Source of the DNA: Desulfatiglandales bacterium
Lineage (GTDB): Bacteria; Desulfobacterota; DSM-4660; Desulfatiglandales; Desulfatiglandaceae
Assembly: GCA_963662465.1 (NCBI GenBank)
Contig: OY759599.1
Location: 5,856,001-5,920,000, forward strand
Length of the DNA stretch: 64,000 bases
Reading direction: 5' to 3'
The position numbers and the translations under genes are program-made. How positions within the stretch are numbered: position 1 is the stretch's first letter; each line of letters begins with the position of its first letter. Positions 1 to 64,000 of this stretch are shown here, piece by piece. The notes beneath the pieces are model-generated. The model was not told the DNA's origin and did not search any database. It saw only the letters and a list, made by a program, of their open reading frames with translations.

Positions 1-87
1 CCGGATGCAGAAAATCTCATGGTTTTTCTCCTCCACAAGGCCGTAACCGGTAATCCTGCTGCCGGGATCCACCCCCAGCACGAGCAT
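1..87 (-). CDS. ruvC: Holliday junction resolvase RuvC, 5' part (runs off window)
   Basis: Manual translation [20 protein letters not shown] matches the RuvC N-terminal GxDPG motif; ATG overlaps the yebC stop (TGATG); yebC-ruvC synteny. Confidence 0.85.
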   Translation of the reverse strand, partial: MLVLGVDPGSRITGYGLVEEKNHEIFCIR

Positions 88-833
88 CAGCTCATGGCCT
101 CCATCACGTCGTCGGCAATGTCAAAATTGGAGTACACATGGCTGACGTCGTCATGGTCTTCAATGGCCTGCATCAGGTTGATCATCTGCTGGGCCTTTTT
201 GCCTTCAATTTTAACCGTGTTCTTGGGGATTTTGGTGACCTCGGCCAGGGTGTAGGGAAACCCCGCGTCCTCAATGGCCTTTCTCACCGCCTCAAAATCC
301 GACGGGGCCGTCACCACTTCAAATTCCGTCTCTTCTTCTTTGACGTCCTCGGCGCCTGCTTCCAGGGCCAGGTCAATGAGCTGCTCTTCATCTACCTTGT
401 CCTTTTCAAGAACAATCAGACCCCGTTGATCAAAAATCCAGGTTACACATCCGGGTTCGCCTAAATTGCCGCCATGCCGCTCAAAAATATGTTTGATGTC
501 GGCGACGGAGCGGTTTTTGTTGTCCGTCAAACAATCCACCAGTACGGCAGCGCCGCCCGGTCCGTAACCGTCGTAGCTGGCTTCCTCGTAGGATACGCCT
601 TCCAGTTCGCCGGTGCCCTTCTTGACGCCCCTTTCGATATTTTCCTTGGGCATGTTCTCCGCTTTTGCGGCGGCAATGGCGGTTCTCAGTCTGGGATTGC
701 CCTCGGGATCACCGCCTCCCATACGGGCGGCCACGGTGATTTCTTTAATGAGTTTGGTAAATATTTTGCCTCTCTTGGCATCCGCCGCACCCTTTTTATG
801 CTTGATGGAACTCCATTTTGAATGACCGGACAT
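87..833 (-). CDS. yebC: YebC/PmpR family protein
   Basis: [27 protein letters not shown] motifs. Confidence 0.95.
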
Positions 834-872
834 AAGTGTTTTCCTCCATTGTTGCCTATTGACAAACGATGA

Positions 873-1478
873 TCAAATACCTTGTTGCTTCACAATAAAC
901 CCCGTTCCCACAAGATAAACCTCACGGCTCCGTTTTCGAGTGGCTTTCGGTCTGAAGAGCCGGATCTGTTGAAAGACAGGCGAAATGTTTGATTTAAAGG
1001 CTTTCAGATCTTCACCCTCGAAGATTTTGCATACAAAATGCCCCCCGTTTTTCAGAAGCGCCTGAGCAATGCGGGCGGCTGTTTCCGCCAGAAACATGGA
1101 TCTTGAGGCGTCGGTGGCCCGAATGCCCGTGGTGGGCGGCGCCAGATCGCTTAACACCAGGTTCCTGGGGCCAATTTCTCCTGCCAGCCATTCCGGTTCA
1201 ACGGTTTCGATATCCGCCTCAATGCATCTGAAATTGGGGGGGGCAAACGCTTTGGGCGCGTGCAGGTCGATGCCCACCACATTCCCCTGTTTCCCCACCT
1301 TCTTTATGGCGTATTGGGACCATGAGCCCGGAAAACACCCCAGGTCCAGCACCTGGTCGCCTTTGTGAATCAATTTAAATTTACTATCTATTTCTTGAAG
1401 CTTATATACGGAGCGCGCAAGCCATTTTTCCTTCCTGGCCTGGGCCGTATAATGATCATCCCATTGATTTGATTTCAT
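873..1478 (-). CDS. rlmE: 23S rRNA Um2552 methyltransferase RlmE/FtsJ
   Basis: RSVYKLQEID, DLGCFPGSWSQ, SDLAP, CKIFEG, SREVY motifs; start moved to the MKSNQWDD ATG. Confidence 0.9.
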   Translation of the reverse strand: MKSNQWDDHYTAQARKEKWLARSVYKLQEIDSKFKLIHKGDQVLDLGCFPGSWSQYAIKKVGKQGNVVGIDLHAPKAFAPPNFRCIEADIETVEPEWLAGEIGPRNLVLSDLAPPTTGIRATDASRSMFLAETAARIAQALLKNGGHFVCKIFEGEDLKAFKSNISPVFQQIRLFRPKATRKRSREVYLVGTGFIVKQQGI

Positions 1479-1557
1479 CCAAATACATTTATCACAGATA
1501 TAGCCCCTTTGCAAAAAAAAAGGGGGTTGGTTTTCTTGAGCAAAGGGAAAGCATGAT

Positions 1558-2949
1558 CTATTTTCGGGTCAGCGCTTCCACTCCGGTCCAATCCCCGGAA
1601 ACCCCTTTGACCATATAATGGGCGCAACGTTCGAGGTAGATGCGGGAGGCCTTATCCTCAGGGTTCTTTTGCAGCACCCGGCTGAATTTGACGCTGGATT
1701 CTGAGAATTTCCGGTCATAGTAGAGCTGAAGACCCGCTTCGAAGTCGGCCTTGGTCTGCTCTTTCAGCACCGCAACCGGTTGAGGATCACTATCATATAC
1801 CTCATATACGGAGACAGGCTGTTGTTTGCCTTTGACGGACACCTTGTCCACAAAGCGGTGTAGATACCGGCTGGGGTCTTTAAGACGGGAAAAGGTCAGT
1901 TCGCTGAGGGTGATTGAGGAGCCGTAAATCCGGGTCAGTCCTTCCAGCCGTGCCGCCAGGTTGACCGCATCAGCCACCACCGCTCCCTGCATGCGGTCTT
2001 CACTGCCGATGATGCCGAGCATCAAGTCTCCCAAATGAAGGCCCACGCCGATGCCCATGGGGAGAAGGCCGTGGGATTGCCGCTCTTCGTTGTATTCATC
2101 CACAACCCCGTGCATGGCAATGGCCGCCATCACCGCATCATCGGGGCTGTCGGGAAACAGGGCCATCACGCCATCCCCGTAATACTGGTCAATGAATCCA
2201 TGATGTTTTTGAATCACCGGGCTTACGCGCCGTAGATACCCGTTGATAAAATTGAAGTTGTCCTGGGGCGACATGGCCTCGGAGAGGGTTGTCCAGCCGC
2301 GGACGTCGGCAAACATCACCGTCATCTGTTGTTTGATCTGGTCCCCCAGTCGGATCTCATGAATGCTGTTCTTATTCAACAAACGGATGAACTCCCGGGG
2401 GACAAACCGTTCATAAATGTGGTTCAATTCGGCCAATTCGAGGGTTCTCGCCTGAACTCTTTCTTCCAGGAGATCGTTGGTGGTCTTCAATTCGATATTC
2501 TTTTCCGCCAGACGTTTCCTCAAACGGTTGATGGTCAGATGGGTGTTGACCCGGGCGATGACCTCTTCGGCCTGGAACGGTTTCGATACAAAATCCACGG
2601 CCCCCAGGTCAAATCCTTTTACTTTGTCCTTGGTATCGTCCAGCGCCGTCAGAAAAATTACGGGGATCGATTCCGTTGCAGTATCCGCCTTTAATCGCCG
2701 GCACACTTCAAATCCGTCAATCCCCGGCATCATCACATCCAGTAAGATCAAAGAGGGCCTGGCCTTTTTGGCAATGGCAAGGGCGCTTTCGCCATTTTTG
2801 GCAATGAGAAATTTGTGCCCGATCCCGGCCAGGGTTTCATGCAATACCTGCAGGTTTGTGGTGTTATCGTCTACCAGCAGTATCTGCTCGGGCGCTTGCG
2901 GTTTGTTTGAAGATTGCGTTGGTTCTGCATTCATTTCCTGCTCCACCAT
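1558..2949 (-). CDS. Response regulator fused to class III nucleotide cyclase
   Basis: N-terminal REC (LLVDD, LLDVMMPG); cyclase motifs FADVRG, GDGVMA, DAVNLAARLE. Confidence 0.9.
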   Translation of the reverse strand: MVEQEMNAEPTQSSNKPQAPEQILLVDDNTTNLQVLHETLAGIGHKFLIAKNGESALAIAKKARPSLILLDVMMPGIDGFEVCRRLKADTATESIPVIFLTALDDTKDKVKGFDLGAVDFVSKPFQAEEVIARVNTHLTINRLRKRLAEKNIELKTTNDLLEERVQARTLELAELNHIYERFVPREFIRLLNKNSIHEIRLGDQIKQQMTVMFADVRGWTTLSEAMSPQDNFNFINGYLRRVSPVIQKHHGFIDQYYGDGVMALFPDSPDDAVMAAIAMHGVVDEYNEERQSHGLLPMGIGVGLHLGDLMLGIIGSEDRMQGAVVADAVNLAARLEGLTRIYGSSITLSELTFSRLKDPSRYLHRFVDKVSVKGKQQPVSVYEVYDSDPQPVAVLKEQTKADFEAGLQLYYDRKFSESSVKFSRVLQKNPEDKASRIYLERCAHYMVKGVSGDWTGVEALTRK

Positions 2950-5900
2950 TATTGTGCGGTCGCCGCCAGGGTCGCCGCCAGTTTCATCAGTCCGTCAAAG
3001 TCGAAATCTTCCGCGAGTTGAATGATTTTTCCGCCGTATTCCGATGAACCATCCGTTCGGGTCGCTATTTCGGCGCCCATGGTGGACAATTCCGTTACGT
3101 CTCCGATCTCGACGGCGTTTCGGATGCGAGCTGCCATGTCTTTGGCCATATGGGGTTGAAGAGGCGTGCGTGTTTCCGCCGTTTTCGAGGATAAGGCGTC
3201 ATCCGGCGCCAGGGTACGCAAGGCGGTTACCACCCTGTGAAGTTCCTGCTTGAACACCCCAAACGCCTTATCCGGCAGCGTCTTTCCGCCATTTTTAAAG
3301 ACTGTTTCCAAAGCAGCGGCCGCCGCTTGCAGTCCTTCGGTCCCAATATTGGCGCCGGCCCCTTTAAGTGAGTGGGCCAGGATCTCGGCGTCATTATATT
3401 TTTTGTTATGGACCAGGTCCTTCAGGGTGTCAGCTGCATTTTCAAAATCCCGGCCGAATTTCAAAAGAATGCGACGGTAGGACGTTTTATTGCCCAAAAG
3501 GCGCTTCAGGCCGGCGGTCACATCAATCCCATCCACCTCGGGGAAATCCGTCGCAATACCTTCCGGAACAAACGGTATGGTTTCTATTTTGGCGGCGTCT
3601 TCCTCGCCGACACGCTTCCCGACGACTGGTTTCAGCCATTTCACAAGGGTTTGAAACAGCACCTCGGGATCGATGGGTTTGGTTACATGATCGTCCATAT
3701 CCGCTTCCAGGGATTTCTCGCGATCGCCGGCCAGGGCGTGAGCGGTCATGGCGATGATGGGAATGCGGCGTGTGGCGTGCGGCGTGCGGCATTGTTCTTC
3801 CCATTTACGGATTTCACGGGTGGCCGTGTATCCGTCCATTACGGGCATCTGCACGTCCATCAAAACCGCGTCATGGCCTCCTTTTTTTACGGCATCAACC
3901 GCTTCCCGGCCATTATTGGCCAGAGAGATATGGAGGCCGGCTGACTCAAGGATCTCTTTGGCGACCTGTTGATTGATTTCATTGTCTTCCACCAGCAACA
4001 CCCTGGCCCCTCGGATCTGCCGCAGCGGTCCGGATTCCTGAGACTTTCTCGGAACCGATTGGGATACTTTGGGAATATCCCGGCCCACGGCCTGCATGAT
4101 GGCGTCAAAGAGTACGGACGGGTTCACCGGTTTGAGGAGGAAACCATCCAACCCCGCCTCATCCGCTTGCTTCATGATCTCTTCATTGCCATAATTGGTT
4201 ACCATGACAATGGCCGGGACCTTGCTGAGGCGGGGATGGCGTTTGATGCGTTCGGCGGCCTGGATGCCGTTCATCCCCGGCATCTTGTAGTCCATGATCA
4301 CCAGTTCATAGGGATGGTTCTTCTCGGCGTTTTCAATCTCCGTCAACCCTTCTTCCCCTGAAGACGCCAGCGTGGTTTCAAAGGAAAAGGAACCCAGAAT
4401 GTCCTGTAGAATTTCCCTTGAGGTGGCATTGTCATCCACCACCAGGACCTTCATGCCCCGCAGATCCGGTGAAGGCCTGAAGCGGTTCTTCTCTTTTTCC
4501 CGTCCACAGCCGAAAACGGCAGTGAAAATAAAGGAACTGCCCAGACCGGGCTCGCTTTCCACCCGGATGTCGCCTTGCATCAAGTTCACCAGACGTTTAC
4601 TGATGGTCAGACCCAATCCGGTGCCGCCGAATTTTCGAGTGGTGGACGCATCCGCCTGGGTGAAGGGTTGAAAGAGTCTGCCGGCCTGTTCCCGTGTGAG
4701 ACCTAACCCCGTGTCTCTTACTTTGAACCTCAGTGTCACCCGGTCCCTTTCCTGTGAGAGCAACTCGGTGGAGATCACGATTTCCCCCGATTCCGTGAAT
4801 TTCACGGCATTGTTGGCCAGGTTGATGAGGACCTGTCCCAGGCGCAGGGGGTCGCCGACCAGACGCCGCGGCGCCCCCGGATCGATGGAAAAAAGGACCT
4901 CAAGATCCTTTTTTTCCTGCGCTTTTCCCGAGATCAGATGGGTTAGGTTTTCCAGCACATCATCTAAATTGAAGTCGATGGACTCCATGTCCAGCTTGCC
5001 GGCCTCGATTTTGGAAAAATCCAGGATATCGTTGATAATTCCCAGCAGTGAATGGGCGGAGGACTGGATTTTACCGAGATAGTCCGCCTGTTTGGGCGTC
5101 AAATCCGTCTTCAGGGCCAGGTGGGTCATGCCGATGACGGCGTTCATGGGGGTTCGCAGTTCATGGCTCATGTTCGCCAGAAACGTACTCTTGGCCTCGT
5201 TGGCGGCATCGGCCGCTTTTTTTGCCTGCTGGGCCTCCCGGGTGGCCTCAGCCAGTTCGGCCGTGCGTTCTTCCACCAACTCCTTCAGATGTTCCTGGTA
5301 CTTTCTTAAGTCCGCTTCCGCCCGTTTGCTTTCGGTGATGTCCCTGACAATTCCCTGATAAACCAGAATGTGGCCGTCGTCGATTCGCCGGCATGTTGCG
5401 GTGACCAGGCAATCCATGGGTGCGCCATTCTTTTTTTGAAGCCTGACATCCAGGTCTTTGACGGATCCTGCGGGGCCTGCGGCCCGCACAAATCTGCTTC
5501 TGCCTTCCGGGTTCATATCCGTATCCCAGACATTCATCTGCATCATCTCTGACCGGGTATAACCGAAAAGGTCCAGCATGGCCTGATTCGCATCCATCAT
5601 TTTGCCGATACGATCACAAATGAAAATGGCATCCCGGGAATCTTCAAACAGCGCCCGGTATTTCTTCTCGTTTTCGCCCAACGCCTGATAGAAATGTGCA
5701 TTATTGATGGCGACGGACGTATGGCTGACCAGTCTGGTGAGCCCCACATGGGCATTGCCCCCCGCCGGAACCCGAGCCTGAAATGATTTCATCTCCGCGG
5801 TGTTGCCGGCCGCCAAAAACCCCAGCGGCTTTTCAGGTTCACCGGCCAGGGGAAGGAGAATATACTCGTCCATATCCAGTTTCAGGCCCAGTGCCGAAAG

Positions 5901-6377
5901 ATCTTCCCGCTCGCAGGTTTCGGCACATATGATCTCATGGGGAGACTGCCGCAATTGCCGCAACAGGGGATCTTCCGCGGACAGGCACAGGGTCGCCACA
6001 TCCGGGCGTTTTCCCTCGTCGTAATAGCCGTCCATGGCTTGAACCCGATAAACCCCTTCCTTCGAATCGGGCATGAAAATCAGGCAACGTTCGAAATTGA
6101 TCTCATAGAGTACGAACCGAATGCATATCTCCAGAATCTCCATTAACTCCCTGGTGGCCGTGAATTGCTTGCCCACCTCGTAGAGCCGGCGATAGAACTG
6201 CATCTGGGCGTCCAGTTGCTCCTGGATGTTGTAGAGTTCAACCTCGGTTTTGCTCAGGCGTTTTACCTGGCCGCTTAACTGGAGATTTTCCTTCTGAAGT
6301 TTTTGAATCTGATCTTCGGCCTGCTCATAACGGGAATGCAGTGCCGCCAACGCCTGTTCGGGATTCTTTGGGGTCAT
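2949..6377 (-). CDS. Hybrid sensor histidine kinase (GAF-like, PAS, HisKA, HATPase, two REC, Hpt)
   Basis: FLANMSHELRTP H-box, GGTGLGL G2 box, two REC domains, AHSLKGAG Hpt. Confidence 0.95.
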   Translation of the reverse strand: MTPKNPEQALAALHSRYEQAEDQIQKLQKENLQLSGQVKRLSKTEVELYNIQEQLDAQMQFYRRLYEVGKQFTATRELMEILEICIRFVLYEINFERCLIFMPDSKEGVYRVQAMDGYYDEGKRPDVATLCLSAEDPLLRQLRQSPHEIICAETCEREDLSALGLKLDMDEYILLPLAGEPEKPLGFLAAGNTAEMKSFQARVPAGGNAHVGLTRLVSHTSVAINNAHFYQALGENEKKYRALFEDSRDAIFICDRIGKMMDANQAMLDLFGYTRSEMMQMNVWDTDMNPEGRSRFVRAAGPAGSVKDLDVRLQKKNGAPMDCLVTATCRRIDDGHILVYQGIVRDITESKRAEADLRKYQEHLKELVEERTAELAEATREAQQAKKAADAANEAKSTFLANMSHELRTPMNAVIGMTHLALKTDLTPKQADYLGKIQSSAHSLLGIINDILDFSKIEAGKLDMESIDFNLDDVLENLTHLISGKAQEKKDLEVLFSIDPGAPRRLVGDPLRLGQVLINLANNAVKFTESGEIVISTELLSQERDRVTLRFKVRDTGLGLTREQAGRLFQPFTQADASTTRKFGGTGLGLTISKRLVNLMQGDIRVESEPGLGSSFIFTAVFGCGREKEKNRFRPSPDLRGMKVLVVDDNATSREILQDILGSFSFETTLASSGEEGLTEIENAEKNHPYELVIMDYKMPGMNGIQAAERIKRHPRLSKVPAIVMVTNYGNEEIMKQADEAGLDGFLLKPVNPSVLFDAIMQAVGRDIPKVSQSVPRKSQESGPLRQIRGARVLLVEDNEINQQVAKEILESAGLHISLANNGREAVDAVKKGGHDAVLMDVQMPVMDGYTATREIRKWEEQCRTPHATRRIPIIAMTAHALAGDREKSLEADMDDHVTKPIDPEVLFQTLVKWLKPVVGKRVGEEDAAKIETIPFVPEGIATDFPEVDGIDVTAGLKRLLGNKTSYRRILLKFGRDFENAADTLKDLVHNKKYNDAEILAHSLKGAGANIGTEGLQAAAAALETVFKNGGKTLPDKAFGVFKQELHRVVTALRTLAPDDALSSKTAETRTPLQPHMAKDMAARIRNAVEIGDVTELSTMGAEIATRTDGSSEYGGKIIQLAEDFDFDGLMKLAATLAATAQ

Positions 6378-6410
6378 GACGGGAAACCTCTTTCGAATTT
6401 TCGAAGGGGG

Positions 6411-7637
6411 TTAATAAACCGCTGCGATAACGGCGGTGTAATTATGAAAGCAATTGGATTTCCCTACGGGGCCGATTTCGCCCAGTGTATAAAAACCTAC
6501 CCACGGCGCCTCGGGTATCTGTTGCTGCAGGCGTTTTTGAAGCGCGGTTTTCTGATGCTCACGCAGAAACACCTTGCCCCGACCGCAACAGTCAAACTGG
6601 AACGCCAGTTTGGCCGGGTTTTCGCCGAGCTGATCGTTGATCCGGTCTGCCAGGCGGTCGATGCCTTCGGCCACTTTTTCGTAATCCCTCCTCGTCATCC
6701 AGATGCTGGTTCCCGGAGCGACTTCCGTGGGGATAGTGACCGAACCCTTTTCATCATCCTTGGTGGGCATGAACCGTATCATGTAATCATCATAGCCTGC
6801 CATATGTCCGGGGGTCTCGAAGCCCAGGGTCAGATGGATCACCGCCTTGGCCCAGTCGACAATCTCGTCATCCGTCAGGTATTCCTTGAGGACGGCAAGT
6901 GCCGGTCTATGGTCAATTTCATAGATGGTGTTTTCCTCGCAGCGGGTGATCTTATGTTCAACGCCGGTGGGGACGCAGCCGTGATTGACGGCCCAGGCGA
7001 TCCGGGCATCTCCCGAAAGCAAGGCCCAGGAAATGCCATCCGAGATGACCTGATCGTTATAGTACTGATACGTCTGCTTCAACTGCCAGTTATCCGCGGC
7101 CGCACCGCCGACCAACGGCAGCAGATGTTCCAGGTTCAGCGTTTGTTCAAAGCCGCTGAGGAATCGGTCGAAGTTGAAGGTGAGACCATCGGCAAACAGG
7201 AAAAGAGCGAGGGTGTCCGGTTTCAACTCAGGCTGGAGTGTACCGGCGAGTGCCTGCCCGACACCCGTGGAATCGGCCTTAAGGCCGGTATCCATACCAT
7301 TAATGAAACGCAATTCATCGGAGCAGATGGCCATGATGACCACGGAAAAGTTGGACTCATCCACCTCATCTCTCATGATGGCGCCTTCCCCCGAACACCC
7401 GCAAAGCGGCGCCCCGCTGGTTGCTTCTCGCACGGCCTTCAGCAGTGCCTGCTGATGATAGCCCACCGTGGCAAACATGAAGACAAAGTCAGGTTTTTCA
7501 AACCCGCCACTTTTGAGGGCTGCCTCTACGGCTTCTCGACCCGCCGCCATCGGATTTCGATGATGGCTCATCCCCACACCGGCTTTCGTATGCATGACAA
7601 ATTCTCCTTCGCTCTCATGCTGATTTTTGTACAGCAT
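6411..7637 (-). CDS. FIST domain signal transduction protein (NosP-like)
   Basis: GCSGEG, GGAAAD, FDCCGRG, GFYTLGEIGP, FHNYT motifs; true start may be the MHTKAG ATG. Confidence 0.9.
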   Translation of the reverse strand: MLYKNQHESEGEFVMHTKAGVGMSHHRNPMAAGREAVEAALKSGGFEKPDFVFMFATVGYHQQALLKAVREATSGAPLCGCSGEGAIMRDEVDESNFSVVIMAICSDELRFINGMDTGLKADSTGVGQALAGTLQPELKPDTLALFLFADGLTFNFDRFLSGFEQTLNLEHLLPLVGGAAADNWQLKQTYQYYNDQVISDGISWALLSGDARIAWAVNHGCVPTGVEHKITRCEENTIYEIDHRPALAVLKEYLTDDEIVDWAKAVIHLTLGFETPGHMAGYDDYMIRFMPTKDDEKGSVTIPTEVAPGTSIWMTRRDYEKVAEGIDRLADRINDQLGENPAKLAFQFDCCGRGKVFLREHQKTALQKRLQQQIPEAPWVGFYTLGEIGPVGKSNCFHNYTAVIAAVY

Positions 7638-7798
7638 AACAGAATTTGGGGAGGATCTTCAACAAATAACAAGAATTTGCGGGGGAAGGTTGTTTAGTGA
7701 CTTACAGATTAAATGCTTCTAAAAAAACAAAATGATCAATATAACAGCATGACTTTATTGGTATGGAAACTTAAAACTTAAAACCGCGACTATGCCGC

Positions 7799-8173
7799 CT
7801 AAGCGAGGTTTACATGCCGGGTGGCGATGATATTACAGTCCGTACCGGCTGGATTTTTAATGAGGACATCGCCGATGGACACGGGGGCTTTGAAAGTGAT
7901 GGATTGAATCTCCGCCATGACCTGTAAGATGCTGTTTTTGGGAATGGGGGCGTCCGTTCGAACGCTGACCAGGGGAAAATCTCCGTTTTCCACCCGGATG
8001 TTGCCGGCAATGGTTCTCATGGGACGAACGAATTCCTGTTCCGCCCATTTGGGTCCCTTGTCGCAGGTATGTCCCTTAATCCGGATGATCCGGATGTGGG
8101 GTTCTTCTTCAAAATCGACCTCCAGCGGGCATCCGTTGGGGCACACGATACAGGTGAGTTCTTTTCGTTTCAT
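7799..8173 (-). CDS. DUF1667 family Cys-rich protein
   Basis: TCIVCPNGC...C..G motif; coupled to upstream oxidoreductases. Confidence 0.85.
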   Translation of the reverse strand: MKRKELTCIVCPNGCPLEVDFEEEPHIRIIRIKGHTCDKGPKWAEQEFVRPMRTIAGNIRVENGDFPLVSVRTDAPIPKNSILQVMAEIQSITFKAPVSIGDVLIKNPAGTDCNIIATRHVNLA

Positions 8174-9408
8174 TCTACGCTCACTTCCAGTTTTCCGGTA
8201 CTTTCCAGTTTGTCTTTTTTGACTTTAATGCGAATCATTTCAGCCGGGTGCAACCGAACCAGTTTTTTTCGGGCGACTTTGCGATCCCCGTCTCGAACCC
8301 AGACAGCGTGGTTTCGCGAAGGTTCGGTGACGCGGAGAGACAATGTAAAATCGCTCTTTCCCGATACCTGCCGCGGCAGGACGTATCTGACCCCGTTTTT
8401 GGGTTCGATGCCGATGGCGATTTCCCCCTGTGGAATACGCCCTTCAAGGTACCTGCAGGCAAATTCTCCAGCCAGGGATGCCTCTTCGGAAACATGATCC
8501 ACCAGATCGTGAACATGCAGCACATTGCCGCATGAAAACACGCCGGGAATGCTGGTCATAAACGTTTCATCCACAAAGGCGCCGCTGGTCCTGGTTTCCA
8601 TTTTGACGCCGGCCCCGACAGAAAGTTCATTTTCCGGGATGAGTCCCACGGAAAGGAGCAGGGTGTCGCAGGGCACAAACCGTTCGGTCCCGGGCCGCGG
8701 CTGAAAATTGTCCATTTCCGCCACGGTGACCCCGGTGAGGCGATCCTTGCCATGCACCTCTATCACCGATGTGCCGAGATGTAAGGGTATGTCGTAATCA
8801 TTGAGGCATTGCTGAATATTTCGAGGCAGTCCGCTGGCATAGGGTAGGATTTCAAAGACCGCTTCCACCTTTGCCCCTTCAAGGGTCATTCTTCTGGCCA
8901 TAATGAGCCCGATATCCCCGGAACCGAGAATCACAACTCTCCGGCCCACCATGATGTTTTGCAGATTAATGAAATTCTGGGCGGCCCCTGCCGTGTAAAT
9001 GCCCGAAGGCCGGGTGCCGGGCAGCGATATGGCCCCTGCCGTTCTTTCCCGGCATCCCATGGCCAGGATCACGGCCCCGGCATGGATGCGAGTATAGCCG
9101 TCCCGGGAACTCACGGTGAGATTACGCTCACTGTCCATGGAAAGGACGATGGTTCCCAGCATGGTCTCAATTCCCAGATCGTAAAATTCATCAATATATC
9201 GCTGAGCGTACTCGGGGCCGGTAAGGGCCTGGCCGAACCGGTGCAACCCGAAACCATCGTGAATGCACTGGTTGAGGATGCCCCCCAGTATCCGGTCCCG
9301 TTCAATTAAAAGGATATCTTCGCATCCGGCCTGCCGGGCGGCCACCGCAGCGGAGAGGCCCGCGGGTCCCCCGCCGATAATTACCAAATCACGTTTTATT
9401 TCATGCAT
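8170..9408 (-). CDS. FAD/NAD(P)-dependent oxidoreductase
   Basis: GGGPAG, LNQCIHDGFG, GSGDIG, CGNVLHVHDLVD. Confidence 0.9.
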   Translation of the reverse strand: MHEIKRDLVIIGGGPAGLSAAVAARQAGCEDILLIERDRILGGILNQCIHDGFGLHRFGQALTGPEYAQRYIDEFYDLGIETMLGTIVLSMDSERNLTVSSRDGYTRIHAGAVILAMGCRERTAGAISLPGTRPSGIYTAGAAQNFINLQNIMVGRRVVILGSGDIGLIMARRMTLEGAKVEAVFEILPYASGLPRNIQQCLNDYDIPLHLGTSVIEVHGKDRLTGVTVAEMDNFQPRPGTERFVPCDTLLLSVGLIPENELSVGAGVKMETRTSGAFVDETFMTSIPGVFSCGNVLHVHDLVDHVSEEASLAGEFACRYLEGRIPQGEIAIGIEPKNGVRYVLPRQVSGKSDFTLSLRVTEPSRNHAVWVRDGDRKVARKKLVRLHPAEMIRIKVKKDKLESTGKLEVSVE

Positions 9409-9444
9409 TGAGTCCTGATTCCCTAAAAAGCTATTAGCTGTTAG

Positions 9445-10917
9445 CTAACCGCTAACAGCTACTCGCACATGTCCTGTAAAGAGATAAGAATCCGGGCTGT
9501 ACAGCCGATAATCCTCAGGCTGATAGCCGAAATCCTTTTCCAATATCTGAACGATTCGGGGAAGGCAGAACCCCCCCTGGCATCTCCCCATCATGGCCCT
9601 GGAGCGATATTTGATTCCGGCAATGGTTTTGTTGCCAAGAGGATTTTCGATTGCATCCAGGATTTCCCGCTTGGTGATCTGCTCGCAACGACAGACGATT
9701 TCCCCGTAATCGGGGTCCCGGGAGACCAGATCCGCTTTTTCTTCTTCGGGCAGGTCGTGAAAATATCCAGAAAAACCAGCCCGTTCCGCCACAAAATGCT
9801 CCTTTTCGGTCAGGGGAAGTTTTTCGCCCACCATGTCGCGGACCATGAGTGCAATGGCCGGGGAACAGGTCAGCCCCGGGCTCTCGATGCCCACCAGGTT
9901 GATAAAGCCGGGGATGTCTTTTCGGCTTTCGATGACAAAGTCCTTGAAGCCCTTCATCGCCGGAGAGGTCTGCTTGGGCCGCAACCCCGAAAACCCCCGG
10001 ATAAAGTCGGAAGTGCTGATGGCCGGCAGCAACTGCCGACCTTCTTTTTTAAGTTGGTCGATAATGTCGGCGGTGCAGGCGTAATCGTCCGCTTGATCCA
10101 CGTACTCATTGCTGGGACCGATGAGAATATTGCCGTCCACCGTGTTGGTTAAGTGAATCCCCAGACCTGCGCCCCCCTTTCTGGGGGCCGGATAGATCAG
10201 GGTGGAGAGACTGCCGTTCAGGCGCTTGTCCAGAATCAGGTATTCCCCCCGGCAGGGATAGATGGCGTACTCGGTCAGTCCCAACATTTTACAGACGGCA
10301 TCACTATAGAGGCCCGCAGCATTGATGAGTACTTTGGCTTCAAAGGATTTGCCCGCAGCTGTTTTGAGCTGAAAGCCGGTTTCAGTCTTCAAAATGCCGG
10401 TGACCTGGGCCTCCAGGTGAAAATCCACACCGTTTTCCCGGGCGTTGTCCGCCAGGGCGATGGTGAGACCATAGGGGCAGATGATGCCGGTGGTGGGGGA
10501 ATGAAGGGCGCGAATGCCGCCCACGCCCGGCTGAATCTGCTGCATTCGCGGCACATCGATGATTTCAAGACCGGGAACGCCATTGGTTTCCCCCTGGGCT
10601 TTCAATGCCTCGAGGGTTTCAATGTCCATTTCGTCCTGGGCTACCGTAAGCTTGCCGATATATTGAATCTTGACCTTTAAATCCCGGCAAAGGTCTTTCA
10701 TGAGCTCGTTTCCCTGAACATTCAACCGGGCCCGGAGGGTACCGGGTTTGTAGTGAATGCCCGAGTGAAGGACCCCGCTGTTTCGGGAGCTGGTCCCCAT
10801 GCCCACGTCCGGGTCTTTTTCCAGGACCCCGACCGTTAACCGGTATCGGGACAGCTCCCGTGCAATGGCGTTTCCCACAACGCCCGCCCCAATAATCAGA
10901 ACATCATATGCAGCCAT
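9445..10917 (-). CDS. FAD-dependent oxidoreductase (LhgO/glycerol-3-phosphate dehydrogenase-like) with C-terminal BFD-like [2Fe-2S] domain
   Basis: GAGVVG, TSSRNSGVLHSG, GIESPGLT, CRCE...GRCQGGFC. Confidence 0.88.
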   Translation of the reverse strand: MAAYDVLIIGAGVVGNAIARELSRYRLTVGVLEKDPDVGMGTSSRNSGVLHSGIHYKPGTLRARLNVQGNELMKDLCRDLKVKIQYIGKLTVAQDEMDIETLEALKAQGETNGVPGLEIIDVPRMQQIQPGVGGIRALHSPTTGIICPYGLTIALADNARENGVDFHLEAQVTGILKTETGFQLKTAAGKSFEAKVLINAAGLYSDAVCKMLGLTEYAIYPCRGEYLILDKRLNGSLSTLIYPAPRKGGAGLGIHLTNTVDGNILIGPSNEYVDQADDYACTADIIDQLKKEGRQLLPAISTSDFIRGFSGLRPKQTSPAMKGFKDFVIESRKDIPGFINLVGIESPGLTCSPAIALMVRDMVGEKLPLTEKEHFVAERAGFSGYFHDLPEEEKADLVSRDPDYGEIVCRCEQITKREILDAIENPLGNKTIAGIKYRSRAMMGRCQGGFCLPRIVQILEKDFGYQPEDYRLYSPDSYLFTGHVRVAVSG

Positions 10918-11031
10918 TATTGCCTTATTTCCAAAACCCCTGTCGCGAAAAACCAGAAGGTTTATGCCGCCGACAGGGGTTCATTGTCAAAAAACTTGAA
11001 ACTTGAAACTTGAAACCGCGGCTATGCCGCG

Positions 11032-12468
11032 TTAGTCTTCAATCCCGGCCAACCGTTTGGAAGCCTTTTTTTTCTGCTCCACATTGGTTTCCCGGAAAAT
11101 GGTTACCCGATGGGCTTCAGGTGAACCGCCGCCATGGATATCGGAAATGGTGTCCGCGCTTTCCATGGCCAGTTTTTCCGCCAGGCGAAACATCTTGATC
11201 CGTTTTTCCACGGGAACGCCGTCGGCGCCCTTCAGATATTTTTTCAGCAGAGGACCCACCTCGGGGATTTCGAAATCCCGGTCGGAAGGCAGGTCCGCCA
11301 CGAACCCACCGCATACATCGATCATCAGTCGCGTCGCCTCTGCCATCTCTTTGCCCTCATGAATTTTGGAGGCATTGGCCAGGACTGTATCAATATAGTA
11401 GGTTCCGGAAGGCTGCTGGTTGCCTTCGTAGGAGGACGCCAGGCAGCACCCGTAAAGGGTTTCGGACCGATGGATCATGTCAATCACCTTCTGTTTCAGG
11501 TGGCCCGGTTTGGTCGTGCCGTTATATTCCATCATGTTCAGGGCCGTGCCGATCATACAGTCTATTTTTCCGGCCTTGCAGCCGCCATGGCTTTGTCTGT
11601 GAAATGAGGAAAATTTGATCACCATATCCACGGCAAATTCCACTTCTCCGCACATGAACACGCGTTCCCAGGGCACAAAAACATCGTCAAAAATCAGGGT
11701 AGGACAATTTTTGGAATAACGGAAATTTCCGGTGTCGCACCCCTCCATCTCTCGAACATCCAGGCTGGAGCGGCCCACCACATGGATCAGGCCCTTGGCG
11801 TCCGCCGGTACGGAAAAGGCGACGGCGTAGTCCTCATCCCCTTTTCTTAAGGCCCGGGTCGGCAGCACAATAATTTCATGGGAGGAAAGAGAGCCCGTCT
11901 GGTGGGCTTTAGCGCCGCGAACCACGATGCCGTCGTCTCTTTTCTCCACGACCCGCACGTACATGTCCTTGTCTTCCTGGTCTTTGGGTCCCTTGGATCG
12001 ATCTCCCTTGACATCGGTTACGCCCGCATTGCAGGTCAGGTCCTCTTTTTGGACATATTTCAGAAAATCATTGAAATTGTTATGGTAATGGGTTCCGTAT
12101 TTCTGGTCGATGTTATAGCAGACGATGGACAGGGTGGAGAGGCAATCCAGCCCGGTACACCGCTGGTGGCAGGTTCCCACGTAGCTTCCCAGGTTTCGAT
12201 TGATTTTTACCCGCGCCACCAGGTCTTCGATGCAGGAAGGGGGCAGCGTAAAACGATTGACCGGTTCGTTGATCAGCGGACTTTGGGTGACCACCATGTC
12301 GCGGTATTCATCCATTTCCGCTATTTCGTATGTGGAGCCGGTAGCTTCAATGCCGGCGCGAATTCGTGGGTTGTCCACCACATTGGTAATGCGTTCGCCA
12401 AACATGTACGCTACCGGGTTTAACTGACGCAGAGATTCAATATACTCATCTTTCGTTTTAAGACCCAT
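11032..12468 (-). CDS. abfD: 4-hydroxybutyryl-CoA dehydratase / vinylacetyl-CoA isomerase family
   Basis: CHQRCTGLD and HRQSHGGCK Fe-S ligand motifs, TDVKGDRS, GAKAHQTG, HGGGSP. Confidence 0.85.
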   Translation of the reverse strand: MGLKTKDEYIESLRQLNPVAYMFGERITNVVDNPRIRAGIEATGSTYEIAEMDEYRDMVVTQSPLINEPVNRFTLPPSCIEDLVARVKINRNLGSYVGTCHQRCTGLDCLSTLSIVCYNIDQKYGTHYHNNFNDFLKYVQKEDLTCNAGVTDVKGDRSKGPKDQEDKDMYVRVVEKRDDGIVVRGAKAHQTGSLSSHEIIVLPTRALRKGDEDYAVAFSVPADAKGLIHVVGRSSLDVREMEGCDTGNFRYSKNCPTLIFDDVFVPWERVFMCGEVEFAVDMVIKFSSFHRQSHGGCKAGKIDCMIGTALNMMEYNGTTKPGHLKQKVIDMIHRSETLYGCCLASSYEGNQQPSGTYYIDTVLANASKIHEGKEMAEATRLMIDVCGGFVADLPSDRDFEIPEVGPLLKKYLKGADGVPVEKRIKMFRLAEKLAMESADTISDIHGGGSPEAHRVTIFRETNVEQKKKASKRLAGIED

Positions 12469-12910
12469 TTGTTAACTCCTCCTTATTTTCTGAAAATGGT
12501 ATGGGGCTATGTTTTCAGCAACGCTCGCAAACGGGGGCGGCGGCTGGTGTTATGTCGATATCCGACGTCCTGATAAAAAAGACCGGGGTTATGGCCGGAA
12601 TGTCCTGATGCGCGATATCCACCGAAATCTTAAAAACGAGAAGATCGGTCAGAGTTAGATAGTACTCCGGACCGGCATGCTTTTTTTAGGTTTTATCAGG
12701 AGGATGCCACAGTTTTGTTCGCCGGTGGTCACGTAAACCCACGGCGCCCGTTTTTCGTTTGGTGTTCAGGCATCTTTCTGCAATTCAAAGCGAATCTGTG
12801 AATAAATAGGAATTTTATAGAATTGTCAAGGTTTTTTTAGCTATTGCCGTAGATTTTTTGTTTTTAAACTTGTATTGTTTTGCCGGGATCTTGTTGCTTG
12901 TATCAAATTA

Positions 12911-12926
12911 TGGTGCAGATCTTGCG
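12911..12926 (+). promoter_or_regulatory. Candidate sigma-54 promoter
   Basis: TGGTGCAGATCTTGCG fits GG-N10-GC, about 80 bp upstream of the kinase ATG. Confidence 0.35.
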
Positions 12927-13004
12927 CAGATCTTGTAAGTTGTAGATTTTCAGCGCCGACGGCCTGAATGGGTTGAGCGGTTGCGTAACAGGGAATTTAG
13001 AGAT

Positions 13005-15416
13005 ATGAAACGCCGACTATTGATTGTTGATGACGATGATGCTGTGAGGATACTGTTATCCACGATCCTCGAAAAGGAAGGATATGCCTGTTTTCTGGCG
13101 GAAGATGCCTTGTCAGCCCGCGAACTGTTAAAAAGCCGCCCATTTGATTTGATCCTGTGCGATATTATCATGCCCGGTGAATCCGGTCTTGATCTCATCC
13201 GGTTTTGCCGAGAACAATATCCGGAGATGGGCGCCATTATGGTGACGGGGATCGCAGACCCGCAATCGGCCAAGGAAGTACTGTGCATCGGCGTATACGG
13301 CTACATCATCAAGCCTTTCACCAACGATCAACTTTTAATTACCGTGGACAATGCCCTGAGACGGTGTGAGCTGGAAAGAGAACAGAAACGGCAGGCTGAA
13401 AACCTGGAGAACATGGTGCGTGAAAGAACGGCCGAGCTTCAAGAATCTATCCGACACCTGAAGGAGGCCAAAAACAAAATTCAGGAAAGTGAAACAAAAT
13501 TCAGGATTGTCATTGAAAAAGCCAACGATGGAATCGCCATGACGCGGAGAGGTCGGCATATCTATGCAAACCAAAATTTTTTGAAAATGTTCGGATATGA
13601 CCCAGCAGAGGAGATTGTCGGTCGCTCAATAAACGAAATTGTGCATCCGGACGAGACGGCGCGGCTTCTTGATATGTACGCCCGGAGAATCAGAGGGGAA
13701 AAAATCCCGGACCGGTATCGGTTCAAAGCGTTGAAGAAATCAGGCGAACCCATTATGGTGGAAGTCTCGGTGACGCGTGTGGACTACCAGGGACAAAAAA
13801 CGGCATTCGCCTTTTACAGAGACGTCACCGAAAGCACTCACATTCAAAAAGCATTGAAGGAAAGTGAAAAGCGGCTCAAAATCATACTTGAAAATGCACC
13901 GGTAGGCATCAAAATAGTTGACGCACAAAGCCGAAAGATCGTGGAAATAAACCGCGCCGGAGAGAAAATGATCGGAATTTCAAGGGAGATGATCGTTAAT
14001 AGGCCCTGTTGCGAATTTGTGTGTCCTGAACCCAAAACGTTTTGCCCTGTCATGGACTCCGGAGAAGAAATTCACAACCGGGAAACTGCTATTTCAAGAC
14101 CCGACGGACAAAACATTCAGGTTGCCAAGACAACGGTGCCTATTTCTCTTGAGGGTCGAAAGCACCTGATAGACATCTTTGTTGATATCAGTCGCCACAA
14201 AAAAGCCGTGGCGGAAGTGAGAAAGGCACACAGGGAAAAAGAGCAGCTCATTAAATCAATCCCTTCCATCCTGATCGGTGTGACGCCCGATGGCTTGGTT
14301 AGTCAGTGGAACCCGGTTTCGGAAAGGATCTTCGGCATTCGCGCTCTGGAGATCCTGGGCCGACCCTTTTCCCGCTGCGGCATTGAATGGGATTGGTCGA
14401 GGGTTAATGAGGCGGTTGCCGATTGCTTGAACGCTAAAATATTGATTTCTCGTGAAAAGGTTCGCTTCACCGGAAACGACGGCAAGGAGGGATTTCTGGG
14501 CCTTACGTTTACACCGGTTGCGTCCGATGAGGCCGACAGACTCGGTTTCCTGGTACTGGGGGCGGATATCACAAGCCGCATTATGCTGGAACTTCAGCTT
14601 GACCAGGCCAGAAAGTTGGAAGCCATTGGGCAACTGGCGGCCGGCATTGCCCATGAAATCAACACCCCCACACAGTACATAGGCGACAACATCCGGTTTT
14701 TTCAGGACGCCTTTAATGATATGAAACCCCTTTTTGAACATTACAGGGCTTTGCCTGATAGATTATTGGCAGAGGGGGTTTCGAAAATTATTATTGAGGA
14801 GATGAAGGAAAACATTGTAAACGGGGACATGGATTATCTACTGACGGAAATTCCCCAGGCCCTGGAGCAGACGCTGGAAGGCGTCGTGCGTGTTTCCACC
14901 ATTGTTCGTTCCATGAAAGAATTTTCCCATCCGGGGACCAAGGAAAAGACGGCCGTGGATATTAATCGGGCCATTGAAAATACGGTCATTGTTTCTCGAA
15001 ACGAGTGGAAATATGTGGCTGATTTGGAAACGGATCTGGATCCCCTGCTGCCGCATGTTTTCTGCCTGCCTGCTGAAGTCAATCAAGTCATTTTAAACAT
15101 GATTACCAACGCCGCTCATGCCGTCAAAGATGTGGTTGGGGATGGTGGGGGTGAAAAAGGGCTGATAACGATCCGTACGCGCGCAATGGGCGATTTTGTC
15201 GAGATTCGGATCAGCGATACGGGCGCGGGAATTCCGGAAGGAATCCAAACCCGCGTCTTTGATCCCTTTTTTACCACCAAAGAAGTCGGCAAAGGGACGG
15301 GACAGGGATTGGCCATTTCCCGGTCGGTCATCGTCGATAAACATGGCGGAACCCTCTCATTCGAAACGGAACAGGGAAAAGGCACGTCCTTTTCCATTCA
15401 TTTGCCGGTAGAATAA
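13005..15416 (+). CDS. REC-PAS-PAS-PAS histidine kinase (NtrB-like)
   Basis: N-terminal REC, three PAS, AAGIAHEINTP H-box, FFTTKEVGKGTGQGL. Confidence 0.92.
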   Translation: MKRRLLIVDDDDAVRILLSTILEKEGYACFLAEDALSARELLKSRPFDLILCDIIMPGESGLDLIRFCREQYPEMGAIMVTGIADPQSAKEVLCIGVYGYIIKPFTNDQLLITVDNALRRCELEREQKRQAENLENMVRERTAELQESIRHLKEAKNKIQESETKFRIVIEKANDGIAMTRRGRHIYANQNFLKMFGYDPAEEIVGRSINEIVHPDETARLLDMYARRIRGEKIPDRYRFKALKKSGEPIMVEVSVTRVDYQGQKTAFAFYRDVTESTHIQKALKESEKRLKIILENAPVGIKIVDAQSRKIVEINRAGEKMIGISREMIVNRPCCEFVCPEPKTFCPVMDSGEEIHNRETAISRPDGQNIQVAKTTVPISLEGRKHLIDIFVDISRHKKAVAEVRKAHREKEQLIKSIPSILIGVTPDGLVSQWNPVSERIFGIRALEILGRPFSRCGIEWDWSRVNEAVADCLNAKILISREKVRFTGNDGKEGFLGLTFTPVASDEADRLGFLVLGADITSRIMLELQLDQARKLEAIGQLAAGIAHEINTPTQYIGDNIRFFQDAFNDMKPLFEHYRALPDRLLAEGVSKIIIEEMKENIVNGDMDYLLTEIPQALEQTLEGVVRVSTIVRSMKEFSHPGTKEKTAVDINRAIENTVIVSRNEWKYVADLETDLDPLLPHVFCLPAEVNQVILNMITNAAHAVKDVVGDGGGEKGLITIRTRAMGDFVEIRISDTGAGIPEGIQTRVFDPFFTTKEVGKGTGQGLAISRSVIVDKHGGTLSFETEQGKGTSFSIHLPVE

Positions 15417-15444
15417 AAATGAACACAAATCGGAGCCTTAAAAA

Positions 15445-16668
15445 ATGACGGAACAGGCGATTTTGAAGCGCCGGATTCTTTTTGTTGATGATGAGCAGAG
15501 GATTATCCAGGGGTTGAGACGGATGTTGCGCAAGATGGGCCGGGATTGGGAAATGGAATTTGCCCAAAACGGCCCGGAGGCGATGCGACTGTTGGCTCGG
15601 AAACCCTTTGACGTCATTGTGACGGATATGCGGATGCCCGGTATGGACGGCGCCGGCCTTCTGGCGGAGGTTCAAAACGAATATCCCCATATGGTCAGAA
15701 TTATTCTTTCCGGCCTGTCCAGCGATGAGACGATCATCAAGGCAACCGGTTCGGCCCATCAGTTTTTGATGAAACCGTGCGAGCCTGAATTGCTCATCCG
15801 CACCATCAATCGGGCCTGCGCCTTGAGGGATCTTCTGAACAACGAAATTCTGGAACGGATCGTCTCCCAAACGGATTCCCTGCCGAGTCTTCCGGATCTT
15901 TATGGCAGGCTCATGGAAGAGATGAGGACTTCCGAAGGGTCAATTCAGCGGGTAGGGGAAATTATTGAAACGGATTTGAGCATGAGTGCAAAGGTGGTGC
16001 AATTGGTGAGCTCCGCATTTTTCGGCTTGCCCAGACGGATTTCGCGCCCTTCAGAAGCGGTGATGCTGCTCGGTCTGGATACGGTGAAATCACTGGCGCT
16101 TACCTTGGGACTGTTTTCAAAATTTGACGAATCCACATTGTCGTTTATTCCCATTAAGCGTATTTATGAACACTCCATGAAAACGGGGCTTTTGGCCAGA
16201 GAAATTGCCGGAGCGGAGGGCGCTGATACGGTAATGGTGGCCGATGCGTTTATGACCGGTTTGCTTCATGACGTGGGAAAGCTGCTGCTCGGACACAATA
16301 TCCCTGACATTTACCAAAGGATTTTTGAACGGTCCTCTCGAGAAAAGATTCCTTTTTTTGAAGCGGAAAGAGCGGAACTGGGCGCCACCCATGGAGAAGT
16401 GGGCGCTTATCTTCTGGGCCTGTGGGGATTGCCCGACGCTGTTGTGGAAGGGGTGGCATTTCACCATAATCTGGGCGGATCTCTCGTGAAAGGGTTTGAG
16501 CCGCTGATCGCCGTGCATGTGGCTAGCGCAATTGAACATTCCCCCTGTCAGTCAAATGGCGAAAAGGTTTTTGTGGAAGGCATTGATATGGAGGGGCTGG
16601 AGCGTTTAGGTCTCAAAGCCCGGTTGCCCGCATGGATCGAAGCGTGTCATGAAGTGGAGGGTTTTTAG
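15445..16668 (+). CDS. REC-HDOD domain protein
   Basis: REC plus LPSLP...SAFFG...GLLHDVGK...THGEVGAYLLGLWGLP. Confidence 0.9.
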   Translation: MTEQAILKRRILFVDDEQRIIQGLRRMLRKMGRDWEMEFAQNGPEAMRLLARKPFDVIVTDMRMPGMDGAGLLAEVQNEYPHMVRIILSGLSSDETIIKATGSAHQFLMKPCEPELLIRTINRACALRDLLNNEILERIVSQTDSLPSLPDLYGRLMEEMRTSEGSIQRVGEIIETDLSMSAKVVQLVSSAFFGLPRRISRPSEAVMLLGLDTVKSLALTLGLFSKFDESTLSFIPIKRIYEHSMKTGLLAREIAGAEGADTVMVADAFMTGLLHDVGKLLLGHNIPDIYQRIFERSSREKIPFFEAERAELGATHGEVGAYLLGLWGLPDAVVEGVAFHHNLGGSLVKGFEPLIAVHVASAIEHSPCQSNGEKVFVEGIDMEGLERLGLKARLPAWIEACHEVEGF

Positions 16669-17826
16669 ATGGCCATGAATCGAAATATACTGGTGGTGGA
16701 TGACGACCGAAATCTGTTGAATTCCCTGATTCGAGGGTTGAGAAAGAGATTTCAGGTGGAGGCGGCGCTGGGGCCGGAAGAGGGCTTGAGGATTCTTGCC
16801 GCCAAAGGGCCCTTTGCGGTGATCGTTTCCGATCTGCGCATGCCCGTCATGGATGGGATTCAATTCCTTTCCAAGGCCAAGACCATTACGCCCGACAGTG
16901 TGCGAATCATTCTCACCGGGAATGCCGATCTGCAGAGCGCCATGGAAGCGGTCAACAAGGGGAGCATTTACCGTTTTCTCACGAAACCCTGTCCCAGCCA
17001 GATTCTAAGCGGCGTCCTGAAGCAGGCGGTGGAACAGTACCGGCTTATCACCGCGGAGAAGGAATTGTTGGAAAAAACCTTGAAGGGGAGCGTCAAGGTG
17101 TTGAGCGAACTGCTTTCCCTCCTCAACCCGGAGGCTTTTGGAAGGTCCTCAAGAATAAAACGCCATGCCGCGGATTTGGCGGGCCAGCTGCAGGTTGTGG
17201 ATATCTGGCGTATTGAGACCGCCGCCATGCTGTCGCAAATCGGTTGCGTTACCTTATCGGAGGAGATTATCCGGAAGATACATCAAGGAAAGGATCTCAC
17301 TGAAGAAGAGGCCAGGCGTTTTGGTGCGCATCCCAGGATTGCATCCGAACTTCTGCGTCACATTCCCAGGATGGGAGAGGTGGCGGAAATCATCGCGTGT
17401 CAGGAACGACATTTCGATGGCAAAGGCCATATTGAAGACCCCCGGAAAGGGGAAGATATTCCTTTGGGCGCACGAATTTTAAAAGTGGTTCTCGATTTTG
17501 ACACCCTGGAGTCCAAAGGCCTTTCCAAGATTGATGCCTTGAAAGAATTGGGGCAACGCCCGGGTTGGTATGATCCTGCTGTCTTAAAGGCCTTTGAGGC
17601 GGTTTTGGGGGTTAGCAAAAGATATGTGGTAAGAGACGAGTCCGTGAGCAGGCTTAGAGCCCATATGATTCTTGGGGAGGATGTGAAAGCGCTCAATGGA
17701 CAGTTGCTGATTTCACGAGGACAGGAAGTCACTCTGGCGTTGAAGGAAAGATTGAAGAGTTTTGCCGACACCGCCGGCGTTAAAGAGCCGATTCGAGTAT
17801 TTGTGCCCCTTGAGATTGCCAATTGA
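16669..17826 (+). CDS. REC plus degenerate HD-GYP domain protein
   Basis: REC; HD replaced by SQ (AMLSQIG), GYP by GHI; IPLGARI retained. Confidence 0.85.
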   Translation: MAMNRNILVVDDDRNLLNSLIRGLRKRFQVEAALGPEEGLRILAAKGPFAVIVSDLRMPVMDGIQFLSKAKTITPDSVRIILTGNADLQSAMEAVNKGSIYRFLTKPCPSQILSGVLKQAVEQYRLITAEKELLEKTLKGSVKVLSELLSLLNPEAFGRSSRIKRHAADLAGQLQVVDIWRIETAAMLSQIGCVTLSEEIIRKIHQGKDLTEEEARRFGAHPRIASELLRHIPRMGEVAEIIACQERHFDGKGHIEDPRKGEDIPLGARILKVVLDFDTLESKGLSKIDALKELGQRPGWYDPAVLKAFEAVLGVSKRYVVRDESVSRLRAHMILGEDVKALNGQLLISRGQEVTLALKERLKSFADTAGVKEPIRVFVPLEIAN

Positions 17827-17943
17827 CATTCCTTGATATCTCAATTATCTAAGGCGGCAAGCTGCGGTTTTAAGTTTTCCTGACAATGATTTTCTTGTTT
17901 TTTGTAACAGCGTTTCAATTGTTTAAACTGAGGTTAATTTTAT

Positions 17944-19575
17944 ATGGAATATTCAATCAGTCCCGAAGGAGAAAGTTTCAGTCTCCCCACGGAAGAAGAA
18001 CACGTGCGGGAATTTGATAGATTAAAGACGCTGGTCCGGGAACATCGCGAAAAGGGATTTGAAATTGTCGTGGTCATGGGCCTGGGATTCGTAGGCGCCG
18101 TCATGGCGGGGGTTGTGGCGGATTCCGTTGACCCTGAAACCGGCAAACCCAACAAGTTTGTTATCGGCATGCAGCGGCCCAGCACGCGAAGTTACTGGAA
18201 AATTCCCCTCTTCAACTGTGGCGTGTCCCCCATCAAGGCGGAGGATCCGGAAGTGGCGCCCCTAATCGCACGCTGCGTCAATCAAAAAAAGACCCTCACG
18301 GCCACCTTTACCCATGACGCCCTTTCCCTTGCGGACATTCTGGTGGTGGATGTGCAATGTGATTTTTTGAAGCAGGAGCTGGGCAATCTCAAGACGGGGT
18401 TTGCCGAGATCGGCGCCTTGGAAAGCAGTTTTAAAATTATCGGGGAGAAAATATCCCCCCATTGCCTGGTTTTGATTGAAACCACCGTGCCGCCGGGAAC
18501 CACCGAATATGTGGCCTATCCGCTCATCAAAAAGGGCTTTAAGGCCCGGGGGATTGAAGTGGATCCGCTGTTGGCCCATAGCTATGAACGGGTGATGCCC
18601 GGGAAAGAGTATGTACGCTCGGTGCGGGATTTCTGGCGGGTTTGCAGCGGCATCAACCCTGAAAGCAGGGAAAAGGTGACCCGGTTTCTGTCTCACGTAC
18701 TCAATGTGAAAGATTATCCCCTGACGGTATTGGATCGGCCCATTGAGAGTGAAACCTGCAAGATCGTGGAAAACAGCTATCGGGCCACCATTCTGGCCTT
18801 TCTGAACGAATGGAGCCTTTTTTCCGAAACAAATGGGGTCGACATCGTCAAGGTCATCAACGCCATTAAAATACGCCCTACCCACAGCAATATCCTTTTC
18901 CCCGGCCCCGGTATCGGGGGGTATTGCCTTCCAAAAGACGGGGGGTTGGGCATATGGGCCTACAAGCATCTCATGGGGTTTGAAAATGAGATTTTCAAAA
19001 TTACCCCCGAGGCCATCAACATCAATGATACCCGTGCGCTGCACGCCGCCCAACTGGTGCGGGATGCCCTCAGGAACAGGGGTCGCATCGTGGCTGCGTC
19101 CCAGATCACCCTGCTGGGCGCCTCTTACCGGGAGGATGTGGGGGATACCCGGTACAGCGGCAGCGAGATTATTGTGCGGAAGCTCACGGAAATGGGGGCC
19201 GAGATAAAGGCCCACGATCCCTATGTGCGGCACTGGTGGGAATTGGAAAATCAGGATTCCTATCCGGCCGTGGGCGCCAGCTGGTCCAGGTTTTTCAGAA
19301 ACCAGGAGCATTTTTCGGATTTTAAGATGACTGAGGACCTGAGAGAGGCCGTAAAAGGCGCGGATGCCGTGATTCTGGCCGTTCGCCATCGCCCCTACCT
19401 GGAACTTGCCCCCGATGACCTGGTGGAAATGGTCGGAGGTCCCCTTGCCGTGATAGACTGCTTCGGTATTCTGGATGATCAGAAAATTAGACGGTATTTT
19501 GAACTGGGTTGCGAAGTGAAAGGGATGGGGCGGGGGCATATCAAGCGGATTAAGGATAGTGTCCTGAGGGGATAG
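17944..19575 (+). CDS. UDP-glucose/GDP-mannose dehydrogenase family protein
   Basis: GLGFVG, ETTVPPGTT, KIVENSYR, GIGGYCLPKD. Confidence 0.9.
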   Translation: MEYSISPEGESFSLPTEEEHVREFDRLKTLVREHREKGFEIVVVMGLGFVGAVMAGVVADSVDPETGKPNKFVIGMQRPSTRSYWKIPLFNCGVSPIKAEDPEVAPLIARCVNQKKTLTATFTHDALSLADILVVDVQCDFLKQELGNLKTGFAEIGALESSFKIIGEKISPHCLVLIETTVPPGTTEYVAYPLIKKGFKARGIEVDPLLAHSYERVMPGKEYVRSVRDFWRVCSGINPESREKVTRFLSHVLNVKDYPLTVLDRPIESETCKIVENSYRATILAFLNEWSLFSETNGVDIVKVINAIKIRPTHSNILFPGPGIGGYCLPKDGGLGIWAYKHLMGFENEIFKITPEAININDTRALHAAQLVRDALRNRGRIVAASQITLLGASYREDVGDTRYSGSEIIVRKLTEMGAEIKAHDPYVRHWWELENQDSYPAVGASWSRFFRNQEHFSDFKMTEDLREAVKGADAVILAVRHRPYLELAPDDLVEMVGGPLAVIDCFGILDDQKIRRYFELGCEVKGMGRGHIKRIKDSVLRG

Positions 19576-19616
19576 GGGTCGGAGGTCAGAGGTCAGAGGT
19601 CAGAGGTCGGAAGTCA
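19575..19616 (+). repeat. Heptamer tandem repeat (GAGGTCA-like) x6
   Basis: GGGGTCG GAGGTCA GAGGTCA GAGGTCA GAGGTCG GAAGTCA. Confidence 0.9.
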
Positions 19617-19645
19617 CGGTGTAAAGCGCTATTAAGGGGGTATTT

Positions 19646-20764
19646 ATGAAAAGACTGGGGTTTTTTCTTTTTTTCTGGATTTTTATGATTTGCCCTTCGT
19701 GGGCGGAGACCATCAAGATTCCTTTGGCCGCGCCATTTTCGGGTCCGCTGGCATCCTTTGGCGAAGGGATGAAAAACGGCGCATTACTGAAAGCCGAGGA
19801 AATCAACGCTAAAGGCGGCATCAACGGCATGAAAGTTGAGGTTGTTCTGGAGGACGAACTGTGCGATCCCAAAGAGGCAGCCATCGTGGCCACCAAACTG
19901 GCCGGGAATCCTGAAGTATCCGTGGTTGTGGGGCATCTTTGCAGCTCCGCATCCCTGGCCGCCCTTCCCGTTTACAAGGAAGCCGGGCTCCCGGCCATAT
20001 CGCCGGCATCCACCAATATCAGCCTCGGTAAAATGAGCCCCTATTACTTCCGCAACGTCTATAAAGACGATATCCAGGGGCTTTTCCTGGCCAAATATGT
20101 CAAGCGCATAAAGGGTTACAAGAAGGTAGCTGTCTTTTATGAAATGAATGACTATTCCATTGGGTTGATGGAGGCCTTCGTGAAACAGGCCAAAAAGAGC
20201 GGTGTCAGGATTCTGGGAAAAGAGGCCTACACCGCTGAGACCACGGACTTCAAACCCCAACTCACCAAATTCAAAATGATGAAACCGGATGCCATTTTTA
20301 TTCCCGGATACGCCCCTCAAGGGACCCTGATCATTTCCCAGGCCAAAAGCCTGGGCATCAAAAATGTGGATTTTTTGGGGGCGGATGGCTTGGACGACGA
20401 TCTCATGTTGAAAAACCCGGATGCGGAAGGTCTTTTTGTGACGACCCCGTTTATTCCCGATAAAGCCGGCCCGAAAGCCGCCGGTTTTATCAAGGCCTAC
20501 CGGGAAAAATACGGCATAGACCCCAACTGGTTTGCCGCCAACACGTACGATGCTGTTGGTATTGCGGCGGCGGCCATCGCCGCGGTGGGGCGGGACAGGG
20601 AAAAAATTCGAGCGTATCTGGCTTCCATTGACACCCGGGAAAAAGCCTATGACGGGGTGGCCGGCAAGACCTATTTTGATCAAAACGGGGATTGTCTGAA
20701 AGAGGCTTTTGTCAAGGAAATTAAGAATGGCAAATGGATCGGTGCGGAAAAACAGCTCCAATAA
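19646..20764 (+). CDS. livK: Branched-chain amino acid ABC transporter substrate-binding protein
   Basis: Signal peptide, INAKGGING, VGHLCSS, YDAV motifs. Confidence 0.88.
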   Translation: MKRLGFFLFFWIFMICPSWAETIKIPLAAPFSGPLASFGEGMKNGALLKAEEINAKGGINGMKVEVVLEDELCDPKEAAIVATKLAGNPEVSVVVGHLCSSASLAALPVYKEAGLPAISPASTNISLGKMSPYYFRNVYKDDIQGLFLAKYVKRIKGYKKVAVFYEMNDYSIGLMEAFVKQAKKSGVRILGKEAYTAETTDFKPQLTKFKMMKPDAIFIPGYAPQGTLIISQAKSLGIKNVDFLGADGLDDDLMLKNPDAEGLFVTTPFIPDKAGPKAAGFIKAYREKYGIDPNWFAANTYDAVGIAAAAIAAVGRDREKIRAYLASIDTREKAYDGVAGKTYFDQNGDCLKEAFVKEIKNGKWIGAEKQLQ

Positions 20765-20774
20765 GGCATAACTG

Positions 20775-21689
20775 GTGGAAAGCCTTCTGGATCAATCGAG
20801 TCTTTTTTTGCAGCAGCTGGTGAACGGCATTACCCTGGGAGGCGTCTACGCGCTCATTGCCGTCGGCTATACCATGGTTTACGGGGTTATTTCGTTGATC
20901 AATTTCGCCCATGGGGAGATCTACATGCTGGGCGCCTTTCTCGCCTACACCCTGGTGGCGGTTCTGGGGATGCCCTTTTTTGCGGCATTCTTCCTCACCC
21001 TGGTGATCTGCGCCGTTCTGGGCATTGTTCTGGATTTTGTGGCCTATCGTCCTTTGCGCAAGGCCCCTCGTTTGGCCGCGTTGATTACCGCCATCGGGAT
21101 GTCCATCTTTTTGCAGAACATGGCGATGTTGATCTGGGGGAGCCAAATCAAGTCATATCCCAGGGACATGCTGCCGACATTTTTTTCCGAGGCGGCCATC
21201 ACCTTTGGAGATGTCACCTTAAGCTGGCTTCAACTGTTTATTCTGTCCATTACCCTTCTGTCCATGATCATCCTTCATCTCACAATTCATAAAACCAGAA
21301 TCGGCATGGCCATGCGCGCCATTTCACAGGACAAGACCGCATCCGCCCTCATGGGGATCGGGGTCAATCGCGTTATCAGTTTTACCTTTGCCATTGGTTC
21401 GGCCATGGGGGCTATGGCCGGGATCCTGGTGGGGCTCTATTACAATGCCATTTTTCCCACCATGGGGTATGTCGCCGGCATCAAAGCCTTTGCCGCCGCG
21501 GTCCTGGGAGGCATCGGCAGCGTTCCCGGGGCCATGCTGGGGGGCGGTGTACTGGGGATTGCCGAAGTGATGGGGGCGGGATACATTTCTTCCGAATACC
21601 GGGACGGCATCTCCTATGCCGTCATGATTGCGGTGATCCTCTTTAAACCTTCGGGCCTGATCGGCAAGCAGATGGGGGAAAAAGTGTGA
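20775..21689 (+). CDS. livH: BCAA ABC permease
   Basis: QQLVNG, INFAHGE, KAFAAAVLGGIGS. Confidence 0.92.
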   Translation: MESLLDQSSLFLQQLVNGITLGGVYALIAVGYTMVYGVISLINFAHGEIYMLGAFLAYTLVAVLGMPFFAAFFLTLVICAVLGIVLDFVAYRPLRKAPRLAALITAIGMSIFLQNMAMLIWGSQIKSYPRDMLPTFFSEAAITFGDVTLSWLQLFILSITLLSMIILHLTIHKTRIGMAMRAISQDKTASALMGIGVNRVISFTFAIGSAMGAMAGILVGLYYNAIFPTMGYVAGIKAFAAAVLGGIGSVPGAMLGGGVLGIAEVMGAGYISSEYRDGISYAVMIAVILFKPSGLIGKQMGEKV

Positions 21690-22702
21690 TGACCTTGCCC
21701 CGGGTTTCCAAAAATCCGCGCATTCTTTTTTTATCTGTTCTGCTGTTGGCGCTGCTCCTGCCGTGGATTCCCATGGGCGTCTCCGGCAATTATCTGTTAA
21801 AGGTGCTGACCAGCGCGGTCCTGTACATGATCCTGGCACTGGGGCTCAATATGGTTCCCGGATTCACCGGTCTTCTGGACCTGGGGTATGTGGGGTTTTA
21901 CGGCATCGGCGCTTATACGTCCGGGTTGCTGTCCATCCATTATGATCTCAGCCTGTGGGTGATTCTGCCCCTTGCGGCGGCAAACGGCGCCATTTGGGGC
22001 ATTCTCCTGGGGGCGCCCACCCTTCGCCTCACCGGAGATTATTTCGCCATCGTCACCTTCGGGTTTTCCGAACTGGTGGTCCTGCTGCTTCGAAATGAAC
22101 TCTGGTTGACCCGGGGTCCCATGGGATTGCCGGGCATTTCGCCACCCGCCATTTTCGGCCATGCGTTTACATGCGACCGGCAGTATTTCTATCTGGCGTT
22201 GTTTCTTCTGGCGGTGGTGCTGGCGGTGGTTGTGCGCCTTGAGAACTCGCGGTTGGGGCGGGCCTGGTTCGCCATTCGCGAGGATGAAATCGCGGCCCAG
22301 TGCTGCGGCGTCAGCCTTATTCGCTACAAGGTCATGGCCTTTGCGGTCAGCGCCGCCATCGGCGCCATGGGGGGCGCCTTTTATGCCAAATGGTTCCGGT
22401 TTATCCATCCGGACATGTTCAAATTCTGGGAATCCATTCTCATTTTATGCCTCATCGTATTCGGGGGCATGGGAAGCATTGCCGGCGCCCTGCTGGGGGC
22501 GCTCATCCTGATCCCCTTATCTGAAATCCTGCGGGCCGTCCTGCCCCAGGGCATGTTCAATGCCCGCTACCTCATTTACGGGTTGCTCCTGGTCATTATG
22601 ATGCGGTTGCGCCCTGAAGGCCTCATCCCATTCCAGTTGTCCCGTCGCCGCAAGGCCGAACAGGCAAGGGCGCGGCTTCCGCTCTTTCTGGGCGAGGAGT
22701 AG
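21686..22702 (+). CDS. livM: BCAA ABC permease
   Basis: GLLDLGYVGF, LRLTGDYFAIVT, GRAWFAIREDE. Confidence 0.92.
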   Translation: MMTLPRVSKNPRILFLSVLLLALLLPWIPMGVSGNYLLKVLTSAVLYMILALGLNMVPGFTGLLDLGYVGFYGIGAYTSGLLSIHYDLSLWVILPLAAANGAIWGILLGAPTLRLTGDYFAIVTFGFSELVVLLLRNELWLTRGPMGLPGISPPAIFGHAFTCDRQYFYLALFLLAVVLAVVVRLENSRLGRAWFAIREDEIAAQCCGVSLIRYKVMAFAVSAAIGAMGGAFYAKWFRFIHPDMFKFWESILILCLIVFGGMGSIAGALLGALILIPLSEILRAVLPQGMFNARYLIYGLLLVIMMRLRPEGLIPFQLSRRRKAEQARARLPLFLGEE

Positions 22703-22710
22703 AAGGGGAT

Positions 22711-23892
22711 ATGGGCGCACTTCTCCAGGTTAAAAATCTTTCCAAATCCTTTGGGGGGTTGCAGGCGTTGAAAGACATCAGCCTGAAGGTGGAACCGGGA
22801 CAAATTGTGGGCATCATCGGTCCCAACGGCGCGGGAAAGACCAGCTTTTTTAATTGCCTGTCCGGCCTCTATCATCCCACCGGCGGACAAATGGAATTTG
22901 AGAACATTCACCTGGCGTCCCCCATTTCCCGGTCGGCGAAAAAGCGGATTCGCATTTTTGCCCTGATATTTTTAGGGATGGGCCTGCTTCGGCTGCCCCT
23001 TTTCTGGTCTTTTTTGTTGCCGGTGGCGTTCTTCAAGACGGAGGTCTTTTTGTTGGGGCTTTTGATCCTCTCTATTCGCTTTTTGCTGGTTCGAGGGGTG
23101 ATGCGCTTTGAAATCTGGGCATGGGGACTCATGTTTGTTTTTTTGTTATCCGATATGTGTTTTGCCGGCCTTTTTCTGAGTTCCGTGGACCTGTCCCATG
23201 TCTTGATTTTTACGGATGTTCCCCTTTATGATGCAGCTATGCCATGGGGAATGGCGGCGGGTCTTTTCAGCCTCTATTTCATGGGGATGTTGTGTACGAA
23301 AAATGTGCGTCTGATTTATGGCTTCCGAAGGCCTCCGGATGCGGTTTGCCGAATGGGACTGGCGAGGACCTTTCAGAACATCCGCCTTTTTTTCAATCTG
23401 AGCGTGTTGGACAATGTCAAGATCGGTTGCCATGGCCGCCTGCATTCCGGATTGGGGAAAACACTTTTTAAAACCCGGTTTCAGCAAACAGAAGAGGCAT
23501 CCGTTGAAAAAAAAGGCCTTCATTTTCTTCGGCTTGTGGGTTTGGAACCCAGGGCCTTTGATCTGGCCGATACCCTGGCTTACGGGGAACAGCGCCGATT
23601 GGAAATCGCCCGGGCACTGGCGTCCGAACCGAAATTGCTGCTTCTGGATGAACCGGCGGCGGGCATGAACCCCCGGGAATCGGCAGACCTCATTGAACTT
23701 GTCCGAAAGATTCAGAAAAACGGCATCGCGGTGCTGATGATTGAACATGACATGAAGGTCATGATGACGCTGGCGGATTACATCTATGTCTTTGATTATG
23801 GAACGTTGATTGCTGAAGGAACGCCCCATGCGGTCCGTGAAAACCCGAAAGTCATCGCCGCGTACCTCGGGGGAGGCGGCGGCCGATGTTGA
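22711..23892 (+). CDS. livG: BCAA ABC ATPase with internal hydrophobic insertion
   Basis: GPNGAGKT, RTFQNIRLF, LAYGEQRRLEIARAL, LDEPAAG; about 136 extra hydrophobic residues after Walker A. Confidence 0.88.
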   Translation: MGALLQVKNLSKSFGGLQALKDISLKVEPGQIVGIIGPNGAGKTSFFNCLSGLYHPTGGQMEFENIHLASPISRSAKKRIRIFALIFLGMGLLRLPLFWSFLLPVAFFKTEVFLLGLLILSIRFLLVRGVMRFEIWAWGLMFVFLLSDMCFAGLFLSSVDLSHVLIFTDVPLYDAAMPWGMAAGLFSLYFMGMLCTKNVRLIYGFRRPPDAVCRMGLARTFQNIRLFFNLSVLDNVKIGCHGRLHSGLGKTLFKTRFQQTEEASVEKKGLHFLRLVGLEPRAFDLADTLAYGEQRRLEIARALASEPKLLLLDEPAAGMNPRESADLIELVRKIQKNGIAVLMIEHDMKVMMTLADYIYVFDYGTLIAEGTPHAVRENPKVIAAYLGGGGGRC

Positions 23893-24587
23893 GACTTCTA
23901 AGCGTCCACAGTTATTATCGAAAAATTCATGCGCTCAAAGGCATATCCCTGAGGGTCCGGGAAAAAAGCATCTGTTGCCTCATCGGGGCCAACGGGGCCG
24001 GCAAATCCACCACCCTCATGGCCATCAGCGGCATTCAGGGGATTACCGCCGGGGACATCCTGTTTGAAGGGGAGGATATTCACAAGTTGTCGCCTGAGAA
24101 GATCGTTTCCCGGGGGGTGGTGCAGGCGCCTGAAGGACGCCGCATCTTTCCGGATCTTACAGTCCGGGAAAATCTGATGTTGGGGGCCTATTTGAACCGG
24201 GATCGGAGAAAAATCGCTAAGTTAATGGAAAAGGCCTTTATCCTTTTTCCCATTCTGAAAGAGCGATCCACCCAGAGCGGCGGCACCCTTTCGGGAGGGG
24301 AGCAGCAGATGCTGGCTATGGCCCGGGCCTTGATGGCGTCCCCCAGACTGCTTTTGCTGGATGAGCCGTCGCTGGGGCTGGCCCCCCTGGTGGTAGCGCA
24401 AATCATGGACATTATTCGCCGAATACGGGAACAAGGCTTGACGGTCCTTCTCGTGGAACAGAATGCCAACGCCGCTTTGGAACTGGGAGACTACGGTTAC
24501 GTTATTGAAACGGGTCGGGTGGTTCTTGAGGGAAAAGGCGCTGAATTGCTTGAAAATCCGAGGGTTAGGGAAGCTTATTTGGGGTAG
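23886..24587 (+). CDS. livF: BCAA ABC ATPase
   Basis: GANGAGKST, PEGRRIF, LSGGEQQMLA. Confidence 0.93.
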   Translation: MLRLLSVHSYYRKIHALKGISLRVREKSICCLIGANGAGKSTTLMAISGIQGITAGDILFEGEDIHKLSPEKIVSRGVVQAPEGRRIFPDLTVRENLMLGAYLNRDRRKIAKLMEKAFILFPILKERSTQSGGTLSGGEQQMLAMARALMASPRLLLLDEPSLGLAPLVVAQIMDIIRRIREQGLTVLLVEQNANAALELGDYGYVIETGRVVLEGKGAELLENPRVREAYLG

Positions 24588-24620
24588 ATCCTAGCCAAAG
24601 ATATTTGAAATTTTTAAAAA

Positions 24621-24697
24621 CGAATATCGAATGTCGAACAAGGAATGTCCAATGATGAAGTTTTACTTCGACATTCATTATTCCTTGTTCGATATTC
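24621..24697. repeat. Inverted heptamer-based palindrome
   Basis: GAATGTCGAACAAGGAATG...GAAGT is nearly the reverse complement of ACTTCGACATTC...TTCCTTGTTCGATATTC. Confidence 0.8.
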
Positions 24698-24784
24698 TGC
24701 GGTTCAAAAAAATACTTTTAAATGCAACATGTTACAAATGTGAGAGATGAACTCTCAGAATGATTGAGTAAGAACCTAATATAA

Positions 24785-24810
24785 GGGCAGACGCACAGGT
24801 CTGCCCCTAC
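24785..24810 (-). repeat. GTAG-type REP-like hairpin
   Basis: GGGCAGAC-loop-GTCTGCCC followed by CTAC. Confidence 0.65.
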
Positions 24811-24885
24811 GAGCAATATCGACGTTGGCCGAAACAATGATCAAGGCCGCTTATTTTAAACAATAAACTTAAGGAGAAACTTTTA

Positions 24886-25059
24886 ATGGAAGAGAAAAAA
24901 CAAAAAAACAACGAACCGCTTCCCGGTCGCATGGAAGTGTTGAGGGATTTGCCGGCGGATATCCTGAGAAGTCTTACCAAGGAAGAGGTTAAAGCGTTTG
25001 TGTTTGAAGAAATCTGGCCCGTTTCCCTGAGCGAGAAACTGGCGCAATATCTGGCCTGA
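24886..25059 (+). CDS. Small hypothetical protein (57 aa), not in the ORF track
   Basis: AAGGAG RBS at 24871; MEEKKQKNNEPLPGRMEVLRDLPADILRSLTKEEVKAFVFEEIWPVSLSEKLAQYLA. Confidence 0.7.
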   Translation: MEEKKQKNNEPLPGRMEVLRDLPADILRSLTKEEVKAFVFEEIWPVSLSEKLAQYLA

Positions 25060-25196
25060 TAAACAAATCAGACCGAACCGTTTACGTTTTAAAAAACTGT
25101 AAACTGCGAACCGGCAACCGTAAACGGTTCCCTATTGACTTTGTTTGCCGGATCATTATAGTGCAGATCTAATGAAAATATTGGAAATAAATATTT

Positions 25197-26003
25197 ATGG
25201 AAGACATTCAAAACCACAGAGACCACCGAAATATTGATATCGACCAGGTGGGCGTCAAGGGCATCAAGTACCCCATTACAGTTCTGGATAAGGACATGGG
25301 GGAACAACAGACCGTAGCGGAAATCAACATGTATGTAAACCTGCCCCGCTATTATAAGGGCACCCACATGAGCCGGTTTGTCGAGATTCTAAATGAACAC
25401 AGCCGGCGTATATCGTTGCGGAATTTCTCCGAGATTCTGGAAGAAATGAAAAAACGCCTGAACGCCGAAAGCGCCCATATGGAAATGCGTTTCCCTTATT
25501 TTATCAACAAATCGGCGCCGGTAACCGGTTCCAACGGATTGATGGAATACAAATGCGCCTTCAAAGGGGCGCTGAACAGCGGCAGCGATCTGGTCATGAT
25601 GATTCATGTGCCTATTTCAACCCTGTGTCCCTGCTCCAAGGAGATCAGTGATTTCGGAGCGCACAATCAGCGGGGCGAGGTGCGGCTTCAGGTTCGCTTC
25701 AAAAAATTCGTGTGGATTGAAGATTTGATCAAACTGGTTGAAGAATCCGCCTCATGTGAAGTTTATTCGGTTCTTAAAAGAGAAGATGAAAAATATGTCA
25801 CCGAAAAAGCCTACGAAAATCCCATGTTTGTGGAAGACATTGTTCGGGATATTGCCATGAAATTGAGTAATGACCCCAATATTACCTGGTTTGCCGTGGA
25901 ATCCGAGAATTTCGAATCCATTCATAATCATAACGCCTATGCATACATCGAAAACGGCAAGGGCCATAAGAACCATCGACAGTTAGGAGGAAGCAATGGC
26001 TGA
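25197..26003 (+). CDS. folE2: GTP cyclohydrolase FolE2 (type IB)
   Basis: KGTHMSRF, TLCPCSKEIS, GAHNQR, ESIHNHNAYA. Confidence 0.95.
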   Translation: MEDIQNHRDHRNIDIDQVGVKGIKYPITVLDKDMGEQQTVAEINMYVNLPRYYKGTHMSRFVEILNEHSRRISLRNFSEILEEMKKRLNAESAHMEMRFPYFINKSAPVTGSNGLMEYKCAFKGALNSGSDLVMMIHVPISTLCPCSKEISDFGAHNQRGEVRLQVRFKKFVWIEDLIKLVEESASCEVYSVLKREDEKYVTEKAYENPMFVEDIVRDIAMKLSNDPNITWFAVESENFESIHNHNAYAYIENGKGHKNHRQLGGSNG

Positions 26004-27291
26004 CGACCTGAAAAAGATGTACAAAACCGTCATGGATGATCATTTCCCAATGGAGGTTACCATTTCATTCGGGGACCAAACGCTTAGCTACCGAAAAAAA
26101 TCCTGGCGGATTCCCGATGCGAACAGCGGCGAAATAATTGAAAAAGGGCTCAGGTACGGTGAAAACCCCGGGCAGGAGGCGGCCCTTTATGAACTGGTTC
26201 GGGGGAACCTTAAACTGGGGGCGTGCCAATTCATTGACGCCGGAAACGGTTTGGTTTCCGCCATTTCGGAAGAAGATATGCTTCAGAGCGGCAAACATCC
26301 CGGGAAGATCAACCTGACCGACGTGGACAATGCCCTGAACATCATGAAATATCTGGATGTGGGGCCGGCAGCCGTCATTGTCAAGCACAACAACCCCTGC
26401 GGCGTGGCCTATGGCGCCACCCTTGTGGAGGCCTATGAAAAGGCGGATATGGCGGATCGGATTGCGGCCTTTGGCGGGTGCGCCCTCTTTAACCGGTCTG
26501 TGGACAAGGCAACGGCGGCGCGGATTTCCGAAAATTATCTGGAAGTGGTGGCAGCCCCTGATTTTGAAGCGGGCAGCGTTGAAATTTTGTCAAAGCGGAC
26601 CAACCTGCGCATTATCCGGGTTCCCCGAATGGATCGGATCAGGCAATACGCCGAAAAAAGATTCGTGGATTTCAAAAGTTTAATTGATGGGGGCTTCATT
26701 GTACAGCAATCGCCCTTGAACCGCATCAAATCCATGAAGGATCTAACCCTTGCCGCCGCAGATCATCAAGGAAAATCTTATGTCATTGAGCGAAAGCCCA
26801 CGGCGGAGGAATATGCGGATCTGCTGTTCGGATGGCAGGTGGAGCAGGGGGTAACTTCCAATTCGGTTATTTATGTCAAAGACGGGGTCACCGTGGGCAT
26901 CGGGACCGGCGAGCAGGACCGGGTGGGCGTGGCGGAGATCGGTATTTTCAAGGCCTATACCAAATATGCGGATGCCCTGTGTTTCAAGCGCCATGGCATC
27001 CCTTATCAGGATCTGGCGCTTCAGGTGGAAAAAGGCGATGCCGGCAGCGACCGCCTGCGTGACATCGATGCGGAAACAAAAGCGGCCAAAGGCGGCCTTA
27101 TGGGTGCGTCAATGGTGTCGGATGCCTTTTTTCCTTTCAGGGACGGCGTGGACGTGGCCATCAAGGAGGGTATCCGCGCCATCGTACAACCGGGCGGTTC
27201 CATGAGGGATTTTGAAGTGATAGAGGCCTGCAATGAAGCCGACCCTCAGGTTTCGATGGTATTTACCGGACAAAGAGCATTTAAACATTAG
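25996..27291 (+). CDS. purH: AICAR transformylase (PurH C-terminal domain only)
   Basis: LRYGENPGQ, KHNNPCG, AFGG, SNSV, SDAFFPFRD, QPGGS, RAFKH. Confidence 0.85.
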   Translation: MADDLKKMYKTVMDDHFPMEVTISFGDQTLSYRKKSWRIPDANSGEIIEKGLRYGENPGQEAALYELVRGNLKLGACQFIDAGNGLVSAISEEDMLQSGKHPGKINLTDVDNALNIMKYLDVGPAAVIVKHNNPCGVAYGATLVEAYEKADMADRIAAFGGCALFNRSVDKATAARISENYLEVVAAPDFEAGSVEILSKRTNLRIIRVPRMDRIRQYAEKRFVDFKSLIDGGFIVQQSPLNRIKSMKDLTLAAADHQGKSYVIERKPTAEEYADLLFGWQVEQGVTSNSVIYVKDGVTVGIGTGEQDRVGVAEIGIFKAYTKYADALCFKRHGIPYQDLALQVEKGDAGSDRLRDIDAETKAAKGGLMGASMVSDAFFPFRDGVDVAIKEGIRAIVQPGGSMRDFEVIEACNEADPQVSMVFTGQRAFKH

Positions 27292-27310
27292 AAAATGGGA
27301 GAGCAAGACC

Positions 27311-27874
27311 ATGTACAGCGCAAGCGACCTCCGAAAGGGGTTGAAAATTGAAATTGACGGTGAACCCTATGTGGTGACGGTTTTTGAGTTTTCCAAACCG
27401 GGAAAGGGCCAGTCCCTTTACAAATGCAAACTGAAAAATATGATCACCGGCGTTATTATTGATCCGACTTACCGATCCGGGGATAGCTTCAAACCGGCGG
27501 ATCTTTCGGAGAGAAAGATGCAGTATCTGTATAACCAGGACGATGAATTCTGGTTTATGGATGTGGAAAACTATGAGCAGTCCGTCCTGAAGGAAGATCA
27601 GGTGGGCGATGCCAAAAACTATCTCATTGACAATCTGGAAGTGAACGTCCTTTTTTTCGGGGATCGACCCATCGGCATTACCGTGCCCAATTTTGTGGAT
27701 CTCACCGTAACCAAGGCGGACCCCTGGGCCAAGGGAGACTCCGTGACCGGCGATACCAAACCGATTATCCTGGAAACAGGTTATGAACTGCGAGTGCCCC
27801 CGTTTGTTGAAGAGGGCGGGAAAATTACCGTTGACACGAGAACGGGGGAGTATGTCACACGGGTCAAGGAATAG
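27311..27874 (+). CDS. efp: Elongation factor P
   Basis: KPGKG loop, KPIILETG, VPPFV, DTRTGEYVTR; start at MYSASDL. Confidence 0.95.
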   Translation: MYSASDLRKGLKIEIDGEPYVVTVFEFSKPGKGQSLYKCKLKNMITGVIIDPTYRSGDSFKPADLSERKMQYLYNQDDEFWFMDVENYEQSVLKEDQVGDAKNYLIDNLEVNVLFFGDRPIGITVPNFVDLTVTKADPWAKGDSVTGDTKPIILETGYELRVPPFVEEGGKITVDTRTGEYVTRVKE

Positions 27875-28805
27875 ATCTTTCAAGGATGACCTGGCGGCCT
27901 TTGAAGAACGCAAACCCCATCTGTTGTTGCGGGCTCGGATGGTTCAGAGTCTTCGGGAATTTTTCATCACCCGGGGATACCTGGAAATCGAAACGCCTCA
28001 GCTGATATCCGCGCCTGCCCCGGAAACCCATATCGAATCCATTCCCGTCCGCGACCGCTATCTGCATTCGTCCCCGGAACTGTGTATGAAACGCCTGCTG
28101 GCCTTTGGTTTTCCCAAAATATTTCAAATTGCCAGATGTTTCAGGGACGGTGAAAGGGGCGGTTTCCATCTTCCCGAATTCTCCCTGCTGGAATGGTACC
28201 GGACAAAGATCGACTATCACGCACTCATGGCAGAGTGTGAAGCGCTGGTCCTCTTTTTGTCTCACCGGTTTGATATGGGAACCCGTCTCCGATACCGGGG
28301 CGTGGATATCGATCTGAATCGACCCTGGGAAAGGATTTCCGTTCAAACCGCCTTTGATCGATATGCTTCCGTTTCCCTGGATCAGGCGATGAATAGCGAT
28401 CGCTTTGACCTGGTTATGGTTGAGGAAATCGAACATCATCTGGGAGTTACGACCCCTACCTTTCTCTATGATTATCCGGCGCCCCTGGCGGCGCTGGCGC
28501 GATTGAAACCGGAGGATCACTCCCTTGCGGAACGGTTTGAACTCTATGTGGCAGGCGTTGAACTGGCCAACGGTTTTTCTGAACTGAACGACGCCCGTGA
28601 GCAGAGGGCGCGGTTTGAAACGGCGCTTCAAGAAAGGGCGCTATTGGGAAAAGGCATTTCTCCCATGCCGGAGCGATTTTTGACAGCCTTGAAACACATG
28701 CCCAATGCCGCCGGGATTGCCCTGGGGGTGGATCGTCTGGCGATGATGCTTTCCGGCGCCGACAGCATTGACCAGGTGGTGGCTTTTACGCCGGAGGAAG
28801 TGTAG
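27852..28805 (+). CDS. epmA: EF-P lysine aminoacylase EpmA/GenX
   Basis: HSSPELCMKRLL, FRDGE, PEFSLLEWYR, ELANGFSEL, GIALGVDRL; adjacent to efp. Confidence 0.92.
   Translation: MSHGSRNRSFKDDLAAFEERKPHLLLRARMVQSLREFFITRGYLEIETPQLISAPAPETHIESIPVRDRYLHSSPELCMKRLLAFGFPKIFQIARCFRDGERGGFHLPEFSLLEWYRTKIDYHALMAECEALVLFLSHRFDMGTRLRYRGVDIDLNRPWERISVQTAFDRYASVSLDQAMNSDRFDLVMVEEIEHHLGVTTPTFLYDYPAPLAALARLKPEDHSLAERFELYVAGVELANGFSELNDAREQRARFETALQERALLGKGISPMPERFLTALKHMPNAAGIALGVDRLAMMLSGADSIDQVVAFTPEEV
28738..28766 (+). repeat. 29-bp direct repeat, copy 1 (inside epmA 3' end)
   Basis: TGGCGATGATGCTTTCCGGCGCCGACAGC, identical at 48425-48453. Confidence 0.9.
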
Positions 28806-29142
28806 CCTGGAAGATTGCTAATTTCAGATTACACCAAAAAGGGAATGGGCGAAAGATTTTTCGCTCCAATGGTGTTTCCGGCATCCATCGTGGATATAAG
28901 GCGGGGCAGTTTCTCATTTGTTTGAACCTTGATTTTTTATTCACGCTGCCGGCATCGTCAAGGCAATCAGGAACATCCTTTTTAATCATGGTTCAAAACG
29001 ATACTGTATGGTTGGGCTTCACATCTCAACAAAAATATTCGGCATCCTTCATTTTCCAGTTTACACTTTTGTCCCCATGCATCTCGTTTCCAAGAATGAA
29101 ACTCCGCTGTGAGAGCGGTGTCCCGCCGCGACAGTCGAGGCT

Positions 29143-29170
29143 GTAGAGACAAGGCATGCCTTGTCTCTAC
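29143..29170. repeat. REP-like perfect palindrome
   Basis: GTAGAGACAAGGCATGCCTTGTCTCTAC. Confidence 0.8.
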
Positions 29171-29459
29171 TCACAGCAGGCGCCTGCGATGTATTTTTAT
29201 GGTAAACCCTCATGGCAAGGGGGTTTGCCACCCTGCGGATGAAAATGGCGGCAGAACCCATAGCCCATCTCCTATGGCCTATCGCCTGTTTTCATGGAAA
29301 AAATCCGGAAGGTTTTCGATCCGCCTCTTGACAGGTAGTTTTCGATATCTCCTCCGGCAAATTTTTGGTCCCCGAAACCCTGACAACCCGTCCGGGAGAG
29401 CGGGACTGGTGTGAATCACGACCGTTGGAGAGTATCCTCGTTCTTACGCACTACACTCC

Positions 29460-29488
29460 CTCGTTCCCACGCTCTGCGTGGGAACGAG
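29460..29488. repeat. REP-like hairpin (degenerate relatives near 30150-30300)
   Basis: CTCGTTCCCACGC-TCT-GCGTGGGAACGAG. Confidence 0.75.
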
Positions 29489-29489
29489 A

Positions 29490-29966
29490 GGAAGAGCCGA
29501 ATGTCTTGTGTACCTTCTCTAAATTTGCCATCTTCTCCAACAGCCTTGATTTACACCCGAGCGGGACGTCCACAGGCCTGGCTTGAACGGCATTTGAATG
29601 TTTCTCGGCGGGCGCGGCAAAAACAGTTGTATCGTTACGTGGAAAGATCTCGGCCTTTTTGACGGAAGTATTCTTTCGAATTGTCACATGTTCGGCAACC
29701 GAGGGCCTTTCTTTGACGATTTCGCAATACAAAGAAACGGTATCCAAGGCTTATCTGATTTGATAATCTTTCTGTTTTTTCTGATGGAGTTTTTCGATAA
29801 AATGACTGAGGCTTTCATGTTTTGAGACCGGATGATGATATTTTTGTCAAAAATCCCAGTAAAATCGAAGCCATTTTTTGTAATATGCCTGAAATCGCTT
29901 TTGAACGGGTTTCCGATCGAGAAAATCCTGAAAACGCGTTATGATGTCTGGTGGAACTGGAATTAT
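29490..29966 (-). pseudogene. intI: Truncated integron integrase (N-terminal extension only)
   Basis: AGGAGG then ATA in place of ATG; IIPVPPDI..YKKWLRFYWDF*QKYHH..SLSHFIEKL..KKQKDYQIR*ALDTVSLY has two in-frame stops. Resembles the N-terminus I recall for deltaproteobacterial IntI; divergent from the attC array; no catalytic domain. Confidence 0.6.
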
Positions 29967-30431
29967 GATATGCCCTCCTATTAGACGTTCAATATCAAAA
30001 ATACGCATATTATACAGCCCGCATACACCATACCATTTATCTTTTTCGATAATAATTTCATGTCGGCTTTCAACCGGCAAATCATAATGAGCCTCAGAGA
30101 AAAAGCCGGAAATTAGCAATTCTCATTTTGGAATTACGATCTCCTCATTCTGGTTCACACGCTCTATGTTGGAATCCGCCTCTGGTCTATCTGTGTCTAA
30201 GCCATGAATATACCCAATTTAAACCAGTGTTTTTCGAGTTTTCCGCAGGACGCGGAGCGTCCCAAAACTATTCCCACATTAGAACGTATGAACGAGAGCG
30301 AAAGCCAAGTCCTAATGAGAATTCCTAATTAAATATTTCGCAGAAAATAAAAACATTGACCTTGTGTTTTTCCATCAAATAATTTACAAAATACAGATTT
30401 CAGGGGGAGATTGGTTCGATTTTGTCGGATA

Positions 30432-30486
30432 ATATACGGAAACGGATATTTGATGACAAAAAAAACCGTATAATCACTGGTTGTGC
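30432..30486 (+). other. Candidate attI site
   Basis: R-box GTTGTGC (30480-30486) upstream of the divergent intI remnant; exact reverse complement of the first attC R'' GCACAAC. Confidence 0.55.
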
Positions 30487-30579
30487 TTGCGACACGATGT
30501 CGCATAGTTTGAGTGTATTCATGTAGTTACATGTAGTACCCGGTATGTTCCTACCGGACCCTACGCAGGCATGCTGCCG

Positions 30580-31276
30580 TTGCGCTGATGACGGGGTGTG
30601 AAGCCCTGCGGACAACGTACCGAATCGGGTTCAAATGGCGACAGGAGAACCCCTCCGGGAATCCTCCCCGGTTAAGGGCTAGGGTCGGATGATATGGTGA
30701 AGGTATCTGAATGTCTTTAAGCGTCGATTACAAGCGAAGGACCTACGAGGATTAATAGATCTTATGCCGCTGCCCAGTGTCAGCGGATGTGGTCAGGTTG
30801 CAGGTCTGTCAACTGCCTGCACGGAACTGTTATACCACCGGCGTAGAGGGCGCACCTAAGTCATCCATTGGATCAACTATGTGGAACGTGGAAACCCGGT
30901 CCCGTCGCCCCTTTTGGGGGCAGGCTAACCGCAAGGCATGCTGTTGGCGGGCCGGAGTAGGAGGCTGAAAAAAGCGAATGCCGGGCCGTAATGGTCCGGA
31001 TACCGGGTGAAACATTCCCGGCTCCGTAAGGAGGCAGACGTTCAGCGCGGTGCCCGATCACGTGAACACCGGAGGAATCAGATGAAAGCGGGGAAAGCAG
31101 CCAGTGAAACGGGCGAATGACGGCCCTTGAGGCTGGTGCGCCCCGTGCGCCTTTGGCTATTCTGACAGCTGGCCTGTAACGTGAAGTGGATGCAAATCTG
31201 CGGGAATCCCCACCAGGGAAACCTTTTCGGGGGCTTGAGCCACGTGAGGTGAAAGTCTCATGCGTGGTTCTGAGGG
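30580..31276 (+). ncRNA. ORF-less group II intron, domains I-V (5' boundary approximate)
   Basis: TTGCG candidate start; canonical 34-nt domain V GAGCCACGTGAGGTGAAAGTCTCATGCGTGGTTC at 31237-31270 (AGC triad, GAAA loop, 2-nt bulge); no RT ORF. Confidence 0.85.
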
Positions 31277-31306
31277 TAATAGCGGCATAATACACACCTC
31301 CGTACG

Positions 31307-33394
31307 TTATTGAAAATTAAAGACTTGTTGTTTTGAGTTTCTTGAAAGCGGGCTCTTTGGAAGCCCGGAATGAGCTGCCTTTTTTATCACTTCAGATTCA
31401 AGGTCCTTTTTTGAAATGATCCATGGAGCACCGGAACATACTCGCTTGGCGGGTAGAATCTCATGTTGTATAAGTCTCCAAACTTTGGTGCTGCCAATAC
31501 CCAGCCTTTCGCTTGCTTCAGCTACCGTATATTCTTCTCGTCGCTGCCTCTCTCCTTCATGATATACAGGGATATTATGCCTATTTCGAAATGAACGCAA
31601 CCTTACCGGATTCCAGGTATATCCCTTTGTAGTCTTTGTACCCACACGGTTGAGAAAGGCCACGATGTGTTTATCAGGCATAATTCTAGCCAAATCGGAT
31701 ATTATCTTTTTTGTATCAACATCGGTTTTCAATGGGTAACTGGAAGACTTATTCTTCAGTACCTCCAATTCCGTATGCTCACCCCCTTCCCAGTGAATGA
31801 TTAATTTGATCTTTTGCTCTTCCAAATAAACAACGATCTCTTTGATAACCGTCCGGATTATACGCTTCTTTAAATCCAAAGAGCAACACGGATCATTCCA
31901 TACACGAGGTAAATCTTGTGACAGATCTCTGATCTCGGTCTCTTCCTCAGGGGAAAGCGAAGGGGTGTTCGACCCCATAGCGGTAATCTCATTCTCCAAT
32001 CTTGCTACCTTAACAAGAGCGTCATTCCAATCCTTCTCCAATGTAGATGCTACCAAACGATTATCAGGGTCCACTGCATTGTATTGACGTTTTGCCCGTA
32101 AAGCTTCATAACGCGCTTGTTCCAACTCCAGTTCCCGTTGCCGTTTCACTGAATCCGATTCATGGTTGATTTTCTTTATCGCCTCTAAAGAAGCTTCTAA
32201 TCCTATCGGTGATAATACTTTCAAAAGAAAATCCGTAACAGCCCGGTCAACACGGAATCCACCAAATGATATACACGCCTTTCCTGTCTCGTTACCTCGT
32301 TTGCGGCTACACTCATAACGTTTATGAGTTCCATTACGGCCTTGGTATCGTACAATTAACTTTCTACCGCAATGACCGCATCTTAACAAACCTCCAAGCA
32401 ATGCCTTTCCTCCGCGAACAGCTCCTCTCACCACCGGCCTTTTCTTATTTGTATTTTGAGTTAGTATCTCCATGTTATACTGGTACTCTTCCCATGTGAT
32501 GTAACCTTCATGGTGATCCAATATTAAAACGTCCCAATCCTTTTGTTCCTTACGAATACCCTTCCTCAGTCGCTTGCGCCCATTTTCAAAAGTTACCTCT
32601 GTTTTAGTCCGGCCATAGACGTAGGCGCCGGCGTAAATTGGGTTGTTCACTATATGCGACAAGGTATGAGCAGACGGTAGTTTCCACTCTATCCTACGTT
32701 CCCCTTTACCGCTGGAAACAACAGCAATCTCAATCTGTTCATCTAAAAACCAATGATACACCCGACGAAGAGTACCATATTCCTTGAATTTCGTGAATAC
32801 CAAATCAATGACTTCTTGAATTCGTTTGTCAGGATTCTTTTTCAGCTTATTATCCCTAGTCTTTATATAGGCTGCCGGTACAGTAAGATATAATTCTCCC
32901 CGCTTCGCTTTTTGTTGTATTGCCGCCTGAGAACGCTCCTTTAATAGGCTCAATTCCATTGCACTCATTTCTCCCTTTAAGCCCAGGAGCAAACGATCAT
33001 TTGACACGTTTAGGTCATAAACAGCTCCTTGATCTACAAGAACCGTTTTTTTAAGTGCACAGATCTCAAGCAACGTATGCCACTCTCGACCGTTGCGGGC
33101 CAACCTCGATGATTCAATCGAGAAAATACCCCCTATTCTTCCTTCACACACAGATGAAAGAAGATTCTGGAATCCTTTTCTGTCAACGCATCCCGATGCA
33201 GTTATTCCCAAATCACTATCTATCATCCATATGTTTTTCTCGTTCCATCCTAATTCTTTTGCCCTTTCTACCAAGCCATATTGTAAAAGTTGGCTTTCAC
33301 GATGCTGTAGAACTTGGCCCGGTGTTGACTGACGGATATATATACATGCTTCCCGACTAATATGTTCAGCATTGATTTTATTGCTCATGCTCAT
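31307..33394 (-). CDS. Large serine recombinase with C-terminal HTH extension
   Basis: YIRQS catalytic motif, SRLARN, NPIYAGAYVYGR recombinase domain, LLRCGHCG zinc ribbon, coiled coil, terminal YTVAEASERLGI HTH. Confidence 0.95.
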   Translation of the reverse strand: MSMSNKINAEHISREACIYIRQSTPGQVLQHRESQLLQYGLVERAKELGWNEKNIWMIDSDLGITASGCVDRKGFQNLLSSVCEGRIGGIFSIESSRLARNGREWHTLLEICALKKTVLVDQGAVYDLNVSNDRLLLGLKGEMSAMELSLLKERSQAAIQQKAKRGELYLTVPAAYIKTRDNKLKKNPDKRIQEVIDLVFTKFKEYGTLRRVYHWFLDEQIEIAVVSSGKGERRIEWKLPSAHTLSHIVNNPIYAGAYVYGRTKTEVTFENGRKRLRKGIRKEQKDWDVLILDHHEGYITWEEYQYNMEILTQNTNKKRPVVRGAVRGGKALLGGLLRCGHCGRKLIVRYQGRNGTHKRYECSRKRGNETGKACISFGGFRVDRAVTDFLLKVLSPIGLEASLEAIKKINHESDSVKRQRELELEQARYEALRAKRQYNAVDPDNRLVASTLEKDWNDALVKVARLENEITAMGSNTPSLSPEEETEIRDLSQDLPRVWNDPCCSLDLKKRIIRTVIKEIVVYLEEQKIKLIIHWEGGEHTELEVLKNKSSSYPLKTDVDTKKIISDLARIMPDKHIVAFLNRVGTKTTKGYTWNPVRLRSFRNRHNIPVYHEGERQRREEYTVAEASERLGIGSTKVWRLIQHEILPAKRVCSGAPWIISKKDLESEVIKKAAHSGLPKSPLSRNSKQQVFNFQ

Positions 33395-33411
33395 TTCCAC
33401 CTTTCTTTTCT

Positions 33412-33968
33412 CGAAATGTCAACCGAAAATTGACCTCTTGCGACAACCGAATTTTGCCCCCACATGAGTAATTGTAACCTGCGACGCGGTCATAGAAGGC
33501 TCCGGTGGCTCCTGCCGAAATATCCATTAAAAGAGCGACCATAACCGCACCTTAGTCAGCTTCCGACCAGATAATCATCTGGTAAGTCGAGAAAACCCTT
33601 TTTCGTCGCTAATTCGAGTTCAATCAAATACCCTATCTCGCCTTTCATTTTGATCTGTGAAACCATCCACTTCGGTAACCGAATCGTGACGGGGATACGC
33701 CTCAGATGTTCAGGACTCCTTTTTCGACCAGCGCCTTTTCGACTCCCACCTCTCATTTTCATCGCTCCTTTTCACCTTCAAATTCGTCCAATATTTTTGA
33801 ATACCGCGTACGTTTTTCAATTAAACACCTATTTCTATCGGAAAATAAGCTATTTATGATTTATAGTTACGATTTTTCTGAGTCGGATTAAGCTGCTTGC
33901 TTCAACAACTCCAGTCTCTTGACTGCTTCCAATATCAGACCGCGATTTTACGTTAGTGAAACTACTTC
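33412..33968. mobile_element. Probable 557-bp secondary insertion (IS21-like remnant)
   Basis: 8-bp direct repeat TCTTTTCT at 33404-33411 and 33969-33976; left end has tandem CAACCGAAAATTGACC/CAACCGAATTTTGCCC motifs. Confidence 0.5.
33556..33762 (-). CDS. Small basic putative DNA-binding protein (RHH/BrnA-like)
   Basis: RGGSRKGAGRK...VTIRLPKWM; close paralog at 36261-36458. Confidence 0.7.
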   Translation of the reverse strand: MKMRGGSRKGAGRKRSPEHLRRIPVTIRLPKWMVSQIKMKGEIGYLIELELATKKGFLDLPDDYLVGS

Positions 33969-34123
33969 TCTTTTCTATTTCTGTTACCCTCAGAATTTTG
34001 CCAGAAACCTGACAGAAGCTCTGCAAGGAAATCAATCAATCTATTTCGTGTTTCTATTGGAATTTCGATCGGTGATGGTAAATAATCCCAAAGCCGAAGT
34101 TGATGATATTTTTGTTTCGTCAT
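33962..34123 (-). CDS. Small accessory ORF of the recombinase element
   Basis: GGAGG RBS before MTKQKYHQLRLW; lies upstream of the recombinase. Confidence 0.6.
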   Translation of the reverse strand: MTKQKYHQLRLWDYLPSPIEIPIETRNRLIDFLAELLSGFWQNSEGNRNRKEK

Positions 34124-34442
34124 CTTTCCTCCTTGTTTTCGAATTGACTTCATCAGGAGGAAACGGTATTTTTCTATTCACTATTAAGCAATATAAATTC
34201 TTAAGCGCCCTGATTTCGATAGCGGGTTTTGAGCCGAGGGATATCTTTTCATACTTTGGATTGGTCATCCACGCAGGTATCAATTCATGGCGACCATCAG
34301 GTTTCTTTGTTACAAAACAAGTTTCTCCACGATGGTTTCTGGTACCTACCACATAAATTTCTTCACCGGTTCTTGGGTGAAATGGGTAATATACCCAAGT
34401 TATAAACTGGTTTTGATGGGCATTATATAGTGGTTCTGAGGG
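34041..34442 (-). CDS. Y4bD/DUF5372-like accessory gene lacking its start in the integrated state
   Basis: Frame open from the att core: PSEPLYNAHQNQFITWVYYPFHPRTG...LIPAWMT; start codon and RBS lie at 31286-31301. Confidence 0.7.
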   Translation of the reverse strand, partial: PSEPLYNAHQNQFITWVYYPFHPRTGEEIYVVGTRNHRGETCFVTKKPDGRHELIPAWMTNPKYEKISLGSKPAIEIRALKNLYCLIVNRKIPFPPDEVNSKTRRKDDETKISSTSALGLFTITDRNSNRNTK

Positions 34443-34477
34443 GGCTCGGGGATGGCAACATCCCCCGGCTACCCGGC
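34443..34477 (+). ncRNA. Group II intron domain VI and 3' end
   Basis: Hairpin GGGGATG-GCAA-CATCCCC, bulged A in CTACCCGGC. Confidence 0.85.
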
Positions 34478-34701
34478 CGTCGCAATATGAAGGAAGGTGG
34501 TAAAGCGAAATGTGAAAATTAGTGGATTACGAACCAAAGAGGCACGTTTAGCCTTGTTTCAACTACAAGGTCGAACGACAGTCTCATCAGCGCGGGCAAT
34601 GGTCCTACCCAATGTTTTGTGTTTATTTGGAGTTGTGTGAGTGTCCATAAATTTGGATGAAGCTATTTTGGTTCACTTAACCAAGAAAAAGGAGATAATC
34701 G

Positions 34702-34782
34702 ATGCCTGAATTGATCTACGAATCTGTTGTTTCAATCGCCAAAGCAATTCGCAATAAGAAAATCTCGTCTTTTGAGGTAGTA
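34702..34782 (+). pseudogene. Amidase, N-terminal fragment
   Basis: AAGGAG RBS; MPELIYESVVSIAKAIRNKKISSFEVV is a typical amidase N-terminus, cut by the ISAzo13 end. Confidence 0.8.
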
Positions 34783-35999
34783 AGGGAATTCCCAAGAAAT
34801 AAACTACCCAACTCCAGATTCAATAAGTACATCCCATTTGGGCAGTGTGTCGGAACGTTTAATTCTGTTTTCGTAAGGTTTCATTTCTTTTTTTGTAAGC
34901 CGGATTCCCTTCTTATATGCCTTTTCCACCAACGTGACAATGGGCTTTATCCCTTTCCATGTCATCGTAGATGCCCAATTGACTGCTTTTGATATTGAAT
35001 CCAATATTTCTCCGTTCCAATGTCCCTCCAATATTCCCCAACATCTTTCAACCGGATTGTACTTACTATGATAGGGAGGATAATAAACCAGGCGGATTCG
35101 CAAACCTGTTTTGTCACTGAATTCGGTCATTCTGCGAATGAATTGAGTCCGACCGCTTGCTGAATTCGGACCATTGTCAAGATTGATAACCAACTCGTTT
35201 ATATGAAGATAGGTAATTCTGTTTTTTTCCCACCACATCTCTAAACAGTCAACGATGAAATCACTTGTTTCAAAAGATGTGCCGAAAAAAATAGAAAGCA
35301 TTCCGCTCAAAACGTCAAGAATACCGTACGGAACCAATTTCATTTCGGGATTCATATCATGGTCTTCAGCTTTCTTCGCTTCCCGATCCCGTGACTTTCC
35401 GTTTCTTGAGAACTCGCCTATATTCACTTTTGCCTTGGCATCAATAGAAATCCGATGAGAGTTGGGATTCTCATCAGAGTCACGGTTTGCCTTCCATACA
35501 TTTTCAAATATTTCATCGACCTGTTTTATCTTTTTCGCAGGTTTGGATTTCAGGACTCGTTTCAGGTTGTATCCCATGCGGTTCAACATGTTGATCAGAG
35601 TGTTGTTAGAGGGAAGATCCTCACCGTCGTATCCTTTCTCATCAATCAGTGCCTTTTTGAGAGCTTTTCCTGTAATTCTTGTATATGTGATAGAGCTTTT
35701 CATGGCAGGGTCCGCCTGAGTTTGAGGTTCTGCAAGGGATATTATGTCTGCTTTAATACCGGGAATCGTGTCTTCTGTTTTCTTTTTTCCCCGTCCCTCA
35801 AAATTATCCATGCATCTGATCCCGCTTTCGGCTTCTTTAAGGCCTTTTGTTACACACTCTCTCCCCCATCCCATCTCCCGTTCAGCTTTGTATGCACTCC
35901 CGTTGAAATATTTCCTGGTAATGTCGGCCTGATATGCTCTTCTTTTGTAACCAGTCAGTCGTCTGCATGCATCTTTTATCAGATTTTTTGTTTCTCCGT
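34783..35999 (-). mobile_element. ISAzo13-family element, 5'-truncated (transposase 34804 to about 35999)
   Basis: ISIDAKAKV, INLDNGP, YYPPYHSKYNPVERCW; AGGGAATTCCCAAGAAATAA end; 5' end replaced by the IS21-like IR. Confidence 0.85.
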
Positions 36000-36260
36000 C
36001 TTGGGCGCTAACCAAAATGGAACCAGTTTTGCTACTCCAAACGGAACCAGATATTGCGCACTGGTCTTTTCCTTTTAGAAGGGTTTTCTTGTAAATTTGT
36101 TAGAGGTTGCATGAAAGAGTATATCAGATGGTATTTTAAAAATGCTGGTGAGACACGTAGCGTTCTGGTTGAAGAATCAGTGATGAGGATACCATCAATA
36201 TGGTGATGGCAGAGAAGAGGGGATTAGATTTTTCGGTTAAGGGCAATGCTTATTGAGGAA

Positions 36261-36458
36261 CTATTTGTCTATGTCATAGTCGTCCGGTAAATTCAGGAGG
36301 CCTCCCTTCGCCAATTGATCCTCAATCAAATATCCAATTTCCCCGTTTTTTTTCAGCTGTAGAATCATCCATTTGGGGAGACGAATGGTGAGCAGTTCAC
36401 GTCTCAAATGTTCCGGTTTCTTTCTTCGGCCGGCGCCTACCCGTTTTCCACCTCTCAT
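36261..36458 (-). CDS. Small basic putative DNA-binding protein (RHH/BrnA-like)
   Basis: MRGGKRVGAGRRKKPEHLRRELLTIRLPKWM; paralog of 33556-33762. Confidence 0.7.
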   Translation of the reverse strand: MRGGKRVGAGRRKKPEHLRRELLTIRLPKWMILQLKKNGEIGYLIEDQLAKGGLLNLPDDYDIDK

Positions 36459-36556
36459 TTCAAGCTCCAAGACAAGGTAATTTCTGATATTCGTGTAACG
36501 AGATTCAAACAGACCGGTGATATTCAGACCTCAAAACCGGCCCTTTGGCGAACATC

Positions 36557-37276
36557 TCATTTTCTGAGGGAAGGACCATCAATATGAATGTTGATGCAGC
36601 GATGGTTGAGACGATCCAGCAAGGCATCGACCATGTCCTTTGGTTCAAGCAGCGAATACCATTGTTCAGGTTGAAGATTGGTCGTAATAATTGTGGACCG
36701 ACCGGCTTCATAGCGATCTTTCATGAGTTTAAAAAAGGCGTTCATCTGCTCTTTTTTGAGGGTCAGGTATCCCAGTTCATCGAGCAGAAGCAGGTCATAT
36801 CTGCAAAGGGCATTGAGGAGTTTCGGGGTGGACCGATCTGCCAAAGACGCATAGAGCTGATCCAGCAAATCCTGAACATTATAAAAACGCCCCCGGTACC
36901 CGGCAATAATGGCTTGACGAAGGATCCCCACGGCCAATCCCGTTTTGCCGACGCCGGTTTTTCCATGGAACACGATGTTTTCTCTTCGGCTGATAAAGTC
37001 AAGGCCGGACAACGTCATGATCCGGCTCTTCTGTATTCCCGGCTGAAGATCAAACGGAAAGGAGTTGAGGGTCCATTCCCATGGAAGCTTTGCAATCTGG
37101 ACCCGATAGATCATGCTGCGCTCCTGCCGGAAACGTAATTCCTCAGCCAGGAGATTGTAGATGACCTCGTGAATGGAAAAACCGTTCTTTTCAGCCGAAG
37201 CCAACTGTTCTTCGAGAGCCTTCAGCATGCCTTTAAACTTCAAATCAATGAGTAACTGTTCAATTTTCTTTTTCAT
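36557..37276 (-). CDS. istB: IS21 helper ATPase
   Basis: GKTGVGKT, LLLDELGY, TTN, ALLDRL. Confidence 0.93.
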   Translation of the reverse strand: MKKKIEQLLIDLKFKGMLKALEEQLASAEKNGFSIHEVIYNLLAEELRFRQERSMIYRVQIAKLPWEWTLNSFPFDLQPGIQKSRIMTLSGLDFISRRENIVFHGKTGVGKTGLAVGILRQAIIAGYRGRFYNVQDLLDQLYASLADRSTPKLLNALCRYDLLLLDELGYLTLKKEQMNAFFKLMKDRYEAGRSTIITTNLQPEQWYSLLEPKDMVDALLDRLNHRCINIHIDGPSLRK

Positions 37277-38655
37277 AGATCAAAAAAGTCTCCCGCGATA
37301 TAATCGAGAATAATGTTTTCCAGACGCGACAAATCAAAAAGTCCATATTTAAGCGCCTGTGTTATGGCTTTCAAAAAAGGTTCCCCGGGATAAGTGCGTT
37401 TCAGATGAAGCAACCGACGTAACTTGACCACACCGCGACCGTGACTTCTTTTCTTCAGTTCAGCCACATACTCATCCAGGATGGCATCCTCTCCCGTCAA
37501 CAGCTGTTCTTCTTTTGAAGGGATTCGGGGATCTTTTTTTCTTCGAATGGGAACATGGTGACCGGGCAGGGTTGTTCGGGTGTTGCGTTTATCCAGTATG
37601 CGGTCATGTTCCGCCACTTTTGTGTTTTTGTCGTAAACGATGACCTTGAGCCAATGTTTCTGTACTTCCAGGGAGTTCCCAATCAGCGCTTCAGGGACTG
37701 AATAGCGGTTGGTGTCCAAGTGCACATATCCCTGAACATCGGCTACCCTGTGTTCTGCCACATAGACTGGCGGCTGGTATGCCGGTAAATCAATGAGATA
37801 TGGCTTTTCAATGACATAGGCCTCATCCGGCGTCATCCCTAAAGCCCGTTTAAACTTTTTATCGCTTGTATTCCGGCACCAGTCGATTGCCTGCCGGTTC
37901 AAATCCTGCCAGCTAACAAATGTTCTACCGGGAAGAAAATTGTTTTCCACAAAATGAAAAGGCCTTTCCACACGAGCACTTCGATTGGCGTCTCCTACAG
38001 CATGGGCCTCAAACCGGGTTCCATACATATCGCCGAAGTATTTCATTTCAGGCGCAATCAATGCATCAGGCCCGGTGCCGCCGGCCACAATAACATTGGT
38101 GTTGTCAACCATGCACCGGGAACACACCCCGTCCATAAACTCGAATGCTTTTTTTAGGAAAACCTTGCACTCAAACCGGGTAAAACAGGGGTAATACTGA
38201 ATAAAAATCCTTCGGCAAAAGGCCAGGGTCAGGGACGCGCACTGGGTCGACATTTTTTTCCCATTAATGACAACCAGATGGGGTGACGTATCATGCTGCA
38301 TCTCCTGACCGGGTTTAAAATGGTATTGGCCCGCCCGTCTTTTTTTACGTTCCCGGATCTCGTACTTTCTCATAATCCAGGTCAGACTCTGATAAGGGAT
38401 TTTGATCTGTTGGCGGCTTTCCAGTTCCTCGGCTACTCGCACGGCATTTCCTTTACATTCCTTGAAAAGCTCGCGGATCAACGGGACATGTTCTTCATAC
38501 CGGGAGTTCCTTTGGGGTACCGCCTCTTCGTCATGATCATCTAAAACCTTCGTGACGGTATTGCGACCGGCCTTCAGGGTTTTGGCGATGTCGCGCAAAC
38601 TCATGCCGGTTTTTTTCAATTCCACAATGGCATCTTTTTTGGATTGTCGGATCAT
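37273..38655 (-). CDS. istA: IS21 transposase
   Basis: N-terminal HTH, PGQEMQHD, VDN, VERPF DDE motifs, NRYSVP. Confidence 0.92.
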   Translation of the reverse strand: MIRQSKKDAIVELKKTGMSLRDIAKTLKAGRNTVTKVLDDHDEEAVPQRNSRYEEHVPLIRELFKECKGNAVRVAEELESRQQIKIPYQSLTWIMRKYEIRERKKRRAGQYHFKPGQEMQHDTSPHLVVINGKKMSTQCASLTLAFCRRIFIQYYPCFTRFECKVFLKKAFEFMDGVCSRCMVDNTNVIVAGGTGPDALIAPEMKYFGDMYGTRFEAHAVGDANRSARVERPFHFVENNFLPGRTFVSWQDLNRQAIDWCRNTSDKKFKRALGMTPDEAYVIEKPYLIDLPAYQPPVYVAEHRVADVQGYVHLDTNRYSVPEALIGNSLEVQKHWLKVIVYDKNTKVAEHDRILDKRNTRTTLPGHHVPIRRKKDPRIPSKEEQLLTGEDAILDEYVAELKKRSHGRGVVKLRRLLHLKRTYPGEPFLKAITQALKYGLFDLSRLENIILDYIAGDFFDL

Positions 38656-39536
38656 AATTGGGTCGCTTTCTTGAGTTCCAGTGCTTGTTTTTCTATCTTT
38701 TTCACCCAGGTTTTGAGCGTTTGTTTCTTCAACTGATCGCTTTTTGGGTAATGGACATGCGAAACGGTTTTCACCAGACGTTTGAGAACCGCATATACCA
38801 TTTCAATATCCTTGAACCATTTGCCTTCCGGTCCATCATGAACTTCTTTGGCTTGTTTAGACTGGGTTCTTTGTTCGAGAACTTTTATGAAAAGGGATGG
38901 ATTTTCCAGCATGTGGTCTCGAACAGACCGGTTGCTTTTCTGGTAATGTGCGTAGAAACGGGCCAGTTCCCTTGTGGATAGAGGTTCTTTTTCCAGGTGG
39001 GCCAACAGTTTTTGTGCGTCTTCACCGTTGGCGCGCGCCAACGGCGCCATGACATGGCTGGCAGCCCAGGTTGAAAGTGAGCCTGCAATCACGGTTCTCA
39101 AAATATTTTCCGGCAGGGCTTCAACCAGGTCCAGCCGCCGTTTTACAAAACTCTTGTCGCGCCCTATTCGGGTTGCAATATGGGAGAGGCTGCACCCAAA
39201 ACGCCGATGTAATTCCTGAAGTAAAACAGACTGCTCAATGACTTCCCATTGCCGTTCATTGGCCTTGGTTAAAAGCGAAAACATGGCATTTTGTTCGTTT
39301 TCTTTTGAGAATTGGACACATATCCGGTCCTTTCCACAAGCACAAAGCGCTCGAACACGCAGGTAGCCATCAATCAGAATCAGTTTGTCTTTTTCTTCAA
39401 TAGCCAGGGCCGGAACGATCTGCCCGTAAGTTTCGATGGAATCCCTCAATCGCTTTAAAGCCTGGTGATTCATTATCCGGCAATGAGCGTAACGCAACTC
39501 CAGCAAATGAATATCAACGGTTCGGATGGATTCCAT
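38652..39536 (-). CDS. ParB/Spo0J-like N-terminal domain plus HTH protein
   Basis: SIETYGQIVP, LIDGYLRVRAL (ParB-box-like), IATRIGRDKSFVKRRL HTH. Confidence 0.8.
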   Translation of the reverse strand: MESIRTVDIHLLELRYAHCRIMNHQALKRLRDSIETYGQIVPALAIEEKDKLILIDGYLRVRALCACGKDRICVQFSKENEQNAMFSLLTKANERQWEVIEQSVLLQELHRRFGCSLSHIATRIGRDKSFVKRRLDLVEALPENILRTVIAGSLSTWAASHVMAPLARANGEDAQKLLAHLEKEPLSTRELARFYAHYQKSNRSVRDHMLENPSLFIKVLEQRTQSKQAKEVHDGPEGKWFKDIEMVYAVLKRLVKTVSHVHYPKSDQLKKQTLKTWVKKIEKQALELKKATQL

Positions 39537-39933
39537 ACCCAGTCTCCCGAAAGATTTCCTCTATGGTTTCTCCAAGACTGACCCAATTTCCTTGCCGGAT
39601 CTCCTTTACCTGTTTCACAATCACAGGACGTCTGGGAAGCGAAAGAACCTGAAACAGACGGCCATCAAACCCAATCAGATCCTTGTCCAACAAGCCATCG
39701 CGGGCATCGATATATTGATCCAAATGCACCTTTAAAATCCGGCAGATTCTGTCGTAACCATAATAAGAGAGCCCGTTTTTGTCAGATACCAACACCAGAA
39801 AAATGTAGAGCAGCAGCTCATGATGATTCAGGCTCTCCCAAAAGCCGTTTCTCAAAAAACGATGCTCCAGAAAGCCGAAGCTTCCATTGATGACACGCAC
39901 TCTTTCGGGAAAAAGGACTCTTTTTTTGATCAT
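39514..39933 (-). CDS. Putative winged-HTH protein
   Basis: LLYIFLVLVSDKNGLSYYGYDRICRIL; overlaps the ParB-like gene. Confidence 0.65.
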   Translation of the reverse strand: MIKKRVLFPERVRVINGSFGFLEHRFLRNGFWESLNHHELLLYIFLVLVSDKNGLSYYGYDRICRILKVHLDQYIDARDGLLDKDLIGFDGRLFQVLSLPRRPVIVKQVKEIRQGNWVSLGETIEEIFRETGYGIHPNR

Positions 39934-39945
39934 TTTTTTCTCCTG

Positions 39946-40389
39946 TCATGGATATGGGGTTTTCTCAAAGCCTGTTACATCTGAAAAAACCCTCCCTGCA
40001 TAAGCACGGCGAGGAAAATGGTCCACAACAACCCCGATCGACCCGCAAAAAAGACAGCTGGGTCGGTTCCCCGACCGCTTTTTGGGTTCAATATCACAGT
40101 CTTTTTGAGGTGTTGAACTATCATCACCAGGGTTCAGTCCATTTTTTTTGGATTTTTTTGTTTTTTCGTACAAACGACGGCGCTCTTTCCCTTTTTTCGA
40201 ATTGCGGTATTTCCCCTGAGCTTTCCGGTGCAGCTGTCTTTGGCGTATCCTGCGACATCGTTCCCCACAATAGGCCTGGCCACGCCAACACGACCGACAG
40301 ACGTGAAAAAAGCAACCACAACATCGGCATTGAACCACTCTTAAAAGGACATCTCCCATCATTCCGGCCTTGCAATTGGCCGGAAACAC
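39946..40389 (-). CDS. Cys-rich hypothetical (putative Zn-binding) protein
   Basis: CRCCGC..CRSCWRGQAYC..C and CLFCG clusters; start uncertain. Confidence 0.6.
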   Translation of the reverse strand: MFPANCKAGMMGDVLLRVVQCRCCGCFFHVCRSCWRGQAYCGERCRRIRQRQLHRKAQGKYRNSKKGKERRRLYEKTKKSKKNGLNPGDDSSTPQKDCDIEPKKRSGNRPSCLFCGSIGVVVDHFPRRAYAGRVFSDVTGFEKTPYP

Positions 40390-40724
40390 ACTTATATAAA
40401 ATTGGCGTGTGTGTGGCTTCCGGCTCTATCCGGTGGTCAAAAAAGAAGGCCCGAAGCGGCTACTTCGGGCCTTCACCATCCATTCTACAAAGTAAATCGC
40501 ATTTCCACTTAACCAAGCCTCTGTCTTGGAAGAAGAAAACCAAATCCAAAGAAAATAGATTTTATAAAAATTTATTGAAAAGTAAATCTACATCAACGAC
40601 TCCTTTGCCGCCACTTATGGATCCCTCATCGTCCGCTATACCTGAGGGCCGTACTCACCGGCGGTGACAGCCAATGGTTCAATTTCCATTAGCAAACTTG
40701 GTTCAGTTTTGATTAGCGTTGAAG

Positions 40725-41946
40725 CAAGAAGCTGGATAATGAACTTGCAGGGGGACAAATCCGCGGCTGTCTGCACGGCGTTCCTATGACCATCAAGGAC
40801 AATTTGGATACCCGAGACTTTGTGACCACGGGAGGGACCAAAGGCAGAAAAGATTTTGTCCCCGAAAGGGATGCTACGGTGGTTGCCAGGTTGCGTGCGG
40901 AAGGGGCTGTTTTGATGGGAAAAACCAATACGCCTGAGTTGACCCTGGCTTTTGAAACAGACAATCTCATTTACGGTCGGACCAACAATCCCTATGATCT
41001 TTCACGAACCAGCGGCGGCAGCAGCGGCGGCGCAGCGGCTATTATCGCGGCTGGAGGGTCCCCCTTTGATATCGGCAGCGATACGGGCGGCAGTATCCGT
41101 TTGCCTTCCCATTTTTGCGGCATTACCGGGATTCGGCCAACATCGGGCCGGGTTCCGAGAACGGGTCATATTCTGCCGCCCGGCGGCGTTATGGATGCGT
41201 GGACCCAGATTGGTCCAATGGCGCGATACGTCGAAGACCTGGCCCTGATTCTGCCTGCCATTTCCGGAATCGACTGGCATGATCCCGCAATTGTTCCCAT
41301 GGTCATGGGTGATCCCAACGATGTTGATTTAAAGGGGCTGCGTGTGGCATACCACACGGATAACGGGATCATGAGTCCTACTTCAGAAATCAAATCCGCT
41401 GTGGAATCGGCTGCCAAGGCACTCAACGACGCGGGCGTACACGTTGTTGAAGCGCATCCTTCCGGCATTGACCAAACCTTTGAACTGTTCATGGGATTGA
41501 TGGTAGGCGATGGGGGCGCCGGCATCCAAATGCTCCTTCAGTTGTACGGTACGGATGAACCCCATCCTTGGTTACAGGGGATGATCGCTCAAGCTGAGGA
41601 AAGCCGGATGACAACGGCGGAATATTGCGGATTGCTGTTCAAGCTTGACCTTTTCCGCAGTCAGATGCTCTCATTCATGGAATCCTGGGACGTTATAATC
41701 TGTCCCGTCAATGCTTTAACGGCAATGCCACATGGCACCCTTTCCGAACAATTACCGAGCGTTTCCTATACCTGCACTTATAATCTGACCGGTTGGCCAG
41801 CGGCCGTAGTCCGGGTCGGAGGAACTGCGGAAGGTTTGCCCATCGGGGTACAGGTGGTTGCACGCCCTTGGCGCGAAGATGTTGCATTGAAAGTGGCGCG
41901 ATTCCTGGAAAACCAATTCGGTGGATGGGTAAAACCGGAAATTTAG
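40725..41946 (+). pseudogene. Amidase (amidase-signature family), C-terminal part
   Basis: Frame open from the IR: KKLDNELAGGQIRGCLHGVPMTIKD; GKTNTPE, GGSSGG, GSDTGGSIRLP. Confidence 0.88.
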
Positions 41947-42124
41947 AGCCTTATCCGTTTCTAAGAATTCTGACGCAAAGAACAAGAAAGCGTTTCTCCA
42001 AACCTGAAGAAGTGCTTCGACTGAGTACCTTGAACGTTTTTTGTGACGGTAGTTTTTCTAAACTTTGGGTTGCGGACATAGCCCACATTAGACATCATTC
42101 TTCAATAGAAAAAGGAGGCATACC

Positions 42125-42547
42125 GTGATTGGTGCATTAATTGCCAAGAAAAAGACTGCTCAGGCATTTGAATATTATAACAAGGGAGATCTCAAGAATT
42201 TCCTCGCTGGCTGGCATGATAAATCAACATGGGTCTATCCCGGAAACCTTTCAGTGAGTGGAGAATACAAAAGCAAAACTGAAGTGGAAAAATGGTTCCA
42301 GCACTATATGGATCATTTTTCAAGCACCAAAATAAGCGTAAAAAGCATAATGGTTCAGAATATTTTTGATTTTGTAGGGACCAATACCGTTTCGGTTATT
42401 TGGGATGAAACAGTGACAACTAAAGGTGGGGAGGTACATGAACTGAGCGGCATTACGGTGATTCATCTGAGGTTTGGCAAAGTCGATTGCGCTAAAGATT
42501 ATGTCTTCAATACGGATGAAGAACTGCGGAAAGCATGGGGGGAATAA
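42125..42547 (+). CDS. SnoaL/NTF2-like protein
   Basis: AGGAGG RBS; YNKGDL..W..PG..SGEYKS..GKV....DY pattern. Confidence 0.75.
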   Translation: MIGALIAKKKTAQAFEYYNKGDLKNFLAGWHDKSTWVYPGNLSVSGEYKSKTEVEKWFQHYMDHFSSTKISVKSIMVQNIFDFVGTNTVSVIWDETVTTKGGEVHELSGITVIHLRFGKVDCAKDYVFNTDEELRKAWGE

Positions 42548-42709
42548 ACGTTTCCCCCTGTCTTCTTCTACTGTTGGAAATGATGTTCTGCCACTATGAA
42601 TTTTTTGGCATTAATCCTGCGGCGGTTTCATCAAGGTTGGCGCACAGGGCCACAATTTTTGCCTGATTTTTAAAGGCTTTGTGGTCCGTAGCGCATTTGA
42701 GCGTTTGCG

Positions 42710-42795
42710 GCACAACCAAACGCTGCACCAGACGCCTGATACTTGGGCGGTCCCGGCGGGGGCTGGAGGAGGCGCTGGTGAGCTTGTCGTTAGCC
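42710..42795 (+). other. attC site 1 (86 bp)
   Basis: R'' GCACAAC ... CACCAGACGCC/GGCGCTGGTG stem ... R' GTTAGCC. Confidence 0.85.
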
Positions 42796-42805
42796 AGAGA
42801 ATCAC

Positions 42806-43252
42806 ATGAAGGAAGATGATTTTTATCTAAAGGTTGCCTATGCGCTGTCAGGTTGCCAGTTGGTAGAACAACAGCTCAAGCTTTACATTACTGAGGCGCT
42901 TGAACTGGTTGCAAAGTGCATTGGTGGGAAAATGCCTTTCAAGATGAAAGGCGATGATTTCGCAGACTCATCTTTAGAGCGCCTCATTCAAACCTTTAAA
43001 AAATTAAGTGATAATGCAGATCTCGTAAGAGATTTGAATAAATTTAAGGATGAAAGAAACTTTCTGAGCCATAAAGGTATAACTCACTGCTTGGATTATG
43101 AGGAAGAGTTGTTTTACACAACTGCTGAAGAAATGCAAGAAAGGCTCGCAGCTATACAAGCGGAGGCAAAACGCCTAAGAACTGCCATACATTTAGAAGC
43201 CAATAAGTTCAGAGCGCACCTTTGGTTTGACGATATCACAACAAATGGCTAA
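42806..43252 (+). CDS. Integron cassette protein, HEPN-like (Rx4H)
   Basis: Flanked by attC sites, stop inside R''; helical, with ERNFLSH. Confidence 0.75.
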   Translation: MKEDDFYLKVAYALSGCQLVEQQLKLYITEALELVAKCIGGKMPFKMKGDDFADSSLERLIQTFKKLSDNADLVRDLNKFKDERNFLSHKGITHCLDYEEELFYTTAEEMQERLAAIQAEAKRLRTAIHLEANKFRAHLWFDDITTNG

Positions 43253-43308
43253 CAAGGTTTTTGCAGCGGAGCGCAAAAAGCCGCGCCCGCTGAAAAGCAA
43301 CGTTGGCG
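43247..43308 (+). other. attC site 2 (62 bp)
   Basis: R'' GGCTAAC ... CAGCGG/CCGCTG stem ... R' GTTGGCG. Confidence 0.85.
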
Positions 43309-43345
43309 TGCGACGATAGAGCTGCCGTATTGCAAGGAGGTTAGT

Positions 43346-44632
43346 TTGATTATTTCAAGCGAATACACAGTTGTGGATGTAGAAACAACAGGGTTATTTC
43401 CTGGAAGCGGAGATAGGATTGTTGAGATTGCTATTATTCGCCTTGATAAAAACGGCCAGATCGTAGATAGTTATTCGACTTTAATCAACCCCACGAGGGA
43501 TATAGGGGCAACGCATGTTCATGGAATCAGTGCAGTGGATGTAAAAAACGCACCGTTATTTCAGGAAATTGCAGGTGATCTGATTAAACTTATGAGTGGA
43601 GCAGCCCTTGTCGGACATAATATCAGTTTTGATCGACGCTTTTTATATGCCGAATTTGCAAGAATGAATGTGGAGCTACCTGATATTCCATGTTTTTGTA
43701 CTATGCAATTATCTAAGTTAGCTGATCGAGGAGTTCCAAGCAGGAAGCTTGATGTTTTGTGCGAATATTTTGGGATAAACCTTGAAAATGCGCATACTGC
43801 GTATGCCGACGCAAAAGCTACAGCAAAGTTGTTCACCTTGTTTGTAAATCAACTTGGAGGGTGGGAAAGTTTAGGCTCCAAACTCCACTGTATTAAACCT
43901 ATGAGTTCAGATTGTCACTCCTGGCCAGAAATAGAGCCGAGTGGAATCCATTACAACAGAAAGAAGGCTTTTGAAGAAATAAATAGTAAATCAACGTATA
44001 TTGAAAGGCTAATAGCAAGGCTTCCAGTTGGTGCAAGTGATGAGCCTATTACAGAGCAATATTTTGCTCTTCTTGATCGAGTTCTTGAAGATAGGATTGT
44101 TGACGAACACGAGATTTCTCAAATCGAATTATTGGCAAATGAGCTGGAAATGTCTCGAGATCAAGCTATCCTAGCTCATAAGCAATATATGGAGAAATTA
44201 ATCTTAGTAGCTCTAGATGATGGAATAATCTCAAAATCGGAACAATCAGATTTAGATTCGGTGAGAAAATTACTTAATATCACCAAATCACAGTTTGATG
44301 AGTTATTTAAGAATACTATTAATCAATATAAAGAAGATCCCCATTCAAACAAAATTCAACGATCAAATGAAGTTGTGATTGGAAAAACTGTTTGTTTTAC
44401 GGGAACATTAAACTGCACCATAAATGGAAAAATTGCAACGCGCAAGAAAATACAAAATACAGCAAGTGCTTCTGAAATGATTGTTCAAAAAGGAGTAACA
44501 AAGAAGCTTGATATCCTTGTAGCAGCAGATCCGAATAGTATGTCGGGAAAAGCTAGGAAAGCTAGAGAATATGGCGTTCGGATAATTGCTGAACCTGTAT
44601 TCTGGAATATGGTTGGGGTTAATGTTGAATAG
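43346..44632 (+). CDS. DEDDh 3'-5' exonuclease with C-terminal BRCT domain (cassette)
   Basis: VDVETTG, GHNISFD, HTAYADA; VCFTG..VTKKLDILV..SGKARKAREYG BRCT. Confidence 0.9.
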   Translation: MIISSEYTVVDVETTGLFPGSGDRIVEIAIIRLDKNGQIVDSYSTLINPTRDIGATHVHGISAVDVKNAPLFQEIAGDLIKLMSGAALVGHNISFDRRFLYAEFARMNVELPDIPCFCTMQLSKLADRGVPSRKLDVLCEYFGINLENAHTAYADAKATAKLFTLFVNQLGGWESLGSKLHCIKPMSSDCHSWPEIEPSGIHYNRKKAFEEINSKSTYIERLIARLPVGASDEPITEQYFALLDRVLEDRIVDEHEISQIELLANELEMSRDQAILAHKQYMEKLILVALDDGIISKSEQSDLDSVRKLLNITKSQFDELFKNTINQYKEDPHSNKIQRSNEVVIGKTVCFTGTLNCTINGKIATRKKIQNTASASEMIVQKGVTKKLDILVAADPNSMSGKARKAREYGVRIIAEPVFWNMVGVNVE

Positions 44633-44725
44633 TGATCTTTAGGAATCCTAGACACTGCCCTAACGTGGGCAGGAATGCAGCCTAATCAGTCCACACTTGG
44701 ATTTTTGGACATCTAAAAAAGACAA

Positions 44726-45109
44726 ATGGAGAAGTCAATGGGCAAACGTATTTGGCGATCTTTCCACGAGCCTATAAGGGAAAATCTTTCATTTGAAGAG
44801 CGATGGAGGGGAGCAGACCATGGTCTAATCCTCTGCTGGGAAATTGGGAGAAGAAGAAGCATCGAATCCCCTGAGCTAGCTGAGCAAGCAAAAGATGGAC
44901 AATTGCCGGCACTCGGATGGAAGGGTGGCGTAGCGAAAAAAATCAAACAAAAAGAAAAGTATGGCTGTCTTAATTATTTAGCAGAGTGGCAAGGTCTAAA
45001 GGGTGAAGATTTAGACATTGATTTAACTGAAGAAAGAGAGCTTATCTGCTCGAGAACTGGAATGAAAGTAACATATACAGGCGATTCGGAAAAGTATGCT
45101 AACTCCTGA
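44726..45109 (+). CDS. Hypothetical protein (second gene of the cassette)
   Basis: 127-aa ORF co-oriented inside the cassette. Confidence 0.6.
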   Translation: MEKSMGKRIWRSFHEPIRENLSFEERWRGADHGLILCWEIGRRRSIESPELAEQAKDGQLPALGWKGGVAKKIKQKEKYGCLNYLAEWQGLKGEDLDIDLTEERELICSRTGMKVTYTGDSEKYANS

Positions 45110-45481
45110 ATCTAATACGCTTAGGGTTGGTCCGATCAGATTGAGATAAACTCAATAGAATAGCTCAAAAAACAGGATGTTTTCAGTGCTTAGAAACGCC
45201 TTTTACCACCAAAACATACCATTAGCGAATCTTAATGCACGGGCTAGGGTCGGGCCAAAAATACAGCAATGCATTCATTAGGTTAGCGATATATACGGGA
45301 TGGTTTTGGACCTTAGAACCACCTTTTAGGCCCCAAAACAAGCTTTCAAGACAGCGTGGAAAAGAAGGTGTTGGAGAGGGTACTTGAAGCACACCGGAGA
45401 TGATGGCTTACGGCTGTTTATGACTTCAAAGTCGGTTAATGGTGCCGAATAATGCCCGCGCTACTCAAAAACTGCTAGAAT

Positions 45482-45567
45482 CGCCAACCAAACACTCCAC
45501 CAGACGCCTGAAAGTCCTGCGGTCCCAGCGGGGGCCGGTGGAGGGGCCGCTGAGCTTGTCGTTAACC
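45482..45567 (+). other. attC site 3 (86 bp)
   Basis: R'' CGCCAAC ... R' GTTAACC; homologous to attC1 and attC4. Confidence 0.85.
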
Positions 45568-45637
45568 GTAGGGCGTTATGAGCATTGACGAACTTGAATA
45601 AGGCCATTATACGTATATTTATAATAGAGTATAATAA

Positions 45638-45916
45638 ATGGCATTAAGATTTGAATGGGACGAAAATAAGTCCAAGCTTAACTTAAAAAAGCATGGGATT
45701 GATTTTGAGGAAGGGAAAACAGTTTTTAACGACCTTTTCGCTATTACAATTGATGATCCGGATCATTCGGATTTAGAAGAACGGTATATTGATATCGGCA
45801 TCTCGTCGAAGGGACGGATTTTGGTTGTGTGGTATACTGAACGAAATGAGAACATAAGATTAATCGGATGCCGTAAAGCAAACCGAGTTGAGAGAGAGCA
45901 ATATGACGAAGAATAA
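45638..45916 (+). CDS. brnT: BrnT family toxin
   Basis: FEWDENK..NLKKHGIDFEE..EERY..IRLIGCRKA. Confidence 0.92.
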   Translation: MALRFEWDENKSKLNLKKHGIDFEEGKTVFNDLFAITIDDPDHSDLEERYIDIGISSKGRILVVWYTERNENIRLIGCRKANRVEREQYDEE

Positions 45917-46160
45917 CAAAGAAGATGGATATACTATGCGGGATGAGTATGATTTTTCAAAAGGTGTTAGGGGAAAGCACTACGTGGCCTATCGTGAAGG
46001 CCATACAGTTGTAATAAACAAAGATGATGGCACTCAATCGATTCAGTATTTTAAAGAGGAAGATGGGGCTGTTATGATTGATCCTGATCTAAAGATCCAC
46101 TTTCCCAATTCTGAATCGGTAAACAAAGCACTCCGTTCCCTCATCCAACAACGAATTTAA
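45903..46160 (+). CDS. BrnA-like antitoxin
   Basis: MRDEYDFSKGVRGK..FPNSESVNKALR; overlaps brnT. Confidence 0.8.
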   Translation: MTKNNKEDGYTMRDEYDFSKGVRGKHYVAYREGHTVVINKDDGTQSIQYFKEEDGAVMIDPDLKIHFPNSESVNKALRSLIQQRI

Positions 46161-46763
46161 AGAAAAAGATCATTTTAAAGTTGAGCTATTCAACATCCAT
46201 TTGATCCCATGGCATTGTGTTGAATGCTCGAAATAGGGAACGAAGCTTCAAACGAAAATAATTTCTGGCATATGTGGGAAGGTGCTACGGTGCTTCCCAT
46301 TTCTTTCAGATGTGAGCAATTAGTTCAACACGCGTAAAGCAAGCCGTCGCTCAAAAAAATACGCAGAGTCTTGGGTTCTGGCAACGTTCAGTGCGCAACC
46401 GTGAGTAAGGAGAACCAGAAATAAGGAAAAGGATCATTTTATAATTCAGTTGCGTGACTGTCATTCAATCCCATGACATTCAGCGCAATTGAGGCCTTGA
46501 GAGCGGGTGACAAGTTTGTTCATCAAATCCATAATAGCAATGTGGTTTTATTTAAATTCGGTGCGCAGGCGTCTGGAATGTAAACCATAATAAGGAAGAA
46601 GACTACTTCTAAGGGGCGTTTTGGAAAGTCCTATTTTCGCAATGATATTCCGATGAATGTGCCGATATGTATGGAATCTACAAAGAAAATAAACGCCATG
46701 CTCATATCAGAACATGAGGTATTTTTAACAAGTTATTCCGGGTTCTTAGGTAATCTTCAGAGC

Positions 46764-46849
46764 GGTTAACCAAACGCTGCACCAGACGCCTGGAAGTTCT
46801 GTGGTCCTGGCGGGGGCCGGTGGAGGCGCTGGTGAGCTTAACGTTGGGC
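46764..46849 (+). other. attC site 4 (86 bp)
   Basis: R'' GGTTAAC ... R' GTTGGGC. Confidence 0.88.
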
Positions 46850-46939
46850 CCTTCAGCGCCAGCATTTTCGTTGTCAATGGGTTGATGGCGACAAATTATC
46901 TTATTGATCAATGTAAACATATTGATTATTTTATGAGCT

Positions 46940-47248
46940 ATGGAGAAACGTAAACCGCACTACAAGCTATCCGAAATACAAACCTTAGTGGCCAATCCGG
47001 ATAGTCAGCCATTTACTGTCACAGCTTTGCGGAACGGACTCGCCATGGGCTTGACGGAACCGGAGATGCGGCAGGTGATGCAAAAGCTTTCCCGGGGAGA
47101 TTTCTACAAGGCAATGACTTCATATTCTGATCATCGGATTTGGCAGGATGTTTATCACGGCATTACGGAGGACGGAATTCTTGCTTACATTAAGATCACT
47201 GCTTTTACTGACGGTCGGCCACCAGTCATACAATTTAAAGCGAAGTGA
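46940..47248 (+). CDS. mqsR: MqsR family mRNA interferase toxin
   Basis: MEKRKPHY..FYKAMT..DHRIWQDVYH..YIK..FKAK. Confidence 0.92.
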   Translation: MEKRKPHYKLSEIQTLVANPDSQPFTVTALRNGLAMGLTEPEMRQVMQKLSRGDFYKAMTSYSDHRIWQDVYHGITEDGILAYIKITAFTDGRPPVIQFKAK

Positions 47249-47257
47249 GGTGAGATT

Positions 47258-47653
47258 ATGAAATGCCCAGCCTGCGGCCACTCTAAAATGTTATCTAAAA
47301 CTCAGGATGAAACGCTTTCTTATGGGAGCCAATCACTTACACTTCACGCAATGCATGGTGAATTCTGTTCAGAATGTGGTGAGGGTGTGTGGGATACCGA
47401 GAGCTACCGCCGTTATGCTGAAGCCCAAGCAGTACTATTGCGAGCGGTGAAAGAAGATGTAAGCTGTGAAATCCGGCGCATCCGAAAAAATCTGAAACTT
47501 ACTCAGGCCCAATTGGCTAAAGCCTTCGGCGTAGGCAAAGTGGCGTTCTCTCGTTATGAACGGGGAGAGACTCGTCCACCTACTCCAGTCGTCAAACTCC
47601 TTAAATTGCTGGATCGTCATCCAGATTTACTGAAAGAAATGTACTCCGCGTAA
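47258..47653 (+). CDS. mqsA: MqsA family antitoxin
   Basis: CPAC..CSECGE zinc finger plus LTQAQLA..FSRYERG HTH. Confidence 0.92.
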   Translation: MKCPACGHSKMLSKTQDETLSYGSQSLTLHAMHGEFCSECGEGVWDTESYRRYAEAQAVLLRAVKEDVSCEIRRIRKNLKLTQAQLAKAFGVGKVAFSRYERGETRPPTPVVKLLKLLDRHPDLLKEMYSA

Positions 47654-47670
47654 TACCGCTAAGTTTTAAA

Positions 47671-47677
47671 GCCCAAC
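47671..47677 (+). other. Partial attC (R'' only)
   Basis: GCCCAAC just after mqsA, complementary to attC4 R' GTTGGGC; no stem or R' follows. Confidence 0.6.
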
Positions 47678-48054
47678 CCTTTGACACGTACAAAAGAACG
47701 GCCAAAGTTAGACACTGCAATCATAAGATAGCTGAATTCAGTCGAGAAAACCTTATTTGTGCCTAAGGCCATGCCATCTGAGATACAGCTCTGCCCAGCA
47801 TAAACGGAATGCCGCAAAAAACAACGAGGAAGGTTATTCTGTTCTAATTGAGACTACCGGTTTGCCGGCTACGGACACAAAGCGGGACAGCCTGACCAAT
47901 GCCTGACTTTCATCCATCCATCCCCACCAGAGTTTGGAAGGGTGCAATACAAAAAAGTTACCTTGTCGCTTCCTCTATTTCCGGTTGCCCACGCCTGGGT
48001 TGCGTATTATGGGTTGTTTGGGGGGTGGATACGGGACTCGGTAGGCATGGGGAC

Positions 48055-48159
48055 AGGGCAGGCACAGGGGCCTGCCCCTACGGGACATCGAGGTCAATGC
48101 CAATCTGGTTTTACCGGTTATCGCGGTCTCCCGTAGGGGCAACCCCCTGTGGTTGCCCT
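48055..48159. repeat. Pair of GTAG-type REP-like hairpins
   Basis: GGGCAGGC..GCCTGCCCCTAC and GTAGGGGCAACC..GGTTGCCCT. Confidence 0.7.
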
Positions 48160-48424
48160 GGTCGCTGAAATTGCCATTTTATAAATTCGCCTCCCATGGT
48201 TGTTTTTTTTCGGTTGCACTCTTGTTGTTTCCTCAATTTCCGATCAATCATTCAATCTTTTGAATCGTATTCAAACATTTTGTCCCGGCTTGTGGCCGTA
48301 GCCCGTTTTTCTGATAGGAACTATGGAAGACACTCAGAGGTCACAACCCATATCAATGGAAAATCAGGAAATTGCGGAGCAGGTTGCTCGGAAGTCCGAA
48401 GAACCAAGCACACATGGTCTCCCT

Positions 48425-48453
48425 TGGCGATGATGCTTTCCGGCGCCGACAGC
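48425..48453 (+). repeat. 29-bp direct repeat, copy 2
   Basis: Identical to epmA 28738-28766. Confidence 0.9.
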
Positions 48454-48521
48454 TTAAAACTGCTGAGCCTTCAGTTCCTCATGATGAACGTTGAAAAGCG
48501 TTTTTTCTTGACTTATTGCTC

Positions 48522-48555
48522 TGGAATAGAATATTCCATTGCAAATATTAGTCAA
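48522..48555. promoter_or_regulatory. Candidate operator palindromes upstream of the porin/ABC operon
   Basis: TGGAATA-GAA-TATTCCA perfect IR, followed by TTGCAAATATTAGTCAA. Confidence 0.35.
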
Positions 48556-48571
48556 TGATTGGAGGTGCTAA

Positions 48572-49915
48572 ATGGCCAAAGGCCGCCTGTTATTAAATGT
48601 CTTGTTGGTCTCAATGCTTGTCTGGTGTGGGATACCGGTCGCGTATGCGCTTACAGATGAGAAGGAATCCCTGTTTAAGGGAATTGATCTGGGGCCGGGC
48701 AAGTTGGATATGGGGGGAAGCCTGCGTCTTCGATATGAATATTTTGACAACTATAATATCAAAACCTACGGTAACCATAAGGCGGATACAACCCTTCTGA
48801 GCCGCCTGCGAATCAATCTGGGGTACAGGCTTTTGCAGCGGGCAAAGATCTTTATTCAGTTGCAGGATGCTCAGTTTTTTTTCTCAAATCTCGGCATCGA
48901 CGATTTTGGGGCAAGTTGCCCCTATGAAAACCGATTGGATTTGCGGCAGGCCTTTGGAGAAATGAGGAAAATAGCCAACACGCCCCTGGGTTTCAAAATC
49001 GGCAGACAGGTAATAAAATACGGCGACTACCGGATTTTCGGGCCTGGCGACTGGGGAAATGTGGGACGCTATACCTGGGATGCCGGCAAAATTTTATTTG
49101 AGATCCCATCGGTGCGCGTTGATGTTTTTGCCGCCAACAGGGTGCTTTACTTGAAAAACAGTTTTGATGACGAACATTTCCCTTACCATGTGTATGCGGC
49201 TTACGGACGCATCGAATCGATTCCCCGCAACAAGCTGGATCTTTTCTACGTTATTAAGCAAAATTCGGACCGCATTCTCCGGGGCAACGCCGGCGTTGGC
49301 AGCTTGCTGGTACAGACCGTCGGGTTTTACGGTAAGGGGGGGTGGAAACAGTTTGACTATGCAGGCACCTTTGCCTACCAGTTCGGCAATTACAGCCAGA
49401 AAAATATCGGCGCCCTGGGTTTCAATGCGGAGGCGGGATATACGGCGTTTGAAAAATGGAAACCTCGATTGGCCATTTCCCTGAGCTATGCTTCCGGCGA
49501 CGACAACCCTTCCGATAAGACCTATGGCACATTTGACGGGGTTTTCGGAGCGGTTGACAAGTATTACGGTCGTATGAACCTCTTCGCCTGGATGAATTTG
49601 GTGGACATGCAGGTTGGCGTAAGCATCAAACCTTTAAAATTAATGAAGTTTTCCCTTGATTTCCATCGTTTCAAGCTTGCCAGCGCCAAGGACGCCTGGT
49701 ACTACAGCACGGGAACAAAGATGCGCTGGGATCCTACGGGAGCATCGGGCAGGGATCTGGGAGACGAGATTGATCTCATCTGGAAATATGATGTGTGTCG
49801 ACATGTTGCCCTCATGGCCGGATGCTGCGCGTTCTTTCCAGGCGACTTCATACAGACAACCGGTCCGGCTGAAAATGCCTACTGGGCCTTCGGGCAAGTG
49901 GAATTTAAAATCTGA
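48572..49915 (+). CDS. Alginate export (AlgE-like) outer-membrane beta-barrel
   Basis: Signal peptide, GGSLRLRYEY, LDLRQA, KIGRQ, YASGDD, LGDEIDL. Confidence 0.8.
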   Translation: MAKGRLLLNVLLVSMLVWCGIPVAYALTDEKESLFKGIDLGPGKLDMGGSLRLRYEYFDNYNIKTYGNHKADTTLLSRLRINLGYRLLQRAKIFIQLQDAQFFFSNLGIDDFGASCPYENRLDLRQAFGEMRKIANTPLGFKIGRQVIKYGDYRIFGPGDWGNVGRYTWDAGKILFEIPSVRVDVFAANRVLYLKNSFDDEHFPYHVYAAYGRIESIPRNKLDLFYVIKQNSDRILRGNAGVGSLLVQTVGFYGKGGWKQFDYAGTFAYQFGNYSQKNIGALGFNAEAGYTAFEKWKPRLAISLSYASGDDNPSDKTYGTFDGVFGAVDKYYGRMNLFAWMNLVDMQVGVSIKPLKLMKFSLDFHRFKLASAKDAWYYSTGTKMRWDPTGASGRDLGDEIDLIWKYDVCRHVALMAGCCAFFPGDFIQTTGPAENAYWAFGQVEFKI

Positions 49916-49981
49916 ACCTTACCTGAACAGACATTTTGGGTGGGGATGAAGTCAGAATGGATTTATTAAAGGAGATCAAAA

Positions 49982-51040
49982 ATGCTGATAAAGAATCGAC
50001 AAAGAAAAATAGGTTCCCCTGTTTTTTCTGGATTTTGGATGAAAACGGCGTCAACCCTGTTTTTGATGGTTTGCCTGATGGCCATTTTTTTTGATGAATG
50101 TATGGGTCAAGAAGAACCTTCCATCGGTATGGCCGTGGAGTTTGTGGACCATGCGGCCAGCGCTCATATTGCAAATCGCAAAGGCTGGTTTGAAAGCGAA
50201 GGGCTAAGGGTATCCTCCTTTGACAGCTACGTCACCGGTATGGCGCTGGCCGCGGCCCTCAGCAGGGGCGACATCCAGGTGGCCTATATCTGCCTGATAC
50301 CAGCCATAAGCGCCTATGCCAATGGAAAGGTGCCCATAAAAATTATTGCCGGAACACATAAATATGGCTACGGATTGCTTGTTGACCCTAAAAAGGTGAA
50401 AACCGTCACTGATTTAGAAAAGCCGGATATTCGCATTGGATGTTCCAGGGAAGGAAGCCCCGTGGATGTGTTGCTGCATAAAACGATAGATCAATATCAT
50501 CTTGATAAAAGCAAAATATTACCAAAAATCAGAAGGATGTCGCCTCCCAAAGTACTCTTGGCCCTCAAAATGGGACAATTGGACGCTGGTTTTTGCTGTG
50601 AGCAATTTCCATCAATGGGCGAAGCCTCAGGGTTCAAGGTCCTCCTCTCTGCAAAGGATCTCTGGCCTCATATGCAGGGAAGCGTTTTGGCCGTGAAAGA
50701 AGATCTGATACGGGACCATCCGGAAACGGTAAAAAAAATAGTCAACATAACCAAGCGCGGCGTCCAATATATCCATGAAAATCCAAAGGACGCATCGATA
50801 ATTACCGCCGGCGCCCTATCGGTTGTCGGAAAGAGAATGCTGCCCCTTAAAATAGAAAAAAACGCCGGCGATTGGGAAATTTCCCCTCAGGTGATATTAA
50901 AGTCGTTAACCACCCGGATGGAATGCACCACCGACATCGATCCTCGCCAGGTCCAGGAAACGATCGATTATATGGCAAAATTAGGATACATAAAAGGGTT
51001 CAGGGCCGAGGACATTCTTGATTTGAGATTTCTCAGATGA
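49982..51040 (+). CDS. ABC substrate-binding protein (SsuA/NMT1-like)
   Basis: GWFESEGL, AALSRGDIQVAY, GQLDAG; start uncertain. Confidence 0.8.
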   Translation: MLIKNRQRKIGSPVFSGFWMKTASTLFLMVCLMAIFFDECMGQEEPSIGMAVEFVDHAASAHIANRKGWFESEGLRVSSFDSYVTGMALAAALSRGDIQVAYICLIPAISAYANGKVPIKIIAGTHKYGYGLLVDPKKVKTVTDLEKPDIRIGCSREGSPVDVLLHKTIDQYHLDKSKILPKIRRMSPPKVLLALKMGQLDAGFCCEQFPSMGEASGFKVLLSAKDLWPHMQGSVLAVKEDLIRDHPETVKKIVNITKRGVQYIHENPKDASIITAGALSVVGKRMLPLKIEKNAGDWEISPQVILKSLTTRMECTTDIDPRQVQETIDYMAKLGYIKGFRAEDILDLRFLR

Positions 51041-51798
51041 ATCAGCCGAAAAAAAACAGATACTGGTGGGGAATCCTGCCCATCGCCGTATTTCTGGTTG
51101 CCTGGGAAATAGCGGCCCGGTTAAATCTGAGTTCCGGGCGCCTGTTTCTGCCCCCTTTTTCCGCGGTGATGCGGGAATTTTATTGTCTGATCGCCGACGG
51201 AGTGCTGGTTGATAACTTCCTCAGCAGTTTGGTTCGGGTCCTGATCGGCTTTTGCGCCGGTTCCATTGCCGGACTGGCCATCGGGATCTTGATGGGGTGG
51301 AAGGAAGTCATGAACAGGACCTTCAGCCCCATCATGAGTCTGGTCTATCCCATCCCCGCTCTGGGATGGCTTCCGCTCTTGATGCTTTGGATCGGAATAA
51401 ACGAGATGCTGCCGATTGCCATTATCTTTATCTGTTCTTTCTTCCCGGTGCTTTACAACACGATTACAGGCATCAGAGAGGTCAGCAAGGAACTGATCAA
51501 TACGGCAAGGACTCTGGGGGCATCCGAGCGTTGCATATTGCTTCGGGTGGTTTTGCCGTTGGCCCTGCCCAATATTTTTACCGGCCTGCAACTTGAGGCC
51601 GGGATGGCCTGGCGGGTGGTCGTTGCCGCCGAGATGGTGGCGATCCCCACGGGAATCGGCGCGCTGATGATGCGGGCGGAGAGTCTGGTTCGGGTTGACA
51701 TTATCATCGTGTGTTTGATTGTCCTTTCGTTTATGTGCCTTCTCTTTGAGAGATCGCTTGCGTATTTGTGTCAAAGACTCACATCCAAATGGAAATGA
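51037..51798 (+). CDS. ABC permease (SsuC/TauC-like)
   Basis: SSLVRV, PIPALGWLP, EAA loop ARTLGA, VVAAEM. Confidence 0.9.
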   Translation: MNQPKKNRYWWGILPIAVFLVAWEIAARLNLSSGRLFLPPFSAVMREFYCLIADGVLVDNFLSSLVRVLIGFCAGSIAGLAIGILMGWKEVMNRTFSPIMSLVYPIPALGWLPLLMLWIGINEMLPIAIIFICSFFPVLYNTITGIREVSKELINTARTLGASERCILLRVVLPLALPNIFTGLQLEAGMAWRVVVAAEMVAIPTGIGALMMRAESLVRVDIIIVCLIVLSFMCLLFERSLAYLCQRLTSKWK

Positions 51799-51799
51799 A

Positions 51800-52870
51800 A
51801 TGCCCTCTGTTGAACTCAAAAATATCTGTAATCATGTATGCCGAAATATCACGTTGTCCATACGCCATGGTGAATTGTTGGCGCTGATGGGTCCGACCGG
51901 CGCGGGGAAAACCACGTTGCTCAATGTTATTGCCGGGTTGGTTCCTTATGAAGGAACGGTGTTGTTTGATGGTGTCCCCGTGGATAGCTTTTCACCCGGC
52001 AATAGGCGGGTGGGATACCTGTTTCAAAATTTTTGCCTTTTCCCTCACATGAATGTCCATGAGAACGTGGCGTTCGGATTGCAGGTGAAAGGGTTGAAAA
52101 AAACGGATATTGACCGAAGAGTGAGCGAAGTGCTGTGCTTGTTCCGGATAGAACATTTATCCGAAAGATATCCCAATAAAGGTCTCAGCGGGGGTGAAAA
52201 GCAACGGGTCGCCCTGGCGCGTGCAGTTGCCCCCTGGCCGACGATTCTCTTACTCGATGAGCCGTTTAACAGCCTTGATGCGCGTACCGCAAAATACCTG
52301 AGGATGGAATTGCGAAAGCTTCAGCGCAGCCTTAAAATCACAACGCTTTATGTTACCCACAACCAGCGAGAGGCCTCCGAGATAGGAGATAGAATCGCCA
52401 TTATACACGAAGGGAGACTGGAACAAACAGGCATTTATTCGGAGGTCTTTTTCGAGCCGAAAAACCGGAAAGTGTCCGATCTCTTAGGTTCGCCTAATCT
52501 CTTTTATTGCAGAGGGTTCTTTCCGTTAATCTCAGGTCTGGCAAAGGTTGAACTCAAGGGCGTTTCCCTTGTGGCGCCTTACGATGGACGTCCTGTGGGG
52601 ATGATCGCCATTTCGCCGGGGGACATCTATATTTCACGGGAAGAACCTCCCGGGCCTCAAATAAACCGTATCAGGGGGGAAATTCTTGAAATAGCGCGCC
52701 GCTTACCCGTGATCAAGGTGGTGGTGGGTTGTGGAGACGAGCGGATAATTGTGGAGGTAGAGGCGGAAATATGGAATGAAACAGGGCTTCGGAAAGGGGA
52801 TAGCGCCTTCCTGATATTGCCTCTCAGGTGGATAAAAGTGAAATATGATGATGGCCCAACGTCATTATGA
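51800..52870 (+). CDS. ABC ATPase with C-terminal TOBE-like domain (ModC/WtpC/PotA-like)
   Basis: GPTGAGKT, LFPHMNV, LSGGEKQRVALAR, YVTHN. Confidence 0.88.
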   Translation: MPSVELKNICNHVCRNITLSIRHGELLALMGPTGAGKTTLLNVIAGLVPYEGTVLFDGVPVDSFSPGNRRVGYLFQNFCLFPHMNVHENVAFGLQVKGLKKTDIDRRVSEVLCLFRIEHLSERYPNKGLSGGEKQRVALARAVAPWPTILLLDEPFNSLDARTAKYLRMELRKLQRSLKITTLYVTHNQREASEIGDRIAIIHEGRLEQTGIYSEVFFEPKNRKVSDLLGSPNLFYCRGFFPLISGLAKVELKGVSLVAPYDGRPVGMIAISPGDIYISREEPPGPQINRIRGEILEIARRLPVIKVVVGCGDERIIVEVEAEIWNETGLRKGDSAFLILPLRWIKVKYDDGPTSL

Positions 52871-52972
52871 TGGTCGGGGGCATGATTTTTGTTTTTCCCG
52901 AAGACAGCGGCCCCGTTACCGGTTCAGAAGATTCACTTGATTATCCCTGGAATATCAGTTACAAAAATACTT

Positions 52973-53707
52973 ATGCAAAAATCCGCCGACAACCCAATTC
53001 AAAAGATTCCGATCCCCGCTAACGGAAAAGTGTGTCTGGCTTGCGGAAAGGCCGGCATCGGGAATGGCAGACGCTACTGTTCAAAAGCCTGCCGCAGCTA
53101 CATCGAGTGGGTCCTTTCTTTGTCCAAAGGCTTGCTGAGGGCGCTTAATACGCGCTATGCCGCGTTTTCCTTCACCAGCGACCAGGTTATTCTGGACGTA
53201 TTTCCCATCTGGTCCGAGCATATTTCCAGGTTTATGGGCCCTCGAACCCGGGGGAGGAAACCTGCCGAGGATTTGAAACGATTGGTGCTTGAGTTTGGAA
53301 CAGAATGGCACGAGATGGTAAAAAACAATCGAAGTATGAGTTATGCATCCCTTCATCTGGTCAACCGGAACCACGAGAAGTCCATCGCGCCCGATCAGAT
53401 CAAGCCGGACCAAAATTCCCGTCCGAGGCTTTCCAAACATGAAACGGGATGCTTAAGAATCCTGAAACTGAAACGAAATGACTTATCCCGCGATGGGTCA
53501 AAATCAGAGATCAAAACCGCTTACAAAAGGATGGCAAAGGTTTACCACCCCGATGTTGGGGGTGATGAAGATAAGTTTAAAAAATTAAACGATGCCCATG
53601 AGCAGATGCTTTTGTGGGCTGAAAACCCCCAGTATACGACCCGAAAAGCGCTTCAAGACTGTTGGTCCTACGATGGTTTTACCAGCCGGTGGTCCCCGCC
53701 GCTCTGA
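52973..53707 (+). CDS. Zn-finger plus J-domain protein
   Basis: CLACG..YCSKAC; IKTAYKRMAKVYHPDVGGD. Confidence 0.82.
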   Translation: MQKSADNPIQKIPIPANGKVCLACGKAGIGNGRRYCSKACRSYIEWVLSLSKGLLRALNTRYAAFSFTSDQVILDVFPIWSEHISRFMGPRTRGRKPAEDLKRLVLEFGTEWHEMVKNNRSMSYASLHLVNRNHEKSIAPDQIKPDQNSRPRLSKHETGCLRILKLKRNDLSRDGSKSEIKTAYKRMAKVYHPDVGGDEDKFKKLNDAHEQMLLWAENPQYTTRKALQDCWSYDGFTSRWSPPL

Positions 53708-55188
53708 TCTGTTTTCCCTTCCGCCAAAAGGCGGGAGATGCCCGAAAAAAGTTGATCCATATTCAGCGGTTTTGTTGTCGTCAGGTCTACCCTTTGGTTT
53801 CTTGAAAATTTCGAATAATCGGTAGTTGAAACATTGAATACGACGATTGGCATATCCGGGTTGATGTCGCTTGCCTTTTTGATGAGCCATGCGGTGTTTC
53901 GAGGGCTTTTGCCTTGATCCAGCAACAACAAATCAAATGAGGCGCTCTTCAGCGTTTTTAAACTTTCACCATAACCGTCAATGTGGGTAATGTTAAAACG
54001 TTTGCTCTTCAGAAAACGGCAAAGCAAATTCATCAAGAGGCTTTGATTTCCAACGAGCAGAACGTGTGCCTCTTTGATGGCCTTCTTATTGACCGAATCG
54101 TTTATTTCAAATGCCTGGTGATCCAGCGGGAGTGTGACATGAACAGTCGTTCCCCCCGCTTCATGGCGGAATATCTTTATTTTTCCCCCATGCCGATCCA
54201 TGACGGCACGCGTCAGGCTCAGTCCCAGGCCCCGGCGCCCATTTTCCTTGGTGGTAAAAAATGGGTCGAAAATTTTACTCAACACACTTTCATGAATTCC
54301 GGTGCCATTTTCCTGCACATAAACGTTGATGGCGCCGGCGTATTCCTCAGTTGTCAGGTAGATCTCTCCTTTGCCCCCCAGGGCCTCCATCGCATTGGCA
54401 AGCAGATTTATAAACGCATTCTGTAAATCTTTTTTACATCCGTGGATGGGGGATAGCCTATTGAGAGCGGTTTTAAAGCGGACCTTATCCGAAGGGTCAT
54501 TACCCTGCAATGGGTTTATTCCCTTTGCTGAACAGTATCGGAGAATGGATGTTTCGATAATCTCATTCAGGTTCAGGAGGGAAATCTCGGATGGATGATA
54601 CGACTCTTTAGCGAAGTCGTTCAAGCATGAGGAAAGGGGGTTCCCTGGTTTGGCGGCGATTTCCGTTTCCCGTACAAAGGCTGCGGCCATTCTTTGAAGC
54701 GCTTTAACCTTTTGCGCTTCTAAAATTTCTGTTTCCTGTTTAATCTTCCGATCTATTTCAATCATGTTTAGCAGCAATGCCTTTCGCCCCTCGTGCCTGA
54801 TTTTTTTGAGGTAAACCGCGCAATAAACCGCTCTGCCTTCACTGTTCTTGAAGCGTAACGCATCCGGCGTCTGGTTCCCCGCCTCATCCTGAATGAATTC
54901 AAGAATAGATCGAACACCTTCCGGATCGATGACATCTGAAAGGTTTTTTCCGGTAAGTTGTCCCAATCTGCACCCCAGCCACTCGCAGGCCGTTTGGTTG
55001 GCATAGAGGATCGTCTCCTGCCGTAACAGAAAGAGCCCGCCTGGAACATGGGCCACCAGGTCCCATGTTTTTTCCAGGTCTTTTTTCAACCGATCATTTT
55101 CTTTGGTTAAAATCGAGATTTTTTCTCTGAGACCGCTGTTTTCTTCTCTGAGCCGGTGACCCCAGCTCATCGTTTTTTCTGCCGCCAT
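53668..55188 (-). CDS. PAS-HATPase-REC protein with degenerate H-box
   Basis: NLLANAMEA, FDPFFTTK, GLGL present; H-box position reads AAAFVRE. Confidence 0.8.
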   Translation of the reverse strand: MAAEKTMSWGHRLREENSGLREKISILTKENDRLKKDLEKTWDLVAHVPGGLFLLRQETILYANQTACEWLGCRLGQLTGKNLSDVIDPEGVRSILEFIQDEAGNQTPDALRFKNSEGRAVYCAVYLKKIRHEGRKALLLNMIEIDRKIKQETEILEAQKVKALQRMAAAFVRETEIAAKPGNPLSSCLNDFAKESYHPSEISLLNLNEIIETSILRYCSAKGINPLQGNDPSDKVRFKTALNRLSPIHGCKKDLQNAFINLLANAMEALGGKGEIYLTTEEYAGAINVYVQENGTGIHESVLSKIFDPFFTTKENGRRGLGLSLTRAVMDRHGGKIKIFRHEAGGTTVHVTLPLDHQAFEINDSVNKKAIKEAHVLLVGNQSLLMNLLCRFLKSKRFNITHIDGYGESLKTLKSASFDLLLLDQGKSPRNTAWLIKKASDINPDMPIVVFNVSTTDYSKFSRNQRVDLTTTKPLNMDQLFSGISRLLAEGKTDQSGGDHRLVKPS

Positions 55189-55330
55189 GTCTATTCCGCT
55201 ATTGCGTCTTTGGGATTTCTTGAAACGTTCTTGATGATTTTTGGAATATACCGTATCATATTTATTCTTGATCTTACAATGGATTCGTGTTTTGCATTCG
55301 CTTTACGGCATGCCTCAAGGAGAAGAGCGC

Positions 55331-58300
55331 GTGACATCACCCTTTGTTCACCTTCATGTACACACGGAATACAGCCTGTTGGACGGCGCCATTCGGATTG
55401 ATCGGATGCTGGATAAATGCAATGCGCTGGGAATGGATTCCGTGGCCATCACCGATCATGGGAACATGTTCGGAGTGGTCCAGTTTTACGGCCAGGCGGT
55501 CAAGGCCGGCATTAAGCCCATTATCGGGTGTGAAGTCTATGTGGCGCCGGAAGATCGGAGGGATCGTTCTCCCGCCCCTAATGGCAGGTCCTATGCCTAC
55601 CATCTGGTTTTGCTGGTCATGAATGACCAGGGGTATAAGAACCTGAGTACCCTGGTGACCCTGGGTCACCTGGAAGGATTCTATTATCGCCCGCGGGTGG
55701 ATATGGCCCTTTTGAAAGAATACAATCAGGGGCTCGTCGCCCTTTCAGCCTGCCTTGCCGGGAATATTCCCTATCTCATCAATGTGGGCCAAATGGAAGC
55801 CGCCAGGGAAAAAACCATTGAAATGGCGTCCATTTTTGATCAGGATCGGTTTTTTCTCGAACTCCAGGCCAACAAGATGGTGGAACAGCGGAAGGTTAAC
55901 CGGGGGCTCAGGGAACTTTCCAGGGATCTCTCCATTCCCATGGTGGCCACCAATGACTGTCATTACCTGAACCGCGAAGATGCCGAAGCCCATGACATCC
56001 TGCTCTGCATTCAGACGGGAAAAAGTGTCGACGAGGTAAAACGGCTCAGGTTTTCTTCAGACGAATTTTACTTTAAAACCAGGGCTGAGATGGCGGAAGC
56101 CCTTCCGGAGTACACCGAAGCCCTGGACAATACGGCTCATGTCGCGGCCCTTTGTCAATATGAAATGCGGTTTGGCGAGTATAAATTTCCGGTGTTCCCG
56201 GCGAAGGGAAAGCAAAGCCTGGATGAGATGTTGATTGAGGCGGCCCGGGAGGGGCTTGTAACGCGGCTGGTCCGGAAAGCAGAGGATGAAGGTCCTATCA
56301 GCCCTGAGGTAAGACACGAGTATGAAGAACGGCTGGCATATGAACTCAAAATTATTCTGAAAATGGGCTTTGCCGGGTATTTTCTGATTGTGGCCGATTT
56401 TATCGATTATGCCCTGCATCACGACATTGCCGTGGGTCCCGGACGGGGTTCCGCCGCCGGTTCGCTGGTGGCATTCTGTTTGAATATCACCAATATTGAA
56501 CCCATCAAATACGGGCTTATCTTTGAACGGTTTCTAAATCCTTCGCGCATCAGCATGCCCGATATTGATATTGATTTCTGCATCCATGGCAGGGATCAGG
56601 TGATTCAGTATGTGGCGGACAAATACGGTCGGAACAATGTGAGTCAGATCATTACCTTCGGCACCATGAAGGCCAGGGGCGTCATTCGGGACGTGGGCAG
56701 AACCCTCAACGTGCCCTTGAGCGAAGTGGACCGAATTGCCAAGCTGGTTCCGGAGGGTCCCGGCGTTACACTGGACAGCGCGATCCGGGACGAGCCGGAA
56801 CTCAGGCGGCTTGAGCAGGGCGATGGAACATCGAGAAAACTGCTGACCATCTCCCGCGCCCTTGAAGGACTGGCCCGGCACGCATCCACCCACGCATGCG
56901 GGGTGGTCATTTCCGATCGGCCGCTTACGGAATACCTGCCCCTTTATAAAGGGAGCAAGGGTGAAATCATGGCCCAGTTTACCATGGACAAGGTGGAACA
57001 GCTGGGATTGATCAAGTTTGACTTTCTGGGGTTAAAGACCCTGACGGTCCTGAAGGAAGCCCTTCGGCTCATCGATGCCTCCACCGGTCAAAAAATCGAT
57101 CTGGATCGAATTTCCCTGGAGGATAAGGCCACCTACCAGTTATGCGCGGACGGCAAAACAACCGGCGTATTTCAGTTGGAAAGTTCGGGGATCAAAGAGC
57201 TTTTGAGGAAGCTCAATCCCGAAGTTTTTGAGGACCTCATTGCCCTGGTAGCCCTCTACCGGCCGGGCCCCCTGGGTAGCAATATGGTGGATGATTTCAT
57301 CAATGGAAAGCATGGAAGGATCAAAGTTTCCTATTTCCTGCCGCAACTGAAGCCGATTTTGAAAGAAACCTATGGGGTTATCCTGTACCAGGAACAGGTC
57401 ATGAAAATCGCCCAGATTCTGGCCAAATACACCATGGCGGAAGCCGATGAGCTTAGAAAGGCGGTGGGAAAGAAAAAACCCGAGGTGATGGCGAAGCACC
57501 GGGCCCGGTTTATTGAGGGCGCCAAGGAGAATGACGTTAAGGCTGCAATTGCCGAAAAGCTGTTCGGGTTGATCGAGAAGTTTGGAGGTTATGGGTTCAA
57601 TAAATCCCATTCCGCCGCCTACGCCATGATTTCTTATCACACCGCCTACCTCAAAGCCCACTATCCGGTACAGTTTATGTGCGCCCTGTTGACTCAGGAT
57701 ATGGGCAACCAGGACAAAACCATCAAGAATATTGCCGAGTGCCGCACCATGGGCATCGAGATCCTGCCCCCCGACGTCAACCAGAGCCAGGCGGATTTTT
57801 CGGTGGTGGAAGACCGAATCCGGTTTGGACTGGCTGCGGTCAAGAACGTCGGGTTAAAAGCCGTGGAAGTGGTGATTGAGGAAAGAAACACCCATGGCCC
57901 TTTCAGCGGTCTGTTGGATTTCTGCCGGCGAATGGAAGGGAGTAAGGTCAACCGCAGGGTCATTGAAGGGTTGATTCAGTGCGGGGCATTCGATTTCACC
58001 CATGCTTTTCGTTCCAGGCTTTTTGCGGGTCTGGATGACGCCCTCAGGCTTTGCGGCGCCAAACATGATCCCAACCAGCTCAATATGTTTGGGTCCATCG
58101 ATCTGGGCGAGGGCCAGGCCGGCGGGCTTCTTGAATTGCCGGATGTGGCGGAATGGGACGAAAAAGAAAAACTCAAGCGGGAAAAGGAGGCCCTGGGGTT
58201 TTATATTACAGGACACCCCCTGGAGGGTTTTCACAAGGCCATTAAACGGTTTTCAACCTGCCTGGTCCATGACCTTCCCACGCAGAAGGATAAAGATCAG

Positions 58301-58795
58301 ATTAAGCTGGCGGGGGTGGTGGAGAGCATCAAGATCAAGCGGACCAGGAAGGGCGATAAAATGGCCATCATGCAGCTGGAAGATTTGACCGGCTCCACGG
58401 AAGTGGTTATATTTCCGGACGTTTTCAGCGCTTCGGCGGTCCTGTTAAAGGGAGATGAACCCCTGCTGGTTATGGGAACCGTTGAAATCGGCGACAATTC
58501 CGCGAAGGTGATTGCCAAGGAAATTCAATCCCTCCACGGGCTCGAACTCAAATCCGCCAGGGCCGTCATTATTTCCCTTGAAAACGGAAGATCTTCAAAA
58601 GAGATGCTGGAAGACTTAAAGAATGCGGTCTTCAAATATCCCGGAGAGTGCAAGCTCATGTTCAGGGTGGGGTCGCCTGAAGGTGAACCGGTCATGATTT
58701 CCGCCCATTTCCGGTACAGAATTTCACCATGCCCTCGGTTTTTTGAAGAGGTGGAAGATCTTTTAGGGGGGAATGTCTGGGAGGTGGTTTCTTGA
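55331..58795 (+). CDS. dnaE: DNA polymerase III alpha subunit
   Basis: FVHLHVHTEYSLLDG, GPGRGSAAGS, PDIDID, KFDFLGL, YGFNKSH; likely GTG start. Confidence 0.97.
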   Translation: MTSPFVHLHVHTEYSLLDGAIRIDRMLDKCNALGMDSVAITDHGNMFGVVQFYGQAVKAGIKPIIGCEVYVAPEDRRDRSPAPNGRSYAYHLVLLVMNDQGYKNLSTLVTLGHLEGFYYRPRVDMALLKEYNQGLVALSACLAGNIPYLINVGQMEAAREKTIEMASIFDQDRFFLELQANKMVEQRKVNRGLRELSRDLSIPMVATNDCHYLNREDAEAHDILLCIQTGKSVDEVKRLRFSSDEFYFKTRAEMAEALPEYTEALDNTAHVAALCQYEMRFGEYKFPVFPAKGKQSLDEMLIEAAREGLVTRLVRKAEDEGPISPEVRHEYEERLAYELKIILKMGFAGYFLIVADFIDYALHHDIAVGPGRGSAAGSLVAFCLNITNIEPIKYGLIFERFLNPSRISMPDIDIDFCIHGRDQVIQYVADKYGRNNVSQIITFGTMKARGVIRDVGRTLNVPLSEVDRIAKLVPEGPGVTLDSAIRDEPELRRLEQGDGTSRKLLTISRALEGLARHASTHACGVVISDRPLTEYLPLYKGSKGEIMAQFTMDKVEQLGLIKFDFLGLKTLTVLKEALRLIDASTGQKIDLDRISLEDKATYQLCADGKTTGVFQLESSGIKELLRKLNPEVFEDLIALVALYRPGPLGSNMVDDFINGKHGRIKVSYFLPQLKPILKETYGVILYQEQVMKIAQILAKYTMAEADELRKAVGKKKPEVMAKHRARFIEGAKENDVKAAIAEKLFGLIEKFGGYGFNKSHSAAYAMISYHTAYLKAHYPVQFMCALLTQDMGNQDKTIKNIAECRTMGIEILPPDVNQSQADFSVVEDRIRFGLAAVKNVGLKAVEVVIEERNTHGPFSGLLDFCRRMEGSKVNRRVIEGLIQCGAFDFTHAFRSRLFAGLDDALRLCGAKHDPNQLNMFGSIDLGEGQAGGLLELPDVAEWDEKEKLKREKEALGFYITGHPLEGFHKAIKRFSTCLVHDLPTQKDKDQIKLAGVVESIKIKRTRKGDKMAIMQLEDLTGSTEVVIFPDVFSASAVLLKGDEPLLVMGTVEIGDNSAKVIAKEIQSLHGLELKSARAVIISLENGRSSKEMLEDLKNAVFKYPGECKLMFRVGSPEGEPVMISAHFRYRISPCPRFFEEVEDLLGGNVWEVVS

Positions 58796-59784
58796 AACAG
58801 GGCTTATTACAGATGTTTCATTTGTGTTCACCAGGCGCGGGCATAAGATCCATGCTGCTGTTTACCTTGTGTATGAATCTGCTGGTGGCGCCATCGCATT
58901 CTTTTGGCTGGGAGGATCGGAAAATGACAAAGACTTCTGAAATCGTAACCCGTCAAGCCTACGGTTCCGGACGGTGGTTTCCGGGAAACAGGCAGGAATT
59001 GAAAGGAATGGTTGAGGCATATATGGAGAATGCCCGATTCGACCCTGTCAAGGGGCGGATTGTGGGCGCCATAGCCCCTCATGCCGGATATGTTTATTCC
59101 GGCAAAGTGGCGGGCTTTACTTTTCAGGCCATCCGGGACAACGCCCGACATGCGGGAGCGCCGGAAACGGTGGTGGTGCTGGGGTTGAGCCATTCAGGCG
59201 CTTTCCCCGGGGTAGCCCTCATGGATGGGGATGTCATTGAAACCCCTTTGGGAAAATCCGCCCTTGATGGGGAAGCGGCGGAGATGCTGGCGGCGGAAAG
59301 TTCCCGAATATTTTTCAACTATGGCCCGCACCAGGGTGAACATTCGGCTGAGAATGAAATTCCCTTTGTACAGGCGGCATTGCCGGGTGTAAAAATGGTG
59401 GTAGGGCTCATGGGGGACCATGACCCCGAAACCCTGGATGACCTGGTGGCGGCGCTGGGAGCACTTGCCGAAAAAAAGCGCATTCTGGTCATTGCCAGTA
59501 CCGACATGCTGCACGACCCCAGCTATGATCGGGTCAGGGAAACGGATTTAAAGACCCTGGAAAAGCTGAAGCGGATGGATTTCAAAGGGATTCAAAAAGC
59601 ATGGGGATACGATAAACAGATTTTTTGTGGTATCGGACCCGTTCTGGCCGTCATGAAATTTGCCGAAGCCCTTGGGTGCAAAAAAGGGTCGGTGCTGCAT
59701 TACCGCAACAGCGGGGATGATTTCCCGGAAGGCCGCGGCAGTTGGGTCGTGGGCTACGGATCAGCGGTTTTTGCCGTGGATTAG
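58792..59784 (+). CDS. AmmeMemoRadiSam system protein B (MEMO1 family)
   Basis: APHAGYVYSG, EHSAE, STDMLH, CGIGP, NSGD, VVGY; start uncertain. Confidence 0.9.
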   Translation: MKQGLLQMFHLCSPGAGIRSMLLFTLCMNLLVAPSHSFGWEDRKMTKTSEIVTRQAYGSGRWFPGNRQELKGMVEAYMENARFDPVKGRIVGAIAPHAGYVYSGKVAGFTFQAIRDNARHAGAPETVVVLGLSHSGAFPGVALMDGDVIETPLGKSALDGEAAEMLAAESSRIFFNYGPHQGEHSAENEIPFVQAALPGVKMVVGLMGDHDPETLDDLVAALGALAEKKRILVIASTDMLHDPSYDRVRETDLKTLEKLKRMDFKGIQKAWGYDKQIFCGIGPVLAVMKFAEALGCKKGSVLHYRNSGDDFPEGRGSWVVGYGSAVFAVD

Positions 59785-59788
59785 ACCG

Positions 59789-60709
59789 TCAGGAAACAAA
59801 ATGGTCTAAAATACCGGCGGCCCCATACATTTTGTTTTCCGCCTGCTGCCAGACGATGGATTGCGGTCCCTCGATGACGTCATTCGTGATCTCCAGACCT
59901 CTGTGAGCGGGAAGACAGTGCATTATGTGGGCGTCTTTGGCCGCTACCTTGAGAAGATCGGCGTTGATCTGGTAGCCTTTAAAGATCTCCAATTTTGTTT
60001 TTTCTTCCTCTTCCTCTCCCATGCTGACCCATACATCGGTATAGAGGATATGGGCGCCCAGGGCTGCTTCTTCGGGACTTTCAAAGACCGCCAGTCGGGC
60101 GCCGGTCTTTGCCGCGATGCCGTCGGCTTTGTCAAGGATCTTCGGATCGGGGCAATATCCCTTCGGGCACGCCACGTTCATATGCATCCCCGCCAGGGCG
60201 CAAACCACCAGCAATGAGTGGCACACATTGTTGCCGTCGCCGATATAGGCCAGTTTCAATCCTTGAACGCGTCCCTTAACTTCCAGAACCGTGAAGAGAT
60301 CGCAAACGGCCTGGGTCGGGTGCGCCATATCGCTCAGGCCGTTAATGACCGGGATGCCGGAGTAGCGAGAAAGGTCTTCAACGGTTTGCTGATCATAGAC
60401 GCGCGCGATCAGACCGTCCAGGTAGCTTCCGAACATGCGGCTCGTATCCGCGATGGGTTCCCCGCGTTTGATTTGAAGATCCCCTACCGGCAGGTTTATG
60501 GTGGCGCCGCCCAGCCTGAGGATGGCCGACTCGAAACTGGTCCGGGTGCGAGTGGATGGCTTTTCAAAAAGGATGCCGATCACTTTGTTTCGAAGCACAT
60601 CAAGGATTTTTCCCTGCTTCATGTCATGTTTTAAAACCTTGATCCGGTCAAAGATTTCAAAGAGTTGTTCTGATGAAAGCCCCTGTGCCGTAAGGAATGA
60701 CCCTGCCAT
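59789..60709 (-). CDS. argF: Ornithine carbamoyltransferase
   Basis: STRTR, HPTQ, GDGNNV, SMG, HCLP. Confidence 0.95.
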   Translation of the reverse strand: MAGSFLTAQGLSSEQLFEIFDRIKVLKHDMKQGKILDVLRNKVIGILFEKPSTRTRTSFESAILRLGGATINLPVGDLQIKRGEPIADTSRMFGSYLDGLIARVYDQQTVEDLSRYSGIPVINGLSDMAHPTQAVCDLFTVLEVKGRVQGLKLAYIGDGNNVCHSLLVVCALAGMHMNVACPKGYCPDPKILDKADGIAAKTGARLAVFESPEEAALGAHILYTDVWVSMGEEEEEKTKLEIFKGYQINADLLKVAAKDAHIMHCLPAHRGLEITNDVIEGPQSIVWQQAENKMYGAAGILDHFVS

Positions 60710-60805
60710 TTCAATGCTCCCGTAAGTTGTCGGAAAAAAGTTTTATAACTACCAGTAGGAGAAAAAAAGGTCAAGAACTTTCCGGCGCCGTGTCGGCAAG
60801 GGGGG

Positions 60806-61540
60806 TCAGGCGTATAAAGCCGTTTTCAGATAGGAAAAGCCCAGATCCAGAAGTGCCGTGTCGCTGGTCTTGACTTTTAGGGCCGTATTCTCATCAATCC
60901 CGAATTGTTTCAGGAAGGGGGTCTCAAAGACAAATTCTCGAAACAGGTCCAAGTTGTAGCAGGCCACCATCACCTTTTGCTGTTGGGATTCTTTGATTGG
61001 CGCCTCGGGATTTCTCCGGGGATGGAACAGGATGTTCAGCATCTTGTCGTTCATGGGGATATAAGGCAAAAGGCCCTGGTCATGCACCCATTCGGCCACG
61101 GTCCACGCTTTCTTTTCTGAAAGGCCGCGGCAGTGGGTGATATGAAGAAATGAGAAATATGCATTCGGTTTGTCCCCGTTCGGGTCAATGCCCGAAGATC
61201 GCCCCAAAGGGTATAGGCGGCATGCCGTGGGTCGGTCGTGGTAGATGCCGCATCCTTTGGGTGTTACAAAGGGACATTCGGCATCAGGATCGCCCATCTT
61301 TATGGAGAGGATGGGAAAACCGGATTCCGGGTCCGGTCGATAGACCACATATTGCGAAAGAAAATCATCGGAATGGATGCCGAGATTCGTTTTGATTCTC
61401 AGAATATCATAGGGGGTCAAAGGAAGATGCTTGTTGCGACAGCAAGTGTTGAAGCAGGAAAGCCCTTCATGACATGAGAAATGAAACGCATCCTCAGGTT
61501 TCAATCGTTCTTCCATGGGTGGGGGAGATTCTAAAAACAT
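60806..61540 (-). CDS. YkgJ/CxxCxxCC Fe-S cluster family protein
   Basis: CFNTCC, LTPYD, CPF..GC.IY..RP.ACRLYP. Confidence 0.88.
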   Translation of the reverse strand: MFLESPPPMEERLKPEDAFHFSCHEGLSCFNTCCRNKHLPLTPYDILRIKTNLGIHSDDFLSQYVVYRPDPESGFPILSIKMGDPDAECPFVTPKGCGIYHDRPTACRLYPLGRSSGIDPNGDKPNAYFSFLHITHCRGLSEKKAWTVAEWVHDQGLLPYIPMNDKMLNILFHPRRNPEAPIKESQQQKVMVACYNLDLFREFVFETPFLKQFGIDENTALKVKTSDTALLDLGFSYLKTALYA

Positions 61541-61642
61541 GATTATTTCCTGTTTTATATGAAGTTGAAATTAAAGTGACCGCTTTTTTCCCGATTAGGG
61601 CGATTGAATTTTGATAATGGCGCCATCTTTCGCGTCAAAAAG

Positions 61643-64000
61643 TCACTTATCCTCTATGGCTTTAATGGTTACTGTGGCGCCATTTTTAATGGTGACGCCA
61701 TTTTTAATGGTCAGGGTTCCCTTAAAATATAATGGGCAATTGGCGGTTGATGGAAATACGAAGTCCTCAAGGAGGCCATTGGAGATGTCCGGGCAGGAGA
61801 ACTCCGCGGATCCACCCGGCGGCGGTGGCGGTTCTTCTTCGTCGCCTGTTGAGCCTCTCTCCCCCCGCCGAAAGGAACTTGCATCGCTTTTGGGCGGTAT
61901 GATGATGGTGACATTTTTAGTTGAAATGACCTTGAAAAAATAGCCGGCGCCGCACTGAAGGTTGTCGGTGCTGAGATCCTGTTTTTCATAGCCGTTAAAG
62001 GGGCCGATTCCCGTATAATCCCAAACACATCGTTGTGTCAGTGTGTTTTCGGAACTGGTGACGGCATAGGTGTTGATACCATCGGTGACTTTAATGCTGC
62101 CCAAATTCATATTTTCGCTGACCCATGGCAGAGCTATTATATGCCATCCGGGAGAGAGTCCTTTTTCGTAATCGACGCCGTCGGGCGCGGTCTCGCCCTC
62201 AAATGGAATGGTATCCGTTCGAAGGCTGATCATCCAGAAACCCATGCCGGGAATGATGGGGAGTGTTTGAAAGCTTCCGTCATTGAATTCCAGATAATTT
62301 CCGCTCACCGAGGCGAATCCTCGCCAGCCTGTATTGTTGTAGGGGCCCAGTACGTTTTCCATGGCGGCCAGTATTTGGGCGCCGGTCATGTAAAAGGGGA
62401 CGGTGAAAATCCGGTAATCTGTGATCTGCCCGGTGCCGCCTGGAAGGAGGTAATTATAAACCTGTGTCCCCGCATATTCGTAGGCCCCCATGTCAAAGCC
62501 GGCGCCTTTGGGCCTTTTAAAGCCCTGATAATCCAAGGTAACCGGATCGCCTGCATCTAGGCTGATGGCATCGATGCACGGGGAAGTGCTTTTCAGTTCG
62601 TAACTTCCATAGAGGGGGGGCTTATGGATGTCGTTGGCGCCGGCTGAACAGCCCTCATAATTACCGCCGGCATTGTTCCAAACATCGTTGTAATCAATGA
62701 TTGGGTTGCCCCCCTGGTTTTGTATGCCGTATACACCAAAGTTGCTGATGATATTGTATTTGATCAAAGGGGAAGCGGAACTGGTACTGTCGCTCTCAAG
62801 AATAATGCCGTTAAGTGTCCCGCCATCAATGGTATTGTGATATATCTCAGGGTTGACTGTGGATTGGTTATTGGTTCGCATAAAAATACCAAAAGACATG
62901 GCGCCGGATACAGTTTGGTAAATTACATTATTTTTGATGGTGGGAGAAGCGGAATCGTTGTTAAACGCCTCTATCAGGATGCCGATGGTGTTGTCGAAAA
63001 TAAGGTTCCTGCTGATGATCGGACTGGATTCCGCACGGATGCCGTACTCAAAATTGCGATAGATTTTGCTTTGTTTCACGACTGTATTGTTGCTCCAGAT
63101 GATATCAATGCCATGGGTCAAATTATCAAAAATATCGCACCTATCAATAATGCTGTCGGTAGCATGGCTGACCCTGATTCCCCAATTGTTTCCATAAGCA
63201 CTACAACCGTAGATTCGGTTTTCCGCCCCGTTGGTAATCCGAATGCCTTCTTCATCGACATCAGAGAACCCAGTAACATGCAAGCTTTTGACGGTAACGC
63301 TTGACCCGGTGATTTCCAGACCCCTGGTCCAGTTCTGTGCATTTGCTCCGTCAATAATCGGTATTGTCCCGGCTTCAGCGACGACGGTAACAGTGTCCTG
63401 AGAGATGATCAGTTCCGTATCCGCTTCCCCGTCGGCTACCCTGTAGTAGGTGCTGGAGCCCCCCGGCGCCACATATAAGGTGTATGTTCCCGTACTCCCC
63501 CCGTTTATCTGAGCAATGGCAAAGTGCAGGGTTTTCCAGGGTGCGCCTGAGCTGCCGTCATCGGAGTCGCTGCCGCTTTCAATATTCACGTAGTAAGTCC
63601 CGGCGCCGATAGTAGCCAGCTTCACGTTATAGGTAGGATCATCTTTGAAATGGATCCACCCGACATTCTCCGACCAGGCATACCCGTCAAAAGAACCGGT
63701 AGCAGGGTCAATGATCACCTGGCTGTTTGAAGAATTGAAGTTGATCCAGCCTGCGATTTCACTCCATGCATAGCCTGAAAGTCCGCCCGTACCGCTGTCC
63801 CGGTTTACGCCCCAGTTGGAACTGGTGGTGTTACCATAAGGTCCTGTCCCCGAACCTAACTTTACCCAGCCGATATTCTCGGCCCAGGCGTAGCCGGAAA
63901 GATAGGCGTCATAGACCGTGACCCCTGCGTCGGTGGGGCGGAAATTGAACCAGCCTGCGTTTTCCAACCAGGCGTATTTATTGGTGGTATCGATGTTCCC
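61643..64000 (-). CDS. Secreted/surface protein with GYAWSE repeats and parallel beta-helix (5' end outside window)
   Basis: Repeated GYAW(S/A)E(N/I)xGW, PWKTL, PbH1-like repeats, RP.G.GFDMGAYEY. Confidence 0.82.
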   Translation of the reverse strand, partial: GNIDTTNKYAWLENAGWFNFRPTDAGVTVYDAYLSGYAWAENIGWVKLGSGTGPYGNTTSSNWGVNRDSGTGGLSGYAWSEIAGWINFNSSNSQVIIDPATGSFDGYAWSENVGWIHFKDDPTYNVKLATIGAGTYYVNIESGSDSDDGSSGAPWKTLHFAIAQINGGSTGTYTLYVAPGGSSTYYRVADGEADTELIISQDTVTVVAEAGTIPIIDGANAQNWTRGLEITGSSVTVKSLHVTGFSDVDEEGIRITNGAENRIYGCSAYGNNWGIRVSHATDSIIDRCDIFDNLTHGIDIIWSNNTVVKQSKIYRNFEYGIRAESSPIISRNLIFDNTIGILIEAFNNDSASPTIKNNVIYQTVSGAMSFGIFMRTNNQSTVNPEIYHNTIDGGTLNGIILESDSTSSASPLIKYNIISNFGVYGIQNQGGNPIIDYNDVWNNAGGNYEGCSAGANDIHKPPLYGSYELKSTSPCIDAISLDAGDPVTLDYQGFKRPKGAGFDMGAYEYAGTQVYNYLLPGGTGQITDYRIFTVPFYMTGAQILAAMENVLGPYNNTGWRGFASVSGNYLEFNDGSFQTLPIIPGMGFWMISLRTDTIPFEGETAPDGVDYEKGLSPGWHIIALPWVSENMNLGSIKVTDGINTYAVTSSENTLTQRCVWDYTGIGPFNGYEKQDLSTDNLQCGAGYFFKVISTKNVTIIIPPKSDASSFRRGERGSTGDEEEPPPPPGGSAEFSCPDISNGLLEDFVFPSTANCPLYFKGTLTIKNGVTIKNGATVTIKAIEDK

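Follow-up and report, generated by a model that had tools for sequence, protein, structure and literature searches.

Background

Degenerate chromosomal integrons and CALIN arrays share with the locus studied here an attI with intI upstream on the opposite strand (as described in PMC5371416 and PMC7923331), an attC array with complementary cores, and toxin-antitoxin cassettes. The median cassette CDS given in PMC5371416 is 362–575 bp, whereas the first cassette analysed here measures 12.3 kb. A group IIB intron, UHB.I2, is described in PMC7923331 right after an attC and in the cassette orientation. The intron present at our locus resembles UHB.I2 in its 5' UUGCG, its sense orientation, an AGC-type domain V and a position just after the core, but it is ORF-less, is split by a recombinase element and stands behind an attI instead of an attC. 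Group IIC-attC introns, e.g. S.ma.I2 as presented in PMC3001079 and PMC8876359, likewise enlarge a cassette at an att site; they occupy R'' on the bottom strand, run counter to the cassettes and part the gene from its attC, whereas the intron reported here leaves attC1 whole. In veb1 integrons, too, the first cassette is accompanied by a mobile element, IS1999, which has entered attI1 (PMC3518468). According to that account IS1999 disrupts attI and lowers recombination, whereas at our locus neither the attI nor its 7-bp core is disrupted, and the added DNA lies within the cassette. Introns and IS elements in cassettes are already known from these sources (PMC3001079, PMC8876359, PMC3518468); for a cassette of this size swollen by nested elements, no paper was found in open-access text.

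Extent and content of the swollen cassette

The window, i.e. the whole 64,000-nt stretch of DNA that was analysed, corresponds to positions 5,856,001–5,920,000 of an 8.16-Mb genome assembled as one contig. The interval from the attI core at 30480 to attC1 is one cassette. Its features and those of its surroundings are as follows (window positions):

29298–29969, minus strand: intI 5' remnant, codons ~1–169 of a ~512-aa long-form integron integrase (tblastn, translation)
30430–30486, plus strand: attI, crossover G|TT at 30480/30481; 10 genomic copies are alike up to GTT and differ downstream
30487–31276, plus strand: 5' part (domains I–V) of an ORF-less group II intron (Rfam RF02012, RF00029; junctions of 14 copies)
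31277–34429, minus strand: large serine recombinase element, inserted where domains V and VI of the intron meet (Pfam Resolvase, Recombinase, Zn ribbon, HTH_17)
33412–33968, no strand assigned: 557-bp insert between 8-nt repeats, TCTTTTCT (repeats and length; absent in the G174 homolog)
34430–34477, plus strand: 3' part of the intron, with the second repeat copy and domain VI (copies diverge after CCCGGC)
34478–34782, plus strand: 224-bp leader and amidase codons 1–27 (tblastn, chromosomal paralog; L074 amidase start, 76% at the DNA level)
34783–35999, minus strand: ISAzo13-family fragment (Pfam, NCBIfam; four intact 1,416-bp copies)
36000–40724, minus strand: IS21-like element with istA, istB, ParB-like and HTH genes (flanks of 25 paired copies)
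40725–41946, plus strand: amidase 3' part, from residue ~56 (Pfam Amidase; 74% identity to the 7.93-Mb paralog)
42125–42547, plus strand: SnoaL-like gene, 140 aa, frame intact (Pfam SnoaL_2)
42710–42795, plus strand: attC1, 86-nt type, closing the swollen cassette (covariance model, 97.7 bits)
43247–46849, plus strand: rest of the array, with attC2 (43247–43308), attC3 (45482–45567) and attC4 (46764–46849), all on the plus strand (covariance model)

From 30480 onwards the order is 7 bp of core, the split intron, the leader, 27 amidase codons, the ISAzo13 piece, the IS21-like element of 4,725 bp, the remaining amidase, the SnoaL-like gene and attC1. The cassette totals 12,309 bp, comprising 9,933 bp of mobile DNA and 2,376 bp of other sequence. 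All five inserts named in the original prediction (intron, recombinase element, 557-bp insert, ISAzo13 and IS21-like element) are present, and its figure of less than 3 kb for the original cassette was borne out, with 2,376 bp when mobile DNA is left aside and ~2.46 kb when the deleted codons are included. This is the longest core-matched cassette in the genome, followed by one of 7,484 bp; the median is 1,691 bp (21 distinct lengths). The cassette grew from ~2.4 to 12.3 kb because several mobile elements landed inside it, breaking its main gene. With its amidase disrupted, it has become a frozen sink for mobile DNA, an extreme yet mostly ordinary case. Taken as a whole, the locus is best explained as the foremost cassette of a chromosomal integron in decay that has taken in several inserts, and we consider this account probable.

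The attI and the remnant of its integrase

The 100 bp upstream of 30480 are repeated across the genome. Ten copies stop at GTT and then diverge (an eleventh row, which has no GTT, was left out of the count), and five of the ten adjoin pieces of one long-form IntI family, the remnant at 29298–29969 being one of these. The candidate site at 30480, which shows the G|TT crossover of an attI or attC start, is therefore a real attI. Three further crossover motifs of this attI kind were found in G010. A promoter scan near the attI gave 4 sites versus 1.8 expected, which is not informative.

The intI remnant, overlooked in the first reading of the sequence, has lost its start codon and contains two in-frame stops. 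It is split by a 161-bp insert at 29398–29558, and contigs of runs X1, X3 and X4 join 29397 to 29559. Its similarity to the copy at genome position 6844714 is 86–89% (tblastn). What stands next to the attI is this 5' remnant alone, in place of the intact intI of a complete integron. The remaining copies of the cognate IntI family are split or truncated; in the copy at 4.98 Mb the frame is interrupted by a stop at codon 22, although the 311 aa of its C-terminal part score 367 bits against the integron-integrase model TIGR02249, above the cut-off of 265. No full-length cognate IntI is left in the genome, and the three intact IntI genes that it contains are of two other types, with different attI sequences. 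An IntI is generally specific for its own attI.

attC sites and complementary cores

The end of the cassette is formed by attC1, which has R'', L'', L' and R' boxes and a bottom-strand hairpin; in the bottom-strand fold the L box and the stem are paired, with an energy no better than that of shuffled sequences (z −0.06). The cassettes ending in attC2, attC3 and attC4 measure 513, 2,259 and 1,282 bp, with core matches of 8, 7 and 8 nt, and contain an ORF of no known function, an exonuclease plus another such ORF, and a BrnT-type toxin-antitoxin pair, respectively.

The original prediction had found no attC between the attI and attC1 and had proposed a sensitive scan of the interval. Three scans found none. 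A generic attC scan of 30480–42700, which recovered three of the four window attC and missed attC3, gave 0 matches. With filters off, a covariance model built from 33 attC of this genome gave a best hit inside the interval of E=1.4, whereas the four real attC all scored E≤2e-4. Finally, nhmmer profiles of the short, 86-nt and 131-nt attC classes, built after removal of eight implausible strict matches, detected nothing between the attI and attC1. These models derive from the genome's own attC, and a very divergent site could escape them.

The attI core GTTGTGC (30480–30486) is the reverse complement of the attC1 core GCACAAC (42710–42716). The 7-bp match first noticed between them was thus confirmed, and it is longer than described; when the intron is discounted, positions 34478–34479 lengthen it from 7 to 9 nt, against CGGCACAAC at 42708–42716, so that the match spans the intron insertion point. 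Nine nucleotides were reached by 48 of 4,240 mismatched site pairs (1.1%) and seven by 164 of 4,240. All four window cassettes are core-matched over 7–9 nt. Throughout the genome, a match of at least 7 nt occurs in just 28 of 66 consecutive site pairs, which means either that the core rule is loose or that some attC were missed (site 3341292, which had been mis-called, was removed before the core-match and intron-occupancy counts). The cassette head also matches another attC, at genome position 447864, over 12 nt, better than the 9 nt of attC1. This indicates that the core start is common to other cassettes, and that a hybrid origin is possible.

The group II intron and the elements it carries

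The whole intron spans 30487–34477 in the sense orientation and is inserted 4 nt after GTT, an irregular junction, since most copies stand at +3. Its location on the top strand after the core and its AGC triad differ from the bottom-strand insertion at R'' and the CGC triad of group IIC-attC introns, whereas the sense orientation just after the core, the UUGCG start and the AGC triad are those of the UHB.I2 type. A GTGCG found after the attI at 3200387 and after attC2 of the window was considered and proved not to be an intron.

A putative EBS2 (ACAAGC) and a putative EBS1 loop containing GTCAAC were read from the sequence; the EBS1 hairpin folds, and EBS2 was assigned by complementarity alone. 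The attC spacer GCTTGT complements ACAAGC, whereas the attI fits this motif in one position of six; the spacer of attC1 itself is a perfect IBS2. Introns occur at 19 of the 47 attC with an IBS2 match of at least 4/6 and at 1 of the 37 with less (p=5e-5; sites not independent). They also occur at 4 of the 10 attI of this family, despite the 1/6 IBS2 match (p=0.005 versus 1/37; sites not independent), and those four introns belong to three families. None was found at the five attI of other families or at the three G010 copies (small numbers). The misfit of the putative EBS2 at attI that nevertheless carry introns suggests that IntI recombination may have taken place after the intron landed. A contig of run X8 bridges 34065–34716 with no differences, so that this intron junction also exists in a further sample labelled as the same organism.

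The recombinase element, with its ORF at 31307–33400, lies between two copies of a 13-nt repeat (31264–31276 and 34430–34442). Of its seven copies in the genome, five interrupt introns of this family between domains V and VI; the element also occurs in at least two further contexts among introns, and element-free alleles exist. No open-access literature was found on a serine recombinase inserted in domain V of a group II intron. The 557-bp insert, which holds a 68-codon ORF resembling one in the IS21-like element, accompanies the recombinase element in each of its seven genomic copies and hence was no separate invader of the swollen cassette. The unit of intron plus recombinase element stands at five different cassette heads. 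The stepwise entry of intron, recombinase element and insert into this cassette, as originally predicted, is not supported by these data. In an intron tree of 11 rows, two of them partial, a weakly supported branch (58/89), marked by one diagnostic base, separates the five loaded introns from the rest. This grouping makes it plausible that the intron would have arrived as a ready-made unit already carrying the recombinase element.

The IS pair and the broken amidase

The ISAzo13 fragment retains 1,217 of 1,416 bp; the missing 199 bp are those of the left end, inverted repeat included. The adjacent IS21-like copy has no target duplication, which 18 of the 25 paired genomic copies possess, and its partner flanks were found on no other copy of the element. 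About 28 codons of the amidase (residues ~28–55) are deleted. Neither an inner target duplication nor both outer ends of a nest are present, and an intact nest of the IS21-like element in ISAzo13 is not supported. The arrangement reads as an insertion with an adjacent deletion, in which either target may have come first. The amidase pieces are colinear and the genome is without any other fragment of the gene. Its 3' part has a GC content of 54%, compared with 40–42% in other cassette genes; the leader and the trailer match nothing else, and a short chromosomal repeat lies in the amidase-SnoaL spacer. Run X8 gave no cover over the SnoaL-like gene and most of the amidase 3' part; absence of cover proves nothing.

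Occurrence of the cargo genes in other genomes

From the cores we infer that the amidase and the SnoaL-like gene would once have circulated as one cassette, and the original prediction had proposed a search for its uninterrupted form in related genomes. The pair itself was not found: a DNA search of 208 other genomes yielded no intact amidase-SnoaL pair, with separate homologs alone in three of them, and no SnoaL gene was near the amidase in 95 loci (56 from metagenomes and 39 from genomes). SnoaL relatives in 3 of 60 genomes adjoin neither an attC nor an amidase, and a SnoaL scan of metagenome contigs gave 35 pattern matches, none of which was confirmed.

The amidase fared better. According to the covariance model, amidases of the same subfamily adjoin attC-like sites in 2 of the 56 metagenome loci. 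In one of them, L059, the gene starts 26 bp past an attC-like site (fold z −5.4) and a complementary core lies downstream; in the other, L108, the attC-like site is downstream of the gene. These two loci indicate that the amidase family travels in cassettes, which supports this kind of claim, not the exact amidase-SnoaL unit. The same model gave two weak matches in the 39 genome loci, at E values of 0.13 (inside the amidase gene) and 0.43. A generic attC scan of the flanks of all 95 amidase loci, an insensitive one that used a wrong gene-end estimate for L108, flagged none, L059 and L108 included.

Proposed history and alternative explanations

In the sequence of events that we propose, an amidase-SnoaL cassette of 2.4–2.5 kb would have been located behind an attC. 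A sense ORF-less group II intron would then have reverse-spliced into the core, with IBS2 provided by the attC spacer and IBS1 by the GTT core, and it may have brought along the recombinase element and the 557-bp insert. Recombination by IntI at GTT would subsequently have set the cassette head against the attI, most simply through excision of the upstream cassette or cassettes, otherwise through excision and re-integration of the loaded cassette. At an undated stage ISAzo13 would have entered the amidase and the IS21-like element would have landed beside or in ISAzo13, while a deletion would have removed the ISAzo13 left end and ~28 codons. Decay of intI would have been the last step.

One alternative is that IntI cut out the intron-loaded cassette itself, then 3.2–6.4 kb in length and today up to 12.3 kb, and inserted the resulting circle into the attI, and that cassettes therefore carry stacked elements around. 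The IBS2 mismatch at the attI combined with the perfect IBS2 in the attC1 spacer would fit such a move, as would the intact 7-bp core and the introns of three families at 4 of 10 attI; moreover, intron-free cassettes recur in many arrays, showing that IntI has been active. Nevertheless, we hold this transport to be unlikely, given that no intron-loaded cassette was found twice among the 21 intron 3' ends of the genome and that a full-length cognate IntI is missing. In addition, just 1 of 20 intron-bearing attC is non-matching, versus 37 of 84 among all attC, and loaded cassettes have thus seldom gained a new upstream neighbour. Were the transport true, cassettes would be vehicles for stacked selfish elements and the EBS2 mismatch at the attI would be a record of the move. 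It is likewise doubtful that the intron entered directly at the attI, by IBS1 alone or by protein recognition, in which case its position would record no IntI event. Attractive as it is that occupancy of this attI family (4/10) equals that of matching attC (19/47; p=1.0), that the junction is irregular at two of the four occupied attI (+2 and +4), and that the sequence upstream of L132 and L134, both from other genomes, does not resemble an attC, direct entry leaves unexplained why attC with no IBS2 are almost never occupied (1/37) and why no intron stands at the five other-family attI or the three G010 copies, small as these numbers are.

The composition of the cassette raises another question, namely whether its head once belonged to another cassette than attC1, or whether a chromosomal amidase-SnoaL segment was captured by deletion or by attG-type recombination. 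That the head matches another attC over 12 nt, that the amidase is richer in GC and that a short chromosomal repeat lies in the amidase-SnoaL spacer would agree with such a hybrid, and attG insertion with imprecise excision has been described (in the account of bioRxiv 10.1101/2022.09.11.507474). We judge it very doubtful, since the head also matches its own attC1 over 9 nt, the amidase pieces are colinear with no further fragment in the genome, the leader and the trailer are without other matches, and the amidase family is cassette-associated elsewhere. If the anatomy alone holds, cassette boundaries outlast a fivefold swelling, and arrays like this one can be split by integron annotation that applies a distance limit. 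Provided that it is real, the IBS2 mismatch would date IntI activity relative to the arrival of the intron, and it can be counted in any genome with such introns.

Mobility of the present cassette

Both recombination cores are intact, so excision is formally possible. As a first cassette, the swollen unit would need attI x attC recombination by the cognate IntI, a reaction shown for the first cassette of class 1 integrons in the account of PMC3518468. Data reported in PMC5371416 for one attC pair indicate that excision falls ~20-fold between 60 bp and 3 kb, the longest distance tested there, and that it is lower when the attC bottom strands are on the leading-strand template. We infer from a GC-skew minimum at 5.77 Mb that the window array has this less-excised orientation. 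Excision of the present 12.3-kb cassette would probably be rare. Among the 15 joints listed in contigs of 4 of 19 runs there was no attI-to-cassette-2 joint and no circle joint, which is uninformative, as such contigs drop rare forms. If its anatomy holds, the swollen cassette is a natural substrate for probing the length limit of IntI past the 3 kb tested in PMC5371416. The intron may still spread as a unit with 3.15 kb between its domains V and VI, as suggested by its five copies at five cassette heads.

Borders of the integron region

A 29-nt stretch of the epmA 3' region occurs in identical form at either border of the integron region (window 28738-28766 and 48425-48453). Position 28844 is joined to 48454 in contigs of the sequencing runs X3 and X4, and 28816 is joined to 52927 in another genome, G010. 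The integron appears to be an insertion of 19.6 kb at the end of epmA, for which no integrase was identified. The region after attC4, the last attC of the array, contains:

window 46850-48453: mqsRA (toxin-antitoxin pair); repeated element; 120-bp piece

An additional attC was not found in this stretch, and its 120-bp piece is common to two other integron regions, at 4.40 and 4.99 Mb.

The long-form IntI family and other cassettes

In the IntI family to which the intI remnant of the window belongs, the N terminus is extended by about 200 aa. The following members were recorded (genome coordinates refer to the whole contig):

window 29298-29969 (minus strand): intI remnant
genome 4981268-4982806: family member
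genome 6844714: family member

IntI is broken in all five of the family copies seen in the genome, in which ten copies of the corresponding attI are still present, several of them without an intI piece nearby. Elsewhere (genome 4412357-4425229), one cassette of 1,609 bp was observed in eight tandem copies immediately after an attI, and relatives of it stand first in several other arrays. For cassette 3 of the window, which carries an exonuclease gene, run X3 provides coverage (43302-45515) in a contig of 2,321 nt, with 16 differences.

Mobile elements and genome rearrangement

Two small ORFs, one located in the 557-bp insert of the recombinase element (33556-33762) and the other at the left end of the IS21-like element (36308-36460), are related (~68 aa, 71% DNA identity). 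Comparison with NCBIfam assigned no family to the former. A frame of 129 codons lacking a start codon (34041-34430) reaches the end of the recombinase element.

One target duplication was found to be split, its halves lying at two opposite IS21-like copies (genome 5352463 and 6062590-6067429) that are 0.71 Mb apart. This suggests an inversion between the two copies, spanning the window and the GC-skew minimum.

Follow-up and report, generated by a model that had tools for sequence, protein, structure and literature searches.

A large serine recombinase element seated between domains V and VI of a group II intron

Introduction

How does the gene for a group II intron come to break off after its catalytic domain V (DV), give way to more than 3 kb encoding a large serine recombinase (LSR), and resume with domain VI (DVI)? 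This arrangement lies in a 64,000-nucleotide stretch of the genome of a Desulfatiglandales bacterium (the window, throughout), where an earlier note claimed that an LSR insert of ~3.15 kb separates DV from DVI and that the inserted element uses conserved intron sequence as its attB site. On our analysis, the insert is a cargo-poor integrative element moved by its LSR, with an attB made up of the group II intron DNA that specifies the 3′ strand of DV, the J5/6 linker and the 5′ strand of DVI, a reading to which we assign a probability of nearly nine in ten. No earlier description of an LSR element targeting the DV/DVI junction was found in the literature searched, the coverage of which stops short of subscription journals.

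Results

Anatomy of the element and its host intron

The interrupted intron and its insert comprise the following features.

30487..31276, forward strand: 5′ part of the ORF-less group II intron (DI to DV, J5/6 linker and first 3 nt of DVI), with 5′ end TTGCGAC
31237..31270, forward strand: DV, the 34-nt catalytic hairpin, recognized by RF00029 and RF04357 matches and by its fold
31264..31276: attL core copy, 13 bp, GTGGTTCTGAGGG, made up of the final 7 nt of DV, the linker TGA and the opening GGG of DVI
31277..34442: whole LSR element, 3166 bp including one core copy, seated between DV and DVI of the intron
31277..34429, reverse strand: interior of the element, 3153 bp
34430..34442: attR core copy, 13 bp, GTGGTTCTGAGGG
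34440..34477, forward strand: DVI (34440-34474) and the intron 3′ end (34477), with a bulged A near 34471 in the fold

Direct reading of the letters places the same 13-mer at both ends of the element, with a spacing of 3166, and together with Rfam bears out that DV is followed by the insert and that DVI reappears beyond it. The further claim that deletion of one repeat and the interval yields a contiguous DV-DVI holds in silico: in the restored stretch, DV is followed by the 3-nt linker and then by a DVI hairpin that has a bulged base and a tail of 3 nt, and the stretch folds at -40.6 kcal/mol, whereas an equal length read into the element instead folds at only -20.7 kcal/mol. It matches a natural empty intron copy in 75 of 79 aligned columns, and in the folds of both 3′ ends the bulged branch-point A of DVI lies at a distance of 7-8 nt from the end.

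The 5′ boundary of the intron was set where nine copies begin to align, and the 3′ end at 34477 where seven copies diverge into different downstream flanks. All nine copies begin with TTGCG, a variant 5′ end that departs from the GUGYG consensus. A full-model match to RF02012 (group-II-D1D4-7; 30539-30679, 78.1 bits) establishes that the DI-DIV architecture is present. For the DV of the window, RF00029 scores 45.8 bits against a gathering score of 40, with the DVI half of the match being a weak 4-bp stem within the element, and RF04357 scores 36.7 bits, below its gathering score of 53. The host intron is an ORF-less derivative: no intron-encoded reverse transcriptase was found in the window intron, and the ~560 nt from the D1-D4 match to DV (30680 to 31237) are too short for one. 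Most copies of the host intron directly follow attC-like imperfect hairpins or the DVI of another intron. ORF-less introns have clearly multiplied in this genome.

Assemblies often break at repeats such as these, and many of the element's relatives are on contigs of 2-4 kb, so that chimeric junctions or another assembly artefact, a possibility raised in the earlier note, had to be weighed. However, the same junctions occur six times in introns of this single-contig genome and again in independent metagenome contigs, and contigs from other public runs bridge the left junction (one contig) and the right junction (another contig). An artefact is thus extremely improbable, and the presence of a 3166-bp LSR-encoding element between DV and DVI of a group II intron is confirmed.

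Occupied and empty sites in the genome

The genome contains seven copies of the element that are 98.8-99.8% identical, six of them uninterrupted and one interrupted by a further insertion sequence. Six copies sit at the same DV/DVI point, in introns with different 3′ exons. The copy at genome positions 4984148-4987303 occupies a different intron family, and its attL carries the ...ACGG of that intron while its attR carries the ...GTGG of the element, as expected for an attP x attB exchange inside GGTTCTGAGGG. This copy therefore places the crossover inside the shared core, and comparison of the junctions confines the exchange to the TCTG common to the core.

The 11-mer GGTTCTGAGGG occurs 21 times in 8.16 Mb, at the 12 junctions of six elements, at two empty intron sites and at seven non-intron sites, a distribution that argues against chance as the source of the core at the element junctions. 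Intron junctions with the exact core are occupied in six of eight cases, compared with none of the seven non-intron sites. The two empty introns, which the earlier note had proposed looking for, each contain a single core and are found by RF00029 at 3334730-3334808 (57.2 bits) and 3354006-3354082 (67.5 bits), compared with 45.8 bits for occupied copies. Near-miss intron junctions, one base off in the core, are empty, and the remaining DV/DVI junctions that RF00029 identifies in the genome, which differ in sequence, all lack an element beside DV.

These copies might instead descend from one ancestral insertion, after which the composite of intron and element spread by retrohoming, so that the copies would reflect intron mobility. 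Such a history would suit the five copies that lie in one intron family at 95-98.6% identity, in a genome where ORF-less introns have multiplied, but it is largely refuted by the presence of the element in a different intron family of the same genome. In metagenomes, too, several intron families are occupied (D1D4-2, -6 and -7), with many different DV sequences. The element copies are mosaic, their mutual identity exceeds that of the host introns (95.2-98.6%), their kinship does not track that of the introns, and empty and occupied introns are interleaved. In addition, retrohoming depends on splicing, which 3.2 kb of inserted DNA at J5/6 should hinder. We consider spread of the composite very unlikely, and the seven copies, with different flanks and in two intron families, represent several independent insertions in one genome.

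The copy at 6823248-6826403 is a hybrid, the left flank of which is non-intron sequence within an IS91-like gene, and no simple exchange accounts for it. Microhomology deletion and pseudo-site integration are both at odds with the letters, and the likeliest cause, as a candidate, is recombination between two element copies with different flanks.

Relatives and target range

Close relatives were informative at 29 metagenomic loci that include the LSR 3′ end and its flank, with LSRs 70-85% identical to that of the window. A full DV lies at the junction in 19 of these, on the opposite strand and ~40 nt past the LSR stop; four have a partial DV (the 3′ strand up to the contig end), one has the 3′ half, and five have no recognizable DV, although three of the five are one sequence with a D1D4-6 intron match 240 nt away. 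Rfam finds DV at E ≤ 0.01 in 15 of these relatives. The scan of homolog flanks suggested in the earlier note thus did not place close relatives at unrelated sites. Four contigs span both junctions, with DVI after attR and cores of 8 to 10 bp. In a FastTree phylogeny of the LSRs (SH-like supports only, midpoint root), target type clusters, and the DV-targeting LSRs form one clade of 23 rows with an SH-like support of 100. The proposal that the element uses conserved intron sequence as attB is therefore supported by the six intron-borne copies, the empty sites and the DV beside the LSRs of relatives.

A more modest account would have the LSR read only a short generic motif that happens to be present in DV, with introns as the commonest carriers and no real specialization. 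The common core is indeed only 8-13 bp, one copy has a non-intron flank, and DV is missing from five of the 29 relatives. Against this, the 11-mer is occupied only at intron sites, intron junctions a single base off are empty, and the DV/DVI position is kept in relatives whose cores differ (TCTGTGGGG, TCTTAGG). Recognition of a generic motif consequently has very little chance of being the explanation, and specialization on the DV/DVI junction is preferred.

More distant relatives (37-53% identical) split conserved motifs of other mobile-element genes, namely IS21 istB, IS66, IS4/5-type DDE and IS91-linked genes, and the wider family inserts into transposase genes in many phyla. At least 601 relatives were found, apart from the metagenomic ones. 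The insert lies between the two best-conserved hairpins of a group II intron, so that one selfish element serves another as a landing pad, and relatives of the element do likewise on other mobile elements. We think it probable that there is a large, so far undescribed family of ‘parasite-of-parasite’ elements, each 2.5-3.2 kb long and made up of an LSR, a DUF5372-like partner and a small ORF, and that the present element represents one of its branches. Each clade would have specialized on a different selfish element and, within it, on the best-conserved DNA: the DV/DVI core in group II introns, the codons for Walker A in IS21 istB, the motif at the C-terminus of IS66 transposase, the motif of the YREK region in IS4/5-type DDE transposases and, in an IS91-linked recombinase, the region of the catalytic tyrosine. 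All would sense their own state via a gene that becomes complete only on excision to the circle.

Rows from nine studies, RNA-library contigs included, contain near-identical elements. Among 30 relatives of the genome (the genome itself excluded), seven had any match, which was short or weak except for one 98%-identical truncated copy that also ends in the core and DVI; no full copy and no orthologous pair of empty and occupied sites was found in the 30. This distribution bears on whether the element might be a host-domesticated switch or anti-intron device, a recombinase cassette that the cell retains for reversible silencing or regulation of introns, and not a selfish element. Insertion should inactivate introns, and serine-recombinase cassettes excised from genes during development are known, as with the sigK skin element (PMC5025042). 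However, the element is multi-copy and patchy, with full copies in 0/30 relatives, and for its host introns, which lack an ORF and occupy non-coding attC-like sites, silencing offers no obvious gain. The insertion of the wider family into transposase genes across many phyla also fits poorly with domestication, which we judge less probable still than a generic motif or spread by retrohoming.

Genes of the element and the split start signal

All genes of the element lie antisense to the intron.

31286..31301, reverse strand: outward start signal (GGAGG, 8-nt spacer, ATG) at the LSR-proximal end, conserved at that end in relatives
31307..33400, reverse strand: LSR, 697 aa from the GTG start or 693 aa from the ATG at 33388
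33556..33762, reverse strand: ORF68, small basic protein, only in the version of the element in this genome
33962..34153, reverse strand: ORF63, small conserved ORF, directly upstream of the LSR gene in relatives
34041..34430, reverse strand: body of the DUF5372-like gene, in which conserved coding runs up to the att core

The LSR contains Resolvase (PF00239, E 7e-19, residues 19-169), Recombinase (PF07508, E 2.6e-12) and Zn_ribbon_recom (PF13408, E 2.9e-8) domains and a C-terminal HTH_17, and its catalytic block Y17-R19-Q20-S21 (Y-x-R-Q-S) is invariant in 16 LSR homologs. Among solved chains in the PDB, one matched, weakly (3G13, E 3.2e-4). The ORF is intact in all six uninterrupted copies, with the other five differing from the window copy by 4-10 aa.

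The DUF5372-like gene is split in the integrated element. Within the element it has no start codon before GTG 34352, and in 22 relatives its conserved N-terminal coding sequence reaches the core, with the start signals at the far end of the element. In the integrated state, the start at 31286..31301 reads outward into the intron (MPLLPSEP...) and would enter the DUF5372-like frame only across a circle junction. Because the ribosome-binding site and ATG are at the opposite element end, the gene would be whole only in the excised circle. The product resembles DUF5372, with a match to PF17342 (E 4.5e-4, 20.6 bits) that falls below the cut-off of 25 for family membership, and atlas feature matches of 0.93 to clusters in which 12-61% of members carry DUF5372. 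Its predicted fold is an SH3/Tudor-like barrel, for which the PDB has no match at E ≤ 0.001 (best 0.03). A predicted complex of the LSR with the DUF5372-like protein scores 0.63 (best control 0.01), a mark reached by 116/157 solved complexes and 2/215 mismatched pairs; at least 77% of contacts recur between runs, and the partner has a pLDDT of at least 69. The predicted interface on the LSR involves the zinc ribbon (337-343) and residues 391-404 and 478-540.

For ORF63, tblastn matches were found in 27 relatives at 41-61% identity. ORF68 is absent from relatives of the element, is 64% identical to a small ORF of an IS21-type element at 36261-36470, and has ~35 paralogous segments in the genome. 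A promoter and terminator scan gave chance-level results, with 6 promoter-like sites found and 6.3 expected.

Discussion

Proposed mobility cycle

These observations suggest a cycle in which the LSR would recombine the two core copies conservatively and so release the element as a circle. Circularization would bring the ribosome-binding site and ATG of one end in front of the DUF5372-like gene of the other, and thereby complete the operon of DUF5372-like gene, ORF63 and LSR gene only in the free form. The LSR, probably aided by the DUF5372-like protein, would then recombine attP with the DV/DVI junction of another intron, with the crossover within the TCTG common to the cores. As DV is the most conserved segment of the intron, an intron-rich genome would offer many harmless landing sites. 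With DV and DVI 3.2 kb apart, the host intron should be crippled in both splicing and retromobility, and excision may restore splicing. A conservative cut-and-paste step would not by itself account for the rise in copy number.

No attP context was present among the 21 core occurrences in the assembly, and no circle back-joint was found in the contigs of four public runs, which miss rare forms. Public-run contigs that skip 3166 or 3168 bases are empty introns, possibly from other loci, and show neither excision at this locus nor its absence. No strain pair was seen with the same locus both occupied and empty. Neither a circle junction nor a polymorphic site was seen, and mobility of the element is inferred; it may be active at present.

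The arrangement indicates that a DNA recombinase can evolve to recognize the gene for a ribozyme catalytic core, so that a conserved RNA structure becomes a multi-copy integration site. Mobile elements are layered in this genome, from attC site to ORF-less intron to LSR element and, in one copy, to a further insertion sequence. The split start codon provides a simple, testable model of state-dependent expression, and the family is a source of natural LSRs with long, defined target sites and of a candidate accessory protein, which is relevant to directionality control and genome-engineering toolkits. The findings also suggest a testable route for the inactivation of introns and insertion sequences in nature. 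If the parasite-of-parasite family is real, the conserved catalytic cores of mobile elements would be public landing pads, and its members may be natural agents that inactivate introns and insertion sequences.

Comparison with known systems

The closest likeness is to the clostridial elements Tn4451/Tn4453 (TnpX) and Tn5397 (TndX), with which the element shares small size with an LSR as the only recombinase, a short duplicated core and, as proposed here, excision as a circle. Tn4451, Tn4453 and Tn5397 carry resistance cargo and have short, loosely defined targets. In contrast, the present element is nearly cargo-free, occupies one defined point of a ribozyme gene, and encodes an LSR with a C-terminal HTH_17 and a DUF5372-like partner. 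Lyras and Rood are said to have reported in 2000 that the Tn4451 circle junction creates a promoter for tnpX; here, the circle junction would instead supply the leading gene of the LSR operon with a ribosome-binding site and ATG.

The element also resembles the large serine integrases of phages and integrative conjugative elements, such as phiC31 and Bxb1, in its Resolvase, Recombinase and zinc ribbon domains and in the repetition of the core at attL and attR. Large serine integrases carry out site-specific attP x attB exchange with targets within conserved sequence, with attB of the phage and integrative conjugative element enzymes lying inside conserved host genes. In the consulted passages of the LSR survey by Durrant et al (2022; PMC10083194), neither introns nor transposase motifs are named as targets. 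Unlike phiC31- and Bxb1-type integrases, the present LSR targets another selfish element that exists in many copies per genome, and its 3.2-kb element has no phage or conjugation genes.

As one mobile element nested in a group II intron, the arrangement is reminiscent of twintrons and of group II introns interrupted by insertion sequences. Twintrons form when one intron retrohomes into another, mostly at positions dictated by EBS/IBS pairing. The invader in the present case, a DNA recombinase element, is always at J5/6 and always antisense to the intron. The host introns, as distinct from the element, resemble group IIC-attC introns and ORF-less derivatives in lacking an ORF and, in most copies, directly following attC-like hairpins or the DVI of another intron, a likeness that does not assign their class.

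Finally, IS911, IS30 and IS21 have junction promoters, and their expression differs between the integrated and circular states. The element resembles them in having a signal or gene split by the att or end junction, but the part split off here is the translation start of an accessory gene that heads the recombinase operon, rather than part of the recombinase ORF.

An LSR element inside a group II intron

Direct reading of 28400-35200 and an Rfam scan place a group II intron on the + strand of the window, with a 3166-bp element encoding a large serine recombinase (LSR) between its domains V and VI (DV and DVI):

30487, +: intron 5' end (TTGCGAC), from alignment of nine copies
30539-30679, +: D1-D4 match to RF02012, 78.1 bits
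31237-31270, +: canonical 34-nt DV, RF00029, 45.8 bits
31264-31276 and 34430-34442: two copies of the 13-mer core GTGGTTCTGAGGG
31307-33400, -: LSR ORF, 697 aa, with Resolvase, Recombinase, Zn_ribbon_recom and C-terminal HTH_17 domains
34477, +: intron end, after the second repeat and DVI, a hairpin with a bulged A plus a 3-nt tail

The earlier note had described a large serine recombinase between DV and DVI with the same 13 bp at both ends, and the domains of the 697-aa ORF and the two copies of GTGGTTCTGAGGG bear this out. It had also claimed that deleting one repeat and the interval yields a contiguous DV-DVI; in silico, this deletion gives DV, a 3-nt linker and DVI (-40.6 kcal/mol), in agreement with a natural empty copy in 75 of 79 aligned columns. 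At the occupied site, the 'DVI' half of the RF00029 match is a mere 4-bp stem within foreign DNA. Minus the insert, the window intron is 823 nt long and contains no reverse-transcriptase ORF. From the known DV-J5/6-DVI core, it follows that a 3.2-kb insert at J5/6, the linker between the two domains, would disable the ribozyme, while DI-DV alone may perform hydrolytic 5' cleavage despite the insert.

Hairpin-like repeats, perfect and imperfect, lie upstream of the intron at about 29440-29480 (e.g. 29445-29476) and 30140-30310. A 34-nt intron stretch (31090-31123) is 100% identical at 5 or more other loci that are otherwise unlike the intron, and may be a retained hairpin common to full-length introns. 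About 330 nt past the intron 3' end, an ISAzo13-type DDE transposase (PF07592, E 3.6e-82) occupies 34804-36015 (-), in a region that is a pile-up of mobile elements.

Copies and empty sites in the genome

Many distinct introns carry the LSR element at one constant position, with the core in duplicate. The 3.15-kb interval has seven copies in the genome, 98.8-99.8% identical, six uninterrupted and one split by a 2850-bp insertion. Six of the seven lie at exactly one point, with DV before and DVI after, and because the sequence past the intron 3' end is unlike in each of these six, their host introns represent different intron insertions. Five belong to the intron family of the window; the sixth (genome 4984148-4987303) is in an intron with a clearly different DV, whose similarity to the window family is an 87-nt patch in DI. 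The left junction of this sixth copy has the host's ...ACGG and the right junction the element's ...GTGG, which is what attP × attB exchange inside GGTTCTGAGGG predicts.

Empty-site introns, which the earlier note had proposed to look for, occur twice in the window's family (genome 3334730-3334808 and 3354006-3354082), each with a single core and an uninterrupted DV-DVI, scoring 57.2 and 67.5 bits against RF00029 versus 45.8 for occupied introns. The 11-mer GGTTCTGAGGG occurs 21 times in the genome: at 12 junctions of six elements, in the 2 empty introns and at 7 non-intron sites, none of which carries an element. DV/DVI junctions of the genome's 49 RF00029 matches (42 over the cut-off) comprise ~20 sequence types; none of these matches has an element after a DV that lacks the exact core at its junction, and near-miss junctions one base off the core are empty.

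The seventh copy (genome about 6823248-6826403) has the DVI of another intron family on its distal flank and, on its proximal flank, the middle of an IS91-like gene; at least four further copies of this gene in the genome have no interruption. Its junction letters do not fit a single att exchange, and we suspect that it arose when two element copies recombined.

Most ORF-less intron copies at C1:3.31-3.36 Mb (C1 being the single-contig genome of 8.16 Mb) and in aligned flanks lie directly after ~90-nt imperfect inverted repeats that look like integron attC sites, and one such copy directly follows the DVI of another intron. The 2850-bp insertion (C1:3315896-3318745) interrupts the LSR gene of its element, making four nested layers of attC-like site, intron, LSR element and insertion; a second full copy of it lies at genome 2503313-2506162.

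Close relatives share the target

LSR homologues with the same four domains number in the thousands (at least 7999 at E ≤ 0.001 among 8000 scored candidates). The closest are 63-88% identical; most of them lie on contigs of 2-4 kb, as one would expect of a repeat. A metagenome scan yielded 39 loci, and species-representative genomes contributed one more close relative, L099. Flanks were analyzed at the 29 close loci (70-85% identity) whose contig reaches past the LSR 3' end into flanking sequence. The LSR-proximal flank carries a whole DV hairpin, which lies on the opposite strand and ends 7-12 nt short of the conserved element end, in 19/29; the DV 3' strand alone and then the contig end in 4/29; a DV 3' half fused to unrelated sequence in 1/29; and no DV in 5/29, three of which are one and the same sequence with a D1D4-6 intron match 240 nt off. 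The Rfam scan of homologue flanks that the earlier note had suggested independently found DV at E ≤ 0.01 in 15/29, with D1-D4 matches of three families (D1D4-2, -6 and -7) farther along the same strand.

Both junctions are present on four contigs, with repeated cores of 8 to 10 bp (TCTGAGGGG, ATCTGTGGGG, TCTGTGGGA and CTGAGGGG) spaced for an element of 2.6 kb, and a DVI hairpin follows the distal junction in all four. Junctions at which host and element differ narrow the exchange down to the TCTG that both share. A truncated 98% copy in a same-genus genome likewise has the core at its end, next to a DVI of still another type. Word matches to near-identical element sequence came from 20 rows in 9 studies. 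Most of the element is covered by contigs of a marine metagenome, a metatranscriptome and two runs labelled by organism; these contigs also bridge its junctions and place it next to further DV variants. Contigs from RNA libraries do not prove transcription.

The copies could instead have spread by co-mobilisation with their host introns. Host introns are 95.2-98.6% identical and their elements 98.8-99.8%, a comparison that could be confounded by gene conversion and by purifying selection acting on the LSR. The elements are mosaic (46 variable columns of 3156), and their kinship does not track that of the host introns: the window intron is nearest to that at 3.323 Mb, and the window element is among those least like that intron's element (98.9%). 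Co-mobilisation cannot explain the copy that sits in another intron family, nor the metagenomic relatives at the DV of other introns.

The wider family splits genes of other mobile elements

Species-representative genomes contain at least 601 confirmed LSR relatives. At the best 80 loci, where LSRs are mostly 37-53% identical, DV adjoins only L099 and, aberrantly, L041. We ran a Pfam scan on translated stop-free stretches touching the LSR-proximal junction (170 of 181 covered). Sixty-six loci had a usable flank, and four mis-delimited ones that matched the LSR's own HTH_17 were dropped.

Gene fragments at the element in 62 loci
IstB_IS21: 17/62
DDE_Tnp_IS66: 5/62
IS66 Orf2: 2/62
IS91-type (Y2_Tnp or Zn_Tnp_IS91): 4/62
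DDE_Tnp_1: 4/62
rve / rve_3: 3/62
Phage_integrase: 2/62
DDE_Tnp_1_4: 1/62
IS110: 1/62
DUF772: 1/62
Resolvase: 1/62
Hydrolase-like gene: 1/62
No Pfam match: 20/62

Mobile-element genes adjoin the element in 41/62 loci, and by eye 9 of the 20 no-match flanks share the C-terminus of a tyrosine recombinase encoded ahead of an IS91 transposase gene. The break point is constant within each target class: fragments stop at profile position 100-103 of 238 in 16/17 IstB loci, 282-283 of 284 in 5/5 IS66 loci and 168-170 of 200 in 4/4 DDE_Tnp_1 loci. The remainder of istB (profile ~97 to 238) lies across the element on the same strand in 12/12 IstB loci tested (57 of 66 sequences covered), and therefore these genes are split, not merely adjacent. 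At L079, on an uncultured Alphaproteobacteria contig (1101-5471), the element lies within the resolvase domain of another LSR gene, where it separates a Resolvase fragment from the Recombinase and zinc-ribbon part; the family's own members are thus among its targets.

In a midpoint-rooted FastTree phylogeny of 94 LSRs with SH-like support only, the DV-associated LSRs form one clade (23 rows, support 100), and IS91-linked, IS66 and DDE_Tnp_1 targets likewise cluster. Target labels require 28 changes versus 61.8 when shuffled, with 0 of 200 shuffles that low.

Element genes and a split start

On the - strand, the gene order is a DUF5372-like ORF, ORF63, ORF68 and the LSR. The six uninterrupted copies all retain the small ORFs and the full 697-aa LSR, the other five differing from the window's by 4-10 amino acids. 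Relatives conserve ORF63 and the DUF5372-like ORF but not ORF68, which makes up most of the extra 0.56 kb in this genome's version. Segments of ORF68 type have ~35 genome copies. An IS21-family element 2 kb off (36261-38655, -) comprises IstA-like 37273-38655, IstB 36557-37276 and a third small ORF at its end (36261-36470) that is 64% identical to ORF68, so that two unrelated mobile elements have a small gene in common.

In 22 relatives, protein-level conservation of the DUF5372-like coding region extends all the way to the att core. Within the element there is no start codon before GTG 34352. At the end beside the LSR stop, the - strand reads GGAGG, 8 nt and ATG (31301-31286), in a frame open outward (MPLLPSEP...). 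Only with both ends joined via one core is the DUF5372-like frame continuous from this ATG. The GAGG...ATG end motif is seen in most distant relatives.

The DUF5372-like protein scores 20.6 bits against PF17342 (DUF5372), below the cut-off of 25; protein-atlas features also point to DUF5372 (0.93). Its AlphaFold model is a confident SH3/Tudor-like barrel (residues 9-52, pLDDT ~90) plus one helix, with no PDB match at E ≤ 0.001. A predicted complex with the LSR scores 0.63 versus 0.01 for the best control, with controls passed, a mark reached by 116/157 solved complexes and 2/215 mismatched pairs. At least 77% of contacts are shared between runs, and partner pLDDT is at least 69. The modelling supports binding of the DUF5372-like protein to the LSR, with predicted contacts at zinc ribbon 337-343, residues 391-404 and 478-540, the region of LSRs on which directionality factors act.

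Proposed cycle and relation to known elements

Besides the intron-borne copies, the data show unoccupied sites, a target common to the clade and a gene divided between the two element ends. In the cycle that we propose, the element would be excised as a circle, which would complete and express a DUF5372-like/ORF63/LSR operon and could then integrate into another DV/DVI DNA. The DUF5372-like protein might favour integration, prevent renewed excision or play some other part. For a rise in copy number to seven under a conservative mechanism, the usual answers are replication-coupled transposition or transfer between genome copies.

In the full-text literature, with subscription journals and supplements outside, we found no description of an LSR element targeting group II introns or transposase motifs, nor any paper mentioning 'DUF5372'; the consulted part of a large LSR survey (PMC10083194) likewise describes no such targeting. 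The element is of an already known kind, an LSR-driven integrative or transposable element; what is new about it is where it inserts, the tendency across its family to strike conserved cores of other selfish elements, and a start that is split. Expression dependent on the circle junction would resemble that of Tn4451, in which the circle junction reportedly forms the promoter for TnpX (pmid 11069682).

Follow-up and report, generated by a model that had tools for sequence, protein, structure and literature searches.

In mycobacteriophages with integration-dependent immunity, and in elements with a split integrase gene of the SSV1 type, attP lies within a gene. Phage large serine recombinases (LSRs) are accompanied by RDFs such as phiC31 gp3 and Bxb1 gp47, whose genes are intact in the prophage and which act in excision. 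The Clostridium elements Tn4451 and Tn4453 use the LSR TnpX, and their excised circle reportedly (the finding is credited to Lyras and Rood, 2000) forms the tnpX promoter. State-dependent integrase promoters, Pcirc of ICEclc and P3'end of ICEKp1, are described in PMC13023037.

Here, we describe a 3166-bp element on the minus strand at positions 31274-34439 of the window (the whole stretch of Desulfatiglandales DNA that was analysed, 64,000 nucleotides long), which carries a DUF5372-like gene, a small ORF and the gene of a 697-aa LSR. Like Tn4451, it is a small LSR element for which we propose a circular intermediate whose joined ends create an expression signal that is missing when integrated; unlike Tn4451, where that signal is a promoter for the recombinase gene, it is an accessory coding sequence that is cut here (the ribosome-binding site (SD), the ATG and five codons being separated from the remainder), while the LSR gene stays whole. 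As in the mycobacteriophages and SSV1, the attachment site lies in a coding sequence and the protein would differ between the free and integrated states, but those systems cut the 3' part of a repressor or an integrase gene, whereas here an accessory gene loses its 5' end with the start codon and no translatable product is encoded when integrated. The element resembles phiC31 and Bxb1 in the domains of its LSR, in its 2-bp crossover and in having a small accessory protein with possible LSR binding; it differs from them in that the accessory gene is start-less when integrated, the LSR has an additional C-terminal HTH_17 domain and the targets are other mobile elements. Finally, as in ICEclc and ICEKp1, a signal at the far end would drive a gene at the near end only once the element is circular (PMC13023037). 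Those are large conjugative elements with tyrosine integrases and transcriptional control of the integrase (PMC13023037), in contrast to the three genes and the proposed translational control of an accessory protein seen here.

Our literature search found no description of a translation start split off by integration as a form of state sensing, and among the papers listed for DUF5372, y4bD, or an LSR combined with a group II intron none was relevant by title or abstract. State sensing by circle-junction promoters is known; cutting off the translation start is a different, and tighter, way.

We consider it likely that this is a split-start integrative element, autonomous with its three genes, whose accessory gene is whole only in the attP form. 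The LSR would insert the element at the junction of domains V and VI of group II introns, in antisense orientation every time. attP would lie inside the first ten DUF5372-like codons, in the order SD, 8 nt, ATG, 11 nt, the 2-bp crossover, 11 nt, and CAT or TAT as codon 10. Integration would strand the start signals and the first five codons (SD, ATG, codons 1-5) at the far end, at a distance of 18 nt from the LSR stop, while the remaining, start-less coding sequence stays at the opposite end. A circle released by excision, or another attP form, would have both parts rejoined in frame, and only after this rejoining could the full 137-aa protein be translated, directly downstream of the LSR gene. 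The features concerned are, in window coordinates:

30483-31273, plus strand: 5' part of the host group II intron, domains I-V, with no reverse-transcriptase ORF (5' boundary approximate)
31264-31276, no strand assigned: left 13-bp core, with the crossover dinucleotide placed at 31273-31274 (CT, minus strand)
31286-31301, minus strand: proposed translation start of the DUF5372-like gene, with GGAGG (31301-31297), 8-nt spacer and ATG (31288-31286), followed by codons 2-5 (31285-31274); identical in all seven genome copies
31307-33400, minus strand: large serine recombinase, 697 aa (Pfam Resolvase, Recombinase, Zn_ribbon_recom and C-terminal HTH_17)
33401-33961, minus strand: stretch of about 560 bp with ORF68 (33762-33556), in this genome's element and missing from relatives
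33962-34123, minus strand: small conserved ORF overlapping the 3' end of the DUF gene, 53 aa from an ATG behind AGGAGG
34041-34439, minus strand: body of the DUF5372-like gene, codon 6 to stop, with no start of its own before the VYYPFHPR motif
34430-34442, no strand assigned: right 13-bp core, with the crossover dinucleotide at 34439-34440
34441-34477, plus strand: host intron domain VI and intron 3' end (GCAA tetraloop, bulged A at 34471, read from the sequence)

The host is an ORF-less group II intron, about 830 nt long without the element, which lies in it antisense, between domains V and VI. Domain V lies at 31237-31270, and Rfam RF02012 (30539-30679, 78.1 bits) and RF00029 (31235-31305, 45.8 bits) both match above gathering. 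Other genome copies of the intron align from about 30480-30487, and the repeat unit common to them ends at 34477, beyond which the 3' exons diverge. The original prediction did not recognise this intron, and its left core corresponds to the last part of domain V together with the linker. A 2.27-kb relative of the intron, found elsewhere in the genome at 450969-448697, probably carries a reverse transcriptase (RT).

The genome holds seven copies of the element in at least three group II intron variants and with varying 3' exons, representing independent insertions. They are 98.9-99.8% identical to the window copy, whereas host introns of the same type (n=4) are only 95.4-97.6% identical. The host of copy c3 is a different intron, with a left core that is off by two bases and a right core of the element type; copy c7 has a third intron variant as its right flank and an anomalous left junction. 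On the plus strand the 13-bp core reads GTGGTTCTGAGGG and is common to attP and attB. A 13-bp repeat within 8 kb is alone without significance, a 15-nt exact repeat existing elsewhere there, and we accept it as real because all seven copies are bounded alike, an empty intron copy in the genome has a single core only, and contigs of two sequencing runs jump from 31263 to 34430, leaving out exactly 3166 bases. Chance as the origin of the repeat is ruled out by the like-bounded copies and the empty sites.

The recombinase opens with the N-terminal resolvase catalytic domain and its nucleophilic serine (PF00239, E 7e-19 over residues 19-169), followed by the Recombinase domain (PF07508, E 2.6e-12) and the zinc ribbon (PF13408, E 2.9e-8). 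R23, Q24 and S25 are invariant across 13 sequences, and the frame is open in all six uninterrupted copies. The catalytic domain, the Recombinase domain with zinc ribbon, and the shared 2-bp overlap are those of the large serine recombinase family.

Where exactly this enzyme would cut was derived from the 24 loci for which both junctions are available. One of them is the window, 18 come from metagenomes and 5 from rhizobial plasmids, and their LSR identity falls as low as 46%. Their recurring layout, (G/A)AGG-N8-ATG-N11-[crossover NN]-N11-CAT, is conserved across distant relatives and different targets. The crossover was placed by the resulting N11-NN-N11 rule. In 22 of the 24 loci (L068 being judged by eye) the two junctions have the same dinucleotide at nt 12-13 after the far-end ATG, which is the position giving an in-frame fusion; the exceptions, L043 and L046, disagree between junctions in the second base of the pair. 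The junctions of L070 and L071 share only TT at the crossover position, and there the reading frame of the target independently puts the break at the same place. Taken as a set, the junctions point to conservative recombination at a central 2-bp overlap. Out-of-frame junctions for L040-42 and L067, as suggested by the longest shared strings (AGAACC, CAAGGG), were considered and rejected: the constant distance of 24 nt between ATG and CAT, taken with the type of intron seen in L057, puts the crossover elsewhere.

The original prediction had read a GGAGG and an ATG after the recombinase stop, continuing as ATG CCG CTA TTA CCC TCA GAA CCA C on the minus strand, and these coordinates are correct: the LSR stop TAA occupies 31309-31307, and GGAGG, 8 nt and ATG follow, with the ATG 18 nt beyond. 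It had further held that no ATG, GTG or TTG precedes YYPFHP in the integrated state. This, too, agrees with the sequence, in which the frame is open from 34526 to the stop at 34043-34041, the codon just before YYP is GTA and the first start is a GTG at 34352. Fusing the two parts in silico yields the anticipated 137 aa (4 + 133 aa). Translation from the GTG at 34352, named beforehand as the case against a split gene, finds little in its favour, as the column is V, I, T or A in relatives and a start there deletes the invariant VYYPxHPR.

The far-end signal, expected to be conserved in relatives, is present as an SD-like motif with an ATG in 20 of 20 metagenome loci with post-stop sequence. In all 15 main-family loci GTAC(G/A)GAGG(T/G)GTGTAT(T/C)ATG stands 18 nt past the stop, and the 5 distant metagenome loci, whose LSRs have about 46% identity, all show (G/A)AGG or GGGAG, 8-9 nt and ATG, with spacers that differ in sequence. 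Among the plasmid loci 4 of 5 have a far-end SD and ATG; the fifth, L081, is weak, without a clear SD. These arrangements support a gene whose far-end SD, ATG and first codons would rejoin the body in frame only across attP, and we infer that the DUF5372-like protein is made only from the circle.

Could the far-end GGAGG and ATG instead be kept solely as an LSR-bound arm of attP, while translation of the protein begins elsewhere in either state (at an internal GTG or TTG, at a non-canonical codon, or by read-through from the host) and there is no switch at all? An inverted pair, ATTATG and CATAAT, flanks the crossover at a spacing of 24 nt, and the whole stretch is conserved as DNA, more so than the neighbouring coding sequence; therefore, part of the ATG conservation could reflect LSR binding and not translation. 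As the 24-nt spacing is fixed, the frame likewise follows from the geometry of the site. The same cannot be said of the SD-like motif, which stays constant while its 8-nt spacer changes between lineages (TGTGTATT, TATGCATC, TGGGCAGT, TACGCATT, TGAGCATT) and which has no mirror image: the main-family and distant metagenome loci show no mirrored CCTY on the other attP arm, and thus site symmetry does not account for it. An in-frame GTG or TTG does occur 1-13 codons ahead of the motif in 7 of 44 loci, but in the other 37 the 48 nt of element sequence ahead of it are free of ATG, GTG and TTG in this frame. Gene callers have placed upstream starts in the host flanks of several relatives, but the flanks are not the same in all copies, and neither, therefore, are these starts. 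The far-end ATG, for its part, opens in the integrated state nothing but junk peptides, whose length varies (it is 43 aa in the window and 8 aa in L077). We therefore regard a protein made in both states as unlikely, although it is the alternative that survives best.

In support of the split start, coding sequences in the attP form are found in databases. P0078 starts with MPRL followed by PTEPLHNAH and aligns to residue 1 of the window protein, for which the window's far end encodes MPLL. P0063 starts with MKQAR, the very residues encoded at the far end of L077, and the bodies of the two are 67% identical. More broadly, the motif lies at residue 22-23 in 19 of the 143 motif-bearing proteins collected. 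As database proteins carry the predicted fused N-termini, attP-form DNA exists; judging from the protein sequences, the coding sequences of P0078 and P0063 would be contiguous. Together with the crossover position described above, these two proteins bear out the expectation that the parts join in frame only across attP.

Direct searches for the joined form covered several sources. The assembled genome has no attP within 6 mismatches, and contigs of four runs, an assembly product that drops rare forms, contain no circle back-joint, only skip joints (empty introns). A scan of viral contigs for the attP pattern gave 0 matches, and no relatives of P0078 were found in viral contigs. Contigs X6 and X13 from RNA libraries cover parts of the element and integrated junctions, DNA carry-over being possible. 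The sole promoter candidate for the junction, TTTTCA-18-TATTAT at 31316-31287, matches at 9 of 12 positions and overlaps the SD and ATG, in a region whose count of such candidates is 6 against 6.2 in shuffles.

What, then, is the protein? The resemblance to DUF5372 noted in the original prediction is real (PF17342, E 4.8e-4), but at 20.6 bits the window protein stays below the gathering cut-off of 25 bits. Five relatives taken from the loci gave 17.3 (L068), 19.0 (L069) and, for the other three, no match. A profile built from 13 family members collected 1676 representatives (50% identity) at E <= 1e-3; when 50 of the best 150 profile matches were scanned, 21 matched PF17342 at E <= 1e-3 and 10 passed the cut-off (P0062 with 37.5 bits). 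We therefore place the window protein in the DUF5372 superfamily, as a divergent branch. Its motifs that are invariant across 13 sequences and its open frame in all six uninterrupted copies indicate that the gene is maintained. A split start would explain the erratic or missing annotated starts in this large family.

The predicted structure of the DUF5372-like protein (mean pLDDT 72.2) had no Foldseek match in the PDB at E <= 0.001. VIA-align returned SH3, KOW and Tudor-like barrels with a best Z of 5.3, an arrangement that is common and from which no function follows; the model suggests an SH3-like barrel. In a predicted complex with the LSR the protein reached an ipSAE of 0.56, against 0.00 for the best control. 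This value falls in the band at or below 0.60, in which passes were few among solved complexes (18 of 157) and to which the 2 passing mismatches both belong. Partner pLDDT was at least 58, and at least 59% of contacts were common to the runs. The predicted complex hints that the protein may bind the LSR.

On this basis we tentatively suggest, as a possibility somewhat short of an even one, that the DUF5372-like protein works with the LSR after excision, most likely by favouring re-integration. This points to a new LSR accessory factor; LSRs serve as tools of genome engineering, and their main limitation there is directional control. A different function, improbable and even less likely than a start used in both states, would accept the split as real and make the protein an RDF-like excision factor that acts in trans, from rare circles or attP-form copies, to set off a positive-feedback burst of excision of other copies. 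The genome's seven copies would give one circle's product others to act on, and the LSR binding, weakly predicted as it is, would suit such a role, known RDFs being small, unrelated, integrase-binding proteins. However, an excision factor that inhibits attP x attB, as known RDFs do, works against a non-replicating circle that needs re-integration. In addition, the small conserved ORF that lies between the DUF gene and the LSR gene, upstream of the latter, is just as good a candidate for the RDF, and it can be expressed from the integrated element. That ORF is present in 35 of 45 loci by tblastn, would have 63 aa if read from the upstream ATG at 34153, and has no family match in Pfam or PHROGs.

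Relatives of the element are found at D5/D6 of introns from many unrelated lineages (the Rfam models of group II introns also match beside L037 and L043), and others lie in IS21 istB and in tyrosine-recombinase genes, with one beside an IS66 transposase gene. The family therefore lives on other mobile elements. That the window's copies are mere passengers of their introns, spread by retrohoming, with 13-bp repeats that are not LSR junctions and with no circle, is very hard to credit: five of the seven copies do lie in one intron family at the same position, and the genome holds the probably RT-bearing relative at 450969-448697, but the elements are more alike than their host introns, c3 has in a different intron the core composition that conservative recombination predicts, relatives sit in unrelated introns and in genes that are not introns, and the structure of group II introns leads one to expect that 3.2 kb placed between domains V and VI would break splicing.

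Returning to a split-start element that inserts itself by its LSR, one may go further and, with yet more reserve than for re-integration alone, speculate that DUF5372 proteins are circle-only topology sensors that bind the LSR and push integration (an 'inverse RDF'), and that the clade consists of hyperparasites of mobile elements, targeting intron D5/D6, the Walker A region of IS21 IstB, tyrosine recombinases at their catalytic end and, probably, IS66 transposase genes. The choice of target, by a clade of small elements, of other mobile elements bears on the finding of safe, multi-copy, horizontally travelling sites.

Two minor observations concern annotation and gene content. Among the plasmid matches listed, 12 of 25 have no CDS listed under the match, and in the five plasmid loci with an LSR the DUF body is without a listed CDS in the PLSDB gene table, which is incomplete. 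In relatives the small ORF is followed by the LSR gene within a few to about 40 nt, where the element of this genome has the stretch with ORF68; ORF68-like sequence occurs in about 40 copies in the genome at about 72% identity.

We demonstrate that the element contains an attachment (att) site at which a DUF5372-like gene is split, that this split is conserved among relatives, and that joined forms of the protein exist. The features of the element in the window are the following.

34526 to the stop at 34041-34043, minus strand: open DUF-like frame with the VYYPFHPR motif
34123 or 34153 down to 33962, minus strand: small ORF overlapping the 3' end of the DUF frame
33762-33556, minus strand: ORF68, within a segment of ~560 bp
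33400-31307, minus strand: large serine recombinase (LSR) of 697 aa, with Pfam Resolvase, Recombinase, Zn_ribbon_recom and C-terminal HTH_17
31309-31307, minus strand: stop of the LSR
31301-31297, minus strand: GGAGG behind the LSR stop, followed after 8 nt by ATG (31288-31286), which reads on into the core
31276-31264: left copy of the 13-bp core
34442-34430: right copy of the core, of the same sequence

The original prediction, of a gene complete only on the excised circle, had drawn on the start-less DUF frame, the GGAGG and ATG after the LSR stop and the core at both ends, and on rechecking of the coordinates it is right in every one of these elements. From 34526 the DUF frame contains no ATG, GTG or TTG ahead of the GTG at 34352, which lies behind the VYYPFHPR motif. 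Pfam DUF5372 matches this frame below threshold (E 4.8e-4, 20.6 bits, cut-off 25), and an AGGAGG precedes the small-ORF ATG at 34123. The ~560 bp with ORF68 are an addition in this genome, since in relatives the LSR gene begins a few to ~40 nt past the small ORF. ORF68 itself (33556-33762, minus strand) is a basic protein of 68 aa that matches no Pfam family; ~140 nt of it are matched at ~40 places in the genome at roughly 72% identity, and the window has a second copy of 69 aa at 36261-36470 (minus strand), 2.7 kb off and 71% identical in DNA. ORF68 appears to be a small multi-copy gene or element in its own right.

The host of the element is a group II intron, which was absent from the original prediction and was found here through Rfam, with plus-strand matches to intron domains at 30539-30679 (RF02012, 78 bits) and 31235-31305 (RF00029, 45.8 bits). 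Domain V occupies 31237-31270, and the left core consists of its last seven bases and the linker. On the element's right side, a domain VI far better than the sequence taken by Rfam can be folded by eye from 34441-34477; its stem is long, its loop is a GCAA tetraloop, and the A at 34471 is bulged. With domain V on its left and domain VI on its right, the element thus lies antisense between the two. The intron is ORF-less and ~830 nt long. A 2.27-kb relative elsewhere in the genome (C1:448697-450969, minus strand), 87% identical in domain I, holds an empty attB-like site (6 mismatches in 73 nt); the reverse transcriptase that moves the ORF-less copies is probably encoded there.

A spacing of 24 nt between the ATG behind the LSR stop (far junction) and DUF codon 10 holds in all lineages; the codon is CAT, or TAT in the window. 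ATTATG and CATAAT are inverted counterparts. The far-junction 24 nt that follow the ATG were set against the near-junction 24 nt that lead up to the CAT, for the 24 loci in which both ends are present (the window plus 13 main-family, 5 distant and 5 plasmid loci), and positions 12-13 are identical at both junctions in 22. The central dinucleotides are unequal only in L043 and L046, where the second base differs (CA vs CT); in L046, what seems to be a duplicated core remnant is found at the near junction as well. In L070 and L071, TT at positions 12-13 is the only sequence common to both junctions, and the frame of the disrupted target gene gives independent evidence for a break at that place. 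Crossover at positions 12-13 fuses the two parts in frame at each locus, and in the window it falls at CT (31274-31273 and 34440-34439), making the element 3166 bp. Out-of-frame junctions considered for L040-42 and L067 from the longest shared strings were overturned by the spacing rule and the intron type of L057.

Among 17 candidates from a 90% cluster database, 13 were homologues of the DUF-like protein. Their predicted N-termini are erratic, and several start with a backward-read translation of domain VI (…RVAGGCC…), which places those copies, too, inside introns. Locus searches gave 45 loci (3 genome, 42 metagenome); in 35 the DUF gene is followed by the LSR gene on the same strand, and in the other 10 the contig stops or just a fragment is left. 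One locus, L073, holds a decayed remnant (1330-1475) with reverse-complement domain VI, the first 27 DUF codons and then unrelated sequence.

A far-end ribosome-binding site with an in-frame ATG in homologues, which the original prediction had proposed as a check, is conserved in main-family, distant and plasmid loci. All 15 main-family loci (LSR 70-85% identical) with sequence past the LSR stop carry GTAC(G/A)GAGG(T/G)GTGTAT(T/C)ATG with an 18-nt gap; four codons follow the ATG and then the reverse complement of domain V, and Rfam places antisense introns beside L037 and L043. In the 5 distant loci (LSR ~46% identical), GGGAG, TGAGG, CGAGG or GAAGG precedes the ATG by 8-9 nt (L068 read by eye), with 17-51 nt between stop and ATG. 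The 5 rhizobial plasmid loci have the same far-end Shine-Dalgarno (SD) motif and ATG, the SD being weak in L081.

Conservation of the far-end ATG may in part reflect recombinase binding, as it lies within the inverted motif. Because that motif may serve binding and the fixed spacing sets the frame, conservation of an in-frame ATG is by itself not independent evidence. As we infer it from sequence, the case for a split start rests on three other observations. First, the SD-like motif is kept while the spacer sequence varies between lineages, and no SD mirror image occurs on the other arm of the att site. Second, no in-frame ATG, GTG or TTG is present in the element-internal 48 nt before the motif in 37/44 loci. 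Third, joined proteins exist. A search profile built from 13 members of the family retrieved 1676 representatives at E <= 1e-3 (462 at E <= 1e-10), and among 143 motif-bearing proteins examined, 19 have the motif at residue 22-23, the place expected for the fused form. The database protein P0078 begins MPRL (the window far end encodes MPLL), and from residue 5 onward (PTEPLHNAH…) it aligns with window residue 1 (PSEPLYNAH…). Another, P0063, begins MKQAR, the residues that plasmid locus L077 encodes at its far end; the two bodies are 67% identical. Judging by these matches, P0078 and P0063 can come only from DNA with both ends joined. The circle junction was not found in the genome assembly or in contigs of four runs, contigs being prone to lose rare forms.

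With the start split in this way, what might the DUF protein do? While integrated, the element would express the small ORF and LSR from a signal within the DUF gene (a candidate promoter there, TCGAAA-18-TATATT at 34219-34190, is not significant), and the DUF body would be untranslatable. Excision would put the DUF-gene start 18 nt behind the LSR stop, and the circle, a closed gene ring of DUF, small ORF and LSR, would make the DUF protein. Most likely, we infer, the protein helps the recombinase at re-integration, because a non-replicating circle must re-integrate; an action on excision in trans, or as a regulator, is less likely.

A predicted complex of DUF protein and LSR scored 0.56, with 3 controls reaching 0.00 at best, a verdict of weak support, in a range (<=0.60) where just 18/157 solved complexes passed and both passing mismatches fell; the runs agree in at least 59% of contacts, with partner pLDDT at least 58. 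The AlphaFold model of the DUF protein (mean pLDDT 72, >90 over residues about 10-60) has four strands, a short and a longer helix and a disordered basic tail. SH3, KOW and Tudor-like barrels match its structure best (Z about 5), and Foldseek returned nothing at E <= 0.001; the predicted SH3-like barrel is a common fold, uninformative on function. In a scan of 50 relatives, 21 reach E <= 1e-3 against PF17342 and 10 clear its cut-off, so the family is a divergent branch of DUF5372.

Known comparison cases include IS-circle promoters, integration-dependent immunity and SSV1, and Tn4451 reportedly has a circle-junction promoter, counted among the state-dependent ones. Such promoters are already known, including those across the circle junction in ICEclc and ICEKp1 (discussed in PMC13023037). 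We found no paper on DUF5372, y4bD or an attP-separated start codon in literature comprising main texts outside subscription journals.

The 8.16-Mb genome contains seven copies of the element (c1-c7). Six are uninterrupted, with the LSR frame open for 703 codons and the DUF frame for 128. Copy c1 carries a 2850-bp insertion in the LSR 3' region (C1:3315896-3318745), which has an 11-bp duplication at its flanks, is open for 669 codons on the other strand and is presumably another mobile element. Copies match up to window 34477, the intron 3' end, and diverge beyond it, hence they have different 3' exons. They are 98.9-99.8% identical to the window copy, whereas identity is 95.4-97.6% for the four same-type host introns, indicating that the introns had already diverged when the element spread. 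Copy c3 occupies another intron, and its cores (left ACGG..., right GTGG...) mismatch as conservative recombination between target and element sites would predict. Copy c7 (C1:6823249-6826402) has a normal right junction in a third intron variant, a left flank that is not intron, and disagreeing junction dinucleotides (CT vs CA); its left junction possibly reflects a later rearrangement or recombination with a pseudo-site. An empty intron with a single core is present at 3333981-3334808 of the genome, and contigs from two runs show an exact 3166-base skip.

The junction of domains V and VI is the target in the window genome and 13 metagenome loci. IS21 IstB, entered antisense at the Walker A codons, is the target in L069 (Pfam IstB_IS21) and in L077, L078, L079 and L082, which adjoin istA or truncated 'ATP-binding protein' genes. 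L070-L072 interrupt a tyrosine-recombinase gene near its catalytic end. The upstream flank of L067 holds an antisense IS66 transposase gene without the first ~27 Pfam profile positions, which we read as its target. All targets identified, those of L068 and L081 not being among them, are other mobile elements. In L081, on a Bradyrhizobium plasmid (7704-9678), the LSR is followed ~130 nt further on by a complete ltrA-bearing group II intron that shares the element's orientation, unlike the antisense D5/D6 arrangement of the window family. The window region next to the intron is itself a mobile-element pile-up, where an ISAzo13-family transposase gene (34804-36015, minus strand; PF07592, E 3.6e-82) adjoins the intron and an istB/istA-like pair, identified by eye, lies at 36557-38655 (minus strand).
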